Positions 1 to 64,000 of a DNA stretch of 64,000 nucleotides are shown here, piece by piece. The stretch lies in assembly GCA_973895155.1 (NCBI GenBank), contig OZ316896.1, forward strand, positions 7,449,278-7,513,277, given 5' to 3'. The translations under genes were made by a program, and so were the position numbers. This DNA comes from Marsupella aquatica (taxonomy: Eukaryota > Plantae > Marchantiophyta). The notes under the pieces were generated by a model that saw only the letters and a list, made by a program, of their open reading frames with translations, was not told where the DNA came from and did no database searches. Every line of letters begins with the position of its first letter. Within the stretch, counting starts at the first letter, position 1.

Positions 1-454
1 ATCTTGTGTATGAGAAACTGTTTGTATGGCAAGTGCATGGTATAACTCAGTCAGAAGGAGTCATTTTGCTATTTGTGTGTTGCATTAACTTGTTTGAAGA
101 TTGCCCACATCAACCAAGAAGGGAGTAAGCAAGGTAGTACGAGTTGGATGTGTCGAGCTGAGAGAGATCTTAGCGGCTTACCCAAGCCAGTTGGGGATCA
201 TTCCGGCGGTGGAATCCAAACATACCTAAAGGGAGACCAGGAGAGGAGGACAATGGAAGGCATAGAAGAGGCCGGCTACACATCTCATGACCCGATGAAG
301 GATCTATCCAGTATATGTGTGTAAAATGTTAGTCAAAGTTAGCAGCGTCCCATGCCGCTAAGCCGCGAAACTGGCCTTGCCAAGAGCAAAACCTGCGGGA
401 ATCGGCTTGTCCAGGGGGGTTTCTTGGGTTCAGGGAGCCATGGGACGCACCACA
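1..454 (+). mobile_element. End of element A, copy 0 (runs off window start)
   Basis: Closely matches the last ~460 bp of copies 1 and 2 and ends in the same terminus GGGACGCACCACA at 454. Confidence 0.9.
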
Positions 455-589
455 CCACCTCTAGAACCATGGGATCCTAAAGATTATGTGAAGGACGTAG
501 AGTATTTCCATGTCACATTTGGTCTTCCAAATGAAGGTGTTAATCCTCATAAGATCAAAGACATTTCCAAGGAGCAATTGGCCGAAGTG

Positions 590-3500
590 TGTGATGCCTA
601 GCCAGGAATCACTGGGCTAGTTTAAGGGGAAAAGGGAAGTGTACCCTAGAAACACCTTAGTATAGTTACATAAATAAGGAAAATATAAACAATTAAGGGT
701 GACTATGGAACCCAAGCCGAGGCCGGAAGTAAGGACGCTAGGGGAGAGAACACGATTAGGGTTAGGGCACGCTAAGTGCCGGCAGCTAGGGGTAACCAAC
801 GGGAGGGAGAACCAGAGGAGGAGAGGGGTAAGGACCGCTCGCGAGGAATAGTGGCTCATTTGCAAGCACAAACTGGGCAGGCAACTACGGGCGGCCAACT
901 ACTATCAACTGCTTAGGCAAGCGCTCAAGGTGGGAATAGATACCGACTATCAACTCGAGAAGGGTATGAGCAACGTCAATCAAGCGGCACATTTTTGGGG
1001 ATGCCTGTTCGAACGGGCAACTAAGTACATTGGGACTTACGAGGATGAAGAATCGGAGAGAGCAACTCGAGGACGGCAGGAGCTCGCCCGATTGTGGGAG
1101 CTGCAGAAAGCTGCCTTCTTAGGAGGAGAACTCATCAAGGCTGAATTCCTGTGGACGCCTACTGGCAACGAGCTAGATGACCTGCTGTTTTGCGAAGATA
1201 GAGTTGTCGGCATCCGCGAAGCAATCAAACGCTGCAACGACATACACTGGGAGTTAAAGGGTAGCACGGAGGGGTGGAAAAAGGCAACCATGCTAGGAGA
1301 GACATCCACGGCAGCCGAGATGAAGAGGAAGGGGAACAACAATGAAGAGGCCACCCTGGCAAAAAGAACGAGGTCGGCGGCACCAAAGAAGCCAGCAGAA
1401 CAGCAGAGCAGGAGGCAGAGAGAAGCCGAGGAGGAGGAGGTCGACCCCATCAACGCCATTCCAACAAGAGATGACACCTGGAAAGGCTGGGCGGCGATTC
1501 TCCCCGAGGAAGTGCAATTATACTTTGCACGGGAGGAGGATGCATGCTTTACGGCTATGCAGACTCGGAAATACCAGGGCTTCATGGCCGGATCCGGCTT
1601 GGAAGCCTTCGTAAGGTTACCGTGGCTGAAGCCGGAGGTGCCGGATTCAGACTTACTAGAATTCGTGGGATCATGGGAGTCCGAGACCAATTCCACAAGG
1701 GTGTATGGGAAGGATTTCTATCTCACTCCCCAGGTGATTGCCAAAGTGTTTGGCTTGCCGAAGGGCAATAAGACCAAGGTAGATACCAGGAAGACTTTGC
1801 CAGACAAGGAGTTCGGGTCGTTTCCCGGGCCTTCAACAAAGAATGGCTTCTTCTGAAACACCTGCACCAACCCGCATATAGGAGAGATGATCGATTTCTT
1901 GCGGGTGACCATGCATTGCAACTGGCCGTGACCAGAGATCGGCAAGGCACAGGTCTATCTGGCAGAGAGGCCAGACCCAAGCCTGGACTACAATGGTTAC
2001 CTCCTCACTCAACTAAAGAAGATCTTGAAGGAGGAACAGCTGGTGATCGGCAAGGGAAGTGTGTCCCGGCTTGGCTATCACGTACCGCTACTATGCCGGT
2101 ATGCCCGAAGTAAGACCTTTGCCCCTGTACTTCCCCTACAAGCAAGGGCACCAGAGGAGGTTCCGGAGCAGAGGCCGGCAACGGAGAAACCCAACCCGCC
2201 CGACAGTCCTACAATCGAGCAGGTGTTTAGGCCAAGGACGGAGGACTTGCCGATGCAGCAACCAGGCATGCAGAATCTGCTGAAATTGCTGGAGAAGGAA
2301 AAGAGAACGGCAACGGCAACGGCACCAATGCAGGACACTGCTCCAGAGGTGGGCCTAAGCCAGCTTACAAGGGAAAACCCCTTTACTGGGGTCAAGGAGA
2401 GAAGGAGGCCGGAACACGAGCCGGGAGTCCGGATGTATGTAGGAGCCTCAAGTCCCGAAGCCGAGGAGAAGCAGGCCGTAGCTCCCGGCCATGACAAGGA
2501 GAACAAGAGATCAACACGGAAGCTGGAGGAGGAACCAAGACCGGTGAGAGGTGAAGCCGTGTTCACGACAAAACCAGGAGAACAGCGGGAGAAGCCGGTA
2601 GTCCAAGCCGAGGAGGAGGCGGTAGAGGACTACAGCAATGATGACTCCGGCTACGGGTTGGATCATCATGTTCCAGGAGTAAGGACCTGTGGCCGGTTCA
2701 TCCCCATGCTCCCAAGAGTAGTTCGAGGAGACCCGAGCCAGCAGAGCAGCCCCGAGTCTCCCCCACCAGATGTCGCTCCCCCGAGCTTTGACGGGATAAA
2801 ACAGACGGCGCAGGAATTTCAGGAACGAATCGGGGAGGAAGAGGAGGCAGCCCTGGCTAGGGAAAAAGATTTACCAGGAGGAGAATGGCCAGAGGACATC
2901 AGGCGGCTTGCAGAAAAACGAAGCATCCCTCTAGCCACAATAGAAGAGATCCGCAAGGCGGCTTGGGAACAAAGGCCGCGGTGGATGATGCCGATGACTT
3001 CTACTTCCTCCACCTATGCTAAGAATAGAGCCATGGAGTATGGGGAAATGTGTGGAGAGCTGGCGCTCAGCATCTTTGGGGAGGAGTTGGAGCAAGGACC
3101 CTTTTTTCAGAGGGAGATGTTGGAGAAGCGCCAATTAGAAGAAGCGGTGGCTTTGGAAGAAGCAAGAAGGACGAGGTCATCCGTCGGCTTAGGGCAAGGG
3201 AAGCCAAAATCAAAGACCTGAGGGCGGCCAAGAAAGCCCAAGATGAGCTGCGGATTAAGCGGCATGAGCTAAATATCATGTAGGGCCAATTGGATACCGC
3301 ACAGTCTGATAATCGGATTATCGAGAATAAACTGACTCGAACCCAAGAAGAGTTGGCCAATGCGATCAAGGAGCGGGAGAAGTGGAAGCGAGAGCTGAGG
3401 GATGCAGAGGAGGCTCACATAATAGCCAACAACCGGGCCATGGCGGAGACCCAGAGAAGGGAAAGGGCATTGAAGGGGGAGCTCGAGGTTATCCGCAGAG

Positions 3501-5322
3501 CCCTTGAGCAGAAGGAGGCCAAGTTAGGGAAATCCTATCAAGGGATTATTGCGCTGCAGCAGGAGCTTGTGTCCCTGACGGCCAGCTTCAAAGCTGACCT
3601 GCGTGAGAAGGACAATATGCTCGATCAGACTTACGCCAAGATGAACCAGATGGAGTCTGTCATCATTGTAGAGCTCGACAAGGAGTTAAGAGCGACCCGG
3701 GAGGAGAGAGCTGCATTTAAAAAGGAATTGGAGGAAGCCCAGAAGGAGCTGGAGGAGGCGTGCAAGGACCTGGACGAAGTGCAGGAAGAGTTGGAGGAAA
3801 GCACGCGGAAGCTAGAGAACTTACAACGACGAGCCGACAACCAAATGGAGCGGCTGAAGAAACATACAAGCCGCAGTATTTAAGTGCTTGGCTTCATCAG
3901 GGCCAACTCAAATTGAGGCTACTAAGTTACCAGGAGTGGTACTAGCCAAAGGACAAGCCGCGCCATTTGCACCAGTGCCGGAAGTAAGTGGGAAGGGGAA
4001 GGGGCCAGCTGCCGAACCAGAAAAGAAGAAAAAGCGGAAACCTTCAGGGTCAGGGAGTAATACGGCTCCATAGGCCGTGGTGACCAAGGAGGTAAACCCA
4101 GCACTGACCTCAGGCAGGGTTACGGCAGAGGATCCAACTACCTTAGAAGAAGGGGGTGACAAAGCCGAGGCCAGGATACTCGGTAATGAAGCCGAGGTAC
4201 CCAATCCGCCACTTGAGTGTGCAGGCTGAGGCCGTAGCCGAGGCTGATGTTGAAGCCAATGCCGATGGCGGGGGTGGACCCAGTCAGGCCGATGGAGAGT
4301 TGACTCAGTCAAGGGCAGGTAATCTGTCAGAGAACGAAACTATGGCAGTGGCTGAGGAGGAAGCGTTGGGGGCGTCCACTGAGGAACAGACACCGCTGCC
4401 ATGACGGTGGTGGAGGGCCGCTCCTTTCAAGGAAGGCAGACGTGGAGGGAGGAGGCGTGAGTGGGCAGGGCGGGCTCAGATCTCTAAGTTTAGGATTAGG
4501 ATCAGGACCAGGAGGCGGCCCTGACACTTAGCTTAGTGGGATTGCGGTTCCATTGGTAAGAGCAACACTTGTACTCCTGCCTCGCTGTACATAGGTAGAT
4601 TTAGTTAGGTAGATTTAGTTAGGTAGATTAAGCTTACGCTGCAAAGAATTAGGCGGATCCCCTACCAGGATAAGTACCTGGGCAGCGGGGAGCTCAGGGC
4701 CTCTTCTTTAGCAAGTTTTTAGTTGCACCAGCCGGGCTGGGATCAAGTAGTAAGAAAAGCTCTCGGTTAGTTATACAGTGACCCTTGTGTATATTCATGT
4801 TTCCTCATGCCTAAGAGCTGAATAGAGTTGGCCTCACGGCTTAGTTCGCAGAGCTTGTGTATGAGATGTACTGTTTGTATGGCAAGTGCATGGTATGACT
4901 CAGTCAGAAGGAGTCATTTTGCTATTTGTGTGTCGCATTAACTTGTGTGAAGAGTGCCCACATCAACTAATAGATGAAGGAAAGTAAGCAAGGGAGTGAG
5001 AGTTGGATGTGTCGAGCTGAGAGAGGTCTTAGCGGCTTAACCAAGCCTATTGGGGATCATTCCGGCGGCGGAATCCAAATATACCTAACAAGAAGGAGGG
5101 GAAGACAAGGGAAGGCCTAGATTAGGCCGGCTACGTATCTCATGACCCGATGAAGGATCTGTCCAGTATATGTGTGTAAAATGTTAATAGTAGTAGTAGA
5201 AGGAGGTTAGCAGCGTCCCATGCCACTAAGCCGCGAAAACGGCCTCGCCAAGCACGAAACCTGCGGGAATCGGCTTGTGAAGGGGGGTTTCTGGGGTTTA
5301 GGGAGCCATGGGACGCACCACA
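590..5322 (+). mobile_element. Element A copy 1: 4.7-kb TG...CA solo-LTR-like element with internal ORF
   Basis: Starts TGTGATGC (590) and ends GCACCACA (5322), an imperfect terminal inverted repeat. Perfect 5-bp TSD AAGTG at 585-589 and 5323-5327. Colinear with 26960-31622. Confidence 0.92.
705..4404 (+). pseudogene. Disrupted copy of the element A ORF (plant-mobile-domain-like region + coiled coil)
   Basis: ORF pieces 930-1856, 2025-3221, 3290-3883, 3888-4073 and 4156-4404 align to the intact 1211-aa ORF at 27075-30710. In-frame stops near 850, 1854, 3281 and 4071; frameshifts near 3157 and 3865. Confidence 0.88.
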
Positions 5323-5962
5323 AAGTGTTTGGAGAGAAAGACAGGAATGGGTATAAGTTGAGTCTCTGTGTGGGCCTCCCAATTGAGGAGGTTTTGCAGC
5401 TATCCCAAGTCGTGGATGGTTATGATGCACCAGTGAATGGATTCTTGTCTTTCACTTTCATCAAAGGGGCATATGCAGAAAGGATCCAAAGGCGAAAGGT
5501 GGACTGGTGTGTGTATGCGTGTCACACGATTGACATGGGTCTTAACACCAAAACCGTCACTATGGGTGCCAAAACCATCTATCAACCTATTCATTAAAAG
5601 TGTATTTTCTTTTGTTCACAAATGAGTCTTGAAATGTACACTTTCATGTCCCCAAATGTACACTTCAAGACACCCAAATGTACACTTTTGTGTCTCTAAA
5701 TGTACACTTTATAGGCCAAATCACATTAATATTATATTAATAAATAATACATATTATATTATTTAATAACTCACATAGAAATGGAGGATAAAAATTTATA
5801 AAGTTATTTCATCCCCATTTAAGGACCAGATATTCTGTGAACAAAATAACATCATTCCAAATAGATTATAAAATATCTTTATACAAGTATCTGCAAATTT
5901 ACATTGAATACGAACATGTTTCTAGTACTATCCAAGTGGCTTAACACAAGTCAATTAAATAT

Positions 5963-7096
5963 CTAAACCAAGTGCTCCCTACAATGTGTATTTGAGCATG
6001 TGCCCCTGTCTCCTTTCCTATCTACCCTATTGTCACGGTTGCAACTCACTTTATTTTCAGGGAGTTGAAATCTGGTGGTGTTGTTCCTAATGGCTATAAT
6101 CTCCCGCAAAAAGTGTCTGGGATTTTCTCTATATGGACCTGAATAGTCCTTTCCTAAAAATGATTTAGCAAGTGAGTTGACAAGTGCATTGTCAAGTTCC
6201 ACCTCAGGACGTAAACTACATATACGGTGCTTTACATTCCAAGGGATCTCATTACTGTTGAGGTCCAACACACTATGTGTAAACTGTGACTTCCAAATTT
6301 TTGCTGCAAATCTCTTGCTAAGTTGATCATAAGTAATCTCATTTTTTGCCTTGTCTCTCTTCATGTGCAAAAGAGACCACTTTGGAGAGTTGAGAAGAAG
6401 ATAGCATCGAATGTCACTTGCATGTGATAGTTTCTCAAGACATGGCCAAAGAATTGCTAGAAGAAAATTATCTCCACGATTGGCATGCGTGTAGGGCACT
6501 GGAAATAATCCGGTCATGTCTGGGTTGGCAAATGCCTTAAGGGGGGAGTCATCCACAAGGAGGGTGTTGGTTTCATCATATAGATTTCCAAATGCATTCC
6601 ATACCACCTGAAAATCCTTCAGTAGCACATTTGCCTTTCCGTTTGTAATGTCACGCCTTTGAATGCCTGTGTCAAAGGCTTCCACCTGTGTGAATACAAA
6701 CTTAAGTTTCAACCGCTCCTCAACAGTGAACATCATGTTCAGCATTTTCACTGTTCGTTCTACCCCAGCACAAGTCCAAATTGCAACGTCAAATCTGTCA
6801 AAAACCAACTTTAGAAACTCATGGAGCCCTGGTCGTTCTGTATACATGCGACTAATACCATTTTTTCTATCCCAATGCACTCCACTTGAGGTGACAATAT
6901 TCCTGGATGTGCCCTTGTTTTGGAATTCAATAGAATCCCAAAGTATTTTATTAAGGTCCAAAATCAGCAACTTCCGCTTGACGGGACCAGGTCTCGATTC
7001 TGCAAGTGCACCAAACACCATTCTCAGAGAAAAGACCAAAAGTGAACTTTGGATTAGGATTGTCTCAGTCCAAAAATACAACACAATGGCTGACAA
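5963..7096 (-). CDS. FCP1/NIF-family (HAD superfamily) phosphatase-like protein
   Basis: Intact 377-codon ORF (probable ATG at 7021) with LLILDLNKILWD, ERPGLHEFL..FDVAIWT, LKDFQVVW and TNTLLVDDSPLKAFANP, the motif series of FCP1-homology domains. Confidence 0.8.
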   Translation of the reverse strand: MSAIVLYFWTETILIQSSLLVFSLRMVFGALAESRPGPVKRKLLILDLNKILWDSIEFQNKGTSRNIVTSSGVHWDRKNGISRMYTERPGLHEFLKLVFDRFDVAIWTCAGVERTVKMLNMMFTVEERLKLKFVFTQVEAFDTGIQRRDITNGKANVLLKDFQVVWNAFGNLYDETNTLLVDDSPLKAFANPDMTGLFPVPYTHANRGDNFLLAILWPCLEKLSHASDIRCYLLLNSPKWSLLHMKRDKAKNEITYDQLSKRFAAKIWKSQFTHSVLDLNSNEIPWNVKHRICSLRPEVELDNALVNSLAKSFLGKDYSGPYRENPRHFLREIIAIRNNTTRFQLPENKVSCNRDNRVDRKGDRGTCSNTHCREHLV

Positions 7097-9680
7097 AAAC
7101 GAAAATTAACCTACATACCGTTTTTAGAAGCCTCACAATGTGTAGACGGATATGGAGACTTTAATTGGTGAGCCCATTCTGTGAGACCGAGAAGTATTTT
7201 AGATTGATATGAATAAATAGAAAGTCAAAGGCTGAATTTCATTCCGAAATAAGAGATCCGTATTCATCAATAATCATGTCAGCACCAAGCTCCTGTTGGA
7301 TTTCAAAATTGACATCTGAAGTACTTTGTTCTACCCAATAAGGAGAAGTCCAAACAGGAGTTATGAACCCCAATTCTCCCCTCTTATACTCCTTATTGAG
7401 AATTGAAGGAGCAGCTTCCAATGATATTTCTTGGCCTCGATTTGGCCCACTTTTCCACACGTAACATCGTGCGTCGCGTTCCAATGACCTCCATCCAGTT
7501 GATCCAACTCTATTCCCTTTCTTTTTTGAGAACGGAAGGACAACAGGACTCCTCGAGTGTGAACGAACGAACACCAATTTGTCATCAGAAGCTGAAAAGA
7601 GTGTGTCAGGACAAGTTGAAGCACCTGCCTGGTTGTCAGCAGCCGTTGATGCATTTCCTCCTGGATTGATGGGAATGTCAGGCAATCCGCCGGCTTCCCC
7701 ACGAGTCAATTCGTTAGTTTCAGCTTCATTTGAATCTCCAAGCCTCGTTGCGCCTTCGTTGATCAGATTGGTTGAAGAAAGATGATCAAACATATCAACC
7801 CTTGCTCCTTCCAGTTGCTCCATCTGTCCTCCCGGCGTTGTTGGATTGGGATCATCCTTGTCCAAGTTATCATCAACTTGAACTTCATGGGGCCCCGGAG
7901 GGATGTCATCTAAACCAGATGAACGGTTTGGTGCAAGTCCAATATCATCATCTACATCGTAAGGCTCACCTTGACCAACACGGTCATCCAAATTTTTGAC
8001 ATATGCCTCGTCTGATGCCTCTACGCCTTTAGCCACTTTGTCAGCAACATCTTCAGACTCAGAACCGTCGGATTCAACAGCGACAGCTACAGCCGCAATA
8101 GTGGTAGCCCATTGTCGAGAATTTTCAGCAAGTGATTCACAATGGGCTTTAAGTGAGGGAACTCTCTCGCAAAGGTAGGAAGCAAAAGCTTCCACAAAAT
8201 GCCTCTCGGACTGAGAGTCACAATAAACAAAGCATTCCCTATCGCAAAAAAATGATGTCTTCATGACTTGGCCACCGGAGAAAAAATCTAGAACCAAATC
8301 TCCCGGTTCTGATAAGGATTCAATAATCCTTCGGATCATCCGCGTGGGTTTGGCATGAGGATTAACCCATCCTCCGCGACTACCAACTGTCTCAAATCGA
8401 GGGGCCATATTCATAATCTTGACGGCCTCTTCCGGGTCCAAAACCACTTTTAGGTCGTCGTTTTGTGTCCCCTCATCTGATTCCTTAGCTTTCCCCTTTC
8501 CCTTGTCGATCTTGCATACTTCATAATCAACATCCTTTGAAGTATACAAGAATTTTGGCTTTGGATAGTTGGGCTTGAAAACTTCATTCCAATTGACGTC
8601 TTCATCTCGAGAAATCCCTGCAAAGATAACTTCTTCAATCCCTCCACCCCAACATGAGTCATGAGGGTGCGGTTGATCATCTCGTGAATAACTCCCATAC
8701 TCAATGTGAATGGTCAAAGCTTTCTCTTGTCCCAATTTACGAAGGGCACCATGGACATTCAGTGCAAGTTGTCCAGGATGAACTGTTATCGTCACCACAA
8801 TCGTGGGATTTTGTGGAAGCTCCACAATGTATTCAAAGAGAACAAGAATCTCTGCTTCAGTCCACTGTTTTTGTGGAAGCCGGCTAAAATCAACAATGGC
8901 AAGAGGGCAGGTCGGAGGAGCTTCTTGCAATGACTCTGGATCAATGGTCTTCATGAGATTGTCGCTAAAAAATGTAACCCATGGTAGGGTCCGAGAACGT
9001 GATCCTCCGCCAAATCTCTGGCAGTATATATCATCTAGGCGGAATACCAATGCCGTCGGCAAGATTGCGCTCTCCCGCGTATGATTTGGCTTTAAAAGGT
9101 TGGCAAGATAGACCTCGCCAGCGGCTCTTCGACACCTGCTGAACTCTGAATCAATTGCTAGCGTAGGAAGAACCTCAACTACTTTCCCCCAATTAGTATT
9201 TGTCGGGAAATTCACCGCATCCTTGGTGCAATTGTAGTCTTCAATAAGGGACTTGAGTTTCCGCACGATCTTCACATCTTTGGCCAACTCCTCTATAGAT
9301 GGCATGTCTGATTTATTAGAGGCATCTTTCTTTAGCAATACCTTTCCTGACTTCACCCGCGTCAGTATTCTTGTGATGTCTCGTTGTGAGATCAACTCAC
9401 CATCAAAACAACGAAACATGGCAACAGTAATTGCTTTTTCAGACTTCTCATTTCCTTCTACACCAGCTCCATCGGGAAGTTTCCCATCCAACCACAATTG
9501 GCATACCAAACTCCATAAATCAAAAAGAGCATTGTCGGCAAACAGTAACCAGTAGACATTACGACAATCTTTCCTTCCCATGGTCATTCTTGCAAGAGCC
9601 AACCAATCCTACAATTGCAAAGGAAAGTCTGTTAGTTCTCCATAACTCAATTGTTTGAAAGCACTCAGGTGCGGACTGAG

Positions 9681-10010
9681 ACCATCCCAGTCCAACACAG
9701 AAGTAGACAGTATCAGTGGAAATATTATATTGAATGTGCATGATTTAGTTTGGACTAGGACCATCCCAATCCAAAACAAAACTAGACGGTATCAGTGGAG
9801 AAATATTCTACTGAATGTGCATGAATCCATTTGGACTGGGACCATCCCAGTCCAACACAAAACTAGACAATATCAGTGGAAATAGTCTATTGAATGTGCA
9901 TGAATCCATTTGGACTGGGACCATCCCAGTCCAACACAAAACTAGACGATATCAGTGGAAATATTCTACTGAATGTGAATGTATCCATTTGGACTCGGAC
10001 CATCTCAATC
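9681..10010. repeat. ~79-bp tandem repeat (about 4 units) inside intron 2 of the ParB-MTase-like gene
   Basis: ACCATCCCAGTCCAACACAAAACTAGAC..TATCAGTGGAAATA recurs at about 9681, 9760, 9841 and 9920. Confidence 0.85.
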
Positions 10011-11939
10011 CAAAGCAAACTTGAAGCTTTGTGGTCAAAGACTACCATCTCAATTGTAATCACACATGGAGAGTCTACGGTATTGTACCAATCAAGCAGT
10101 AACACTTCATACCTGAAATTTTTGATTGTCTTGAGCGTTTGTTTTGTTGTCCCCATGTTTTGGCCGGCTAGGTTTTCCACATTCCACAAATTGCCGCCTA
10201 GCATGAACGACTGTATCTTTGAAGCATGACTGAAACACCATCGTGCTATTGATAGCATTAGATCGCATTGAATGCTCAACTAATATTGATGATGGTGTTC
10301 GATGAGATAATATTCTTGACTTTCGAAATTCCAGCTTTTTTGCCAATGCTGTTAGCTTGGCATCCTTGTTTGCCCATTCTCGAATCCATCTGGCTGCTCT
10401 GGCTGAATGTTGACCGCTAATGGCAAGGAATTGAACCTCCCCCTTTTTCACGGCTGCTACAAAGTCCCTCCTATCTGATTCCGTGTTGTCATATTGCATT
10501 AGGTTTCTATGTTTTGTAGTGTAAGGAATCAAGTCTGCTATGTGTGGTTCATGCCCCGGATTTCTTATCATGGAATTGGCCACCTCCTTTACATGGTCTG
10601 CATTCAACATTCTGTAACAGAGTCTTGCCGACGCAGGGAAAATACTCTCTACGGGAATAGAAAATATCGAATTGATCCCAAACGTATAATATTGCTCCAT
10701 TTGTTGTAGTACCTCATTACCTTCTAAGACCTTCTTCTCCTCAGGAGCGTCCAACTGCTCGTCCATATCTTGTGAATGCACTGTCAGGTTTTCTGTAGTG
10801 TCATCCATGATGACACTGTCAATTTTCTGTTTCTTCTTTTGTCTTGGCCTCTTTTCACTTGCACTTGGCTTCTCAACCGGACGTTTCTTCTCAACTGGCT
10901 TCTCAACTTGGCTTCTCGTACTCGGCTTCTCAACTGGCTTCTAAACTCGGCTTCTCGTACTCGGCTTCTCAACCAGCTTCTCAACTGGAAGTTTCTTTTC
11001 AACCGGAGGTTTCCTTTGGCTTTGTTTTTGTTTTCCCACTGCTCTTTGAGAGGTTGCTGCTGTAGTTCCCGCGGTCTCTGTTGTAGGTTCTGGAGCTTTC
11101 TCTGGCGCCTTCTCGGGCACAGGGTTTGTATTCACCATTGGAAGGTTTCTCGTCTTTGACAAAGATTCTATCCATTGCTTTGCTTTGACTAAATCAAAGT
11201 TGGGATCAAATGCAACATCCTTATCAATTAAAACACCAGGCTCCTCTGACTCCAACGATAACAATCCAACTTTCTCAAGTAAATTGCTTAACGTCCAAGT
11301 AGTTGCAAAAGAGAAATTGCCTTGGTGCTTCATCATGTTGAGTTTCAAATATTGAAACCCATACATAATGTCGACTGGAAGCATACCAGTTACCCCGATG
11401 ACCAACTTCTTTGTGTCATATGTCTTTGGAAAAAATCCCATTGACAAAACGCTCAATTCACCACTTGCGTGCCATTCGACATTGAATTTTGAGGAGTATG
11501 CCTTTGACATAAGGTTAACTTTAACCCAGCATGACCTATCGTGCATCTCCAGAATGACCGAATTCATCCCTCTCCCTCCAATGCCAACAGAGACCACAGG
11601 TCCGCAAACCAAAGTCAGGCTATCATTTGCTCTGCACTTTAAGGTCAAAATAGGTTCAATCGTGCTTGATGGCACTTCATTATTAAGCGGGGTTCTTGAG
11701 AACTCAAGCCCCCATCGGAAGCCTGGGGATCTCTCATCTAGTAAGAATCCGTCACGGCAGTCGGTCGGTGCAATCGCGGGTTTGAAACCAACAAGATCGC
11801 TCCCTGCATCATAAAAACATCATCCATGTTAGACTTATTAAGTTTAAAACATTTGAATAACTCTTGTTGGATTAGGATGGTCCTAGTCCAACTTGAGATG
11901 GTTTTAGTCTTGCTCCTACAATCGAGATTCAATCTCCTG

Positions 11940-12235
11940 GATGGATTAGGATCATCCGAGTCCAAGTTTGGATTGGGATCATCCGAGTCCACGTTTGAAT
12001 TAGGATCATCTGAGTCCAAGTTCGGATTGGGATGGTCCGAGTCCAACTTTGGATTGGGATCATCCGAGTCCAACTTTGGACTGGGATCATCCGAGTCCAA
12101 CTTTGGATTGGGATCATCCGAGTCCATGTTTGGATTAGGATCATCTGAGTCCAAGTTCGGATTGGGATGGTCCGAGTCCAAGTTTGGATTGGGATCATCC
12201 GAGTCCAACTTTGGACTCGGATGGTCCCAGTCCTC
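11940..12235. repeat. 27-bp quasi-palindromic minisatellite inside intron 1
   Basis: TTGGATTGGGATCATCCGAGTCCAA(C/G)T repeated about 11 times. Confidence 0.9.
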
Positions 12236-13459
12236 TAAGACTTAGGGAGGATAGGTGATGGATACTTACTAGGGATTCTTGATTGAAATTGTTTGGAGTC
12301 TTCAAGTGCCAGTTCTACACTGTCGCTCATAGAGGAGAGGTCAAACTCCTCTGTTGCTTCCACGGAGGACTTCACAAGGACGCGATTCGCTTCCATCTTT
12401 CTGACATGTGGCAGAGTGACACGTGGCTTCTTAGCAGGCGTCCGATTTAGGGCAATGAAAAAGAATGGAGGTGGAGGCGGAAGCAGGCAGAGGCGGGGAG
12501 GCGGAGAGAGAGCGGAGAGCAAAGAGCGAGGAGAGCGAGCGAGTGAAGGCAAAGAGCAGAGAGCGGAGGCGGAGAGTGGAGAGCGTGAGCAGAGTGAGGA
12601 GCGAAAGAGTGAGAATGAGAATGAGGTCCTGGCTGGACCTCTCCGTCCCTTTACCCCCTCCTGCCTCACCCCGGCCTGCGTACGGCCGGTTGCCTCCTTC
12701 TCCTACGTACGGCCTGATAGTGCGTACGGCTTGCTCCTGCGTACGGCCCGTTGCCCGCACCCTGCATACGGGCCTCCTTCCTTGATGTCCTGCCTACCTA
12801 ACAGCCTTGCACGGTAGTCCCCGCGCAATTAGGCTCGTGAAGATAAGGTGTGCCGCAAGCTAAGGTGAAGGGGTACTCAACCCTTATCTTCACGCGATTT
12901 CCGTTTGAGCCGACTCGAGCAAAGGGTATATTTCGGGAGACGCCCACTTCGGAGCTCATTCTTGTTCTAGTTTCCCAAATCTAAGCTCCATGTAATCCGG
13001 AGTTTCTCTTAAAGTGTTATGTATTGAGCCACTTACCTTCAATGGGTCAGCTTAGCCAGCTTCTTGACTTTTGGGGTCCTCTCAGTTTATCTTTTACAGA
13101 CATGTGTGGTTTAGGGTTCAGTTTGTTTTTTACTCCCAAGATTTAGTGGCATATAGCTTGTATTTCAGGGTTCTGGGAAAGTTTTTACCAATCTACAGAC
13201 AACAATGTATCCCCCTTGGATGTGATATTCATATTCTACCAGATCTTAATACTAAGGTGAGTATAAGGTTAACGCATTCAAATATAAGGCTAGGTTTCAT
13301 TATTTCATGAAACTGTATGTAGACATTAGGGTCTACCTTAAGACCACGCAAACTTTAGGCTACACCATATAGGGAGATCCGTAAAATACGGAGTCTTCCT
13401 AAATTTGGAATTTTCTTAGCTTAAAATGTTTGAAGTTTATCTCCCGTTACATTATGGGT

Positions 13460-14255
13460 TGGTCTAGGATGGTCCTAGTCCAAGTTTGGATTCAGATGTG
13501 GACTAGGATCATCCGAGTCCAACTTTGCATTGGGATCATCCGAGTCCAACTTTGGATTGGGATGGTCCGAGTCCAAGTTTAAACTTGGATGGTCCAAGTC
13601 CTAGTTTGGATTGGGATGGTCCGAGTCCAAGTTTGGACTTGGATGGTCCAAGTCCTAGTTTGGATTGGGATGGTCCGAGTCCAAGTTTGGATTAGGATGG
13701 TTCAAGTCCAACTTTGGATTGGGATGGTCCGAGTCCAAGTTTGGACTTGGATGGTCCAAGTCCTAGTTTGGATTGGGATGGTCTGAGTCCAAGTTTGGAT
13801 TAGGATGGTCCGAGTCCAACTTTGGATTGGGATGGTCCGAGTCCAAGTTTGGACTTGGATGGTCCAAGTCCTAGTTTGGATTGGGATGGTCCGAGTCCAA
13901 GTTTGGATTGGGATGGTCCTAGTCCAACTTTGGACTGGGATGGTCCCAGTCCAAATCCAGAATCGGAGGATCATACTCCAAATCTAGACTCGGAGGATTC
14001 CAGTCCAAATCCGGACTCGGATGGTCCCAATCCAAATCCATAATCGGAGGATCGTAGTCCAAATCTAGACTCAGAGGATTGCAGTCCAAATCCGGACTTG
14101 GATGGTCCCGGTCAAAATCCGGACTCGGATGGTCCTAGTCCAAATCCAGAATCAGAGGATCGTAGTCCAAATCCGGACTTGGATGGTCCCGGTCCAAATC
14201 CGGAATTGAAGGATCGTAGTCCAAATCCAGACTTTGAGGATCGCAGTCTGAATCA
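13460..14255. repeat. 27-bp quasi-palindromic minisatellite upstream of the transposase (probable 5' intron)
   Basis: Same unit family (TTGGATTGGGATGGTCCGAGTCCAA). Bracketed by a donor-like AAG|GTGAGT near 13257 and an acceptor TGCAG at 14300. Confidence 0.85.
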
Positions 14256-14294
14256 AAATTTGCATGACTTTGGTTGTAATCCATTTTTTTCAGT

Positions 14295-17200
14295 GTGCAG
14301 GATAATAGGAAAAGGATGTCTCAAAGGTTTTCTAGGGGCGATGATGTGACCTTGACAATGGATGGTTACGACGTTGGAAATGGGACAGTTCAAAAGACAG
14401 ATCCGCAAGAGAGTGTTCAAAATATTGTGCTGGGAGAGAATCGAATTGGGGTTCTCATTGAGAAGGCCTTTGGTGAGACCAGGAAGCTCCCTTTTCCAAT
14501 GCCTAGGGCGGAAAATCTTCATGATGCCATTGACTCATGTGTCATTTGGGATATGTCATGTGCATATCGATCTGCGGATAAGATTACTCAAAAACGCATC
14601 AGTATTGGTAGTTGTTCGACTCGAAAAGATAACAACATCCATAATTCTGCAAATGTACAGGAGGATGCTTCGACCACCCTAAGGCCAGGTGATGAGGTTG
14701 AAATGTTTATCTCTGGCCATTGTGTGGCCTTTGGAGTTGTTTTCAACACTGATCCAATGGAGAGATGTCATAACATATTACTCGGTGAGTCTCGGGTTAG
14801 TGTAAAAATCACAGATGTGATTCATGGTAGTAAGACTTTACCTTACGCACATGGTGGAGCTGCAACAATTGAAGAGGCAAAGGGCTCCTGGGTTCTATGG
14901 GATGTGGCTGACGTCCACAATAAAGTATGGAATGTTGATATCGATGGGAGCAACAAATCTTCCTCTAAGAAGCAGAAGGACAAGGCGGATTTTGTTTCAC
15001 AGTCTTGTTCGGCAAACACCACAGACACTAAGTGTGACTATTTTCATCGGGCAAACTGGATGTCAGAGTTGGTTGAACTCTACACTGGTTTGGATCGAAC
15101 CAAAATGGTTGCCACGGGAACGATCACTGTCCCTCAAGTGATGGCGGCAGTTGATGATGAAATTCTTGGTGATGACCATGTTGGGATTGCTGTGAAAGAT
15201 GTCGTGGCAGCACAATACTTTCCCAACATCCACAAGGGAGTAGTGAGTTTGATTCGATGGCGGATTGATTCAACAAAACTAGTTGCAAATGGAAAATTTT
15301 TGTCAGATATTTTGGTGGAAGGTTCTGAAAGGATGGACTCAATGGATAGGGATGAACTCAATGCGGATGTAAGTGATAGAGGAGTACTGCGTTCAAGGCC
15401 CTACAATTTTAACAAGAGGAATCAAGTAGATCCAAATGAAAAGAAGAGGAGGTTGTTGGAAACCAAGGCAATTTCAAAAACAACAGAGGCGTCAATTGAT
15501 GACGTGAAAAGAGAAAATTGTTGCAAGCAAAAATGTTGTCTCATTATGCCAAGGGAAAACATCGAAGATATTAGGATGGAATTTCATGGGATGTCAAGCG
15601 AGTCAAAAACGTCACACATTTTCAACCTCTTTCACTATAGAGAGGATGATGTTCGTGATAAGGGACACCATGTTCTTAAGGGTATGGTCGTATGCAGACA
15701 TGCATTTGCAATTATCCACGGTTTTAGCCACACCAAATATTATGATTACAAAAGGAGATATGTGGAGGGTTGCAAAATTGGGTTCCATGGCAATACGGGC
15801 TTGATGAAAACAAGGGCAAATACCTTGCATGCACGAGCTCTGTTGGAGGCTTTTTTGACTCGAAATGCAGAGCCCATGCCTCATATGCCTTATGGAGGGG
15901 CACATGGGACAGACTCTATTGAGTACCGTCTTCCGGCGTGTTACAAAAAGCTAGAGATTCTGGAAGATGTGAGAACAAAGATGAAGGAAGAAGGGCTTCC
16001 TCCTGTCACAGAGAATACTCTCTACAAGATCTGGAGTAACTCATTTGCAAACTTCAGTTTTCATAAAGATGGTGCATTTGCCAAGTGTACTCTTTGTTGT
16101 GAATACAAAGACAGTTTGATGCGAGAAAGAAGGAAAAAAGAACGTGCTGAAATTGAAGAAAAACGAGCGCAACATCTTCGTGAGCAAATGTCACGTAGAT
16201 ATGTTTACTACGCTCGTCGAGTGATGGCCAAACAACACCCAGGAGAATATCTTTGCATTATTCACGACAAGATGGATCAAGCAAAGACATGGATTCCAAA
16301 AATGGTTAGTACTCCTAAATCTCTTTCGGGTCATGGAATGCCGCTACCTATTGCTCTCACAGGGATGTTGACCCACGGGAGGGATCCAGGAGTTTATGCA
16401 CACTTTAGTGTCACTGGCCTTTGGCCAGGAGATGCCGATTTCACGGTGACATCCTTGGCTAAGTGTCTTCGAGACCTTGAAGAGTACAATGGAGACAAGA
16501 CAGGTGACATGTTGGATGGCCTTCATTGGGAACCTCACAGACCTTTCTTTCAAGCCCTACTTGACTTTGAAGCATTTTTGACGGGTTATTTGGAACCAAA
16601 GAATATACCGGTGAATAGGTATATTGGTTCTGAAGATGGAGCTGAGAGTCGGACTGAGACCGTCCCAAACCAGCAAGATGAGGATGATGGAGAAGACATG
16701 CAAGGAGAGCAAGGCAGTCCATCGTTCAAGCCCTTGCCAAGGCACCTAACATTGCAGATGGATAATTCAGCAAAGGACAACAAAAACCAGACTGTCATGG
16801 CATTTTGTAGCGAGCTTGTGAGTAGAGGAGTATTTGAAACTGTTCAAATGTCTTTTCTAATGGTTGGTCATACGCATGAAGATGTTGATGCACTCTTTTC
16901 AAAGGTATCATATCAAGTTCAGCACAAAGAAGTTGCAACCCTCCTTGCTCTTATGGCAGAGGTATGGGAATGCGAGAGCATTCATCCAGTTCCCAGATTG
17001 ATACAAGAAGTTGCATCTTACAAAGAATATCTTCAAACTTTCAAGGTGAAAGATATTCAAGGTCACTCAAAACCTGTATCATTTCTTTTCTCTATGAGAG
17101 ATAATGTACCAATATTTCAGTATAAGTCCCATGTAAAGCAAGCTTGGGCTCCACTTGGTGGAAGGTGCATTTGGGCAACAGATCTGACAACAAATTCTCT

Positions 17201-18077
17201 TCTTTTACCAAGTGGAGAGCCCTTAGCTAAATCCATTGGAGAGATACACAAAAAATCTGAAGAGATTATCCCATTTCTTAACAAGTACCTTGATTTTTTG
17301 AGAAGGAGTTGCACTGATGAGACATCTATAGCATATAAGGAAAGATTTCCTCTTGTGAAATATTGGGAGAGAATTGTGGAGTTGTTGACAAATGGGCTCG
17401 CACTAGAAGGGGAGGGAAGTACTCAATTTCCCTTGGAAAACAGATTTTGGCCTAAGACTAACCACGGCACTGGTTACAAGGTCAACCAACCGGAACAAAG
17501 TGGTCCTCCAAGTGAAGATGAGGAGAATGCAGAGATGACGGCTCTTCAAAATGAGGTCTTGGAAGAGATGGAAGATCAGGCAGCACCATTTGTTGGATCT
17601 CGAGCTGAGAGAGAACAAGGACGATGGATTCCTTTACAAGATATTTGTGAAGGAAACTTTGTATTTCTTCGACCCGAGGATGACTGGGAGAATAAAAATG
17701 GTGGAGGTCATTTCTGGTTGGTGAGAGCTTTGGGTTTGGTGGACCCAAAGCATGAAGTCCCAACTACATCTTCAACAAACCCTTCTCTGCCTCGACAGTA
17801 CGCTCCAATGTTCCCAGTTGAATGGTGGAGGCCTAAACACTCTAGTAAACTTGATGTGACTGAGAGTGCGCGGTATCTAAATTGTTTCATGTCCACTAAG
17901 ACATGGGAACGAGATCCAGGGTTTGGTGAGAATACTCAACATTGGCAGTATGCAAATTCTGCAATGTATGGTTTTAAATCTGGAATGAAAGAAGAAAACA
18001 TGGCAGGCAGAGGTTTGAAGATCCCTCGAAATGTTCTACAAACTGTCCAAAATTATCTTCAAAGGATGGACAAGTAG
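14295..18077 (+). CDS. Sola-like DDE transposase (DUF7869-type core) with three N-terminal Tnp1/En/Spm-like repeats
   Basis: Intact 1260-codon ORF (first ATG 14316). Motifs FAKCTLC, CIIHDKMDQAK, LTLQMDNSAKDNKN and SFLMVGHTHEDVDALFS. Lies within TIRs with a 4-bp TSD, the size expected for Sola. Confidence 0.75.
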   Translation: MQDNRKRMSQRFSRGDDVTLTMDGYDVGNGTVQKTDPQESVQNIVLGENRIGVLIEKAFGETRKLPFPMPRAENLHDAIDSCVIWDMSCAYRSADKITQKRISIGSCSTRKDNNIHNSANVQEDASTTLRPGDEVEMFISGHCVAFGVVFNTDPMERCHNILLGESRVSVKITDVIHGSKTLPYAHGGAATIEEAKGSWVLWDVADVHNKVWNVDIDGSNKSSSKKQKDKADFVSQSCSANTTDTKCDYFHRANWMSELVELYTGLDRTKMVATGTITVPQVMAAVDDEILGDDHVGIAVKDVVAAQYFPNIHKGVVSLIRWRIDSTKLVANGKFLSDILVEGSERMDSMDRDELNADVSDRGVLRSRPYNFNKRNQVDPNEKKRRLLETKAISKTTEASIDDVKRENCCKQKCCLIMPRENIEDIRMEFHGMSSESKTSHIFNLFHYREDDVRDKGHHVLKGMVVCRHAFAIIHGFSHTKYYDYKRRYVEGCKIGFHGNTGLMKTRANTLHARALLEAFLTRNAEPMPHMPYGGAHGTDSIEYRLPACYKKLEILEDVRTKMKEEGLPPVTENTLYKIWSNSFANFSFHKDGAFAKCTLCCEYKDSLMRERRKKERAEIEEKRAQHLREQMSRRYVYYARRVMAKQHPGEYLCIIHDKMDQAKTWIPKMVSTPKSLSGHGMPLPIALTGMLTHGRDPGVYAHFSVTGLWPGDADFTVTSLAKCLRDLEEYNGDKTGDMLDGLHWEPHRPFFQALLDFEAFLTGYLEPKNIPVNRYIGSEDGAESRTETVPNQQDEDDGEDMQGEQGSPSFKPLPRHLTLQMDNSAKDNKNQTVMAFCSELVSRGVFETVQMSFLMVGHTHEDVDALFSKVSYQVQHKEVATLLALMAEVWECESIHPVPRLIQEVASYKEYLQTFKVKDIQGHSKPVSFLFSMRDNVPIFQYKSHVKQAWAPLGGRCIWATDLTTNSLLLPSGEPLAKSIGEIHKKSEEIIPFLNKYLDFLRRSCTDETSIAYKERFPLVKYWERIVELLTNGLALEGEGSTQFPLENRFWPKTNHGTGYKVNQPEQSGPPSEDEENAEMTALQNEVLEEMEDQAAPFVGSRAEREQGRWIPLQDICEGNFVFLRPEDDWENKNGGGHFWLVRALGLVDPKHEVPTTSSTNPSLPRQYAPMFPVEWWRPKHSSKLDVTESARYLNCFMSTKTWERDPGFGENTQHWQYANSAMYGFKSGMKEENMAGRGLKIPRNVLQTVQNYLQRMDK

Positions 18078-18329
18078 ACTTAGTTGTTAGAAGCTATAAT
18101 AATTAAATAGATAGTTACTAGTTTTTATGTAACTAAGATAGTCACTCATTCAAACATAGTAATTTATGTACTAGTTATTTACTATTCTAATAGTTTTAAT
18201 GTGATACTATCTCCTCATTTTCTAAACTTTTGATCATTATAAATATGAATGTTTGCTTTTTCTACATAATTAAAAATGTTTTTCTATTCATTCCTTTCTT
18301 TTAAATGATTATAATAAGAGTTGGTAGGC

Positions 18330-18655
18330 AAATGTACACTTTTTAGGCCAAATGTACACTTTATTGCACTAAAAGTTACACTTTCTAGACCAAATGCACT
18401 TAAATGTACACTTGTTAAGTCAAATGTATGCATTTTGCACTCAAATGTACACTTTCTAGGCCAAATGTACTCAAATGTACACTTTTAAAGCCAAATGTAT
18501 CTATTTTGATGTTCAAATTTACACTTTTCATTGCCCAAATGTACACTCTTTAGGCCAATTGTAAACTTTTCTATCCCCAAATGTACACTTTTCATTGGCC
18601 AAATGTACACTTTTCCAAGCCCAAAAGTACACTTTTCACTGCCCAAATGTACATA
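18330..18655. repeat. Subterminal AAATGTACACT repeats of the Sola-like element
   Basis: More than 10 copies of CAAATGTACACTT. The same motif occurs at 5630-5715 next to the other TIR. Confidence 0.85.
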
Positions 18656-20509
18656 AATCAAATAATAATACACTTTTAATGAATAGGCTGATATCTCCTT
18701 GTACCTGAGGATCACGAAGGGATGTTGTGAATGCCGGTAAACACCAGTTTATGCCCTTAACACCAGACTATCATAGCAAGACTCTATCACACATCACCCA
18801 AGCTCAATCCCAAGGAACCGAGGTTGGGGATCAGATCTGCGCTCATGATAGTTCTGGTGAGAAGGGGTCTTCATATCGGGCCCGTACACACAGGGCCTAG
18901 TGCTACGGTGCGCATAGGTCTATACATATGCTTACTGTCATAGGTATGTTTCTATTCCGCCGCCGGAATGTACCCATAAACCAGTGACTCCTGACTGATT
19001 CCCGGCTTAGGGACTTCTAAGCCATTGCCCCACCACTCTGCCATTCCACTCTCAACAATCAGAGCTATGACAGTCCTCACCCAGCCCGCTTCAATGCACC
19101 CGGTACACCTCTCAGTGGCGCTGCTAGTTCCATCATACACTCAGATTGCCTCACACACACACACACATCCATGAGAGAAATGAGGCCTGAGAGGAAAACT
19201 CAATTAGATTCAAAGATGTGCACAATAGTTCACTGAGAACACTTGATCCGAACACTAGGGCCGAAGGCTGTCTCCTCCAGATTGTGACGTGCTTGCCCTG
19301 CAAGCCCCGTGCTTGCCATGCAAGCTCAATCCTGAACTCAACCTCCTTCACTGCACTTCATTCTTGGGGGCACATACAGATCTCACACCTCCAATTCAGA
19401 ACGTCAAGTTACGCATGCATAGTTGACTCGACTTCAAAGCTGGTACCAGGCCTAACGGCGATCTACCCCAGACTGCAATGAGGCCCGGCCTCACGCTTGC
19501 CCTGCAAGCTCAGCTCTGGCCATAGATCCCTTAGTGCTCTCCACCAGACAAAGGCCGGGACTCCCCATGGGTCACGTAGCCTTGCCAGACTGAACTGTAA
19601 ATGCTCCTCCTGCTGCCCCTTAATCAGTACCTCAGCCTCCCTAATGTGCCCACCGCAAATCGAATTGAAATCCTCCCCACAGTTTACAATCACCAATACA
19701 TCACCTATCACCAAGGCTCTGTATCAGGGGAAAAGAACCCAGTTGTGCTGCCCGCTAGAAAGAGCCACAATCCAGCTCGCAAACCTAGCAACCTGTTGCT
19801 GTGAAGCTTGGCTGATTACTCCCTGAGTATAGCACAACCAAGCTCTCCCCAACACGCAGCGTCCAAGTCCAGCCTTGCTTGCACAGAGCTCCTCCCCGCT
19901 ACTCAGTCTAAGTGAGATCACACAACTGAAGTCCCCCCTGCCTCTACCGGAGGGATGCTCTATATACTCTCTCATTGAGCCCAAATGGGTGGATGCTACG
20001 CTGCTGGAGCCCCATCCCAGCCCTAATAGAGCCGCCACTATCTCTAACTACTGAACCCTAACTCGCAACTTTATTTCTATCTCGAATTGGCTATGTACTT
20101 CGGATTCGGCCCTCCTCCATAGTTTTCGCGAGCTTGCGCCTCCTCTCCCAATTTCTCTATTTAACCATTTTCTGCGTGGATAGCAGCGTTGGAAGCGGCT
20201 TGAGCTCCTCTTTCCAACGAGGTCAATTATAGCCGATTTGGTCAAATACACAGAGAGTTATGCCCCCGTAACCGAGAGGGGGTACTCACTGTTGCGCTAA
20301 CCCGAGTTACATAGCTAACCCGAGTTCGGCTAACCTAGCTATCCTATCTAACCCGAGTAGAGCTAACCCGTGGTCTCGGGTTAGGCCGTCACCCGCTATC
20401 CGCTATCCGCTATCCGCGCCTAAGCTGAGCCCGAACCCGAGCTTACCTATGCTAACCTGACCCCGAGTTAAGTCTAACCCGGGATCAATCTAATCCGAAC
20501 CCGGGTTAA

Positions 20510-20650
20510 GCCTAAGCTGAAGCCGTGCTTACCTAAGCTAAGCTGAAGCCGTGCTTACCTGAGCTAAGCTGAAGCCGTGCTGACCTAAGCTAAGCTGAAG
20601 CCGTGCTGACCTGAGCTAAGCTGAAGCCGTGCTCACATAAGCTAAGCCGT
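20510..20650. repeat. 24-bp tandem repeat within LTR B
   Basis: CTAAGCTGAAGCCGTGCT(T/G)ACCT(A/G)AG units; fewer units in LTR B2 at about 38365-38440. Confidence 0.85.
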
Positions 20651-23600
20651 GGTCGAGCTTGGGTTAACCCGAAACTGAAGCCGAATCCGCTAATTCCGGC
20701 CACAAGTTAACCCGTCACACTAATCAGGCCGTATCTTTCTTAATACACCTCCGTTTCCCGAGTGTTTTATATCGATTTTACTCGCCTTGACCAGATCTTT
20801 CCAATGCTCTTTACAGATCCAGATTTGGTGACATATTGAAAGAGATATGGTCGCCGACCACCTGCGACATAGCTTTTATTTCCCTACTCTTAACGCCATG
20901 ATTGCCCTTATTCTTGCCATCTTGCTAATTGTTATGCAATATCAATAGCTACTCCTTGCATACAGCAACCTACTTAATCAGATTACAAAATAAGGACCAT
21001 GTCATTGGCGTCACAATGCGGTGTCAAAGCTGAAGGGGCAAATTGCCCAATGGGAGCGAGATGGCAAGGGTAAGCCAGATGGGCCTCCTTGCGTTAGGAG
21101 GTTGCGTCTGTATTCGCCACCAGTGCCTCAGGAATTTAGTGAAGATACTCAGAATCGGGTTAGGAAAAAGATTTGTATCAAGCATCAAGCGCCAGGGGAC
21201 AAAGCTCATCCGGGGATAGCCGATTCAGGAGCAGATTTTGGTAGCAAGGGAAGCGCACACGAGAGCGCACATCCCAAACCATTGGAGGCTGCCCTTTCTG
21301 CCCCCACAACAACGCTTCTCCCTGCCAAGCCTATTTCTCCTGTTGTCCCTAATATAGTGCCAAGAAGTCTTTTGCTTGCTATTCTGGATGGGCAAATAGT
21401 CACGATCAAATGCAGTCTTAGAGACACCCCTGAGAGCATCAGTAAGGTTCAAAAGACTGTGCAAGACTTGGAGGCAGCAAACGAGGATCATCCAAGACTC
21501 AGCTCTGGTCTGGTGGACCAACTTCAGAAACTACAGCAAGAATTGCAAGATGTGAGAATCAAAGTGAAGGCCGTAGACACCTTGTATGATGACATGTCAA
21601 CGAAAATAGAGCTTGAGGAGCTCAAGGGAGAGCAAGATGAGGAGGTACAATGTCAGACCATATATATACCTGTCCATCAATCTATCTGTAGGCTGGATAT
21701 ATATGTTTAGTTGAGATGTTGGATTCAATTTAGTAGGACGAGGCATTGATGCATTGACGATGAGCTGCAAATAATGTTGTCGTGTGTGTTAAGTAGGGTT
21801 TAGAGTAAGAATAACTATTCTTCTCTTTAATAGCCTAGATTCGTTCCCGTTAAGAGCTATTGAGACTTAAAAGATTGTAATATGATACTTTGAGTACTTT
21901 TGAGTAACATACTCAGGTTACAAGCCTTTTTAACATGCTCAGGTTTATGGAAGGAATTTTATGATACTTCCATGAAAGGTATGACGTTTGTATCGTCCAT
22001 AGTGCAATCAAAAAGGGGTAAAAAGTGTTAAACAAAACCAAAAGCCAGCGGCGTGAAAACTGATAGAAGGCGAGTTATAGATGGAAATATACCCTATCAC
22101 TACATAGCAACTCATGGCCAGCGGTAGTACATTAAGAATCATTGGGATAAGTACTCATGCAAAACTGATGCCTACATATCTTCTTCAAACCAGCCATCTT
22201 AGAAAATTATAAAAGATTAGCATAAGGTAGCCCGTATTGATTTTCTGACCTATGTCAAAGCAAGGTGGTACTAATCACTCCGAACCAACTTATTCTTTTA
22301 TTCAATCCATCAGATTGCTCTTTTGGATCTATGCAATTTGTGGAATTCTAGTGGTGAATTTATATCAGCTCTTTGTTGAATACAAGAGCTCTATAGTCAA
22401 CACGAATCAATAGGCTTTTGCATGATCTCATGCATGTGTTTCCAGTCAGCCTACGGGTCAACCAAGCATTACTAGTCACATCAAACAGCTTTTTCTAGTA
22501 AGGGATAATCACACACTAAGATGGAATCACAAACCATAGATTACCAAAGATTACTAAAATAAACTTCTCATTGATTACTTCAAAGAGAAGGAGACTTAAA
22601 GTTGAAAGCTAATTTCATGAAAGTCATATTAAGTCTGAGGTTCAAGGAAGAATCTCTCCCTCTTATATAGAAGAGAGATCCGCTTGAAAAACTAGATGAA
22701 AAGACATGCCTTTTCATTATGTAAAAACTAATAAGGTTAACTAGATAAAAATAACTATACTGTGTGAAAGAGGAGGTCATATCACTTCCTTCCTTTCCTA
22801 TAAAACATGGAAAATGGTCGGAACAAAGGCGGAAATCAAATTTCCGGTTCAACCTCCTTTTGAATATAAATTCCGGTTGAACCTGTTTTACAGAATCCGG
22901 TTCATTGGTGTAGGTAAAATGTAGGAGTGCAAGAGTAATCACAATGATGATGGAATCTCTTCATCTTCGAATGAATGGGTACATCTTTTCATAGTATCCT
23001 TTCAAACTTAGTTAACCATTTTGATTGGTTAAGGTCCATTGCCATGGATCATACTTCCTATTGGTCTAGAATTATCTTGAAGGTCTTATATGGAAGTGTC
23101 GCTTCAAAATCTTCATTACATTCTTTGTCCGGAAATCTCGGATGTCTCTTGGTTGCACCGGTTGGAGTCTCATAATATTAAGTGGGTCATTTCGAATCCA
23201 TTTTCAGACTTCTTTATATATATCTTAACTGCCCCAGAAAGAGCTTTCCAACACACTTTACAGATCTTGATTTCGATAAACGGTTTGAGAGTTATGGTCA
23301 ATTTACTACCGGGTGGTATGTTCAGGCCGGTTCAGTTTCCGGTTCAACCGGGTTCTGGCCGGTTCAACCTCTTTTGGTCTCTTGGTTAGACTATGAGTCT
23401 ATTCTAAACTTATGGTTTTACTCTTCAGATCTTTGGTGTGATGTCATTCTCTCATAAAAATATCTCGGATTGAAAACATCGGGAAGTCTTCCAAATGGAT
23501 TAGGGAGATTGAACCAGTTTTGCCATTTCGAACCAGCCTCATTGTTTCCGACTAAAATTTAGAACACAATGATTTCTAGTTAAACTTCCTTAGTTGTCTC

Positions 23601-25094
23601 AAAGTTGCATTGGATGTCTCTAAAGTAGGGTTATAAACATTTAAACAATAAAAACTTCAAGACTTTTCTTCTTTTCTCTCTTTAAGAAATAAGTACCATC
23701 TCACAGTGTGCATATCTTTTTTGGGGTGGGCAGGAAAGCTATGTTGTTATCCTGCAACAGAAGTTGGAGGAGGGTAACAAGGCCATGGAGGCTTTGAAGG
23801 AATCTGAGTCATTTATCCTAAAGGGGATGGCTACATTTGAGAAGCTCATTGAGACCAGGAAGAAGCGCTTTGAACAGTTACCACACAAGGTGGCTCGTTT
23901 GAAAGTTGTGGAATCATAGTTGGAAGGACATGTGAAGCGTTTAGAGTTGGCTGCAACAGCTCAAAGGGCTGAATTGTCCATTTTGGAGCCTGTGTTGTCC
24001 AATCCATGTCTAGCATTGCAGCCTTGATTTGTTCCCACATCAACTGCGATAGTGGGAACTGAAGTGTTCGTGAGTAATTGTCCAGTTTGTTGCCACGGGT
24101 ATCATTGTTTCAATTGGGTTCCAGCAAGTTGTGGCCATGCCTATCATCCGCATTGTTTATTTACCTTGTTGGGGGATAAAACAAGGACAAGCTGTTGCTT
24201 TGCTTGTGGGGAACCCTTTTGTGAAGATTGGATTTGAAGTTGGGGTCTTCCAAAGAGAGCGATAGACAAGCTGCCGTCAGGTGAAGGCTCCTATATTCAG
24301 GATTTGAAGGCAACGTATGGGGCTAATAGTGCCCAATTGGGCACACGTCGTCACCTTTTGCAACAAATGCAGTCCATGCAAGCAGTGGTATGTGTATAAC
24401 CAGACTAGGCTTGCAGGTCATGTTTAGGTAGTTGGACAGTTTGAGTTTTTAGTTGGGCCATGAAGTGAATGTCGTCATTGTGTGTGCAGGAACAAGCCGA
24501 GGTCCAAGCAATTGTGTTGTTGAACAATGTGGACCACACTAGTGTGGTGCATGAACAGGGTGCCCCTGTGGATGAGTCTCCTGAAATGCCAGTGTTCAAT
24601 TCCACAGCAGCCATCGGACTGCATGTGAGGAAGAAACAAAAGCAGGAGAGTGAAGTAGCTAGCAAGGTGACCAGTACCCCATTGACATCTCTTGAGCTTG
24701 GCACCTTGCCCTTCACTCTTCAGTCTCTCTCTCATGTTTCATTCAGGCAACTGTTGAGCCTCGTTCAAACTGAAGCAGGAGAAACATCTCCTCCACAGTC
24801 CAGGAGTGCAATCCAATCCCAAGTTGTTCCTCCCAAGTCATCAAACTCCAGGAAAAGATTGCAACTTCTTGTGAGAGACCCGTAGCAAAAGGAAGAAGGT
24901 TTTTCTCTGGGTGCTGTAAACTGAATAATATAGAAAATCATTTTATGTGCAGCAAACTAAATCAGGGCGGAAAACAAGAGCCACTACTGTGAACTAGTTG
25001 TAGAGATCAAGCAGGTAACTATGGGTTTCCTACCTTGTGATGTTCTTTTGTCCTTTATTTGTTTGCCTTTGGTTGTCATTATGGTTTGTCACAC

Positions 25095-25515
25095 TAGCAG
25101 GACTCGGACAACAAGGGCCAAGGAGTTCAAGTCCTTCTTAAGGACTTTCAGTTCTCGCTTGAGCACTTGAAGTCCTTCATAAGCACTTGAAGTCCTTATT
25201 GGAGTCGTGGGGCAAGGACTGGGAGTCCTTCGGCCATGACTAGGACTTGGAGTCCTTGGGCAGAGTCCTTGAGAAAGGACTAGTAGTCATTGGGCAAGGA
25301 AGGACCCCCAGTCCTTGGGCAAGGACCCCGAGACCTTGGGAAAGGACACGGAGTCCTTGGGCAAGGATAGGGAGTCCTTGGGCAAGGACACGGAGTCCTT
25401 GGGCAAGGACACTTAGTCCGTCGACAAGAACACTGAGTCCTTGGCTAAGTCCTTCGGTAAGGACTCTAAGGATTTACCAAGGACTTGGAGTGAGGAAGGA
25501 CTTGAAGTCCTTGGG
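25095..25515. repeat. AGTCCTT/AAGGACT short-unit repeat array in a probable intron
   Basis: Many GAGTCCTTGGGCAAGGAC units between donor-like CAG|GTAACT (~25015) and acceptor TTTCAG|ATG (25626). Confidence 0.8.
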
Positions 25516-25626
25516 AAATCCTTGCAAAAGTCTATGGAGTGAGAAAGTGCAAGAGTCTTTGGTTAGTTTGTTTGATTCAAATTGTTGAATTCTTGATTTT
25601 GAGAATGAGGTGCTTCAATTTTTCAG

Positions 25627-26208
25627 ATGGAGAAGCTTAGCCTATATGATACTCTCCATGAGGTCAGGATTGATCAGATATGGGGTCTATGTGCTGGAGC
25701 CTTTACTTATGAAGGCTGTGGGGGAGTTTTGAGTGATGGCCGTCCCTGCACCTTGGAAAAGCACAAACGGAGGTTGAGAATGCAGAATCCTGAGTCACCT
25801 TTAGGTCCTCGATCACGCAACAGACTCCAGCACTCTTGTTCTAGGGATGGGGAAGGAACATATATGTACTGTTTTGCTGTGCAGGTTGGCGATGTGGTGC
25901 TTCAAGTGAATGAAGCTAATGGTCTGCAGTTGATGGGGATCTCGGACCAGGACTATAGGGATTCTGATGATGAGAGGAGAGAAGAGATCAGGGATCAGGT
26001 TTTGGCAAGGACTTGGATCATCAGGTATGTCAAGGGTGACAAGGGAGGAGATCTGCCTCGAGCATTGTACTTTGAAGAAATCAAAGTCAAGGCTCCAGCA
26101 GACGAGTCGTCTGTGGCCGAAGTTGGCCTTAGCAAGCTTAAGAATATTGTTGCTGACCTAGGGTCAGACATACTGGAGACATTCAGGTCTTTTAGCATCA
26201 AAAAGTAG
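25627..26208 (+). CDS. RPA1 C-terminal-like (zinc-binding OB-fold) protein
   Basis: 193-aa ORF with FTYEGC..C....C..YMYCFAVQVGD..LQLMGISDQDY, matching the pattern of replication factor A C-terminal domains. Confidence 0.55.
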   Translation: MEKLSLYDTLHEVRIDQIWGLCAGAFTYEGCGGVLSDGRPCTLEKHKRRLRMQNPESPLGPRSRNRLQHSCSRDGEGTYMYCFAVQVGDVVLQVNEANGLQLMGISDQDYRDSDDERREEIRDQVLARTWIIRYVKGDKGGDLPRALYFEEIKVKAPADESSVAEVGLSKLKNIVADLGSDILETFRSFSIKK

Positions 26209-26959
26209 GCAGTCAAACTATACAAGAGGAAGGGTTTCGGATGGTTGGGTTAAATCATCTGGTTTTGGATGATACTTTGTTAGAGATTGAGGCCTTGGGA
26301 GCCTCGTTTTCATTGTAAGACTTTTTCTTACCAACTATGTATTCATCTCAGAATTTGGTGCTTGGTTACAATTTACAGAGTTTGAAGAAAACCGCATATG
26401 TTATTCATGCCCACATTCATGTCTATTTTAATTGAGTGGTTTGGTCACGAAAGCTCCATACATTTCGTCTTTTGTTTCCACTAGGATCCTGTCTACGTGT
26501 GGGTGCTGCAAATTCCTTGCGGGATAATGTCTGACTTCAACATGGGACACTTCTCCAGACCCGCTTTACTTTGAACTACTGGCAAAGTGCATTATTATGG
26601 TTTATGTGATTTTTTCTATTGTTCTTTAGTCATGGCGAGCAACAGAACCATGCAGGTGTCCCCAAAGTGATCAAAATTATTGCCCCGCCGGTGAAATATT
26701 GAATATGTAATATTGAGTACATGCAAAAATGATAATTTAACTCTCTCAATTGAGAGACAAAGTGCCTCAAAACCAATAAAACTCCCACTGGGATAGATAT
26801 TCAATATTGTCCTAGTAAAGCCCCTTTAGGGTCGGACGAGTAGAATGGGAAACCATGGAAAGAACCTGAAGACATCAAGTATTTAGGCAACAAGGAATCT
26901 GTTCATGGATATGGATGCTCGGGGGGGGGGTCACTTCCGCGGAAGTGCCACATCACGTG

Positions 26960-29900
26960 TGTGATGCCTAGACAGGAATCACTCGGCCAGTTAAGTGGGT
27001 AAAGCAGGAAGGCACCCTAGGAACACCTTAGTATAGGGACAAAACAAGGAAAATATAAACCATTAGGGGCAACCATGGAACCCGGGCCGAGGCCGGAGGT
27101 AAGGACGCTGTGGGTGAAAACTCGATTAGGGTTAGGGCGCGTTAAGCGTCGGCGGCTAGGAAGGATCAACGGGAAGAAGGACCGGCAGAGGAGAGGGGTA
27201 AGGAGCGCTTGCAGGAGATGGTGGCTCATTTGCGAGCACGAACTAGGCAGACGACTACGGGAGGCCAACTACTGTCAGCTGCTTAGGCAAGCACTCGGGG
27301 AGAGAGTAGATACCGACGATCGACCTAAGGAGGGTATGAGCAACGTCAATCAAGCGGCACATTTCTGGGGATGCCTGTTCGAACGGGCAACTAAGTACAT
27401 CAAGACTTACGAGGACGAGGAATCAGAAAGGGCAGCTCGAGAACGGCAGGAGCTCGCTCGATTGTGGGAGCTGCAGAAGACGGCTTTCTTAGGAGGCGAA
27501 CTCATCAAGGACGAGTTCCTGTGGACGCCTACTTCCAATCAACTCGACGATCTTCTGTTTTGCAAAGACAGCGTCGTCGGCATCCGAGAGGCCATCAAGA
27601 ACTGCAACGACATACACTGGGAATTAAAGGGTAGCACGGAAAGGTGGACCCAGGCAACGGTGCTAGGAGAAACCTCCACGGCAGCAGAGATGAAGAGGAA
27701 GGGAGCCGTCAACGATGAAGCCACCCCGGCAAAAAGAACGAGGTCGGCGGCACCAAATAAGCCAGCCGAGCAGCAGAGCAGGAGGCAGGGAGAAGTCGAA
27801 GAGGAGGAGGTCGATCCCATCAAGGCCATTCCAACCAAGGATGACACCTGGAAGGGCTGGGCGGCAACCCTACCGGTGGAGGTGCAACTACATTTTGCAC
27901 GGGAGGAGGATGCATGCTTCACGGCCATGCAGACCAAGAAGTACCAAGGCTTCATGGCCGGATCCGGCTTAGAGGCCTTTGTAAGATTACCATGGCTGAA
28001 GCCGGAGGTACCGGAGTCAGACCTATTAGAATTCGTGGGGTCATGGGAACCCGAGACCAATTGCACGAGGATATATGGGAAGGATTTCTATCTTACTCCC
28101 AAGGTAATTGCCGAAGTGTTTGGCTTGCCGATAGGCAATAAGACCAAAGTTGATACCAGGAAGACCTTGCCTGACAAGGAGTTCCGGTCGTTCCCCGGGC
28201 CATCAACGAAGAATGGCTTCTTCCGGAACACCTGCACCAACCCGCACATAGGAGAGATGATCGACTTCTTGCGGGTGACCATGCATTGTAACTTGCCGAG
28301 GGCAGAGATCGGCAAGGCACAGGTCTATCTGGCAGAAAGGCCAGACCCAAGCCGGGACTACAACGGGTACCTCCTCAACCAATTGAAGAAGATCTTAAAG
28401 GAGGAGCAACAGGTAATCGGCATGGGGAGCGTGTCGCGGCTTGGCTATCACATGCCGCTGTTGTGCCGGTATGCCAGAGGTCAGACTTTTGCCCCGGTAC
28501 TTCCCCTGCAGGTAAGGGCACCCGAGGAAGCTCCAACGCCGAGGCCGTTGGCTGAGAAGCCTCAACCACCTGTTAGCCCTACGATCGAGCAGGTGTTTAG
28601 GCCCAGGAAGGAGGACTTGCCGATGCAGCAACCAGGCATGCAGAGTCTGCTGAAACTACTAGAGAACGAAAAGAAATCGGCATCGGCAACAACAACGGCA
28701 ACGGCAACAATGCAGGACACTACTATAGAGGTAGGCCTACACCGGCTCACAAGAGAAAACCCCTTTGCTGGAGACAAGGAGAGAATCAGGCCGGAATCCA
28801 AGCCCGGTGTTCGAATGTATGTGGGAATCTCAAGCTCCGAATCTGAGGCAGAATTGCCTGAAGCTCCTACCGACGAAGAGGAGAGGGAGAAGCCGGACGG
28901 CCAAGAAGTAGAGGAGGCAGTGGAGGACTGCAGCCATGATAATTCCGGCTATGGGTCGGACCATCACGTCCCAGGAGTAAGGACCTGTGGCCGGTTTGTC
29001 CCCACACTTCCAAGGGTAGTGCGAGGGGACCCCAACCAGCAGAGTAGCCCTGAGTCTCCCCCACCAGATGTTGCTCCCCCGAGCTTCGACGGCATAAAAC
29101 AGACAGTGCAGGAATTTCAGGAGCAAATCAAGCAGGAAGAGGAGGCAGCCCTGGCTAGGGAAAAGGATTTACCAGGAGGAGATTGGCCGGAGGACATCAG
29201 GCGGCTAGCCAAAAAAGGAAGCAAACCTCTAGCCACGATTGAAGAGATCCGCAAGACGGCTTGGGAGCAGAGGCCGCAATGGGCGATGCCGATTACTTCT
29301 ACTTACTCCACCTACGCTAAGAATAGAGCCATGGAGTATGGTGAGATGTGTGGGGAACTTGCGCTCGGCATCTTTGGAGAGGAGTTGGAGGTAGGACCCT
29401 TTTTCCATAGGGAGCAGTTGGAGAAGCACCAATTAGAAGAAGCGATGGCTTTAGAGAGAAGCAAGAAGGACGAGGTCATTCGGCGGCTTAGGAGGATGGA
29501 AGCCGAGATTGAAGATCTAAGGGCGGCCAAGAAAGCCCAAGATGAACTGCGGATTAAACGACATGAGCTGAACATCATGCAGGGGCAGTTGGACACCGCG
29601 CAGGCTGATAATCAGAATATCAAGGATAAACTGACTCAGACGCAGGGAGAGTTGGCCGACACGATCAAAGAGAGGGAGAAGTGGAAGCAAGAGCTGAAGA
29701 ATACAGAGGAGGCCCACATAACAGCCAACAGCCGGGCCATGGCGGAGACCCAAAGAAAGGAATGGGCGTTGAAGGGGGAGCTCGAGAAAATCCGCGGAGC
29801 CCTTGAGCAGAAGGAGGCCGAGTTAGGGAAATCCTATCAAGGGATTATGGCACTGCAGCAGGAGCTTGCGTCCCTGACGGCCAGCTTCAAGGCCGACCTA

Positions 29901-31622
29901 AGGGAGAAGGACGAGATGCTCGAACAGACTTACGCCAAGATGAACCAGATGGAGTCTGTCATCATTGCAGAGCTCGACAAGGAGCTAAGAGCAACCCAGG
30001 AGGAGAGGACTACCTTGAAACAAGAACGGGAGGAAGCCCAGAAGGAACTAGAGGAGGCATGCAAGGACCTGGATGAGACCCAGGAGGAGTTGGAGGAAAT
30101 CACGAGGAAGATGGAGAACCTCCAGTGGCGGGCCGACAACCAAACGGAGCGGCTGAAGAAACAAGCCGCAGTATTTAAGTGCTTGTCTTCATCAGGCCCA
30201 ACTCCAATTGGGGCAACCAAGTTACTAGGAGTGGTACTGGCCGAAGAAAAAGCCGCGCCACCTGCACCAGTGCCGGAAGTAAGTGGGAAGGGGAAGGGAC
30301 CAGCTGCCGAACCAGAAAAGAAGAAGAAGCGGAAACCTTCAGGGTCAAGGAGTAATCCGACTCCACAAGCCGTGGTGACCAAGGAGGTAGAACCAGCACC
30401 ATCCTCCGACATGAATACGGCAATAGATCCCGCTATCATCACAGGTGGGGGTGGTGCGGCCCAAGCCGAACTACTCAGTAATGAGGCCGGTATCCCAGAT
30501 CCGCCTCTTGAGCAGGCCGGGGAGACCCAAGCCGTGGCTGAGGCCGTAACCGGTTCCCGAGCCGATGCCGACGCCGATGGTGGACCCAGTCAGGCCGATG
30601 GAGAGTTGACTCAGTCAAGGGCAGGTAATCTGTCAGAGAATGAACCTACGGCAGTGGCTGAGGAGGAAGCATTGGGGGCGTCCATTAAGGATCCACCACC
30701 GGTGTCGTGACGGTGCAAGGGCGCCGTTCCTTTTAGGGAGGGCGGACGTGGAGGGAGGAGGCGTGAGTGGGCAGGGCGGGCGCTGATCTCCAAGTTTAGG
30801 ATTAGGATCAGGACCAGGAGCGGCCCTGACACTTAGCTTAGTGGGATTGCGGTTCCACTGGTAAGAGCAACACTTGTGCTCCTGCCTTGCTGTACATAGG
30901 TAGATTCGGGCAAGTAGATTACTATTAAGTAGATTAGGCTTACGATGCAAAGAATGGCGGATCCACTACCAGGATAAGTACCTGGGCAGCGGGGAGCTCA
31001 GGGCCTCTTCTTTAGCAAGTTTTTAGTTTGCACCAGCCGGGCTGGGATCAAGTAGTACGAGAAGCTCTCGATTAGTCATACAGTGACCCTTGTGTATATT
31101 CATGTTTCCTCATGCCTAAGAGCTGAATAGAGTTGGCCTCACGGCTTAGTTCGCAGAACTTGTGTATGAGATGTACTGTTTGTATGGCAAGTGCATGGTA
31201 TGACTCAGTCAGAATGAGTCATTTTGCTATTTGTGTGTCGCATTAACTTGTGTGAAGAGTGCCCACATCAACCAAAAGGAAGGAAAGTAAGCAGGGGAGT
31301 GAGAGTTGGATGTGTCGAGCTGAGAGAGGTCTTAGCGGCTTAACCAAGCCTATTGGGGATCATTCCGGCGGCGGAATCCAAACATACCTAACAAGACGGA
31401 GGGGAAGACAGGGGAAGGCCTAGATTAGGCCGGCTACATATCTCATGACCCGATGAAGGATCTGTCCAGTATATGTGTGTAAAATGTTAATAGTAGTAGT
31501 AGAAGGTTAGCAGCGTCCCATGCCGCTAAGCCGCGGAAACGGCCTCGCCAAGCGCGAAACCTGCAGGAATCGGCTTGAGCTGGGGGGTTTCTTGGGTTTA
31601 GGGAGCCATGGGACGCACCACA
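26960..31622 (+). mobile_element. Element A copy 2 (4663 bp) with intact ORF
   Basis: TGTGATGC...GCACCACA termini; 5-bp TSD ACGTG at 26955-26959 and 31623-31627. Confidence 0.93.
27075..30710 (+). CDS. Element A protein: plant-transposon (PMD/Transposase_32-like) domain, acidic/proline linker, long coiled coil, basic KKKKRK motif
   Basis: Uninterrupted 1211-codon ORF with GLEAFVRLPW..LLEFVGSW..IYGKDFYLTPKVIAEVFGLP. No gag, protease, RT, RNase H, integrase or DDE motifs are recognisable. The true start may be the downstream MSNVNQ ATG. Confidence 0.8.
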   Translation: MEPGPRPEVRTLWVKTRLGLGRVKRRRLGRINGKKDRQRRGVRSACRRWWLICEHELGRRLREANYCQLLRQALGERVDTDDRPKEGMSNVNQAAHFWGCLFERATKYIKTYEDEESERAARERQELARLWELQKTAFLGGELIKDEFLWTPTSNQLDDLLFCKDSVVGIREAIKNCNDIHWELKGSTERWTQATVLGETSTAAEMKRKGAVNDEATPAKRTRSAAPNKPAEQQSRRQGEVEEEEVDPIKAIPTKDDTWKGWAATLPVEVQLHFAREEDACFTAMQTKKYQGFMAGSGLEAFVRLPWLKPEVPESDLLEFVGSWEPETNCTRIYGKDFYLTPKVIAEVFGLPIGNKTKVDTRKTLPDKEFRSFPGPSTKNGFFRNTCTNPHIGEMIDFLRVTMHCNLPRAEIGKAQVYLAERPDPSRDYNGYLLNQLKKILKEEQQVIGMGSVSRLGYHMPLLCRYARGQTFAPVLPLQVRAPEEAPTPRPLAEKPQPPVSPTIEQVFRPRKEDLPMQQPGMQSLLKLLENEKKSASATTTATATMQDTTIEVGLHRLTRENPFAGDKERIRPESKPGVRMYVGISSSESEAELPEAPTDEEEREKPDGQEVEEAVEDCSHDNSGYGSDHHVPGVRTCGRFVPTLPRVVRGDPNQQSSPESPPPDVAPPSFDGIKQTVQEFQEQIKQEEEAALAREKDLPGGDWPEDIRRLAKKGSKPLATIEEIRKTAWEQRPQWAMPITSTYSTYAKNRAMEYGEMCGELALGIFGEELEVGPFFHREQLEKHQLEEAMALERSKKDEVIRRLRRMEAEIEDLRAAKKAQDELRIKRHELNIMQGQLDTAQADNQNIKDKLTQTQGELADTIKEREKWKQELKNTEEAHITANSRAMAETQRKEWALKGELEKIRGALEQKEAELGKSYQGIMALQQELASLTASFKADLREKDEMLEQTYAKMNQMESVIIAELDKELRATQEERTTLKQEREEAQKELEEACKDLDETQEELEEITRKMENLQWRADNQTERLKKQAAVFKCLSSSGPTPIGATKLLGVVLAEEKAAPPAPVPEVSGKGKGPAAEPEKKKKRKPSGSRSNPTPQAVVTKEVEPAPSSDMNTAIDPAIITGGGGAAQAELLSNEAGIPDPPLEQAGETQAVAEAVTGSRADADADGGPSQADGELTQSRAGNLSENEPTAVAEEEALGASIKDPPPVS

Positions 31623-31889
31623 ACGTGCGACAAAGTATAGGGCCATTTAATTGGGTTTGGCGGAAGACTTCCAAAGATTCGTGGAAGAACAATAGGGTCC
31701 GTTTTAATTCTTGGGCCGCTTTAAAGAACAATAGGCATTTATTAAATGGGACATATTCCACAAAAGATGTCCATGAAAGTTAGGGTTGCTCGTAGTAGTT
31801 TACATGGGACACATGGCATGTTTTGATTGGTCCAAGTGTCATAATATAATTGGTACACATGTAGGGTACTGTAGTCAAAATTGGTTTTG

Positions 31890-32560
31890 GGGGAGGTGTT
31901 TACAAAAGACAGCAAACAGGAAAGAGGATTTAATAACAAAAACTGGTAACAGGAAAATAGGTGGAAAATTTTTCGGAAATTTTTTTTTTAATTTTTTTTT
32001 TCTCGGTCGGGCAATTGTTTTTGTTAGCGCCCAAAGCTAGCCAAAAATGTTGCATTGTTAATTTTTTTTGGAAATAACATGTTTTATGAGACATTTTTAA
32101 ATTGTCATTTTTCCTGGTAACAATGGATTTTTCCTGGTAACAGCATATTAAAAATAGGAAAAAAATTCCTGTTTGCCTATTTCCTGTCTCCGTCACTATA
32201 CCCTTTGGGGTTTGTTTGGGGTATGACACGCGTGATAGTAAACATGAAATAGGTTTACTGGTACCAGGAAAATTTTTCCTGTCACCAGCAACAAGTTACT
32301 GTTACCAGGAAAAATAATCATGTCAAAATATTTTCTAAAAAGTCTTATTTTCCAAAAAAATCTAAGTTACAACATTTTTTGGCTAGTTTTGGGCGCTAGC
32401 ATTACCAGCGTCGGGCACTAGCAAAAATAAATAAAATTTTGAAAAAAAAAAATTCAAAAAAAATTCAAAAAAATTCAAAAAAAATTACCACTCATTTTCC
32501 TGTTACTAGTTTCTGTTTTCTGTTACTGTTTGCTGTTTCTTGTCGTTTGTAAATACCCCT
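31890..32560. mobile_element. Imperfect inverted pair of ~320-340-bp AT-rich MITE-like sequences
   Basis: 31890-32203 is an imperfect reverse complement of 32218-32560 (e.g. TTAGCGCCCAAAGCTAGCCAAAAATGTTG vs CAACATTTTTTGGCTAGTTTTGGGCGCTAG). A related sequence begins at 63951. Confidence 0.6.
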
Positions 32561-32561
32561 T

Positions 32562-34198
32562 CCGATGCCACATCTACCATCAATCTCCACGCATTTTCAA
32601 GGGACTCGGTGTCTTCGGCTCTCAACTCACAAGTAAAAATTGTACACAGAACCGATAATTGTGGTCATAAACATGTGCACTGAATGTCAACCATCCAATA
32701 GTGATGCGATGCATCACGTCAAAACTGACCCAAGCACCTTCCAAAACTCCTCTAGACTCCATGCTCCTCAAAATGTCCACACTAGATCCAGGTCCGTTTG
32801 TACTCATTTTGAATACATGCGCTCGATCATTCTTATTCCCTTGACTAGGAAAAAGGTACCTTTGCACAAAAGGGAAATTATTCCTTGACTCCATTTCACG
32901 AAGGGCATCAAGTTCTCCTTTTTGGGGATTATCCATCTTGATACTCCGGAGTATAGCTTGGAACTTGGGAGCAGTGGAAACCACACCTATGGAACTCCAG
33001 ATTTCCATCTGTTCTTCTCTCGACAATTGAGATGATGATTCCGGATGCAAAAGTGAGACAAGGCTGCCAATGGACTGGTTCCTCACACGTGCTGGAGTTG
33101 ATATTGGATTCAATCTATAACATCTTCCGCAATCTTTCTCGCTGAACGAGATTTCCCCTTCCAAATCGGATGGTCATGGAATCCCATATGCACAGTCAAC
33201 CTGGACATATGCATTGAAATGTGACTCTCCAAACCTGGCTTAGGGTACACGTACAACAGTTTTGCCGGGCAATTTTGAATACAAAGCGGCCGCTCTTCAC
33301 AAAATCCACAAACTATGCCACCCTCACTCACGTGCTCCCCAAGACGGAAGATGGCAGTCAGTAACCCTTTCCCTCTAAACGAGCAAGCATTTTTCTCATT
33401 CGTATGCTTAAACTTCCGACATCCCAAATTATGGCATTCAAGTATTCCAGCACATCGGACTTTCAAGACAGACCAATGGAACCTTGGCTTCAGGTTTGCA
33501 GACGTAGTGACAAGTTGAGTCCACGAATAGCCGTCATTCTCTCGATCCATATCTTGAAGACCTCCTCCGCGTCCGGACCCTTCGATGGGAGGAAGTTCAA
33601 AAACAACGTTACCATTGTATGTCGATGGCAGACTAGGAACCTAGCATTCCTTCCACTGATTCCCTCTTCAAAATTGTGCAAGTTCACTCGCGCCATTTAT
33701 ATTAAGGAAAGTGTCATAAGCACTCATCCGATACACTGTTGGCATGGTAAGCACATCCATTTTCTTGACCAATCCTCCGGGTTCCGAACCACCTCCTGAC
33801 TTGGCTAACCCACAAGATGTGTCCTGCCTTAGACTATCGGGTGATATTTCAATGATATCCGGGGCCATTTCTTTTTGTAGGCGTTTCCAGATCTATCATA
33901 CGAGTAGCCTCTTCTTAGGAGGAGAATCCACATGGTCCAGAATGATTTCAGGAATGTCATCTTTACTCAACACAACCTCTACATGAGATCCAACCTTCAA
34001 TGTCTAAACCCTGTTGGAAGTACTACTCTCTTCTCTCAACTCGTGACTACGTGTTCCATTTTGACAATACAGCTCAAACAACTTGCAGATGATATTACCA
34101 TCTACAAGTCCAAACCAAGTTGTAAGGAATGACTCTGTCACTGTCACCTCCGATGAACCTGGTGTGCTAGGAAGCACAACTACATCTCCCGGCCTCAT
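32562..34198 (-). pseudogene. Frameshifted, 3'-truncated MULE-type transposase with GCM/WRKY-like zinc domain
   Basis: Fragments DRENDGYSW, CAGILECHNLGC, CPAKL..HMGFHDHP, WVSFDVMHRI..WLTFSAHVYD and TIFTCELRAEDTESLENAW lie in different frames. The sequence stops at the MITE-like repeat. Confidence 0.65.
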
Positions 34199-35973
34199 TC
34201 ACAATTGGAGGACCCAAAAGGAACGTTACACTCAAAAGTGACCATAGTTTATTATGCTTTAGGATATCATTTTTAGGGTGTAATGAGATGATATAGAAAA
34301 TTTGATGTACTATACTTAATAAACATCCTATAGGTTGGTAACATTCATTAAACTATCTAGCATTTGAGACTTTGAAGCTTTCCTTATATGTCCTTCAAAG
34401 ATTGATAAAAGGACTTGTCACGCAACGGGTCACATCATTTCAGGACTCAAAAGGACTCTAAAAAAGGCATTTTAGACAATGAAATTTTACCAAAGCATGC
34501 ATACTAATAGCATAATCTTATATTTCAAAACTTAAATAGTGACACACACTAAACCTTTATGTACAGGACAAAAATAATCAGTAATTTTGGCTTATTTAGG
34601 GCCATCAATAAAAGGATCCCTTAAAATAGTTGAAAACTTGATGTGTCTACATGGTGAGGTAGGTTACACCATGTAAAATAATCTTGTGAAAAAATTAGAC
34701 TTAAATGTCTTGAGATAAAATCATGATGAACCTTTTTCCATGTTATGAAAGTCATTTTTCACTAAAAAAGCATGTTTTTGAGTCCTGAAAGTGGTTCATG
34801 CGAGGTACACCCAATTGTGAATGAGGCCTCCCGTCATTCTACGCTCCAAAATGACTTTGCAAGCCATCTCAATCATCCCAGACAAAATTTTAGATGACAA
34901 CAAAAGAAGATGACTATGCTTAGGATCGTCTACATGACCCTTATGATGAAGCTTTAATCTCATTCCATCCCAACAGAAACAACCCATCGACCAAATTGTC
35001 AAAGAGTTTCCGTTGATGTGACCGTTGTTTTGTCTTTTACTACTTGTATTGTCGGAGTCCTCATGCTAGCGAGATCGCTAGCATATAACGACACGCTTTA
35101 TGGATATATTTATAAAGAGTTTCCTAGATTTTATGCAGATATAGACAACGGATTTCAGGCCAGCGATCTCGCTAGCCAAAAAGTAATTTCAATGGTCTTT
35201 AATTTTACCGTTGGGATTCCGTTGATAATAGTCAACGGGTACCAAAATATCAACGGTACAAACTACGATCAACACCTGTCCTGTTTTGTATGGATTACAT
35301 ACTCTCGGCCATGAGAGTTGTTCTTCGCATTTTCCCAAAAGTACAACTAGTTATCTTTGCCAGGAGATTTTTGTTATTCCTTCCTCGGATTCGACATCGT
35401 CTTCTGTATTCACGACTGTACCTCTTTAGGACTTCAACTGGTCTTTGTAACAGTCTGTACGGCTGTTCGGTACTGATTGTTGTTGACATTTGTCACTTGT
35501 GCTGGGGTTGCATCCTCTGGGCAGGAACACTCTTCAGCAAAGTACACTCTTCGGCGAAGGGTTTTATTTCATGGAGTTGTCGTTGTCTCTAGAGAGTATT
35601 TCTTCCAGAGGATCGTTCCAGTCCAGGGAGTCAAATAGAAGAGAAACAAGGTCTACAGCAAACAAGAAGGTGCTAGCATCGAGATTGAAGACTCCAAGAT
35701 GACCCAAGATGGTGACAGCAGTAGATGTTGTGGCACTGGTGTTCGATCCAAGCGCTTCGGAACCTTATATTGTTGTCATAAACCGTCATCTTTACTCTTT
35801 TGGAGTGAACGAGTTTGGTTTTTCTCTGGCTCCCCCTCGAATTCCTCTCTACAGGACGAGGAACATGCAAATTGTTTGATCTTTGTAGAAGGATTCAACT
35901 ACGATAGACACACTAAAGTCCCGAGTTCAGGACCTAGGGTTACATTGAAGATGCGCCTTGGTTTTATGTACAG

Positions 35974-38900
35974 ATGACCAACGAGGATGGAGAGCTCCAA
36001 TTGTGTACTGATGCAATCCGCAAAACTTGGGATGACATTTGGGTGCTGCAGAATGAGGAGTTTGAACGCGAATGTGATTCCCATGTATCTTTCCACGTCC
36101 TCAAAGACAAGATGTTCTTTGTTTTTGATGGAAACCATCGACTGTATTCTTGGACTCAACTTGCAGAATAGCATCCGAAAGATATTAAGTACCATCCACG
36201 AGTTGTTTGCAAGATTTTTAAGGGTGATAAAAACTCATTTGTTCAGATCGAGTCGGCAATGCACGCATTAATAGGTGCAATTTCTAAGTATAACATTTTC
36301 CTGAAATTTGTGTTTCAGTTAATCACTTTCTGCTAGCAATCTTGCTAACATGAAAATTCTCTGGCAGGTTGACACAATGTCACGTTGAGAACTCCTGGGT
36401 TTTGGAGGCCGAACGGGTCCAAAAGATTCTGAACAACAACTTGTCAGTTTACAAGGATATCATCGATTGTCACGCGATTGACATGGGTCTTAACACCAAA
36501 AACGTCACTATGGGTGCCAAAACCATCTCCTTGTACCTGAGGATCACGAAGGGATGTTGTGAAGGCCGGTAAACACCAATTTATGCCCTTAACACCAGAC
36601 TATCATAGCAAGACTTTATCACACATCACCCAAGCTCAATCCCAAGGAACCAAGGTTGGGGATCAGATTTGCGTTCATGATAGTTCTGGTGAGAAGGGGT
36701 CTTCATATCGGGCCCGTACACACAAGGCCTAGCGCTACGGTGCGCATAGGTCTATACGTATGCTTACTGTCATAGGTATGTTTCTATTCCGCCACCGGAA
36801 TGTACCCATAAACCAGTGACTCCTTACTGATTCCCGACTTAGGGACTTCTAAGCCATTGCCCCACCACTATGCCATTCCACTCTCAGCAATCAGAGCTAT
36901 GACAGTCCTCACCCAGCCCACTTCAAAGGAACCTGTACACCTCTCAGTGGCGCTGCTAGTCCCATCATACACTCAGATTGCCTCACACACACACACATCC
37001 ATGAGAGAAATGAGGCCTGAGAGGAAAACTCAATTAGATTCAAAGATGTGCACAATAGTTCACTGAGAACACTTGATCCGAACACTAGGCCCTAAGGTTG
37101 TCTCCTCCAGATTGCGACGTGCTTGCCCCGCAAGCCCTGTGCTTGCCATGCAAGCTCAATCCTGAACCTGAGCCCAACTCACTCCAGATTGCGACGGCAG
37201 ATTGGACTCGAACCAATCCCGTACTTGCCTTGCAAACTCAATCCTGAACTCAACCTCCTTCACTGCACTTCATTCTTGGGGGCACATACAGATCTCACAC
37301 CTCCAATTCAAAACGTCAAGTTACGCATGCATAGTTGACTCAACTTCAAAGCTGGTACCAGGCCTAACAACGATCTATCCCAGACTGCAATGAGGCCCGG
37401 CCTCACGCTTGCCCTGCAAGCTCAGTTCTGGCCATAAATCCCTTAGTGCTCTCCACCAGACAAAGGCCGGGACTCCCCATGGATCACGTAGCCTTGCTAG
37501 ACTAAATTGTAAATGCTCCTCCTGCTGCCCCTCAATCAGTATCTCAGCCTCCCTAATGTGCTCACCGAAAATCACATTGAAATCCTCCCCACAGTTTACA
37601 ATCACCAACACATCACCTATCACCAAGGCTCTGTATCGGGGGAAAAGAACCCAGTTGTGGTGCCTACTAGAAAGAGCCACAATCCAGCTTGCAAACCTGG
37701 CCAACTGTTGCTGTGAAGCGTGGCTGATTATTCCCTGAGTAATAGCACAACCAAGCTCTCCCCAACACACAGCTTCCAAGCTCAGCCTTCCTTGCACAGA
37801 GCTCCTCCCTGCTGCTCAATCTACGTGAGATCACACAACTGAAGTCCCCCCTTGCCTCTACCGGGGGGCTGCTCTGTATACTCTCATATTGAGCCCAAAT
37901 GGGTGGATACTACGCTGCTGGAGCCCCATCCCAGCCCTAACAGAGCCGCCACTATCTCTAACTACTGAACCCTAACTCGCAACTTTATTTCTATCTCGAA
38001 TTGGCTATGTACTTCAGATTTGGCCCTCCTCCATGGTTTTTGCGAGCTTGCGCCTCCTCTCCCGATTTCTCTATTCAACCATTTGCTGCGTGGATAGCAA
38101 CATTGGAAGCGGCTTGAGCTCCTCTTTCCAACGAGGTCAATTATAGCCAATTTGGTCAAATACCCAGAAAGTTATGGCCCCGTAACCGAGAGGGGGTACT
38201 CACTGCTATGCTAACCCGAGTTCGGCTAACCTACCTATCCTATCTAACCCGAGTAGAGCTAACCCGTGGTCTCGGGTTAGGCCGCTACCCGCTACCCGCT
38301 ACCCGCTATCCGCTATCCGAGCCTAAGCTGAGCCCGAACCCGAGCTTACCTATGCTAACCTGAGGCCGCGCTGACCTGAGCTAAGCTGAAGCCGTGCTGA
38401 CCTGAGCTAAGCTGAAACCGTGCTCACATAAGCTAAGCCGTGGTCGAGCTTGGGTTAACCCGAAACTGAAGCCGAATCCGCTAATTTCGGCCACAAGTTA
38501 ACCCATCACACTAATCAGGTCGTATCTTTCTTAATACACCTCCATTTCTCAAGTGTTTTATATCGATTTTACTCGCCTTGACCAGATCTTTCCAATGCTC
38601 TTTACAGATCCGGATTTGGTGACATATTGAAAGAGATATGGTTGTCGACCACCCGCAACATAGATTTTATTTCCCTACTCTTAACGCCATGATTGCCCTT
38701 ATTCTTGCCATCTTGCTAATTGTTATGCAATATCAATAGCTACTCCTTGCATACAACAACCTACTTAATCAGATTACAAAATAAGGACCATGTCATTGGC
38801 GTCACATCGATGCTGAGAATTACAAACTTTTCCAGCAGAAGATGGCAAACGTGCGGAAGGCAGCTTGGTATTCCAAAAACATGACGCTGGATGCCTGCAC

Positions 38901-41514
38901 TTATATTCTATCCGCTGCTAACATTGCATCTCAGACGGAAGACCTCAAGAAAAAGTTTGCTTTGAAGGAAGCTCAAGGGGAGCCCCTGTCGAAGGCCTCA
39001 CAGGACTTAGCAATGCGAGAGATGATGAAGGAGCAATTGGCTGATTGGAATGTGAAAGTTCCTAGGATTAGTCCATTACTGAATCCAGAATTTGGAGACT
39101 TTTTCAAGAAATGTGTAGAAATGCATAACTACTGCGAGAATGAGAGAAAGGAGGCCCAGAGAACTGATGACAAAGGACAAGGAAATGTTTCTTGTGGTCT
39201 TGATCGAGCTCGGTTGTTCACAGGGGTGATGTCCTTATCCCCAGAACTCTGATGTACACTCCTGGAAGCGCAGTGTTGTCTAGAGCTTCGAAAGAAGTTC
39301 TTTCATCCTAGTCAATTTTTAGATAGTGAAACAAAGCTTTGGCTTCACCGTTGGGCAATGTGGGAGCAAGTTGAGTCAATTGCGCCTTCCCTCATGTCTG
39401 AAATTGTATCTGAGGTTATGCCTATTGTCCCATAGTCCCGGATCCTTAGTTCTTCAGAAAAGACCAAAGCTTCGCTCATCCTTCACATTGAGGAGGATTT
39501 TGAGGACTTCCAGACTCGTGTGAAGACTCATTTCTTCAAGCAGATTTGGCCTCCCAAGACAAGAGAGAAGATCGAGATTGCATTGTTCCGAAGGAGAGCA
39601 AAGAGATACACGTATCAATTTTTTGTAGACAGAGAAGTAGCAAACAAATTCTATTGGTGGTCCTACCTAGCTTGCTTCTCCCCATGGATTGCAGGAGTTA
39701 AAGAGGATCCTACAGGTGACAAATTTGGGGATTATTCTATGTTTCCTTGCGAGGGATGTGAGGCTCCAAGGAGAATGAGCGAGTGGGAGATTCTTCACTA
39801 TCCATGGTATTTGGACTCGGACAAGTGGTCTGTCACCTTCGACACTGCAGAGAAAGCCGCTCTCCATATGATCAATCGTGGATTCCTTCCGGAGTCTTAC
39901 ATCTTGGAGTCCAAATTGGCACCCACTGACGCTGAAGTTGGTGGTTGTGAGGCTATGGAAAAGGCTTGTCTTGGTGTAGCTACAATAGTGGATAGGAGTT
40001 GGTCTCAAAAGCCAAGGAAAGGTGCAGTAAAAGACACATCCAAAGATGGGTCCCAAATATCGGGAAAGCCAAGTAAGTGTGTCAATGTTTCGCTTCATTT
40101 TCTTTTCACGATCTTATGTGTTTTTGAAGAGACAGATTCTAATAGCTATTTTTTGACAGAGAGGAGAAAGGGTACTACTTCTGAGAGTTTGAAGAGCGGG
40201 GCAGATGATGGAGAGGAACCTCAGTCCCCAGATGTCGAAGTAACAACAAAGAGCGCAGTGGATTTGGGAAGTATAAAGCATCTGAAACGAAAGAGGAATG
40301 TCCAGATTCTGTTGGATTTGGACGATGATGAAGTTTCAGTTGCTCAAGGCGTCGCTCGGATGTGTGGGTTGAAGATGGATGGCCAAAGACATTTCCTTGC
40401 TCGCAGTAATTTGACCGACATTGCGAATTCTATCAGCGTAAAGAAAGTAAGGCCATCTTGGATGGGAGATGGAGATCGATGGATTTCTGGGATGTCCAAG
40501 AGCGTCAAATGCCCAAACCCTGTCATCATTAACGGCAAGCCATATGCTGGGATTGGAGCACATTTGGGATTCATTTCTCTTCCAACAGGGCATAGAACAC
40601 GTGTTATAGACAAAGAGGTCCCGTCCTGGAATGTGTGGAGCGAGAAGCTGCCTTATTAATTTTTTGGAGTCATGAGACCCATGCTTTCGGACGAAGGATA
40701 TGTGGCTATGCTTCATAGCTCGGATTTCAATCACATGCGGCAAATATTTACTGCGGTCGAGCAAAATAACAAATTCAAACACATACAGCAATATACAATT
40801 TTATTATCCACTCCTTTAAGGAGAGCCGATATGGATATTGAGGTACATAACTAAGATATTTTGATGCGGTTTATGCTAGCGATGTCGCTAACAAACATCT
40901 TATCATTTTCAACTAGAAAAAGGTTCATTTCCATCTTTGAATTAATGCTAGCCATCTCACTAACAAAGTTTCCGGGCTTTTCTAATAGAATGTCATTCTT
41001 CCTTCAGGTGTGCACTCTAATTTTGGACGTCTTCTGTCGAGTGGAATTTAATGCAAAAATTCCCAAAGACCCTGCCTATGTTCCTTTGACGTCTTCGGAA
41101 GATGCTAGGCATAAATCAATGCTGAGCATCTATTACCCAAAGATTGACCACTGTCCAACAGCGGCCGTTGCTGGATCAAAAAGGCTATCAATTGGCTTCA
41201 TGCAAGCCGTGATGGAGTTCCTCACGAAGCCGAGAGATATTGTCCTTGACTGGGCTGTGTGCGATGGAAGCTCATTTTCCGCAGGGGAATACTCCGGTCG
41301 GTTCGTTGTTGGTGTTGAGGACAGGGACATTCTCCATTCCTGTGCTCATAAAGGTTTAACAAGCATTTTGGAGAGGCACTCTAGCAAGTCCAAGATGATT
41401 AAAGATCAGGAAAAGAAGGGTAATGAGGATGCTGGGTCTGATGATGAGTTCACGATACCAGGAGATGAACAGGCTGGACCTTCAAGCGAGAAAGACAAAT
41501 TCGACCTGGAGTAA
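35974..41514 (+). pseudogene. Second ParB-like + N4/N6 methyltransferase-like gene, interrupted by LTR B2
   Basis: FVFDGNHRLYSW near 36120. The frame rejoins across LTR B2 (KDIID|AENYKL). Introns at ~36275-36367, 40073-40159 and ~40843-41008. C-terminus FLTKPRDIVLDWAVCDGSSFSAGEYSGRFVVGVE. Several in-frame stops; 5' end uncertain. Confidence 0.65.
36468..38806. mobile_element. Solo LTR B copy 2 (2339 bp)
   Basis: TGTCACGC...GCGTCACA termini; 5-bp TSD TCGAT at 36463-36467 and 38807-38811. Confidence 0.92.
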
Positions 41515-42399
41515 AGTACTTGGCCTCTTTTGGTGTCGGACTCCCAATTTGGTTTCTTTTGTTGTATTCATTTTGTTGCTCTTCCTCAACGGATGTCGGT
41601 GGTTGCTTCAGTGATAGGAGGGTGGATTGGTTTTCTGAGGAGAGATTTCGTCTTTGAAAGGAAGTGGAGGAATCCATCGTGGTTACTCCAGAGAAGCCTT
41701 TCACTCTTCCGTGCTATGCTGAGAAGTCGGCGAAGGAGGTTGATGACGCTCCTGTGGTCTTGACCTAGGAGGCGAAAGGGCTTCGCTCAATTAGAGGAGC
41801 TCGTAGATATCTGGATTGTTCAAGGTTTATTGACAATGAAGCGGGGACAGTTAGCCAGTATTTAGATGAGTCTGCCGAGTCTACTAAGAGGGAGACCAAT
41901 AGCGATCCCAGTAGAAGTTCAATATCTGATGATTCAAAAGATGAGGTTTATGACTAATGCAATAGCTTCAGTGTTAAACTGGCTATACTGCTTACCATCA
42001 ACTCTTATAGTTTTTTTCTGTGTGCCGGTTTTTGGATATCCATACTTTCAATGTATAAAGAATGACCATGTTCTCATGAAAGTGCCTGCTATTTGGTTAT
42101 TGTTTTCCAATATCGTTGTGCGCAAAGTCAAGTATGGAATGCATATGACAATCATGCATGAATTTCTGTAGTTGTAACACTTTCATTACTTTGAGAGAGG
42201 GAAAACAGTGAAATTTGGTCATTTTTTCCATTAATGTGGTCGTGAGTTAGACCATAAAATGTGCCTCGCTAACAATGCTCCCTCGCTAGCAAAAATTCCT
42301 GTTTGCTCGCACCGTAAAATTCCTCTAGCAAATAGACACCCTCAAATGTGCAGCCATAAAAATCCCTAGATATCTAGGTACTACTTACTTTTAGACTGA

Positions 42400-43490
42400 A
42401 GTCCTTCACTAAGGGTTGGAATCCTCATTGGAAGACTACCAGCAAAGCTTAAGGACTAAAGTCCATCGGGGAGGAGTACTACAATCATTTGGTCAAAGCG
42501 CTTCACTCGTTGACAAAGGACTAGTCTATAGACGTAACACAACCCAGGACTATAGTCCTTGACAGAGGATTAAAGTCCTTATCAAAGGACTACATAGTCC
42601 TCGGATGAGGACTAAAGACAGTCCTCGACAAAGGAGTAAAGTACTTCAATAAGGACTACAATCCTTGAATAACGACTATAGTCCTTTACAAAGGAGTCAA
42701 GTCCTTAAGTAAGTACTATAGTCCTTTACAAAGGAGTAAACACTTGAGTAAGGACTATAGTCCTTTACAAAGGACTACAAGTTCTTGAAAGAATAAGGAC
42801 TATAGTCCTTTACGAAAGCCTGTACCAAGGAGTAAAGTCCAAGGACTATTAGTAGTCCTGTTAAAAGGAGTAAAGTCCTTGAGAAAGGACTATAGTCCTT
42901 TAAAAAGGAGTAAAGTCCTTGGGGAAGGACTATAGTCCTTTACAAAGTAGTAAAGTCCTTTAGTAAGGACTATTAATAGTCCTTCACAAAGGAGTAAAGT
43001 CCTTGAGAAAGGACTACAGTCCTTTACAAAGTAGTAAAGTCCTTTAGGAAGGACTATTAATAGTCCTTCACAAAGGAATAAAGTCCTTGAGAAAGGACTA
43101 TAGTTCTTGACAAAGTAGTAAAGTCCTTGAGTAAGGACTATAGTCCTTTACAAAGTAGTAAAGTCCTTGAGTAAGGACTATTAATAGTCCTTCACAAAGG
43201 AGTGAAGTCCTTTCAGAAAGTCCTTTACAAAGTAGTAACTTAGTCCTTTGATAAGGACTATATAGTCCTGGGCAAAGGAGTACAGTCCTTTGTCTAAGGG
43301 CTACAGTCCTTTTCCCAGGACCATATAGTCCTGGGCAAAGGAGTAGAGTCCTTTGCTAAGGACTATATCGTCCTTGATGCTTAGTGAAGCCCTTGGCTAA
43401 GGAGTATAGTTTTTATCCAAGGAGTAAAGTCCTTTGACGCAGGACTTCACTGCTATCCATACTCCTGAGTCAAGGACTATATAGTCCTTA
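42400..43490. repeat. AAGGACT/AGTCCTT palindromic repeat array
   Basis: Dozens of AAGGACTATAGTCCTT and GGAGTAAAGTCCTT units. The motif resumes after the CACTA element at about 53800-53910. Confidence 0.88.
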
Positions 43491-44224
43491 GTGATTAACC
43501 ACTAGTACATTTTAGGCATTTTTCCGATACTAAAAACACGCGTTTCTCAACGCGCCCGATACTAAACACAACGGAAAACTTCCGATACTACCCAAATCGG
43601 ACATTATTATCCGATATGTTTTGTATCGAAAACTTTATCCAATACCCATCATATCGGACAATGTCCAAAACATCCTGTATCGCAAATTGAGAGCCGACAT
43701 GTTTTTCAGACGTCCGATAATAATAGTATCGAAAGCTAATTCCGATAGGTTTGGTTTCGGACATTTACCGATACAAAATGTATCGGACATATGTTTGCGA
43801 TACTATTTACAACGGAAATCATTTGCAAAGGCTGAGGGATCGGTTACTATCCGTTGAAATTTCTATCGGACCCCTCCTCGGCTGCGGGCTTAAGCATCCG
43901 ATCTGTGGAGTATCGGATAGTGGCTTCCAATTTTTATAGTATCGGAAAATCCGATACTTTGAGGATGGGAAGGGGTTTTTTGCTTTGGCAGTACTGATGT
44001 GTGTCCGATATGTTTCCGATGGTATTTGAATGGGACATATGGGACTTTAGTGTTTTACAATGTATAGGTTGCATGGAATTAATGGATTCAGATATGGGGC
44101 ATACTTTAAGCAATATATATGTATACTGCATGAAATTGTGGACAATTAGAAAAATCATAGAATGCCGATAAAAAGATAGTGCTGGTAAAAATATACATGA
44201 AGATGGTGGGGTCTACAATTTATA

Positions 44225-47200
44225 CTAACTCGTGGGGGGTATGTCTCTATCTTCCACTACAACTACGTTGGGTCTCTCTTGGACTATGGACCGTGATCTG
44301 GGAATATACGGCATGACAATGGACCACTCGGGGTCATTGGGATAGGGTAGGTAAAAGCATTGCTCAAGGTGATGTGGGAAGGCAAAGGGATCTGAGGACC
44401 TCCAGTTGGAACTGATGACACTATTTGCGGATGTCTTCAAACGAGTAAAACCGCATGCATCATCTTCACAAGTACGATTGTGGCCTACAAGATTCATCTT
44501 GAACCATTTGCACTTGAATACCACTTCCTCCAAAGTAGTATGTGCATGGTACTTCACTGTTAGGATCTCCTCAATCTTCCCATAATGGGCCACGGTGGAG
44601 CGAATGGGATTCATGTCTGACATGCTACTCTGGGAATCTTGGGTGAACCAACCCATCACCCCACAATCCTGTGTAGCTGCCCTCTTCTCATCAAGTCGTT
44701 CCACACAAAAATGTCTCCCCTTTGACCACATGGCAGTCCGAGTCGTGACTATAAGTAGTGGACCATGAATCAAGGTACGAAGTTTATCTGTCACGTTTGG
44801 GTAGTGTAATACACTCTCCCCGGTACCCACCAGGGCATCCACTTCTAACAACTTCTCCTTCATGTATGGGTGAAACTTGGGAAATAACCGTGGGCGTCGA
44901 CTGTTTTGCTTCTCCTCCTCATAAAATGTTGTCCACTCCCCGACAACCTCGGGTGAGTTATACAACATAAATGTTGTGAGCTGTAAACGCTCTGCTGAGC
45001 CTATGAGACGCTCTCCAGATGCCCCAGTGAGTCTATCATCCTCGTAGTCAGCCTCTCGTGCCGCCTCATCTATCCATCCCCTAGGAGCACTAGGATCTAG
45101 TGTGGCAACTATGTTTGTACAGTAAAACATACTCTCTGCTCCAAGATGACGCTCCGCAATGCTACCTTCCACCCTAGCGCGATTAAAGACATATGACTTC
45201 ATCACCCCCCTATAACGCTCTACCCAATACATCCATCGACAATGTACTGGGCCTGCAATTGCAACCTCGCGCACTAAATGTATGAGGAAATGAACCTGAC
45301 CATCAAAGAATGAGGGAGGGAGTGCCTTCTCCAACTTGCAGACAACCTCTACTCCAAATATCTCCATAGCAGCAATGTCATCCTCCTGTACCTCCTTTTG
45401 ACATACCCATCTTAAGAGCTTACCCAATGACCAAAGGGCATCACGAAGTTCCTCACTACCCATTCCAATAATAGCAACTGGAAGAACATGTTCAAGCAAC
45501 CGATGATAATCATGTGTCTTCAAGAAAGATGGCCATTTTGGAGAATCCTCCCCCCCAAATGCCTTCCTAAGATTGGTACCATAACCTGTGGGAAACTCAA
45601 TGCGCTCTGCCCTTGTCAAAACCCAAGGAGGATGGATGCTAGGGGGAGCACCAGGGGGGTCCAAAGATGGCCAAAAACCCAAAAGACCATGCATCCCCAT
45701 CTCCTCACAACTTTCTCTCCAATTGTTATTTTTCTCCCCATATAGATGGCGAATCAATGATTTTCCCACATTCCCCTCAATGTGCATAGGGTCTAACAAG
45801 TGATTAATGGGCATATCTGACCAATATGACAATTGTGACAATGCAGACAAACGGGTCATGCCACATCTGAATAATGGTAATGGATCACTCGGATCCTGAA
45901 CTCTCCCCCATACCTCTCTCCAATATGTTGGATCCTTCCGCTGAGGTTGAGGACGAATATCAGGTTGGCCCTCATCAGTATCATAAAGGAATGGATCACT
46001 CCTCCAAGGATGGTCTGGTGGAAGATATTTAGTATGACCAATGTAAACAATTTTTTGCAGAGTACTTGACTTGGGCCTGGCCACCCCCTCCAAATCGGGT
46101 CCACATGTAGAGCAAGCTCGATAGCCTGATGTTTGCAATCCAGAAACATATCCAAACCCTGCCCAGTGCATAGAAAACACATTAATAAAATAAGGTTCAT
46201 CAAGGCAAAAATTTGCATAATTGCAATTAAATACAAGGTTTAGGTACTAGAGGAAATAAGGGTTTACCATACCTGGTAAATCATGCATGGTCCACATAAG
46301 GATGGCCTTTAGAGTAAATACGCGGGATAAACCTCCTGTGTTGTGACGTCCATCATAACAATCCACTCCTCTCCACAGTTGTATCAACTCATCAATCAAT
46401 GGCTGCAAGTACACATCAATCTTTTTAACTTGCTTAGGACCCGGAATAATCATGGAGAGTAGTAGGTGACCTTTCTTCATGGCCATCCAAGGAGGGATGT
46501 TGTAGTTTGTCAACACTACTGGCCACACCGAATATGGTTTGGCTTTTCCTGTCAATGCAAAAGGGCTGATACCGTCTGCTGCCAAGCCTAGTCGAACATG
46601 TCGTGGGTCAATTTTGAACTCTCCCCATCTATCCTCTACAAATCGATTGGCAGGAGAGTCAACCATCATCCGCATGGCACTAGAGGGTACAGCCATATCA
46701 GAACGATTTTGTGAGTGCCATACCATCATCTCAGCCAACTCTGCACATCGGAATTGATGTCGCAATCGAGGGATAAGAGGAAAGTACCTCATAACCTTTT
46801 GCGGTACCTTCCCCGTCAACATGTCATCACGGTACCATGGCTTCTGACATTTAGGACATGTAGTGGCATTTTCATGCTCACCCCTAAAAAGAATGCAATC
46901 ATCCACACATGCATGTATCACCTCATACTTCAGGCCAATGGACCTCAACACCTGTTTAGCCTCTTTCCAAGAGGCTGGCAATGCATTGCCTACTGGCAAA
47001 ATACGATCATGCAAGGTACGGAAAACATCATCCAAAAGTAGATTGCTTGCCCCATGTCTTTGCTGCAAGTTGAGCAACAACATTATTGATGAGAGCCGAG
47101 ATAACCTACTCCCCTTGAATATGCGAGTACGGGCATGACGTTGCGCCTCCTCCCATTGCTTGTCTTGGGACCCCCTAGACGGATGTGGATGACTAGTCCT

Positions 47201-47440
47201 TTCATGGGTTGAACCAATGTCCTCCAAACCAATGTCATCGTGATCATCATAGAATTGGTCCATGAGCTCATCCATGGCCCTCTCCTCATCAAGATGGTCT
47301 TGGATAGGATCATCACCATCATGTCGTACCCCATCCTCTTGCCTTTGCGGTTCATGCCCACGGTTGGCCACCATGGCCTCAACAAGGTGTTGTCGCATAG
47401 CTTGTGATATTACCCCAATATCAGGCGTTACATATTGATT
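44225..47440 (-). CDS. tnpD: CACTA TnpD-type transposase (Transposase_21, DUF4218, DUF4216 regions); exons 47440-46273 and 46158-44225
   Basis: Motifs IHACVDDCILF, RYFPLIPRL, RLGLAADG, YSVWPVVLTNYNIPPW, WTMHDLPG|FGYVSG (phase-1 intron 46159-46272), LDPMHIEGN, LKTHDYH and GPVHCRWMYWVER. Confidence 0.92.
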
Positions 47441-47562
47441 CTATCATACAACATCAATTAATTAATCTCATCAACACATGCACTGTTGAACAACATCATT
47501 CTCATGTAAACATGTAAAATAAACTGACATATATATATAAAATATGTAAGTCCAAGAAACTA

Positions 47563-48519
47563 TCATGGACGACAACGCAAGGACAATTTTGGTGCATCCC
47601 ACTCATACTCACACAATAACTCCTCACCAGCTCTAATGGTCCTAACAGCTACTGTCATGATATGGTCGTCCATATGTTTCACAAAATATGGATGTCTAGG
47701 TGGACCAAACATTTGAATCCACTCTACATTAGCCTCCAAACCTCTATCTCTACCTGTGGTACTATTGATGTACCCTGCTAAATTACCGTTCCGAATAGGG
47801 TCACCATCAATCATCCGGCAATGCCACGGCCTAGTGAAGACCTCATCCGGGTCTGAGTCCATCCTCAATGCATACACCCCCCAACTTGGGTGTTGACGCA
47901 ACAAAATATTCCAACTCTTGGAGTTATATACAGCCCCAATGTAAGGAAAGAGGTGCTCTCCATCATAACCACGTCTCCATGGCTTTGGAGGGACCACAAT
48001 ATCCTCCAAAGCAAAAAGACCATATCCTATATCAGGACCAATAGAGGATGCCTTCACTATCCAAGGGCGACCCCATATTTGAACTGGTTCATCTGTAGGA
48101 ATAAAATCTGGAAATTTGAAGAGACTTGGAGAAAAGTCCTTCAAAACTTTGGCAGCCCTACCAGTGAGATAGGATAGTCCAAACCTGCCCTCAATGCAAA
48201 TATAATCTACGTTACCGGCTGGTTGATCACTAGTACCTAACACCTCCTCTCGTTTGTCTACCTGGTCCAGTGGTCCATACTGCCGTCTACGTCTACCAGA
48301 TCGTGGTCGTGTACGTAGGACCCTAGTAGTCACAACCTCGGGCCGAGAGACCGGTTCCCCCTCTACATGCTCATGTGTGGGCACGAGAGTGGGGATAGGA
48401 GCAGGTGGGCTAAGAGGCATCTGGGCAGGAGGAACTGCAAGCAACTCCCTGGCCCTTGCTAGAAACCCTTCCAACCACACAGCTTCAGGAACCAAAGGAG
48501 GTGGGGGCCTATGAGGCAC
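47563..48519 (-). CDS. SET-domain (lysine methyltransferase-like) exon inside the CACTA element
   Basis: 318 codons with SSIGPDIGYGLFALEDI, PYIGAV, IDGDPIRNGNLAGYINST and VAVRTIRAGEELLCEY: the ordered SET motifs, with NS in place of NH. Preceded by acceptor TAG| at 48520. Confidence 0.85.
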   Translation of the reverse strand: MPHRPPPPLVPEAVWLEGFLARARELLAVPPAQMPLSPPAPIPTLVPTHEHVEGEPVSRPEVVTTRVLRTRPRSGRRRRQYGPLDQVDKREEVLGTSDQPAGNVDYICIEGRFGLSYLTGRAAKVLKDFSPSLFKFPDFIPTDEPVQIWGRPWIVKASSIGPDIGYGLFALEDIVVPPKPWRRGYDGEHLFPYIGAVYNSKSWNILLRQHPSWGVYALRMDSDPDEVFTRPWHCRMIDGDPIRNGNLAGYINSTTGRDRGLEANVEWIQMFGPPRHPYFVKHMDDHIMTVAVRTIRAGEELLCEYEWDAPKLSLRCRP

Positions 48520-48657
48520 CTATTTCAACACACGTACAATGGTTTTACACAAATCAATAAATTAAGTAGTGCCAGGATGTAAATGAAAGATAATTAAGCA
48601 ATACCCTAAATTGGAATGCATACATGGAATGAATAGGGGACATAAACATATCTGTAC

Positions 48658-48918
48658 CTGGCTAGGCAAATACCCTGGCATATCACCCTCGTGGCGGCCA
48701 TAGTTCTCGATGTGCTCACAAGTCTCCCACGCATGTCGAACCACAAGTCCCTTACATCTCACACACCAGCAAGGTATGGGTCCTAGTGGAGCACGAGGAC
48801 GATCTGGAGGAGGGGGTGGAGGAACCTCCCCCTCAGATGAGCTTGTGTCTGAGTCTGAATTTGACGTGGAACTATTAGAAGTAGACATCTGCATGCATGA
48901 AGTACACTCTGAATTCAT
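48658..48918 (-). CDS. First coding exon of the CACTA element (transposase-associated zinc-finger domain)
   Basis: PCWCVRCKG..ETCEHIENYG resembles the CxCxxC...H...G transposase-associated domain. Ends in a phase-0 donor CAG|GTACAG at 48657. Start uncertain. Confidence 0.7.
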
Positions 48919-49206
48919 GTAAGCTGCATAAAAGAAGACAAGTGTTGGAGTATCAAAATAGAATTAATTAATGCATGAGATACAAAAGTCCTGTTGTACC
49001 TCAATGATACCCGCGCTTTGCCAGCCTACTGTGTCATATTTTCTACACACAAGGTGTGGGACATCCAAAATCTCTGCATATATGGGTGAGCATTTTGCTA
49101 ATGAGCATACTAATCTGTAAGTGTGAAAGAGTGTAGGAAGAACACACCACATATAAAAAAATTCCAACATACAAATTAAGTGTAAATGATGCGGCTCGTG
49201 AAGTGG

Positions 49207-49923
49207 GGACATCATACCTCCTGGATGCGCGGTCTCACACTATGCATAGTGCATTGTCCAAAACAAAACCTATCTACCCCCTCACAAACATTGAACCACT
49301 CCTCCAAACGCAAGGTACTGTGCATCAAATCCAACACAACCATTAGCCTAGCTAATATATGGAGGTTGAACCTTATCCTAAGAAAAGGTGTAACCTTATC
49401 CTAGTAAAACCCCATAACCCTAAGCCCATAAACCCCTCCAAAGAAATGATCCAAATAGCTTTCACCAAGAAATGGTTCGTACAAAAACTTCTTGTAGTAT
49501 TTTGTCTATCATATATCATAGTATTGAGTTCCCATCACCACAACCATCCCTAAACTTGCAAGGAACTTGCAAGAGGACATCATACCTCCTGGATGCACAG
49601 TTTCATGCATAGTGCATTGTCCAAAATCGAAACCTCCCTACCCCCTCAAAAAAAGTTAACCACCCCTCCAAAAGCAAGGTACTACACATCAAATCCAAAC
49701 ACAAAGATTAGCCTAATGAAGGGGTTTAATATTATCCTAACAAAAGGTAGAATGTTATACTAATAGAACCTCTACGTACACCCATAATCCCCTATAAAGA
49801 AATGAAACAAAAGGCTTTCACCCGAAAATGGTTCATACAAAAACTTCTTGTAGTATTTTCTTGATCCTATATTACATATCATAGTATTGAGTTCCCATCA
49901 CCACAACGTAACCACCCCTAAAA
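49207..49923. repeat. ~350-bp diverged direct duplication inside the CACTA element
   Basis: GGACATCATACCTCCTGGATGC...GAGTTCCCATCACCACAAC occurs at 49207-49554 and 49575-49923. Confidence 0.8.
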
Positions 49924-50674
49924 CACCAAGACTCTATACACAATTGCATCATTAATTAGAGCCCAATATATTAAGCATGCAAGACCATAGCTTATCAAAA
50001 AAATTATGAAGTCCGGTACAAACCCCAAAATTTGTTCTCCGCAACAAAGAAACTTGCAAGAGGTCCCTCTACATGCATGACACGTTCACTGTCCCGTTCA
50101 CATATGTAGAGCCCTACAAAACGCGGATTCAAATATGAAAGCAAATAATAACTCCAACCATGTGCCCTTACCCCATACAAAACCTAAATATCCTAACTTA
50201 TACTCTAAACCCTCCAATCCCATACCCAACCCAAATTCAAAACATTATATTGGACCCCCTTTGGGAAAGCCAAGAGGTATCCGATATAACTTCATGAGGG
50301 GTCCGATGCAATAGGAAACGGGCCACACTTGGTAAATACACGGCCACAAGAAAAGGACGAGGGGTCCGAAGCAGATAGTTTCAGAAAGTCCGATTGCGTG
50401 TCCGATACCTTTGGTTTTGCAAAGTCTGAAACAGAAAGAATCGGAAGCAGCAGGTTTTGTTTCGGAAAAAAGAACCGATGCAGGTGCGAAGACCCGCGCG
50501 TCGGGCCCCGTTTCGCACTTGGTGTTTTTCAAATTTTTTGAAGCTGGATCAAGGAGGAGAGCTTGAAGGAGGAGGAGAGATGGAGGGGGCGGGGGATCAG
50601 GTGGTGGGGGAGACGAAGGGGGATCAGGTGGTGGTGGAGAGCAAGGGGGACCGTCCCAGCCATACAATGAAGTT

Positions 50675-52930
50675 ATGAGGGACATTTTTGTGGCCAAGGC
50701 AGGGCTGAGTGTGGAGGACGCAGAGAGAGTAGTCCCACTCCTCCAAACGCTGATTGATGCCTCTCGGCGTGAGGCAGAGAAGACTGCTGCTGCAAGCATT
50801 GCAAGTGAGAAGGAGGCAAAGAAGAGGAAGAAAGAGGCAAAGAGAGGCAAGGGGGATGCAGAGGAGACACAGTCTCCAAGAAAATGAGAGAAAAAGCTTT
50901 GAAAAGAAGCTAGGGCAATTGAGAAGGTGCGATTGGAGGAGCAGAGGCGAAAGGAGGCAGAGAGAGCTCTCAGGCCTGAGCTAGCTCTCAATTCGGGTGG
51001 TGGTCCATTGCCTAAGAGCTACCATATATTCCGAAGCCAATTCAAGCAGGTGCTGAGGGCCAATTTGGGGCCACTGGATTACTGGGGCAAGAAGAAGGAG
51101 GAAGAGAGATTGAGAATCAGAGAGCAGGTGAAGGAACGGTTCAGGAACGGGGCCTACATTGATGACAGGTTCCTAAACAAACGAATTTCAGCATCACTCT
51201 CAGACATGCGCAATCATCAGCGAGAGAAATTCAGAAAGTACCTTGGAGATATGGCAGTGGATGCAGAGGTGATCAGGGAGGAGGGTTGTCCAGACAATGT
51301 TTCCCCGGATGAGTGGGCGTCTTGGCTTGAGGAGGAACTCTCAGTCCGTGCCTGGCTGAAAAGAAGACATTGGGACAACGAAATTAGGCTGGCAGAGGAG
51401 AAACGAAAGGCTGGGGAGAATGTTGATATCCTCCCCCTTCAACAGAACCTGCAACAATGGGCAGCTCAGGCAGCAAGACTCCCCAAACCACCAAGGCACA
51501 TCATAGCAGCATTGGAGAGAGTGTAGGGGAGGCCAACCATCACTCATTGGATGGGGCAAGGCGGCTCCAATCGATTGAAGGCTGAGTTTGTAAGTGCCCT
51601 CCCTCTCCTCCCCACCTCGACTCCCTGATCACCTGACTCCTCGCACGAAGAATGAGTTGTTTGTGCCTTATGTCTTTTGTTTAAACCCTTTGCAAAACTC
51701 ATTTTTGCTCTCGGGCCTGTTCTTTCCGATACTCATCTGATAGGTTTTGCATCGGAAGCAACATCGGACACCGTGTCATGCCATTTTTCTTGTTACGCAT
51801 CCGATAGACGTCCGATGCAGGATGTATCGGACTTTGCATCGGACCCCTCGGCATAACATTTAAATTTTTGAATGAACGTACTTAATGTTAATTTTTTACT
51901 AGGGTAGAGTATAAGTTAGGGTGAACTATGGTTTAAGGTTACATTAGGGCTATGTAGGGTGGCTTGGTTTAGGGTAGGGCACGCTAATACTAGATTTGAT
52001 ATTAACCTGGCCTCTATGGTTTGGATCTTTAAATTTCAGGAGCGGGAGTATGGTCGCCCTATTGCGCCGTTGGAGAGGAATTTGGCAAAGACGGATGGAC
52101 CCCGCGCTCTAAAGCGCCACCTTGAGGATGAGTTGGGAGAGGTAAGTGTTCACCCTAGGTTGATATAATGTTTAAGGTTGTCATGAATTTGTTAGAGTTA
52201 TGGTCGGGACCATTCATTCTAATTGCAATTAAACCCTATTGCACAGGATGAGGAGGGGTCTGGGTCAGAGGAGTTGGACTCAGATTCTGAGCAGGATGCT
52301 AAGGCAGGGTTGGGGAGGGTGCCCACAGTCACCCCTACTCCTCAGGTCCGAGGTATTGTTGCCCCATCTGGTGCCGTTGCCCCATCAGCAGGGAGGGGTG
52401 GGTCACATGCTGCTGATGGTGTGGGCTCCCATCACTCTGGAGCATCACGGGGTGCGGGGCCCAGGCACTCAGGGGGTAGTAGAGGTGATGGCATGGGACG
52501 AGGCGATCGCGTAGGAGTATCTGGTGCAGGTGGCCCTTCCCGACGAGGTAGTGGCGACGTGCCGGATGGTGGATCTAGAGGGCGCGCACCATCTCGTGAG
52601 TCTGGTGGGAGTACAGCACGACATGGGCCACCCACAGGATCTGTCGGTGCACCATCCCATCACTCTAGCAGGTCTGCGGGAGGAGCTGAGGCATCCTTTC
52701 ACTCTGCCGTGTCGGGGGTTGGTGGGACATCTACCTTGCCTGACCACCCTAGCGGTGCATCTAGTGGGTCAGGGTCTAGGCCTGCATCAGGCCAACCCAT
52801 GCCATCTGGTGAGCAGGTGGCTGCCACGGTTGTGGGCAGCCAGAGGGAGGAGGGCTCTCATGATGCTAGACCTGTACCACCCCTTCGTTCTCGCCCAAAG
52901 AAGAAGAAGGGACGCAACACACCTTTTTAG
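50675..52930 (+). pseudogene. TnpA/Ptta-like second CACTA gene; exons 50675-51589, 52040-52141, 52247-52930; three in-frame stops
   Basis: All splice junctions are phase-0 GT-AG. GCPDNVSPDEW, THWMGQGG and EREYGRP resemble Transposase_24-type proteins. Stops TGA (50885), TGA (50900), TAG (51524). Confidence 0.6.
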
Positions 52931-54080
52931 AGGTTAGTTGCATTTAGGTGGCCGGGTATCTAGTGCTAGACAGCTTTGATTAGACACTCACTAGGAGGTA
53001 CCTTGTATATAGCTCAGTGTAGTCTCTAGTCAAAGCTCTCTTTACATCTTCTATCGTGCCATCACGACCAGGATGGGTCTACCCAGTAGGCCTAATCCAT
53101 TTTGTACATATTAGGGTGATCCCCTTTTTGAATATGATATTTTGACCTCGTGTTTATAGCATTATCTTTGGTTCCTAATTGGTGTATGTCACCTTCAACC
53201 CTAAACCAATACCCAAACCCCCAAAAAACCACCCATGAAACCCTGTATTCCACTCCCAGAACATTTGATAATCCGTTGCAAGTCCGTTACCATCCGTATC
53301 GGTAATATAGCAGTGTCCGATGCTGCTGCCTTCGAACTTTCCCATCCCCAACGCATCGGACCCCTCCTTGAGGGTTCCCATCTTAAACATATCGGATAGT
53401 CCGATACAAAAACTAACGCACTTTCCATTATTATAAATAACGCAATGTCCGATAAAAATTACTTCACAAATTGCCATATCAAATATATCGGACATCCCGA
53501 TGTAAATAGTATCGGACATAGGAAATCGTCGTGTGCCGTCGCGTGTTAATTATCCGATTCATTTTACATCGGACATAAAATATCCGTAACACATTACAAC
53601 GGAACATCCATTGTCCAAAATATCAGAAAGTCCGATGGAAGTCCGATGGTCGATATGCGATGGTTTACGCATCGCAAAGTGCGTTGGGAATAGCATCGGA
53701 TGATAGAAATTTTTGCGTCAATTTTCCTCAAGGGATCCGATGTAAATCCTATCGAATAAAGGCCCGAAAATGTACTAGTGAACTAGATAGTACTTTGCCA
53801 AGGACTCAACTCGTTTCTCATGCCAGACTTCACTTGACAAGGATTCAACAGTGCTTCCTGAAGGCCTAGATAGTCAGTCCTGAAGGAATTTTCCTGGAAC
53901 AAAGTCCTTCCTGCTAGGCTATATAGGACGTCAGGTCTCACAAAATCATTCAGATCCTACCTTAAAGAAAAAAACTAGGCGGTTACAGCAGAGCACAATG
54001 GCTAAAGCACACATGAAGGAAAACTACTTCTCAACATCTGCAGATCGTATTATGAGTTAAAATCAAAAGTGGCAAATCAA

Positions 54081-54824
54081 TCATGGAGAATTTCTCACCT
54101 GTGTATCCTCCAGCCAGTGCACTTGATGTGTTTCATACATTTTCCGCCCTAGTTGCAATCTGGCTTCATTGTTCTTACATGGAGAAATCCGAGTGTGGGT
54201 TTCCCAAAAGTGTTCCACCTGTTTTCGAACTTCATCAGAAATCTTATCTCGACGTACCTTTCTTTCCCCCATAGGATAAGTTTTTTCACGATCTTCATCA
54301 ATCTGCATCCTGATCTTAGATGCCCTATGAAGATTTTGCCGTTGTATACCCAAAGCTTGAGCTAGAGAGGTGTGCTGCCTTCTATCTACACATGTCTTTC
54401 CTACAAGTGCTGACAAAACTTGGTACTTTGCAGCAAGATGGTCTTTGCGCTTCCCTTGCTTCACTATGCTCAAGGTTTTCCTCACATCACATAATGCAGC
54501 AGCTACAGCCCAATCCATTTTAGGCGAACCTAGTCTTGTAGGCTGGTACTTCTTCAAGTATTTGTGCAACCAGATACCAGATAGTACTGCCCTCCTTGCA
54601 CCTACATTGAATGTAGCGGTCTTCTCCAAAATGTACCTAACTATATCTGATAACACAATTGTAATGCACCTTCTCTTTTGGTTGGGAGTTACACCGTCTT
54701 CTGGAACAGAGCGCTTGCTCCTTTGGTACTCAAATCTCTTCTTGTCTGCATCCTTCCTCCTCTTCTCAAGAATGGAATCTTCCTGCAATTGGTTGTAGTT
54801 TGCTATGAAGAACCAAAAACACAT
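54081..54824 (-). pseudogene. Exon of a Sola2-like transposase N-terminal region
   Basis: RKVRRDKISDEVRKQVEHFWETHTRISPCK..HQVHWLEDTQ followed by a donor CAG|GTGAGA. No catalytic exon is found downstream. Confidence 0.5.
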
Positions 54825-56020
54825 TTAAAGGTCTTCAAACTCGGTATTCGTTCCCGTAAAGAACAAGATTGGGTTGGTTTGATAGTTTTAAACAATAATA
54901 AAGAAATTAAGATGTTTTCCACACATAGTAATCAAATTTGATTACTTTACTAAGGTATTTTGAAGATCGCTCCACAGCGGTGAGCAGTTTTTGATGATAA
55001 CTCAACATCATATAACCATCAATTAAGCAAAAGGTTGCAATTAACGAAACACAAGGAAAAATCTCTTAGAGTATGCTAAGGGAGTCTGGAATAGACCAAG
55101 GTTACTCCTTAGACATAAGTAATAATGGAATAACTTTAAGGGAATCCAAATCCACACGGCTTTTCAGATCTAAACTGCATACTAGAGTATCCTTTTAAAA
55201 TGCCGGCAACATGTCTTGACCTTTCTTCCTAAGTGATACTTAGTCAAGATCTAAAAGGATAAATACTTCAGCATTTAGATGGTACTAAGCAACATGAAGG
55301 TGAAAACATCATTTCCAATGCAACTTAAACTCAATGAGTTAACTCTAAGAACTTGTGAGATTACAATGTGTCACCAAAGCGGAATCTGACATTATAATTC
55401 ACGAGATTCATAACTGAGGTTTTACTTCAAGTATTTGGGTTCCAAAATACAAGAAGGAGGTAAGTCTCTCCAAATGTTAAACCTGATCTCGAACTCATAG
55501 ATTCATGATCAACTAGTTTAACACAAGGGAGAGGCAAAACTGCAAAACTTAACCATCCACTACACTAGTGGCAGAACTATCTTATAGTCAAAATCGGTCA
55601 AGTGAGAGGTTACAGGGTCGAAGAGACATGCCTCTTCATATCCCTCAAAAAGTTAAAATGGCGATTCAGTAAGTGAAAAGTCGGAAAAATGGCTAAGTAT
55701 GAACTCGTAACTAGTAAACTATTAACTCGTAATTGTCTGTCTACCGTAACTCGTAATCGGAAACTTAGTAACTCTTAACTAGTAAAAATCTAACTAAGTC
55801 GTAACTCGTAATTTCAACATAAGTAAAAACTTGGTAAATTCAACTATTTTTAACTGCCTACTCGTAGCTCAGAAAAGCCTCAAATTTTGCCAGTAGGCTT
55901 TCCTAAGTGCAGACTATACACTGAAAAGGTTTCATGACTTTTAAAGCTCTAGAGCACATTTATAAAAATCAGATAAGATGTACTACTCTTAAAGTTAACT
56001 AAAAATACTTAAAGATCTCT

Positions 56021-58423
56021 TCAAGCTTGCTGTCGGATGTCGTCGGGTTCCAGCAACTCCACAAGGGTAACAATTCGGTTCTGAGTAACCTCTATCAGTT
56101 CAGCTTGGCGTGGGGATCCTCTTGAGTAAGGTAGGCACCTCAGTTGTCTCTCAGGATACATCAAGGGCATCCTTTTCATTAAATAACATGAATCTATACG
56201 AAGAGCTTCTCTGTAGATCCCGAGCACATCATAGTTGTTGCAAGTAGCAGCGTACACTTGGGAATAATGAAACAGGAACTCATCACTATTCAGCATCCTG
56301 GAATAGAAGGGGCGAAGTCTCCACCTGACATCTCTGAAATATCGATTGAATTCAGCTAGAGTCTGAGAAGTGACATTATTCCAGATCCTCTGTTTCTCAG
56401 CCAATGTACTGGTTGAAACAAGGGTAACCTTGGGTTCTCGTGGTATGTAATCGTGCTGTGGAGCAGTAGACTTCTTGCTCTGCATCAGGAAGGAAATCAC
56501 AAAATCTAGGGCATAGGCGGCAAAGTTTCCAAAGTATGCCAGAACTAGGTCTGGATCCTCTACCTCTACATCACCTTGGAGTAGCATCATAGCAAGAATA
56601 GGCCGAAAGTAAATTGAGTCAGTCCAGAACTCATCAAATTGTGCCATTTCCACTCTAGAAGTTCCAAGACACCTAAGATCAAAAATGTAGCTTGCCTCAG
56701 TCTTCTTTAGATAGTAGTATCTCCAGAACTCTCCAACCGGTGGTCTGTTGGCCTGCATTACTTTGCAAGTGGTGACATACCTGTGTACTTCTGACTCAGG
56801 ACGTCTAGGGTACCTGCTTGCGATAGTAGCATTCCTGGGGGTTTGGGTAGACGAGGTGATCACTGCTACTAGATTTGGATTTGATTTTAGAGCTACATCA
56901 ATATTCTCAAATCCTTGCCTTGGGGATGACCAAAGAGAATTTTCATAAGACCTAATAGAGTCATCATCTGAGGGCGGATCAGAGTCTTCGGGAAGATCCC
57001 TTCGAACATAAGGATGCTCATACTGTGTCTGATGATAGGACGGTCCTTCGGTGGGTTCATAGTTAGAGTCAGGGCTGTAAGGGGGAAAACTTCGACTAGG
57101 AGAAGGGGTAGCAGTGGGACATCGCTGCACCAGGTTGCTAACTACAGTGACTATCTGCCGAGGGTTACACTGTAGTATCTCCAGTAGATCATCCACAATA
57201 GCTGCACAGCTAATATTGTCTGTTACTGGAACAAGGTCACCACCTGCTTGAAAGGAGGTCTGTTGGGTAACAGGGGTGAGAGTCACATATTCCACTGGTG
57301 TTGTCTCTCCTGGAGGAGAGGTCATCCTGATAGGGCTTAACTGATCAGGGAATGGTGACTTCAAACTGACAGCTTCCATTCTTAAATCATTGACAGCATC
57401 GAAAAGACCATCATCACTGCAACTAAGAAGAGATGTCAACTTATCGACGAGTTGTTGATTCGCTTCTGCCTTTGGAGGTGTGGATGAGTTGGTCCTTAGA
57501 TTGATAGTTGCAAGAACGAGTTCAGCAACGTCGGCTGGTTGCTCAGGGAAATCTCTGTCTTCGCCAGCTCCAGATTCTCTTGTATAAACTCTTGGTGAAT
57601 ACACCATGTTAGCCAGGGGGTGTCGAACCAGCTCTAAGTTATGAGCAGGTGTATCTTCAAATTCCATCTCAGCATCCACATTCTGATCATGAGAATCCAG
57701 GGGAATAGCATCCACTGGTTCTTCCATACTCAGGTCTTCTTCAATGCCTAACTCAATCAAGAGCAGCCCTCTCTCCGTTCTCTCCTCTGGATATAAACAT
57801 TCATAAGCATGATAGAGTTGAGACAAATAAACCTGCAGATGAGTGGGTCTACCTGCCTTCATGGTTCTCACCTGATCCTTCATCACATTGAAAATTAACA
57901 GGGCCCAATTAACCTGGACGGCTCCACTGTGTGCGGCTACAATTGTATTCACCAAAGCCACTGGACAGAGGGTTGGCTTCTTCGGGTGTAAAATGGGTAC
58001 TAGAAATTCCAGAAGTACTCTCAAATCTGGATAAGTACACTGTGTCAAATTCCAGCCATTGGTGAGATTGCGAATCCCAGAGAAGTAGGGTGTAGACAAA
58101 TCTTTCTTCTTTGAATATAATCCTTCTCCTTCTGAAGGGCAGCGGAAGGCATAAGCAATTTGTTCTACAGTCCATAAGCTGGGTCGAGCTCTAATAGTTT
58201 GTTGACATTCAGGAGCAAGCATTGATCCCTTTACAAAATCCTGCAAATATGTGTCGAGCTCTACTTTCCAAGGGACGGCAAGTAGATGCTCCAAACCTAG
58301 CTGTTGTAAGGAAGTCCGTAAATTTGCATAGCTATCGGGCGCTTGTGGAATTCGGGCGACTATGCTCTTAGGAATTGCCAGAGTGTCAACTCGGTACTGT
58401 TCATCAATACCGAGGTTCGCCAT
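56021..58423 (-). CDS. 800-aa protein with an N-terminal plant-mobile-domain-like region, in a probable non-autonomous element
   Basis: Intact single-exon ORF with LGLEHLLAVPW, TIRARPSLWT, NGWNLTQC, LLEFLVPILHPKK and VNWALL. Flanked on both sides by ACTCGTAA repeats (55700-55870, 58610-58850). Confidence 0.7.
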   Translation of the reverse strand: MANLGIDEQYRVDTLAIPKSIVARIPQAPDSYANLRTSLQQLGLEHLLAVPWKVELDTYLQDFVKGSMLAPECQQTIRARPSLWTVEQIAYAFRCPSEGEGLYSKKKDLSTPYFSGIRNLTNGWNLTQCTYPDLRVLLEFLVPILHPKKPTLCPVALVNTIVAAHSGAVQVNWALLIFNVMKDQVRTMKAGRPTHLQVYLSQLYHAYECLYPEERTERGLLLIELGIEEDLSMEEPVDAIPLDSHDQNVDAEMEFEDTPAHNLELVRHPLANMVYSPRVYTRESGAGEDRDFPEQPADVAELVLATINLRTNSSTPPKAEANQQLVDKLTSLLSCSDDGLFDAVNDLRMEAVSLKSPFPDQLSPIRMTSPPGETTPVEYVTLTPVTQQTSFQAGGDLVPVTDNISCAAIVDDLLEILQCNPRQIVTVVSNLVQRCPTATPSPSRSFPPYSPDSNYEPTEGPSYHQTQYEHPYVRRDLPEDSDPPSDDDSIRSYENSLWSSPRQGFENIDVALKSNPNLVAVITSSTQTPRNATIASRYPRRPESEVHRYVTTCKVMQANRPPVGEFWRYYYLKKTEASYIFDLRCLGTSRVEMAQFDEFWTDSIYFRPILAMMLLQGDVEVEDPDLVLAYFGNFAAYALDFVISFLMQSKKSTAPQHDYIPREPKVTLVSTSTLAEKQRIWNNVTSQTLAEFNRYFRDVRWRLRPFYSRMLNSDEFLFHYSQVYAATCNNYDVLGIYREALRIDSCYLMKRMPLMYPERQLRCLPYSRGSPRQAELIEVTQNRIVTLVELLEPDDIRQQA

Positions 58424-58940
58424 AGCTCTCCTCCGTTATGTTGAGTGCGCTAAGGAGTGGGGGAGCTGGCAGAAACAATGGAGGTGGCAGTAAATAAGTC
58501 AGGAGTGAGCGCTCGAGGTCTAATTCCCCTTCCCTTCAATTCGCGCTCGCCATCCCGTTGCTAAGTCCCGTTGAAAGTAGCCGTAAGACGTCGCGATCAT
58601 CGGTTGCCAACTCGTAAGGCACAACTCGTAATGCCCTAACTAGTAAGTCGTAACTACTATACTCGTAACTCGTATACTGTCGCAAACTAGTAAACTCGCT
58701 TACCCGTAACTAGTAAACTCGTAAAGTGGAGCTTACCCGTAACTAGTAAACTCGTAAAGTAAGTTTACTCGCCATCAGTTTACTCGTAAAAGAGTAACCC
58801 GTAGACTGGTATACTCGTAATCTGAGTATACTCTTAAACTCGTAAACTAAAGTAACTTCCCGATATTAACAGTAAGTGTAGTTTAAACAACGTAAAAAAA
58901 TTTAAAAATTTCAATTTCTTCATACTTCGGGAATTACTCA

Positions 58941-59498
58941 CTACTTACATTGGTCATCACAACCACAATTATCTTGCTCACCTTCATTTAGTGGATGAAG
59001 GTGGGTTGCATGCACTTGAGTGCAAGCAGTTTGGGTGCTCTGCCTTGGCATTCGAATGTGGGCGTTGACCTGTGTTGGAATGCTTGCCCTTAGGGTCCTC
59101 CGCCTAGACTCTAAAATCTCAAAATGGCATGAATGCGCAGCCTCCTTGAGATTTTCACTTTCTTCCCGGGCTGTATGCAACATCATAGCGGCAGCTTCAT
59201 GAGCCTCACTAGTAATTCTCATTGCCTCTGATTGCCCAGCAGCCAATAACTCTCTTTGCCTTCGGTTGCCATCAATCACTAAATCTTGACATTGCTGCTT
59301 AGCACTCTCCATCATGAGATTACACTGTTGTTGTGTTTCATGAATCATTTCATTAGTGGGAACTGCCTGTTGACCACCTATGTGCTGACCATTTGCTATT
59401 TGCTCTTGTCTTTTCAACTTGGATTTGCAATTTGCCAACCTTCGCTTCTCCAACCTCTCTCTTGCTAGGGCATTGGATACCTGATTAAGAGTAGCCAT
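58941..59498 (-). CDS. Coiled-coil exon of unknown function
   Basis: 185-codon ORF rich in Q/E/A/R heptads. May be an upstream exon of the 54081-54824 gene. Confidence 0.4.
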   Translation of the reverse strand: MATLNQVSNALARERLEKRRLANCKSKLKRQEQIANGQHIGGQQAVPTNEMIHETQQQCNLMMESAKQQCQDLVIDGNRRQRELLAAGQSEAMRITSEAHEAAAMMLHTAREESENLKEAAHSCHFEILESRRRTLRASIPTQVNAHIRMPRQSTQTACTQVHATHLHPLNEGEQDNCGCDDQCK

Positions 59499-60110
59499 TT
59501 CAGCCTAATCATGGAGCATCAAATACGTCGGGGTGTTCAACTTCCTTTACCAATCAAAGGCCGCCCACCCTCATAGAATCAAATTCACCTACGTCCCAGG
59601 GATCCAATTTCAATTCATGACTTAGAACATACCTCACAAAATCATCAAATTTAATCTCTAGACTTGCTACCCTTCCTGATCAAGTCCAATGCAACTTCTC
59701 CTCTTAAAAAAGAAAAGCCCTGGGAAAAGCCTTTCAAACTGGGAACTCCCTAAATTGTGTCGATCATCAAATACTCTATCTAGCTAGTGTCCTTGCTTCT
59801 CCAGTCCAAAGCAACTTCTCCTCTTCAAAACAAAAGCAAATCAATTTAATTTAATGTACCTCAGTTCTGTTTATGATAGCTGCCAATACTAATTTGATTG
59901 ACTGCTTGACCTTCCTCTCTATGCGCTTTCTTGAAGTTCCTATTCGGATTCAAATGTACGTCGGCAGCAAAGCTTCAGACCCTAATAAATCTGCAGCTTC
60001 ATTGAACCTCTTTTTTGCACTCATTCCCCATGCTCTGAAGGCAACACAGATTTATCAGAGCATGGATCTCACATCATACCACGGATCTTGCTCTTTCAAT
60101 CAATTTAACT

Positions 60111-63100
60111 TGTGGTGCGTCCCATGGCTCCCTAAACCCAAGAAACCCCTCTGCTCAAGCCAATTCCCGCAGGTTTCGCTCTTGGCGAGGCCGATTTTGC
60201 GGCTTAGCGGCATGGGACGCTGCTAACTTCCCTCTACTACTATGGCTATCAACATTTTACTCACATATACTGGACAGATCCTTCATCGGGTCATGAGATA
60301 TGTAGCCGGCCTATTCTAGGCCTTCCTTTGTCCTCCCGGTTTCCCTTTAGGTATGTTTGGATTCCGCCGCCGTAATGATCCCCAACTGGCTTGGGTAAGC
60401 CGCTAAGACCTCTCTCAGCTCGACACATCCAACTCTTACTACCTTGCTTACTCCCTTCTTGGTTGATGTGGGCAATCTTCAAACAAGTTAATGCGACACA
60501 CAAATAGCAAAATGGCTCATTATGACTGAGTTATATCATGCTTTTGCCATACAAACAGTACTTCTCATACACAAGATCTGCGAACTAAGCCGTGAGGCCA
60601 ACTCTATTCATCTCTTAAGTATGAGGAAACATGAATATACACAAGGGTCACAGTATAACTAACCGAGAGCTTCTTTAACTACTTGATCCCAGCCTTGCTG
60701 GTGCACTAAAAACTTGCTAAGGAAGAAGGCCTTGAACTCCCCGCTGCCCAGGCTCGTGCCCAGGTACTTATCCTGGTAGTGGATCCGCCTAATTCCTTGC
60801 AGCGTAAGCCTAATCTACCTAACTATAATCTATCTATGTACAACGAGGCAGGAGCACAAGTGTTGCTCTTACCAGTGGATCCGCAATCCCACTAAGCTAA
60901 GTGTCAGGGCCGCCCCTTGGTCCTGATCCTAATTCTAAACTTGGAGATCTGAGCCCGCCCTGCCCACTCACGCCTCCTCCCTCCACGTCCGCCCTCCTTA
61001 AAAGGAGCGGCCCCCCACCACCGTCATGGCAGCGGTGTCTGGTCCTCAATGGACGCCCCCAACACTTCCTCCGCAGCCACTACCATAGGTCCGTCCTCTA
61101 ACAGATTACCTGCTCCTGACCGAGTCAACTCTCCATCGGCCTGACTAGGTCCACCCTCGGCTTCGGCCTCAGCATCGGCCACGGCCTCCCGGGCATGTTC
61201 TAGTGATGGATCCGGTACCCCGGCTTCATCCCCGAGTATCCTGGCCCCAGCTTCATCATCCTTGCCTTCTAGGGCAGTTGGATCCTCTATTGTGACCTTG
61301 CCTGAGGTTGGTGTTGGGTTTACCTCCTTGGTCACGATGGCTTGAGGAGCCGTATTACTCCCTGACCCAGAAGGTTTCCGCTTCTTCTTCTTCTTTGGTT
61401 CGGCAACTGGCCCCTTCCCCTTGCCACTTACCTCCGGCACTGGTGCAAGTGTCTTGGCTTGTCCTTCGGCGAGTACTACACCAGGTAACTTGGTTGCCCC
61501 AATTGGAGTTGGTCCTGAGGAAGCCAAGCACTTAAATACTGCGGCCTGTTTCTTTAGCCGCTCCGTTTGGTTGTCGGCTTGCCGCTGTAAGTTCTCCATC
61601 TTCCGTGTGCTTTCCTCCAACTCCTCCTGCAATTCATCCAGGTCCTTGCGCGCCTCCTCTCGCTCCTTATGGGCTTCCTCCAATTCCTTCTTTAAGGTCG
61701 CCCTCTCCTCCTGGGTTGCTCTCAGCTCCTTGTCGAGCTCCGTAATGACCTCAGACTCCATTTTATTCATCTTGGCATAAGTCTGGTCAAGCTGGTCATC
61801 TTTCTCGCGGAGGTCGGCCTTGAAGCTGGCCGTCATGGATACAAGCTCCTACCGCAGCATGATAATCGCCTGATAGGATTTCCCTAACTCGGCCTCCTTC
61901 TGCTCAAGGGCTCCGCGGATATCCTCGAGTTCCCCCTTCAGCGCCCTTTCCCTTCTCTGAGTTTCCGCCATGGCCCAATTGTTGGCTGCTATATGGGCCT
62001 CCTATGCGTCTCTCAGCTCTTGCTTCCACTTCTCCTTCTCCTTGATCGAATTGGCCAGATCACATTGGGTCCAAGTAAGTTTATCCTTGATAATCTGATT
62101 ATCAGACTGCGCGCTATCCAATTGCCCTTGCATGATGTTGAGCTCATGCCGCTTAATCCGCAACTCATCTTGGGCTTTCTTGGACGCCTTCAGGTCTTCT
62201 ACCTCGGCTTCCCTTGCCCTAAGCCGATGGATGACCTCGTCCTTCTTGCTTCTTTCCAAAGCCATCGCTTCTTCTAATCGGTGCTTCTCCAATATTTCCC
62301 TCTGGAAAAAAGGTCCCTGCTCCAACTCCTCCCCAAAGATGCCGAGCGCAAGTTCCCCACACATCTCCCCGTACTCCATGGCTCGTTCTTTAGCATAGGC
62401 AGAGTGAGCAGAAGTCATCGGCATCATCCACCGCAGCCTTTGTTCCCAGGCAGCCTTGTGAATTTCTTCTATCGTGGCTGGCGGGTTGCTTCATTTTTCT
62501 GCAAGCCGTCGGATGTCCTCTGGCCATTCTCCTCCTGGTAAATCCTTCTCCCTTGCCAGGGCTGCCTCCTCTTCCTCCCTGAGTCATTCCTAAAACTCTT
62601 GTGCCGTCTGTTTTATGCCGTCAAAACTTGGGGGAGCAACATCTGGTGGGGGAGACTCGGGGCTGCTCTGCTGGGTCGGGTCCCCTTGAACTACTCTTGG
62701 AAGAGTGGGAATGAATTTGCCACAGGTCCTTATTCCTGGAACATGATGGTCCGACCCGTAGCCGGAGTCATCATTGTCGTAGCCTTCTACCGCCTCCTCC
62801 CCGGCTTGGACTAGCGGCTCCCCCCGCTGCTATCCTGGTCCTGCCGTGAACACAACCCCACAGATCACGGGTCCTGGTTCCTCCGGCTTCCACATTGATC
62901 TCATCTTCTCCCTGTCGTGACCAGGGGCCTTGGGCTGCTTCTCCTCGGCTTCGGGACTTGAAGCTCCTACATACATTCGGACTCCCGGCTCGTGTTCCGG
63001 CCTCCTTCTCTCCTTGGCCCCGGTAAAGGGGTTTTCCCTAGTAAGTTGGCTAAGGCCAACTTCGGAAGCAGTATTCTATGATGGCCCCATTGCCATTGCC

Positions 63101-63950
63101 GTTCTCCTTTCCTTCTCCAGCAACTTCAGCAGATTTTGCATGCCTGGTTGCTGCATTGGCAAGTCCTCCTTCCTCGGCCTAAACACCTGCTCGATTGTAG
63201 GATTGTCGGGCTGGGTCAGTTTCTCTGTTGTCGGCCTTGGTTCCGGAACCTCCTCTGGTGCTCTCACCTGCAGGGGCAATACCGGGGAAAATATCTGGCT
63301 TCGGGCATACGGGCACAACAGCGGCATGTGATAACCAAGTCAGGACACGCTTCCCATGCCGATCAGCAGCTGTTCCTCCTTCAAGATCTTCTTTAGTTGG
63401 GTGAGGAGGTACCCGTTGTAGTCTCGGGTTGGGTCTGGCATCTCTGCTAGATAGACCTGTGCCTTGCCAATCTCTGCCCTCGGCAAGTTACAATGCATGG
63501 TCACCCGCAAGAAATCGATCATTTCTCGTATGTGCGGATTTCTGCAGGTGTTTTGGAAGAAGCCATTCTTTGTTGATGGCCCTGGAAACGACTGGAACTC
63601 CTTGTCTGGCAAGGTCTTCCTGGTATCTACTTTGGTCTTATTGCCCATCGGCAAGCCAAACACTTCGGCAATCACCCGAGGAGTGAGATAGAAATCCTTC
63701 CCATACACCCTTGTGGAATTGGTCTCGGGCTCCCATGATCCCACGAATTCCAATAAGTCTGAATCCGGCACCTCCGGCTTCAGCCATGGTAACTTTACGA
63801 ATGCTTCCAAGCTGGATCCGGCCATGAAGCCCTGGTATTTCCGAGTGTGCATAGCCATAAAGCATGCATCCTCCTCCCGTGCAAAGTGTAATTGCACCTC
63901 CTCAGGGAGGGTCGCCGCCCAGCCTTTCCAGGTGTCATCTCTTGTTGGAA
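60111..63950 (-). mobile_element. Element A copy 3, inverted, ORF decayed, cut off at 63950
   Basis: Begins TGTGGTGCGTCCC (reverse complement of the A terminus). ORF fragments 63340-63966, 63076-63327, 62002-62427 and 61024-61836 match the A protein. Similarity ends at 63950, where a GGGTATGA.. MITE-like sequence starts. Confidence 0.9.
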
Positions 63951-64000
63951 CGGGTATGATAGCCATGACAGAAAACAGAAAACCTGTTACCAGGATTTTT

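Follow-up and report, generated by a model that had tools for sequence, protein, structure and literature searches.

A SET-domain exon nested in the transposase gene of bryophyte CACTA elements, with predicted alternative splicing from a common first exon

Transposable elements that carry a SET-domain gene have been described before, in several superfamilies and hosts. In the red alga Bostrychia, the accessory gene PAG2 of Plavaka elements, which belong to EnSpm/CACTA, is described as a stable SET cargo with a proposed role in chromatin modulation (bioRxiv 10.1101/2025.02.11.637652). The locus analyzed here likewise has SET cargo in a DNA transposon of the EnSpm superfamily, so that the initial annotation of this DNA went too far in knowing of no described SET cargo in CACTA elements. 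According to the same source, however, PAG2 forms a gene of its own in a three-gene cassette, with SET fused to an adenine DNA methylase. By a comparison of descriptions, the SET sequence here instead lies within the predicted first intron of the transposase gene, likely behind a common first exon, without a methylase partner and in TnpD-type elements of land plants. Transposon-borne SET lysine methyltransferase genes are also reported from the HarbingerS and MuDR elements of oomycetes (PMC12730594) and from Helentrons (PMC4067079), but the superfamilies and hosts differ, SET in Helentrons is encoded by an intron-less ORF of its own, and the common-exon design was not found in the accessible text of these reports. 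The accessible parts of PMC12730594 and bioRxiv 10.1101/2025.02.11.637652 contained no functional tests of the transposon SET genes of oomycetes and red algae, and those of PMC11982613 and PMC4158355 contained no SET cargo. Our literature search turned up no bryophyte CACTA element described as having a SET exon within its transposase gene; Repbase Reports, as well as preprint supplements and subscription papers, may contain such a description. Transposon-borne SET is already known, and it is the nested common-exon design, with its predicted splicing, that is unusual.

A second group of precedents concerns the products of the transcription unit. Maize En/Spm and Arabidopsis EN/SPM3 are reported to make TnpA and TnpD through alternative splicing (PMC13547354; bioRxiv 10.64898/2026.08.24.746577). 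The likeness is that one CACTA transcription unit gives a transposase and a regulatory protein by alternative splicing, with domains split across exons. The second En/Spm product, as described, is a DNA-binding HTH protein derived from the transposase, whereas the predicted splicing at our locus would give a captured enzyme fold, and a further accessory gene lies here head-to-head on the opposite strand. In the VANDAL anti-silencing system, the MuDR factor VANC binds DNA and causes DNA methylation to be lost. Both VANC and, as proposed, the SET exon product are transposon proteins directed at chromatin of their own family, but VANC is neither a SET enzyme nor a splice form of a transposase. 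SETMAR (Metnase) is a domesticated single host gene that encodes one SET-transposase fusion protein. There too SET and transposase sequences are joined by splicing, whereas here the SET sequence moves with a multicopy element and its conserved stop would make SET and transposase alternative products.

The window, which is the whole 64,000-nt stretch of Marsupella aquatica DNA analyzed here, contains a complete CACTA (EnSpm) element of 10,281 bp at 43500..53780. The minus strand carries exon 1, the SET exon and two TnpD exons, and the accessory gene starts at 50580 on the opposite strand. For comparison we used sibling copies in sequencing runs and 21 loci from a metagenome scan (designated L; 41-49% identical in SET). 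Of these loci, 10 have exon 1 upstream, 11 have TnpD downstream and 5 have the divergent accessory gene; L015, L017 and L021 are cut SET fragments without neighbors, and most of the remaining loci end too soon. L007 and L009 have common sequence from a CACTA terminus onward and differ in their flanks. The features of the element are the following.

43500..43513, plus strand: left terminal inverted repeat, 14 bp, starting with CACTA and identical to the right one; TCCGA-type subterminal repeats lie next to it
44225..46158, minus strand: TnpD exon 3, with the rest of Transposase_21, DUF4218 and DUF4216, and the DPMH and WVER motifs
46159..46272, minus strand: predicted TnpD intron, 114 nt, phase 1; sibling joint 46160 to 46270
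46273..47440, minus strand: TnpD exon 2, with Transposase_21 (E=2.3e-40); LAADG holds the first catalytic Asp
47441..47562, minus strand: AT-rich (74%) stretch after the SET stop, predicted to be the SET 3' UTR and the last part of the long intron, up to and including the TnpD acceptor
47563..48519, minus strand: SET exon, 318 codons plus stop, opening with GTG at 48519 and ending with TGA at 47565-47563
48520..48657, minus strand: predicted short intron to the SET acceptor, 138 nt, 68% AT; siblings diverge between 48533 and 48655
48658..48888, minus strand: exon 1, 77 codons, with a Ser-rich start, a Pro-rich linker, a C-x-C-x2-C-x13-H motif and a phase-0 donor at its end
48889..48999, minus strand: predicted 5' intron, 111 nt, GT..AG, abutting the exon 1 ATG; sibling joint 48894 to 48997
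50580..52930, plus strand: accessory gene, divergent to the transposase gene; homologous ORF at the same place in 5 of the 21 loci
53767..53780, minus strand: right terminal inverted repeat, 14 bp

Assignment of the element to CACTA/EnSpm is based on terminal repeats that start with CACTA, a 3-bp target duplication (AAC at 43497-43499 and 53781-53783), a TnpD with DDE motifs, and subterminal repeats. The TCCGA-type subterminal motifs are approximately tenfold denser near both element ends than inside (15 per kb near the end versus 1.3 per kb inside). An empty-site joint from 43496 to 53781, with 3 letters assignable to either side, was found in four of four sequencing runs over the element. 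The insertion site is a multicopy tandem repeat, with repeat families D2, D4 and D6 in the flanks. Because the flank is a multicopy repeat (depth 135-863), the empty site fixes the ends of the element and was rejected as proof of an insertion polymorphism. The surroundings of the element (42529-43480 and 53781-53900) consist of an AAGGACT tandem array with a unit of about 20 bp, the empty form of which is multicopy; this array is probably the subterminal repeat of another element. Elsewhere in the window there are three copies (two direct, one inverted) of a GC-rich, strand-skewed repeat of several kb that are 81-94% alike (672-5341, 27042-31623 and 60092-63960), probably a retroelement family. 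Also in the window, a 27-bp unit with internal inverted symmetry forms two arrays that face each other across about 1 kb (11834-12349 and 13391-14230), and there are two copies of a repeat of about 2 kb that are 94-97% identical and lie about 17.8 kb apart (18693-20844 and 36525-38635).

The transposase predicted by joining exon 1 to TnpD is 1110 aa long, has no internal stop, and contains the LAADG, DPMH and WVER motifs. Its DUF4216 domain scores 30.1 bits, just below the cut-off of 30.6. Two introns found in L002 and L004 are missing from the window's TnpD (46158-44225), which at one place is also about 9 codons shorter than that of L004. Exon 1, SET and TnpD are all open in the window, and the accessory gene is broken there: three in-frame stops interrupt it, and a G-run is one base short of the length seen in close siblings. 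The accessory protein gave no match to a Pfam family. It is labeled TnpA-like, after the Transposase_24/HTH accessory protein of CACTA elements, by position only. TnpA-like proteins are reported only from flowering plants (bioRxiv 10.64898/2026.08.24.746577), and for this reason the bryophyte accessory protein may be a separate kind.

Exon 1 ends in CAG at 48658, followed by the donor GT at 48657. Its start had been placed at 48918, but ATG 48888 is more likely because a CAG acceptor lies just before it and sibling conservation begins only at 48894; the predicted intron at 48889..48999 probably sits in the untranslated leader. Residues C40, C42, C45 and H59 are invariant in the family. The Cys/His motif seen in the initial annotation is thus present, but the term zinc finger is a reading of the motif only. 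Both the position of the exon and its Cys/His spacing are as expected for the transposase-associated domain (TAD, PF13963). The PF13963 profile itself reached E=0.017 in one of six family exons and E=0.031 in protein P0127, both below the cut-off, and did not match the window's exon. In angiosperm CACTA elements the order of domains in ORF1 is given as TAD, Transposase_21, DUF4218 and DUF4216 (PMC8978399). Judged by position and spacing, exon 1 is likely a divergent TAD; read in this way, TnpD would need exon 1, which favors the long splice. A search with the window's exon 1 alone as the query did not find a longer protein.

The SET exon is composed of a conserved N-terminal stretch, a Pro/Arg linker, a family-specific pre-SET part and a SET core with GxG, YxG, NS and GEELxxxY motifs. 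An open frame of 318 codons was reached in none of 5000 Markov shuffles of the 1217-nt stretch, for which the median longest frame was 92. Identity of the domain, for which a profile or structural check had been advised, was borne out by Pfam PF00856 (SET), which scored 25.9 bits against a cut-off of 22.4 (E=1.3e-5), and by a fold that matches SET and PR domains on a weak model. The model was folded from 32 sequences and has a pLDDT of 50, compared to 34 for the single-sequence fold. When this weak model was used with Foldseek, all matches listed were SET or PR domains, the best at E=1.2e-3 and none at or below 0.001. With VIA, the top 29 rows were SET or PR domains, the best being the EZH2 SET domain (Z 5.8, rmsd 4.0, 110 aligned), and the SET domain of SETMAR appeared in row 23. 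The VIA Z-scores obtained with the weak model for the histone KMT classes EZH2, SET1/MLL, SUV39/SUVH, SET2/NSD, SET8 and PRDM lie within about 1-2 of one another, and no class stands out. No Pfam match to pre-SET, CXC, AWS or post-SET was found in proteins of the SET family, PDB sequence searches gave nothing significant (best match to a SET protein E=0.07), and searches of phage records and viral contigs found no relatives. Atlas feature matches to bacterial and phage SET clusters were treated as leads only and not as evidence of origin.

The layout of splice sites places two acceptors behind a single donor. The positions first proposed for the donor (48657), the acceptors (48520 and 47441) and the SET stop (47563) were confirmed, as were phase-0 joins that leave open products of 395 and 1110 aa. 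The SET acceptor AG is at 48521-48520, with the exon running from 48519 (GTG), and the TnpD acceptor AG is at 47442-47441, with the exon running from 47440 (AAT). The predicted long intron, from exon 1 to TnpD, is 1217 nt. Exon 1 joined to SET is predicted to give 395 aa with no internal stop, and both predicted joins are in phase 0. The exon 1 donor is in phase 0 in the window and in 7 loci matched by pattern. In the same 7 loci the SET acceptor is present, in frame 0 in five of them and shifted in the decayed L005, with L016 outside the frame count. The TnpD acceptor (ATAG/AAT) occurs in the window and in 14 of the 21 loci, and is in frame 0 in 7 of 8 that are testable. Siblings in the sequencing runs retain both acceptors and lose the interiors of the introns (joints 48530/48533 to 48655 and 47454/47458 to 47542). 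No exact intron-skipping joint was found among the joints listed in seven sequencing runs, which are contigs, none on record as RNA.

Protein records provide comparative support for the short splice. The predicted point of joining between exon 1 and SET is used in Calypogeia fissa gene models (CAM6082608.1 and CAM6127501.1; P0001, P0019, P0035 and P0037) and also in those of six Sphagnum species (one cluster, that of P0032, has 360 members). In Riccia sorocarpa gene models the same Cys/His motif stands ahead of SET. These gene models are predictions, and the bias of one predictor may be common to them. In P0085, from a 2141-nt Logan contig, a single frame covers both SET and the Cys/His motif (hhalign 94%, E=1.5e-7). 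Of the other Logan proteins, P0005 begins at the GTG of the exon and P0036 reads into the intron, from which we infer that the Logan gene caller is intron-blind and that P0085 would represent a spliced transcript or an intron-less copy. For the long splice, one search in which 7982 candidates were scored found exon 1 joined directly to TnpD in none of 16 proteins.

Our main reading, to which we assign a probability of roughly 0.55, is that one pre-mRNA is spliced either from exon 1 to the SET exon, giving a predicted 395-aa Cys/His-SET lysine methyltransferase, or past the SET exon, giving the 1110-aa transposase. One promoter between the head-to-head genes would drive this pre-mRNA. Use of the near acceptor by the exon 1 donor would lead to SET, followed by formation of a 3' end in the AT-rich tail, and use of the far acceptor would lead to the transposase. 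Considered separately, splicing of exon 1 to TnpD is very likely, and splicing of exon 1 to SET with 3' end formation in the AT-rich tail is likely. The original proposal of one promoter and two acceptors is supported by the conserved sites and phases, by the exon 1-SET gene models and by P0085; alternative splicing between the two acceptors is still a prediction with comparative support.

The sequence that precedes the SET acceptor bears on how the SET frame would be expressed. The last 55 nt of the short intron are identical at 47-48 of 55 positions (85-87%) between L001 and L007/L008/L009, which amounts to one independent comparison; this is the level of exon 1 (84%), and other parts of the intron are 46-59% identical, approximately the level of shuffled sequence. 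The conserved stretch (L001:940-994; L007:9742-9796) ends in ATG-TAA-TAG, in frame with the SET exon. No RNA structure was found in the short intron (z -1.2 to +0.9). Such a stretch could fit a regulated acceptor, but it could also fit an internal promoter, in which case the SET frame would be a nested stand-alone gene transcribed from within the intron and exon 1 would belong to the transposase only. A gene of this kind is consistent with the Sphagnum-like clade, where the SET exon has a Met at codon 4-6 and where the P0032 cluster also contains 263-aa models. In the window's clade, however, there is no conserved Met near the start of the exon (the first Met is at codon 34, 26, 32 or 80), though the first 30 codons are conserved, indicating that the exon needs an upstream start. 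The SET acceptor and its phase 0 are moreover retained in both deep clades, and the single frame of P0085 includes the Cys/His motif. We therefore consider a stand-alone SET gene unlikely.

If exon 1 is spliced to SET as in our main reading, there is the additional question of what the protein does. The canonical NH(S/C)xxPN motif was not found in matched members of the SET family, which for this reason is not filed under a canonical class. Because 77 of 86 motif matches carry NS in place of NH, and none carries NH, we read NS as a property of the family and not as decay. The GxG motif and the Asn are kept across the family, and the last Tyr is present in 58 of 58 motif matches. The Tyr of YxG is found in 49 of 62 matches and is replaced by Phe in the other 13. 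The residue two before the last Tyr is small or aliphatic in 57 of 58 matches and, by the Phe/Tyr switch that bears on the degree of lysine methylation, would not restrict the enzyme to mono-methylation.

PRDM9 offers a guide to the consequences of the missing His. Only the Asn of its NH motif is reported to be needed for cofactor binding, and the enzyme is active with NC; it methylates H3K4 and H3K36, and PR-type enzymes are also without the His (PMC9861158). The SET family resembles PRDM9, as described there, in keeping the Asn, losing the His, having an insertion before the second Asn and keeping the last Tyr, but it has no KRAB domain or C2H2 array and no specific structural closeness to PRDM9 (Z 3.4). 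By this analogy PRDM9 is a precedent for activity and not a family assignment. The initial annotation regarded activity as uncertain because of NS, and this concern is weakened by the prevalence of NS in the family and by the PRDM9 precedent. We predict that the SET exon product has SAM-dependent activity, which we consider fairly likely. An alternative is that the exon is spliced as predicted but its protein is not a histone writer. It would then be a reader or scaffold with weak catalysis, or its substrates would be proteins of the element itself or a host silencing factor. This would be in keeping with the absence of NH from every matched family member, the Phe in place of the YxG Tyr, the failure to find a close solved relative and the presence of long family-specific insertions. 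Conservation of the Asn, the last Tyr and GxG throughout the family argues against it, as does the methylation of histones by PRDM9 without the His, and we regard this alternative too as improbable.

The region past the SET stop allows a further arrangement, with SET as an internal cassette exon. Splicing to TnpD would start from a weak donor 20-50 nt past the stop, and the resulting two-frame mRNA would make SET and shut off full-length transposase. After the SET stop, siblings are conserved to 47542 (about 20 nt beyond the stop) and again from 47458, an AT/GT(A/C) site lies 21-47 nt past the stop in the window, L001, L002 and L009, and the distance from there to the TnpD acceptor, 88-172 nt, is that of an intron. 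The donor sites are nevertheless weak, absent in L005 and L011 and unaligned between subfamilies, and the TGTA could equally be a 3'-end signal, making the cassette a poor prospect by comparison with the terminal SET exon of the main reading. We rejected a full fusion of exon 1, SET and TnpD. A conserved stop closes SET 3-13 codons beyond the last Tyr, there is no phase-0 internal donor common to the window and the loci, and the gene models that run from SET into TnpD (P0031, P0057, P0068, P0128, P0143 and P0161) exit the exon at differing points.

The distribution of the SET exon indicates that it is part of the element. A profile of the SET family matched 136 representative proteins at E<=0.001, at least one of which (P0194) is a chance match. 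Named relatives come from Calypogeia fissa, six species of Sphagnum and Riccia sorocarpa, and the closest named protein belongs to the liverwort Calypogeia fissa (72% identity). Two clades (100/100), with Calypogeia in both, are resolved in a tree of 22 SET cores, and the window holds an intact copy from the second deep clade. More distant members of NS type with unrelated N-termini were also found (P0144, P0212, P0190, P0207 and P0148, the first two from Calypogeia); these may be cargo of other elements or copies captured by the host. The SET cores of liverwort proteins P0018/P0019/P0037 and peat moss proteins P0032/P0045-P0048 (Calypogeia versus Sphagnum) are 76-84% identical, and the synonymous divergence between L001 and L002 is only 0.34. 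Between such distant hosts this similarity is high, a hint of horizontal transfer.

The SET exon is under purifying selection. The comparison of dN/dS across copies that had been called for gave 0.28-0.32 for the SET of L001 versus four other loci. Changes private to single copies have a dN/dS of 1.1 and are neutral. In the window's own family, 18 synonymous and 12 replacement changes were counted among the 30 exon differences listed, these coming from the best supported 40 of 509 differences. Values of 0.34-0.35 for the window versus the other clade were dropped, dS being near saturation. Absence or degeneration of the exon in sibling elements had been named as grounds for giving up the proposal; the exon is present family-wide, with stops in the SET core of 5 of 13 loci. 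Stops and neutral private changes are as expected for decaying copies of a selected gene. These data indicate that the SET exon is a part of the element, conserved, and a family-wide trait of moss and liverwort elements. CACTA elements are reported often to carry gene fragments (PMC8978399) and many copies here are decayed, but passive capture of a host-gene fragment that does nothing for the element is largely refuted: the exon occupies the same position in both deep clades and in three named genera, is under purifying selection and belongs to a large family.

Under our main reading, the choice of acceptor would switch the element between a chromatin modifier and a transposase. The element would benefit from the SET form, most plausibly through a mark that this form places on the element's chromatin to counter silencing. 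In the hosts of this family, transposons are reported to be silenced by H3K27me3 or H3K9me2 (bioRxiv 10.1101/2022.10.24.513474). The least certain step of the model, which we put forward tentatively, is that the common N-terminal domain would bring the enzyme to the chromatin or the transpososome of the element, where it would write a mark that protects from silencing. More doubtful still is the broadest form of the proposal, that in the CACTA elements of bryophytes an alternative exon of the transposase gene has long encoded a PRDM-like histone methyltransferase, with splice choice alternating between transposase and a chromatin writer that has the same N-terminal targeting domain. This would be a self-targeted enzymatic form of anti-silencing in land plants, with possible horizontal transfer between liverworts and peat mosses.

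These elements place transposon-borne SET in land plants, where it is under selection and reaches a high copy number. The 395-aa protein allows a direct test of whether histone marks are written by a transposon for itself. If splicing is as predicted, the locus would be a clean case of a transposase gene that gains an enzyme by insertion of an exon behind a common first exon. Transposon cargo likely accounts for many of the proteins annotated as 'SET domain-containing' in Sphagnum, Calypogeia and Riccia, which would inflate the counts of chromatin genes in these hosts.
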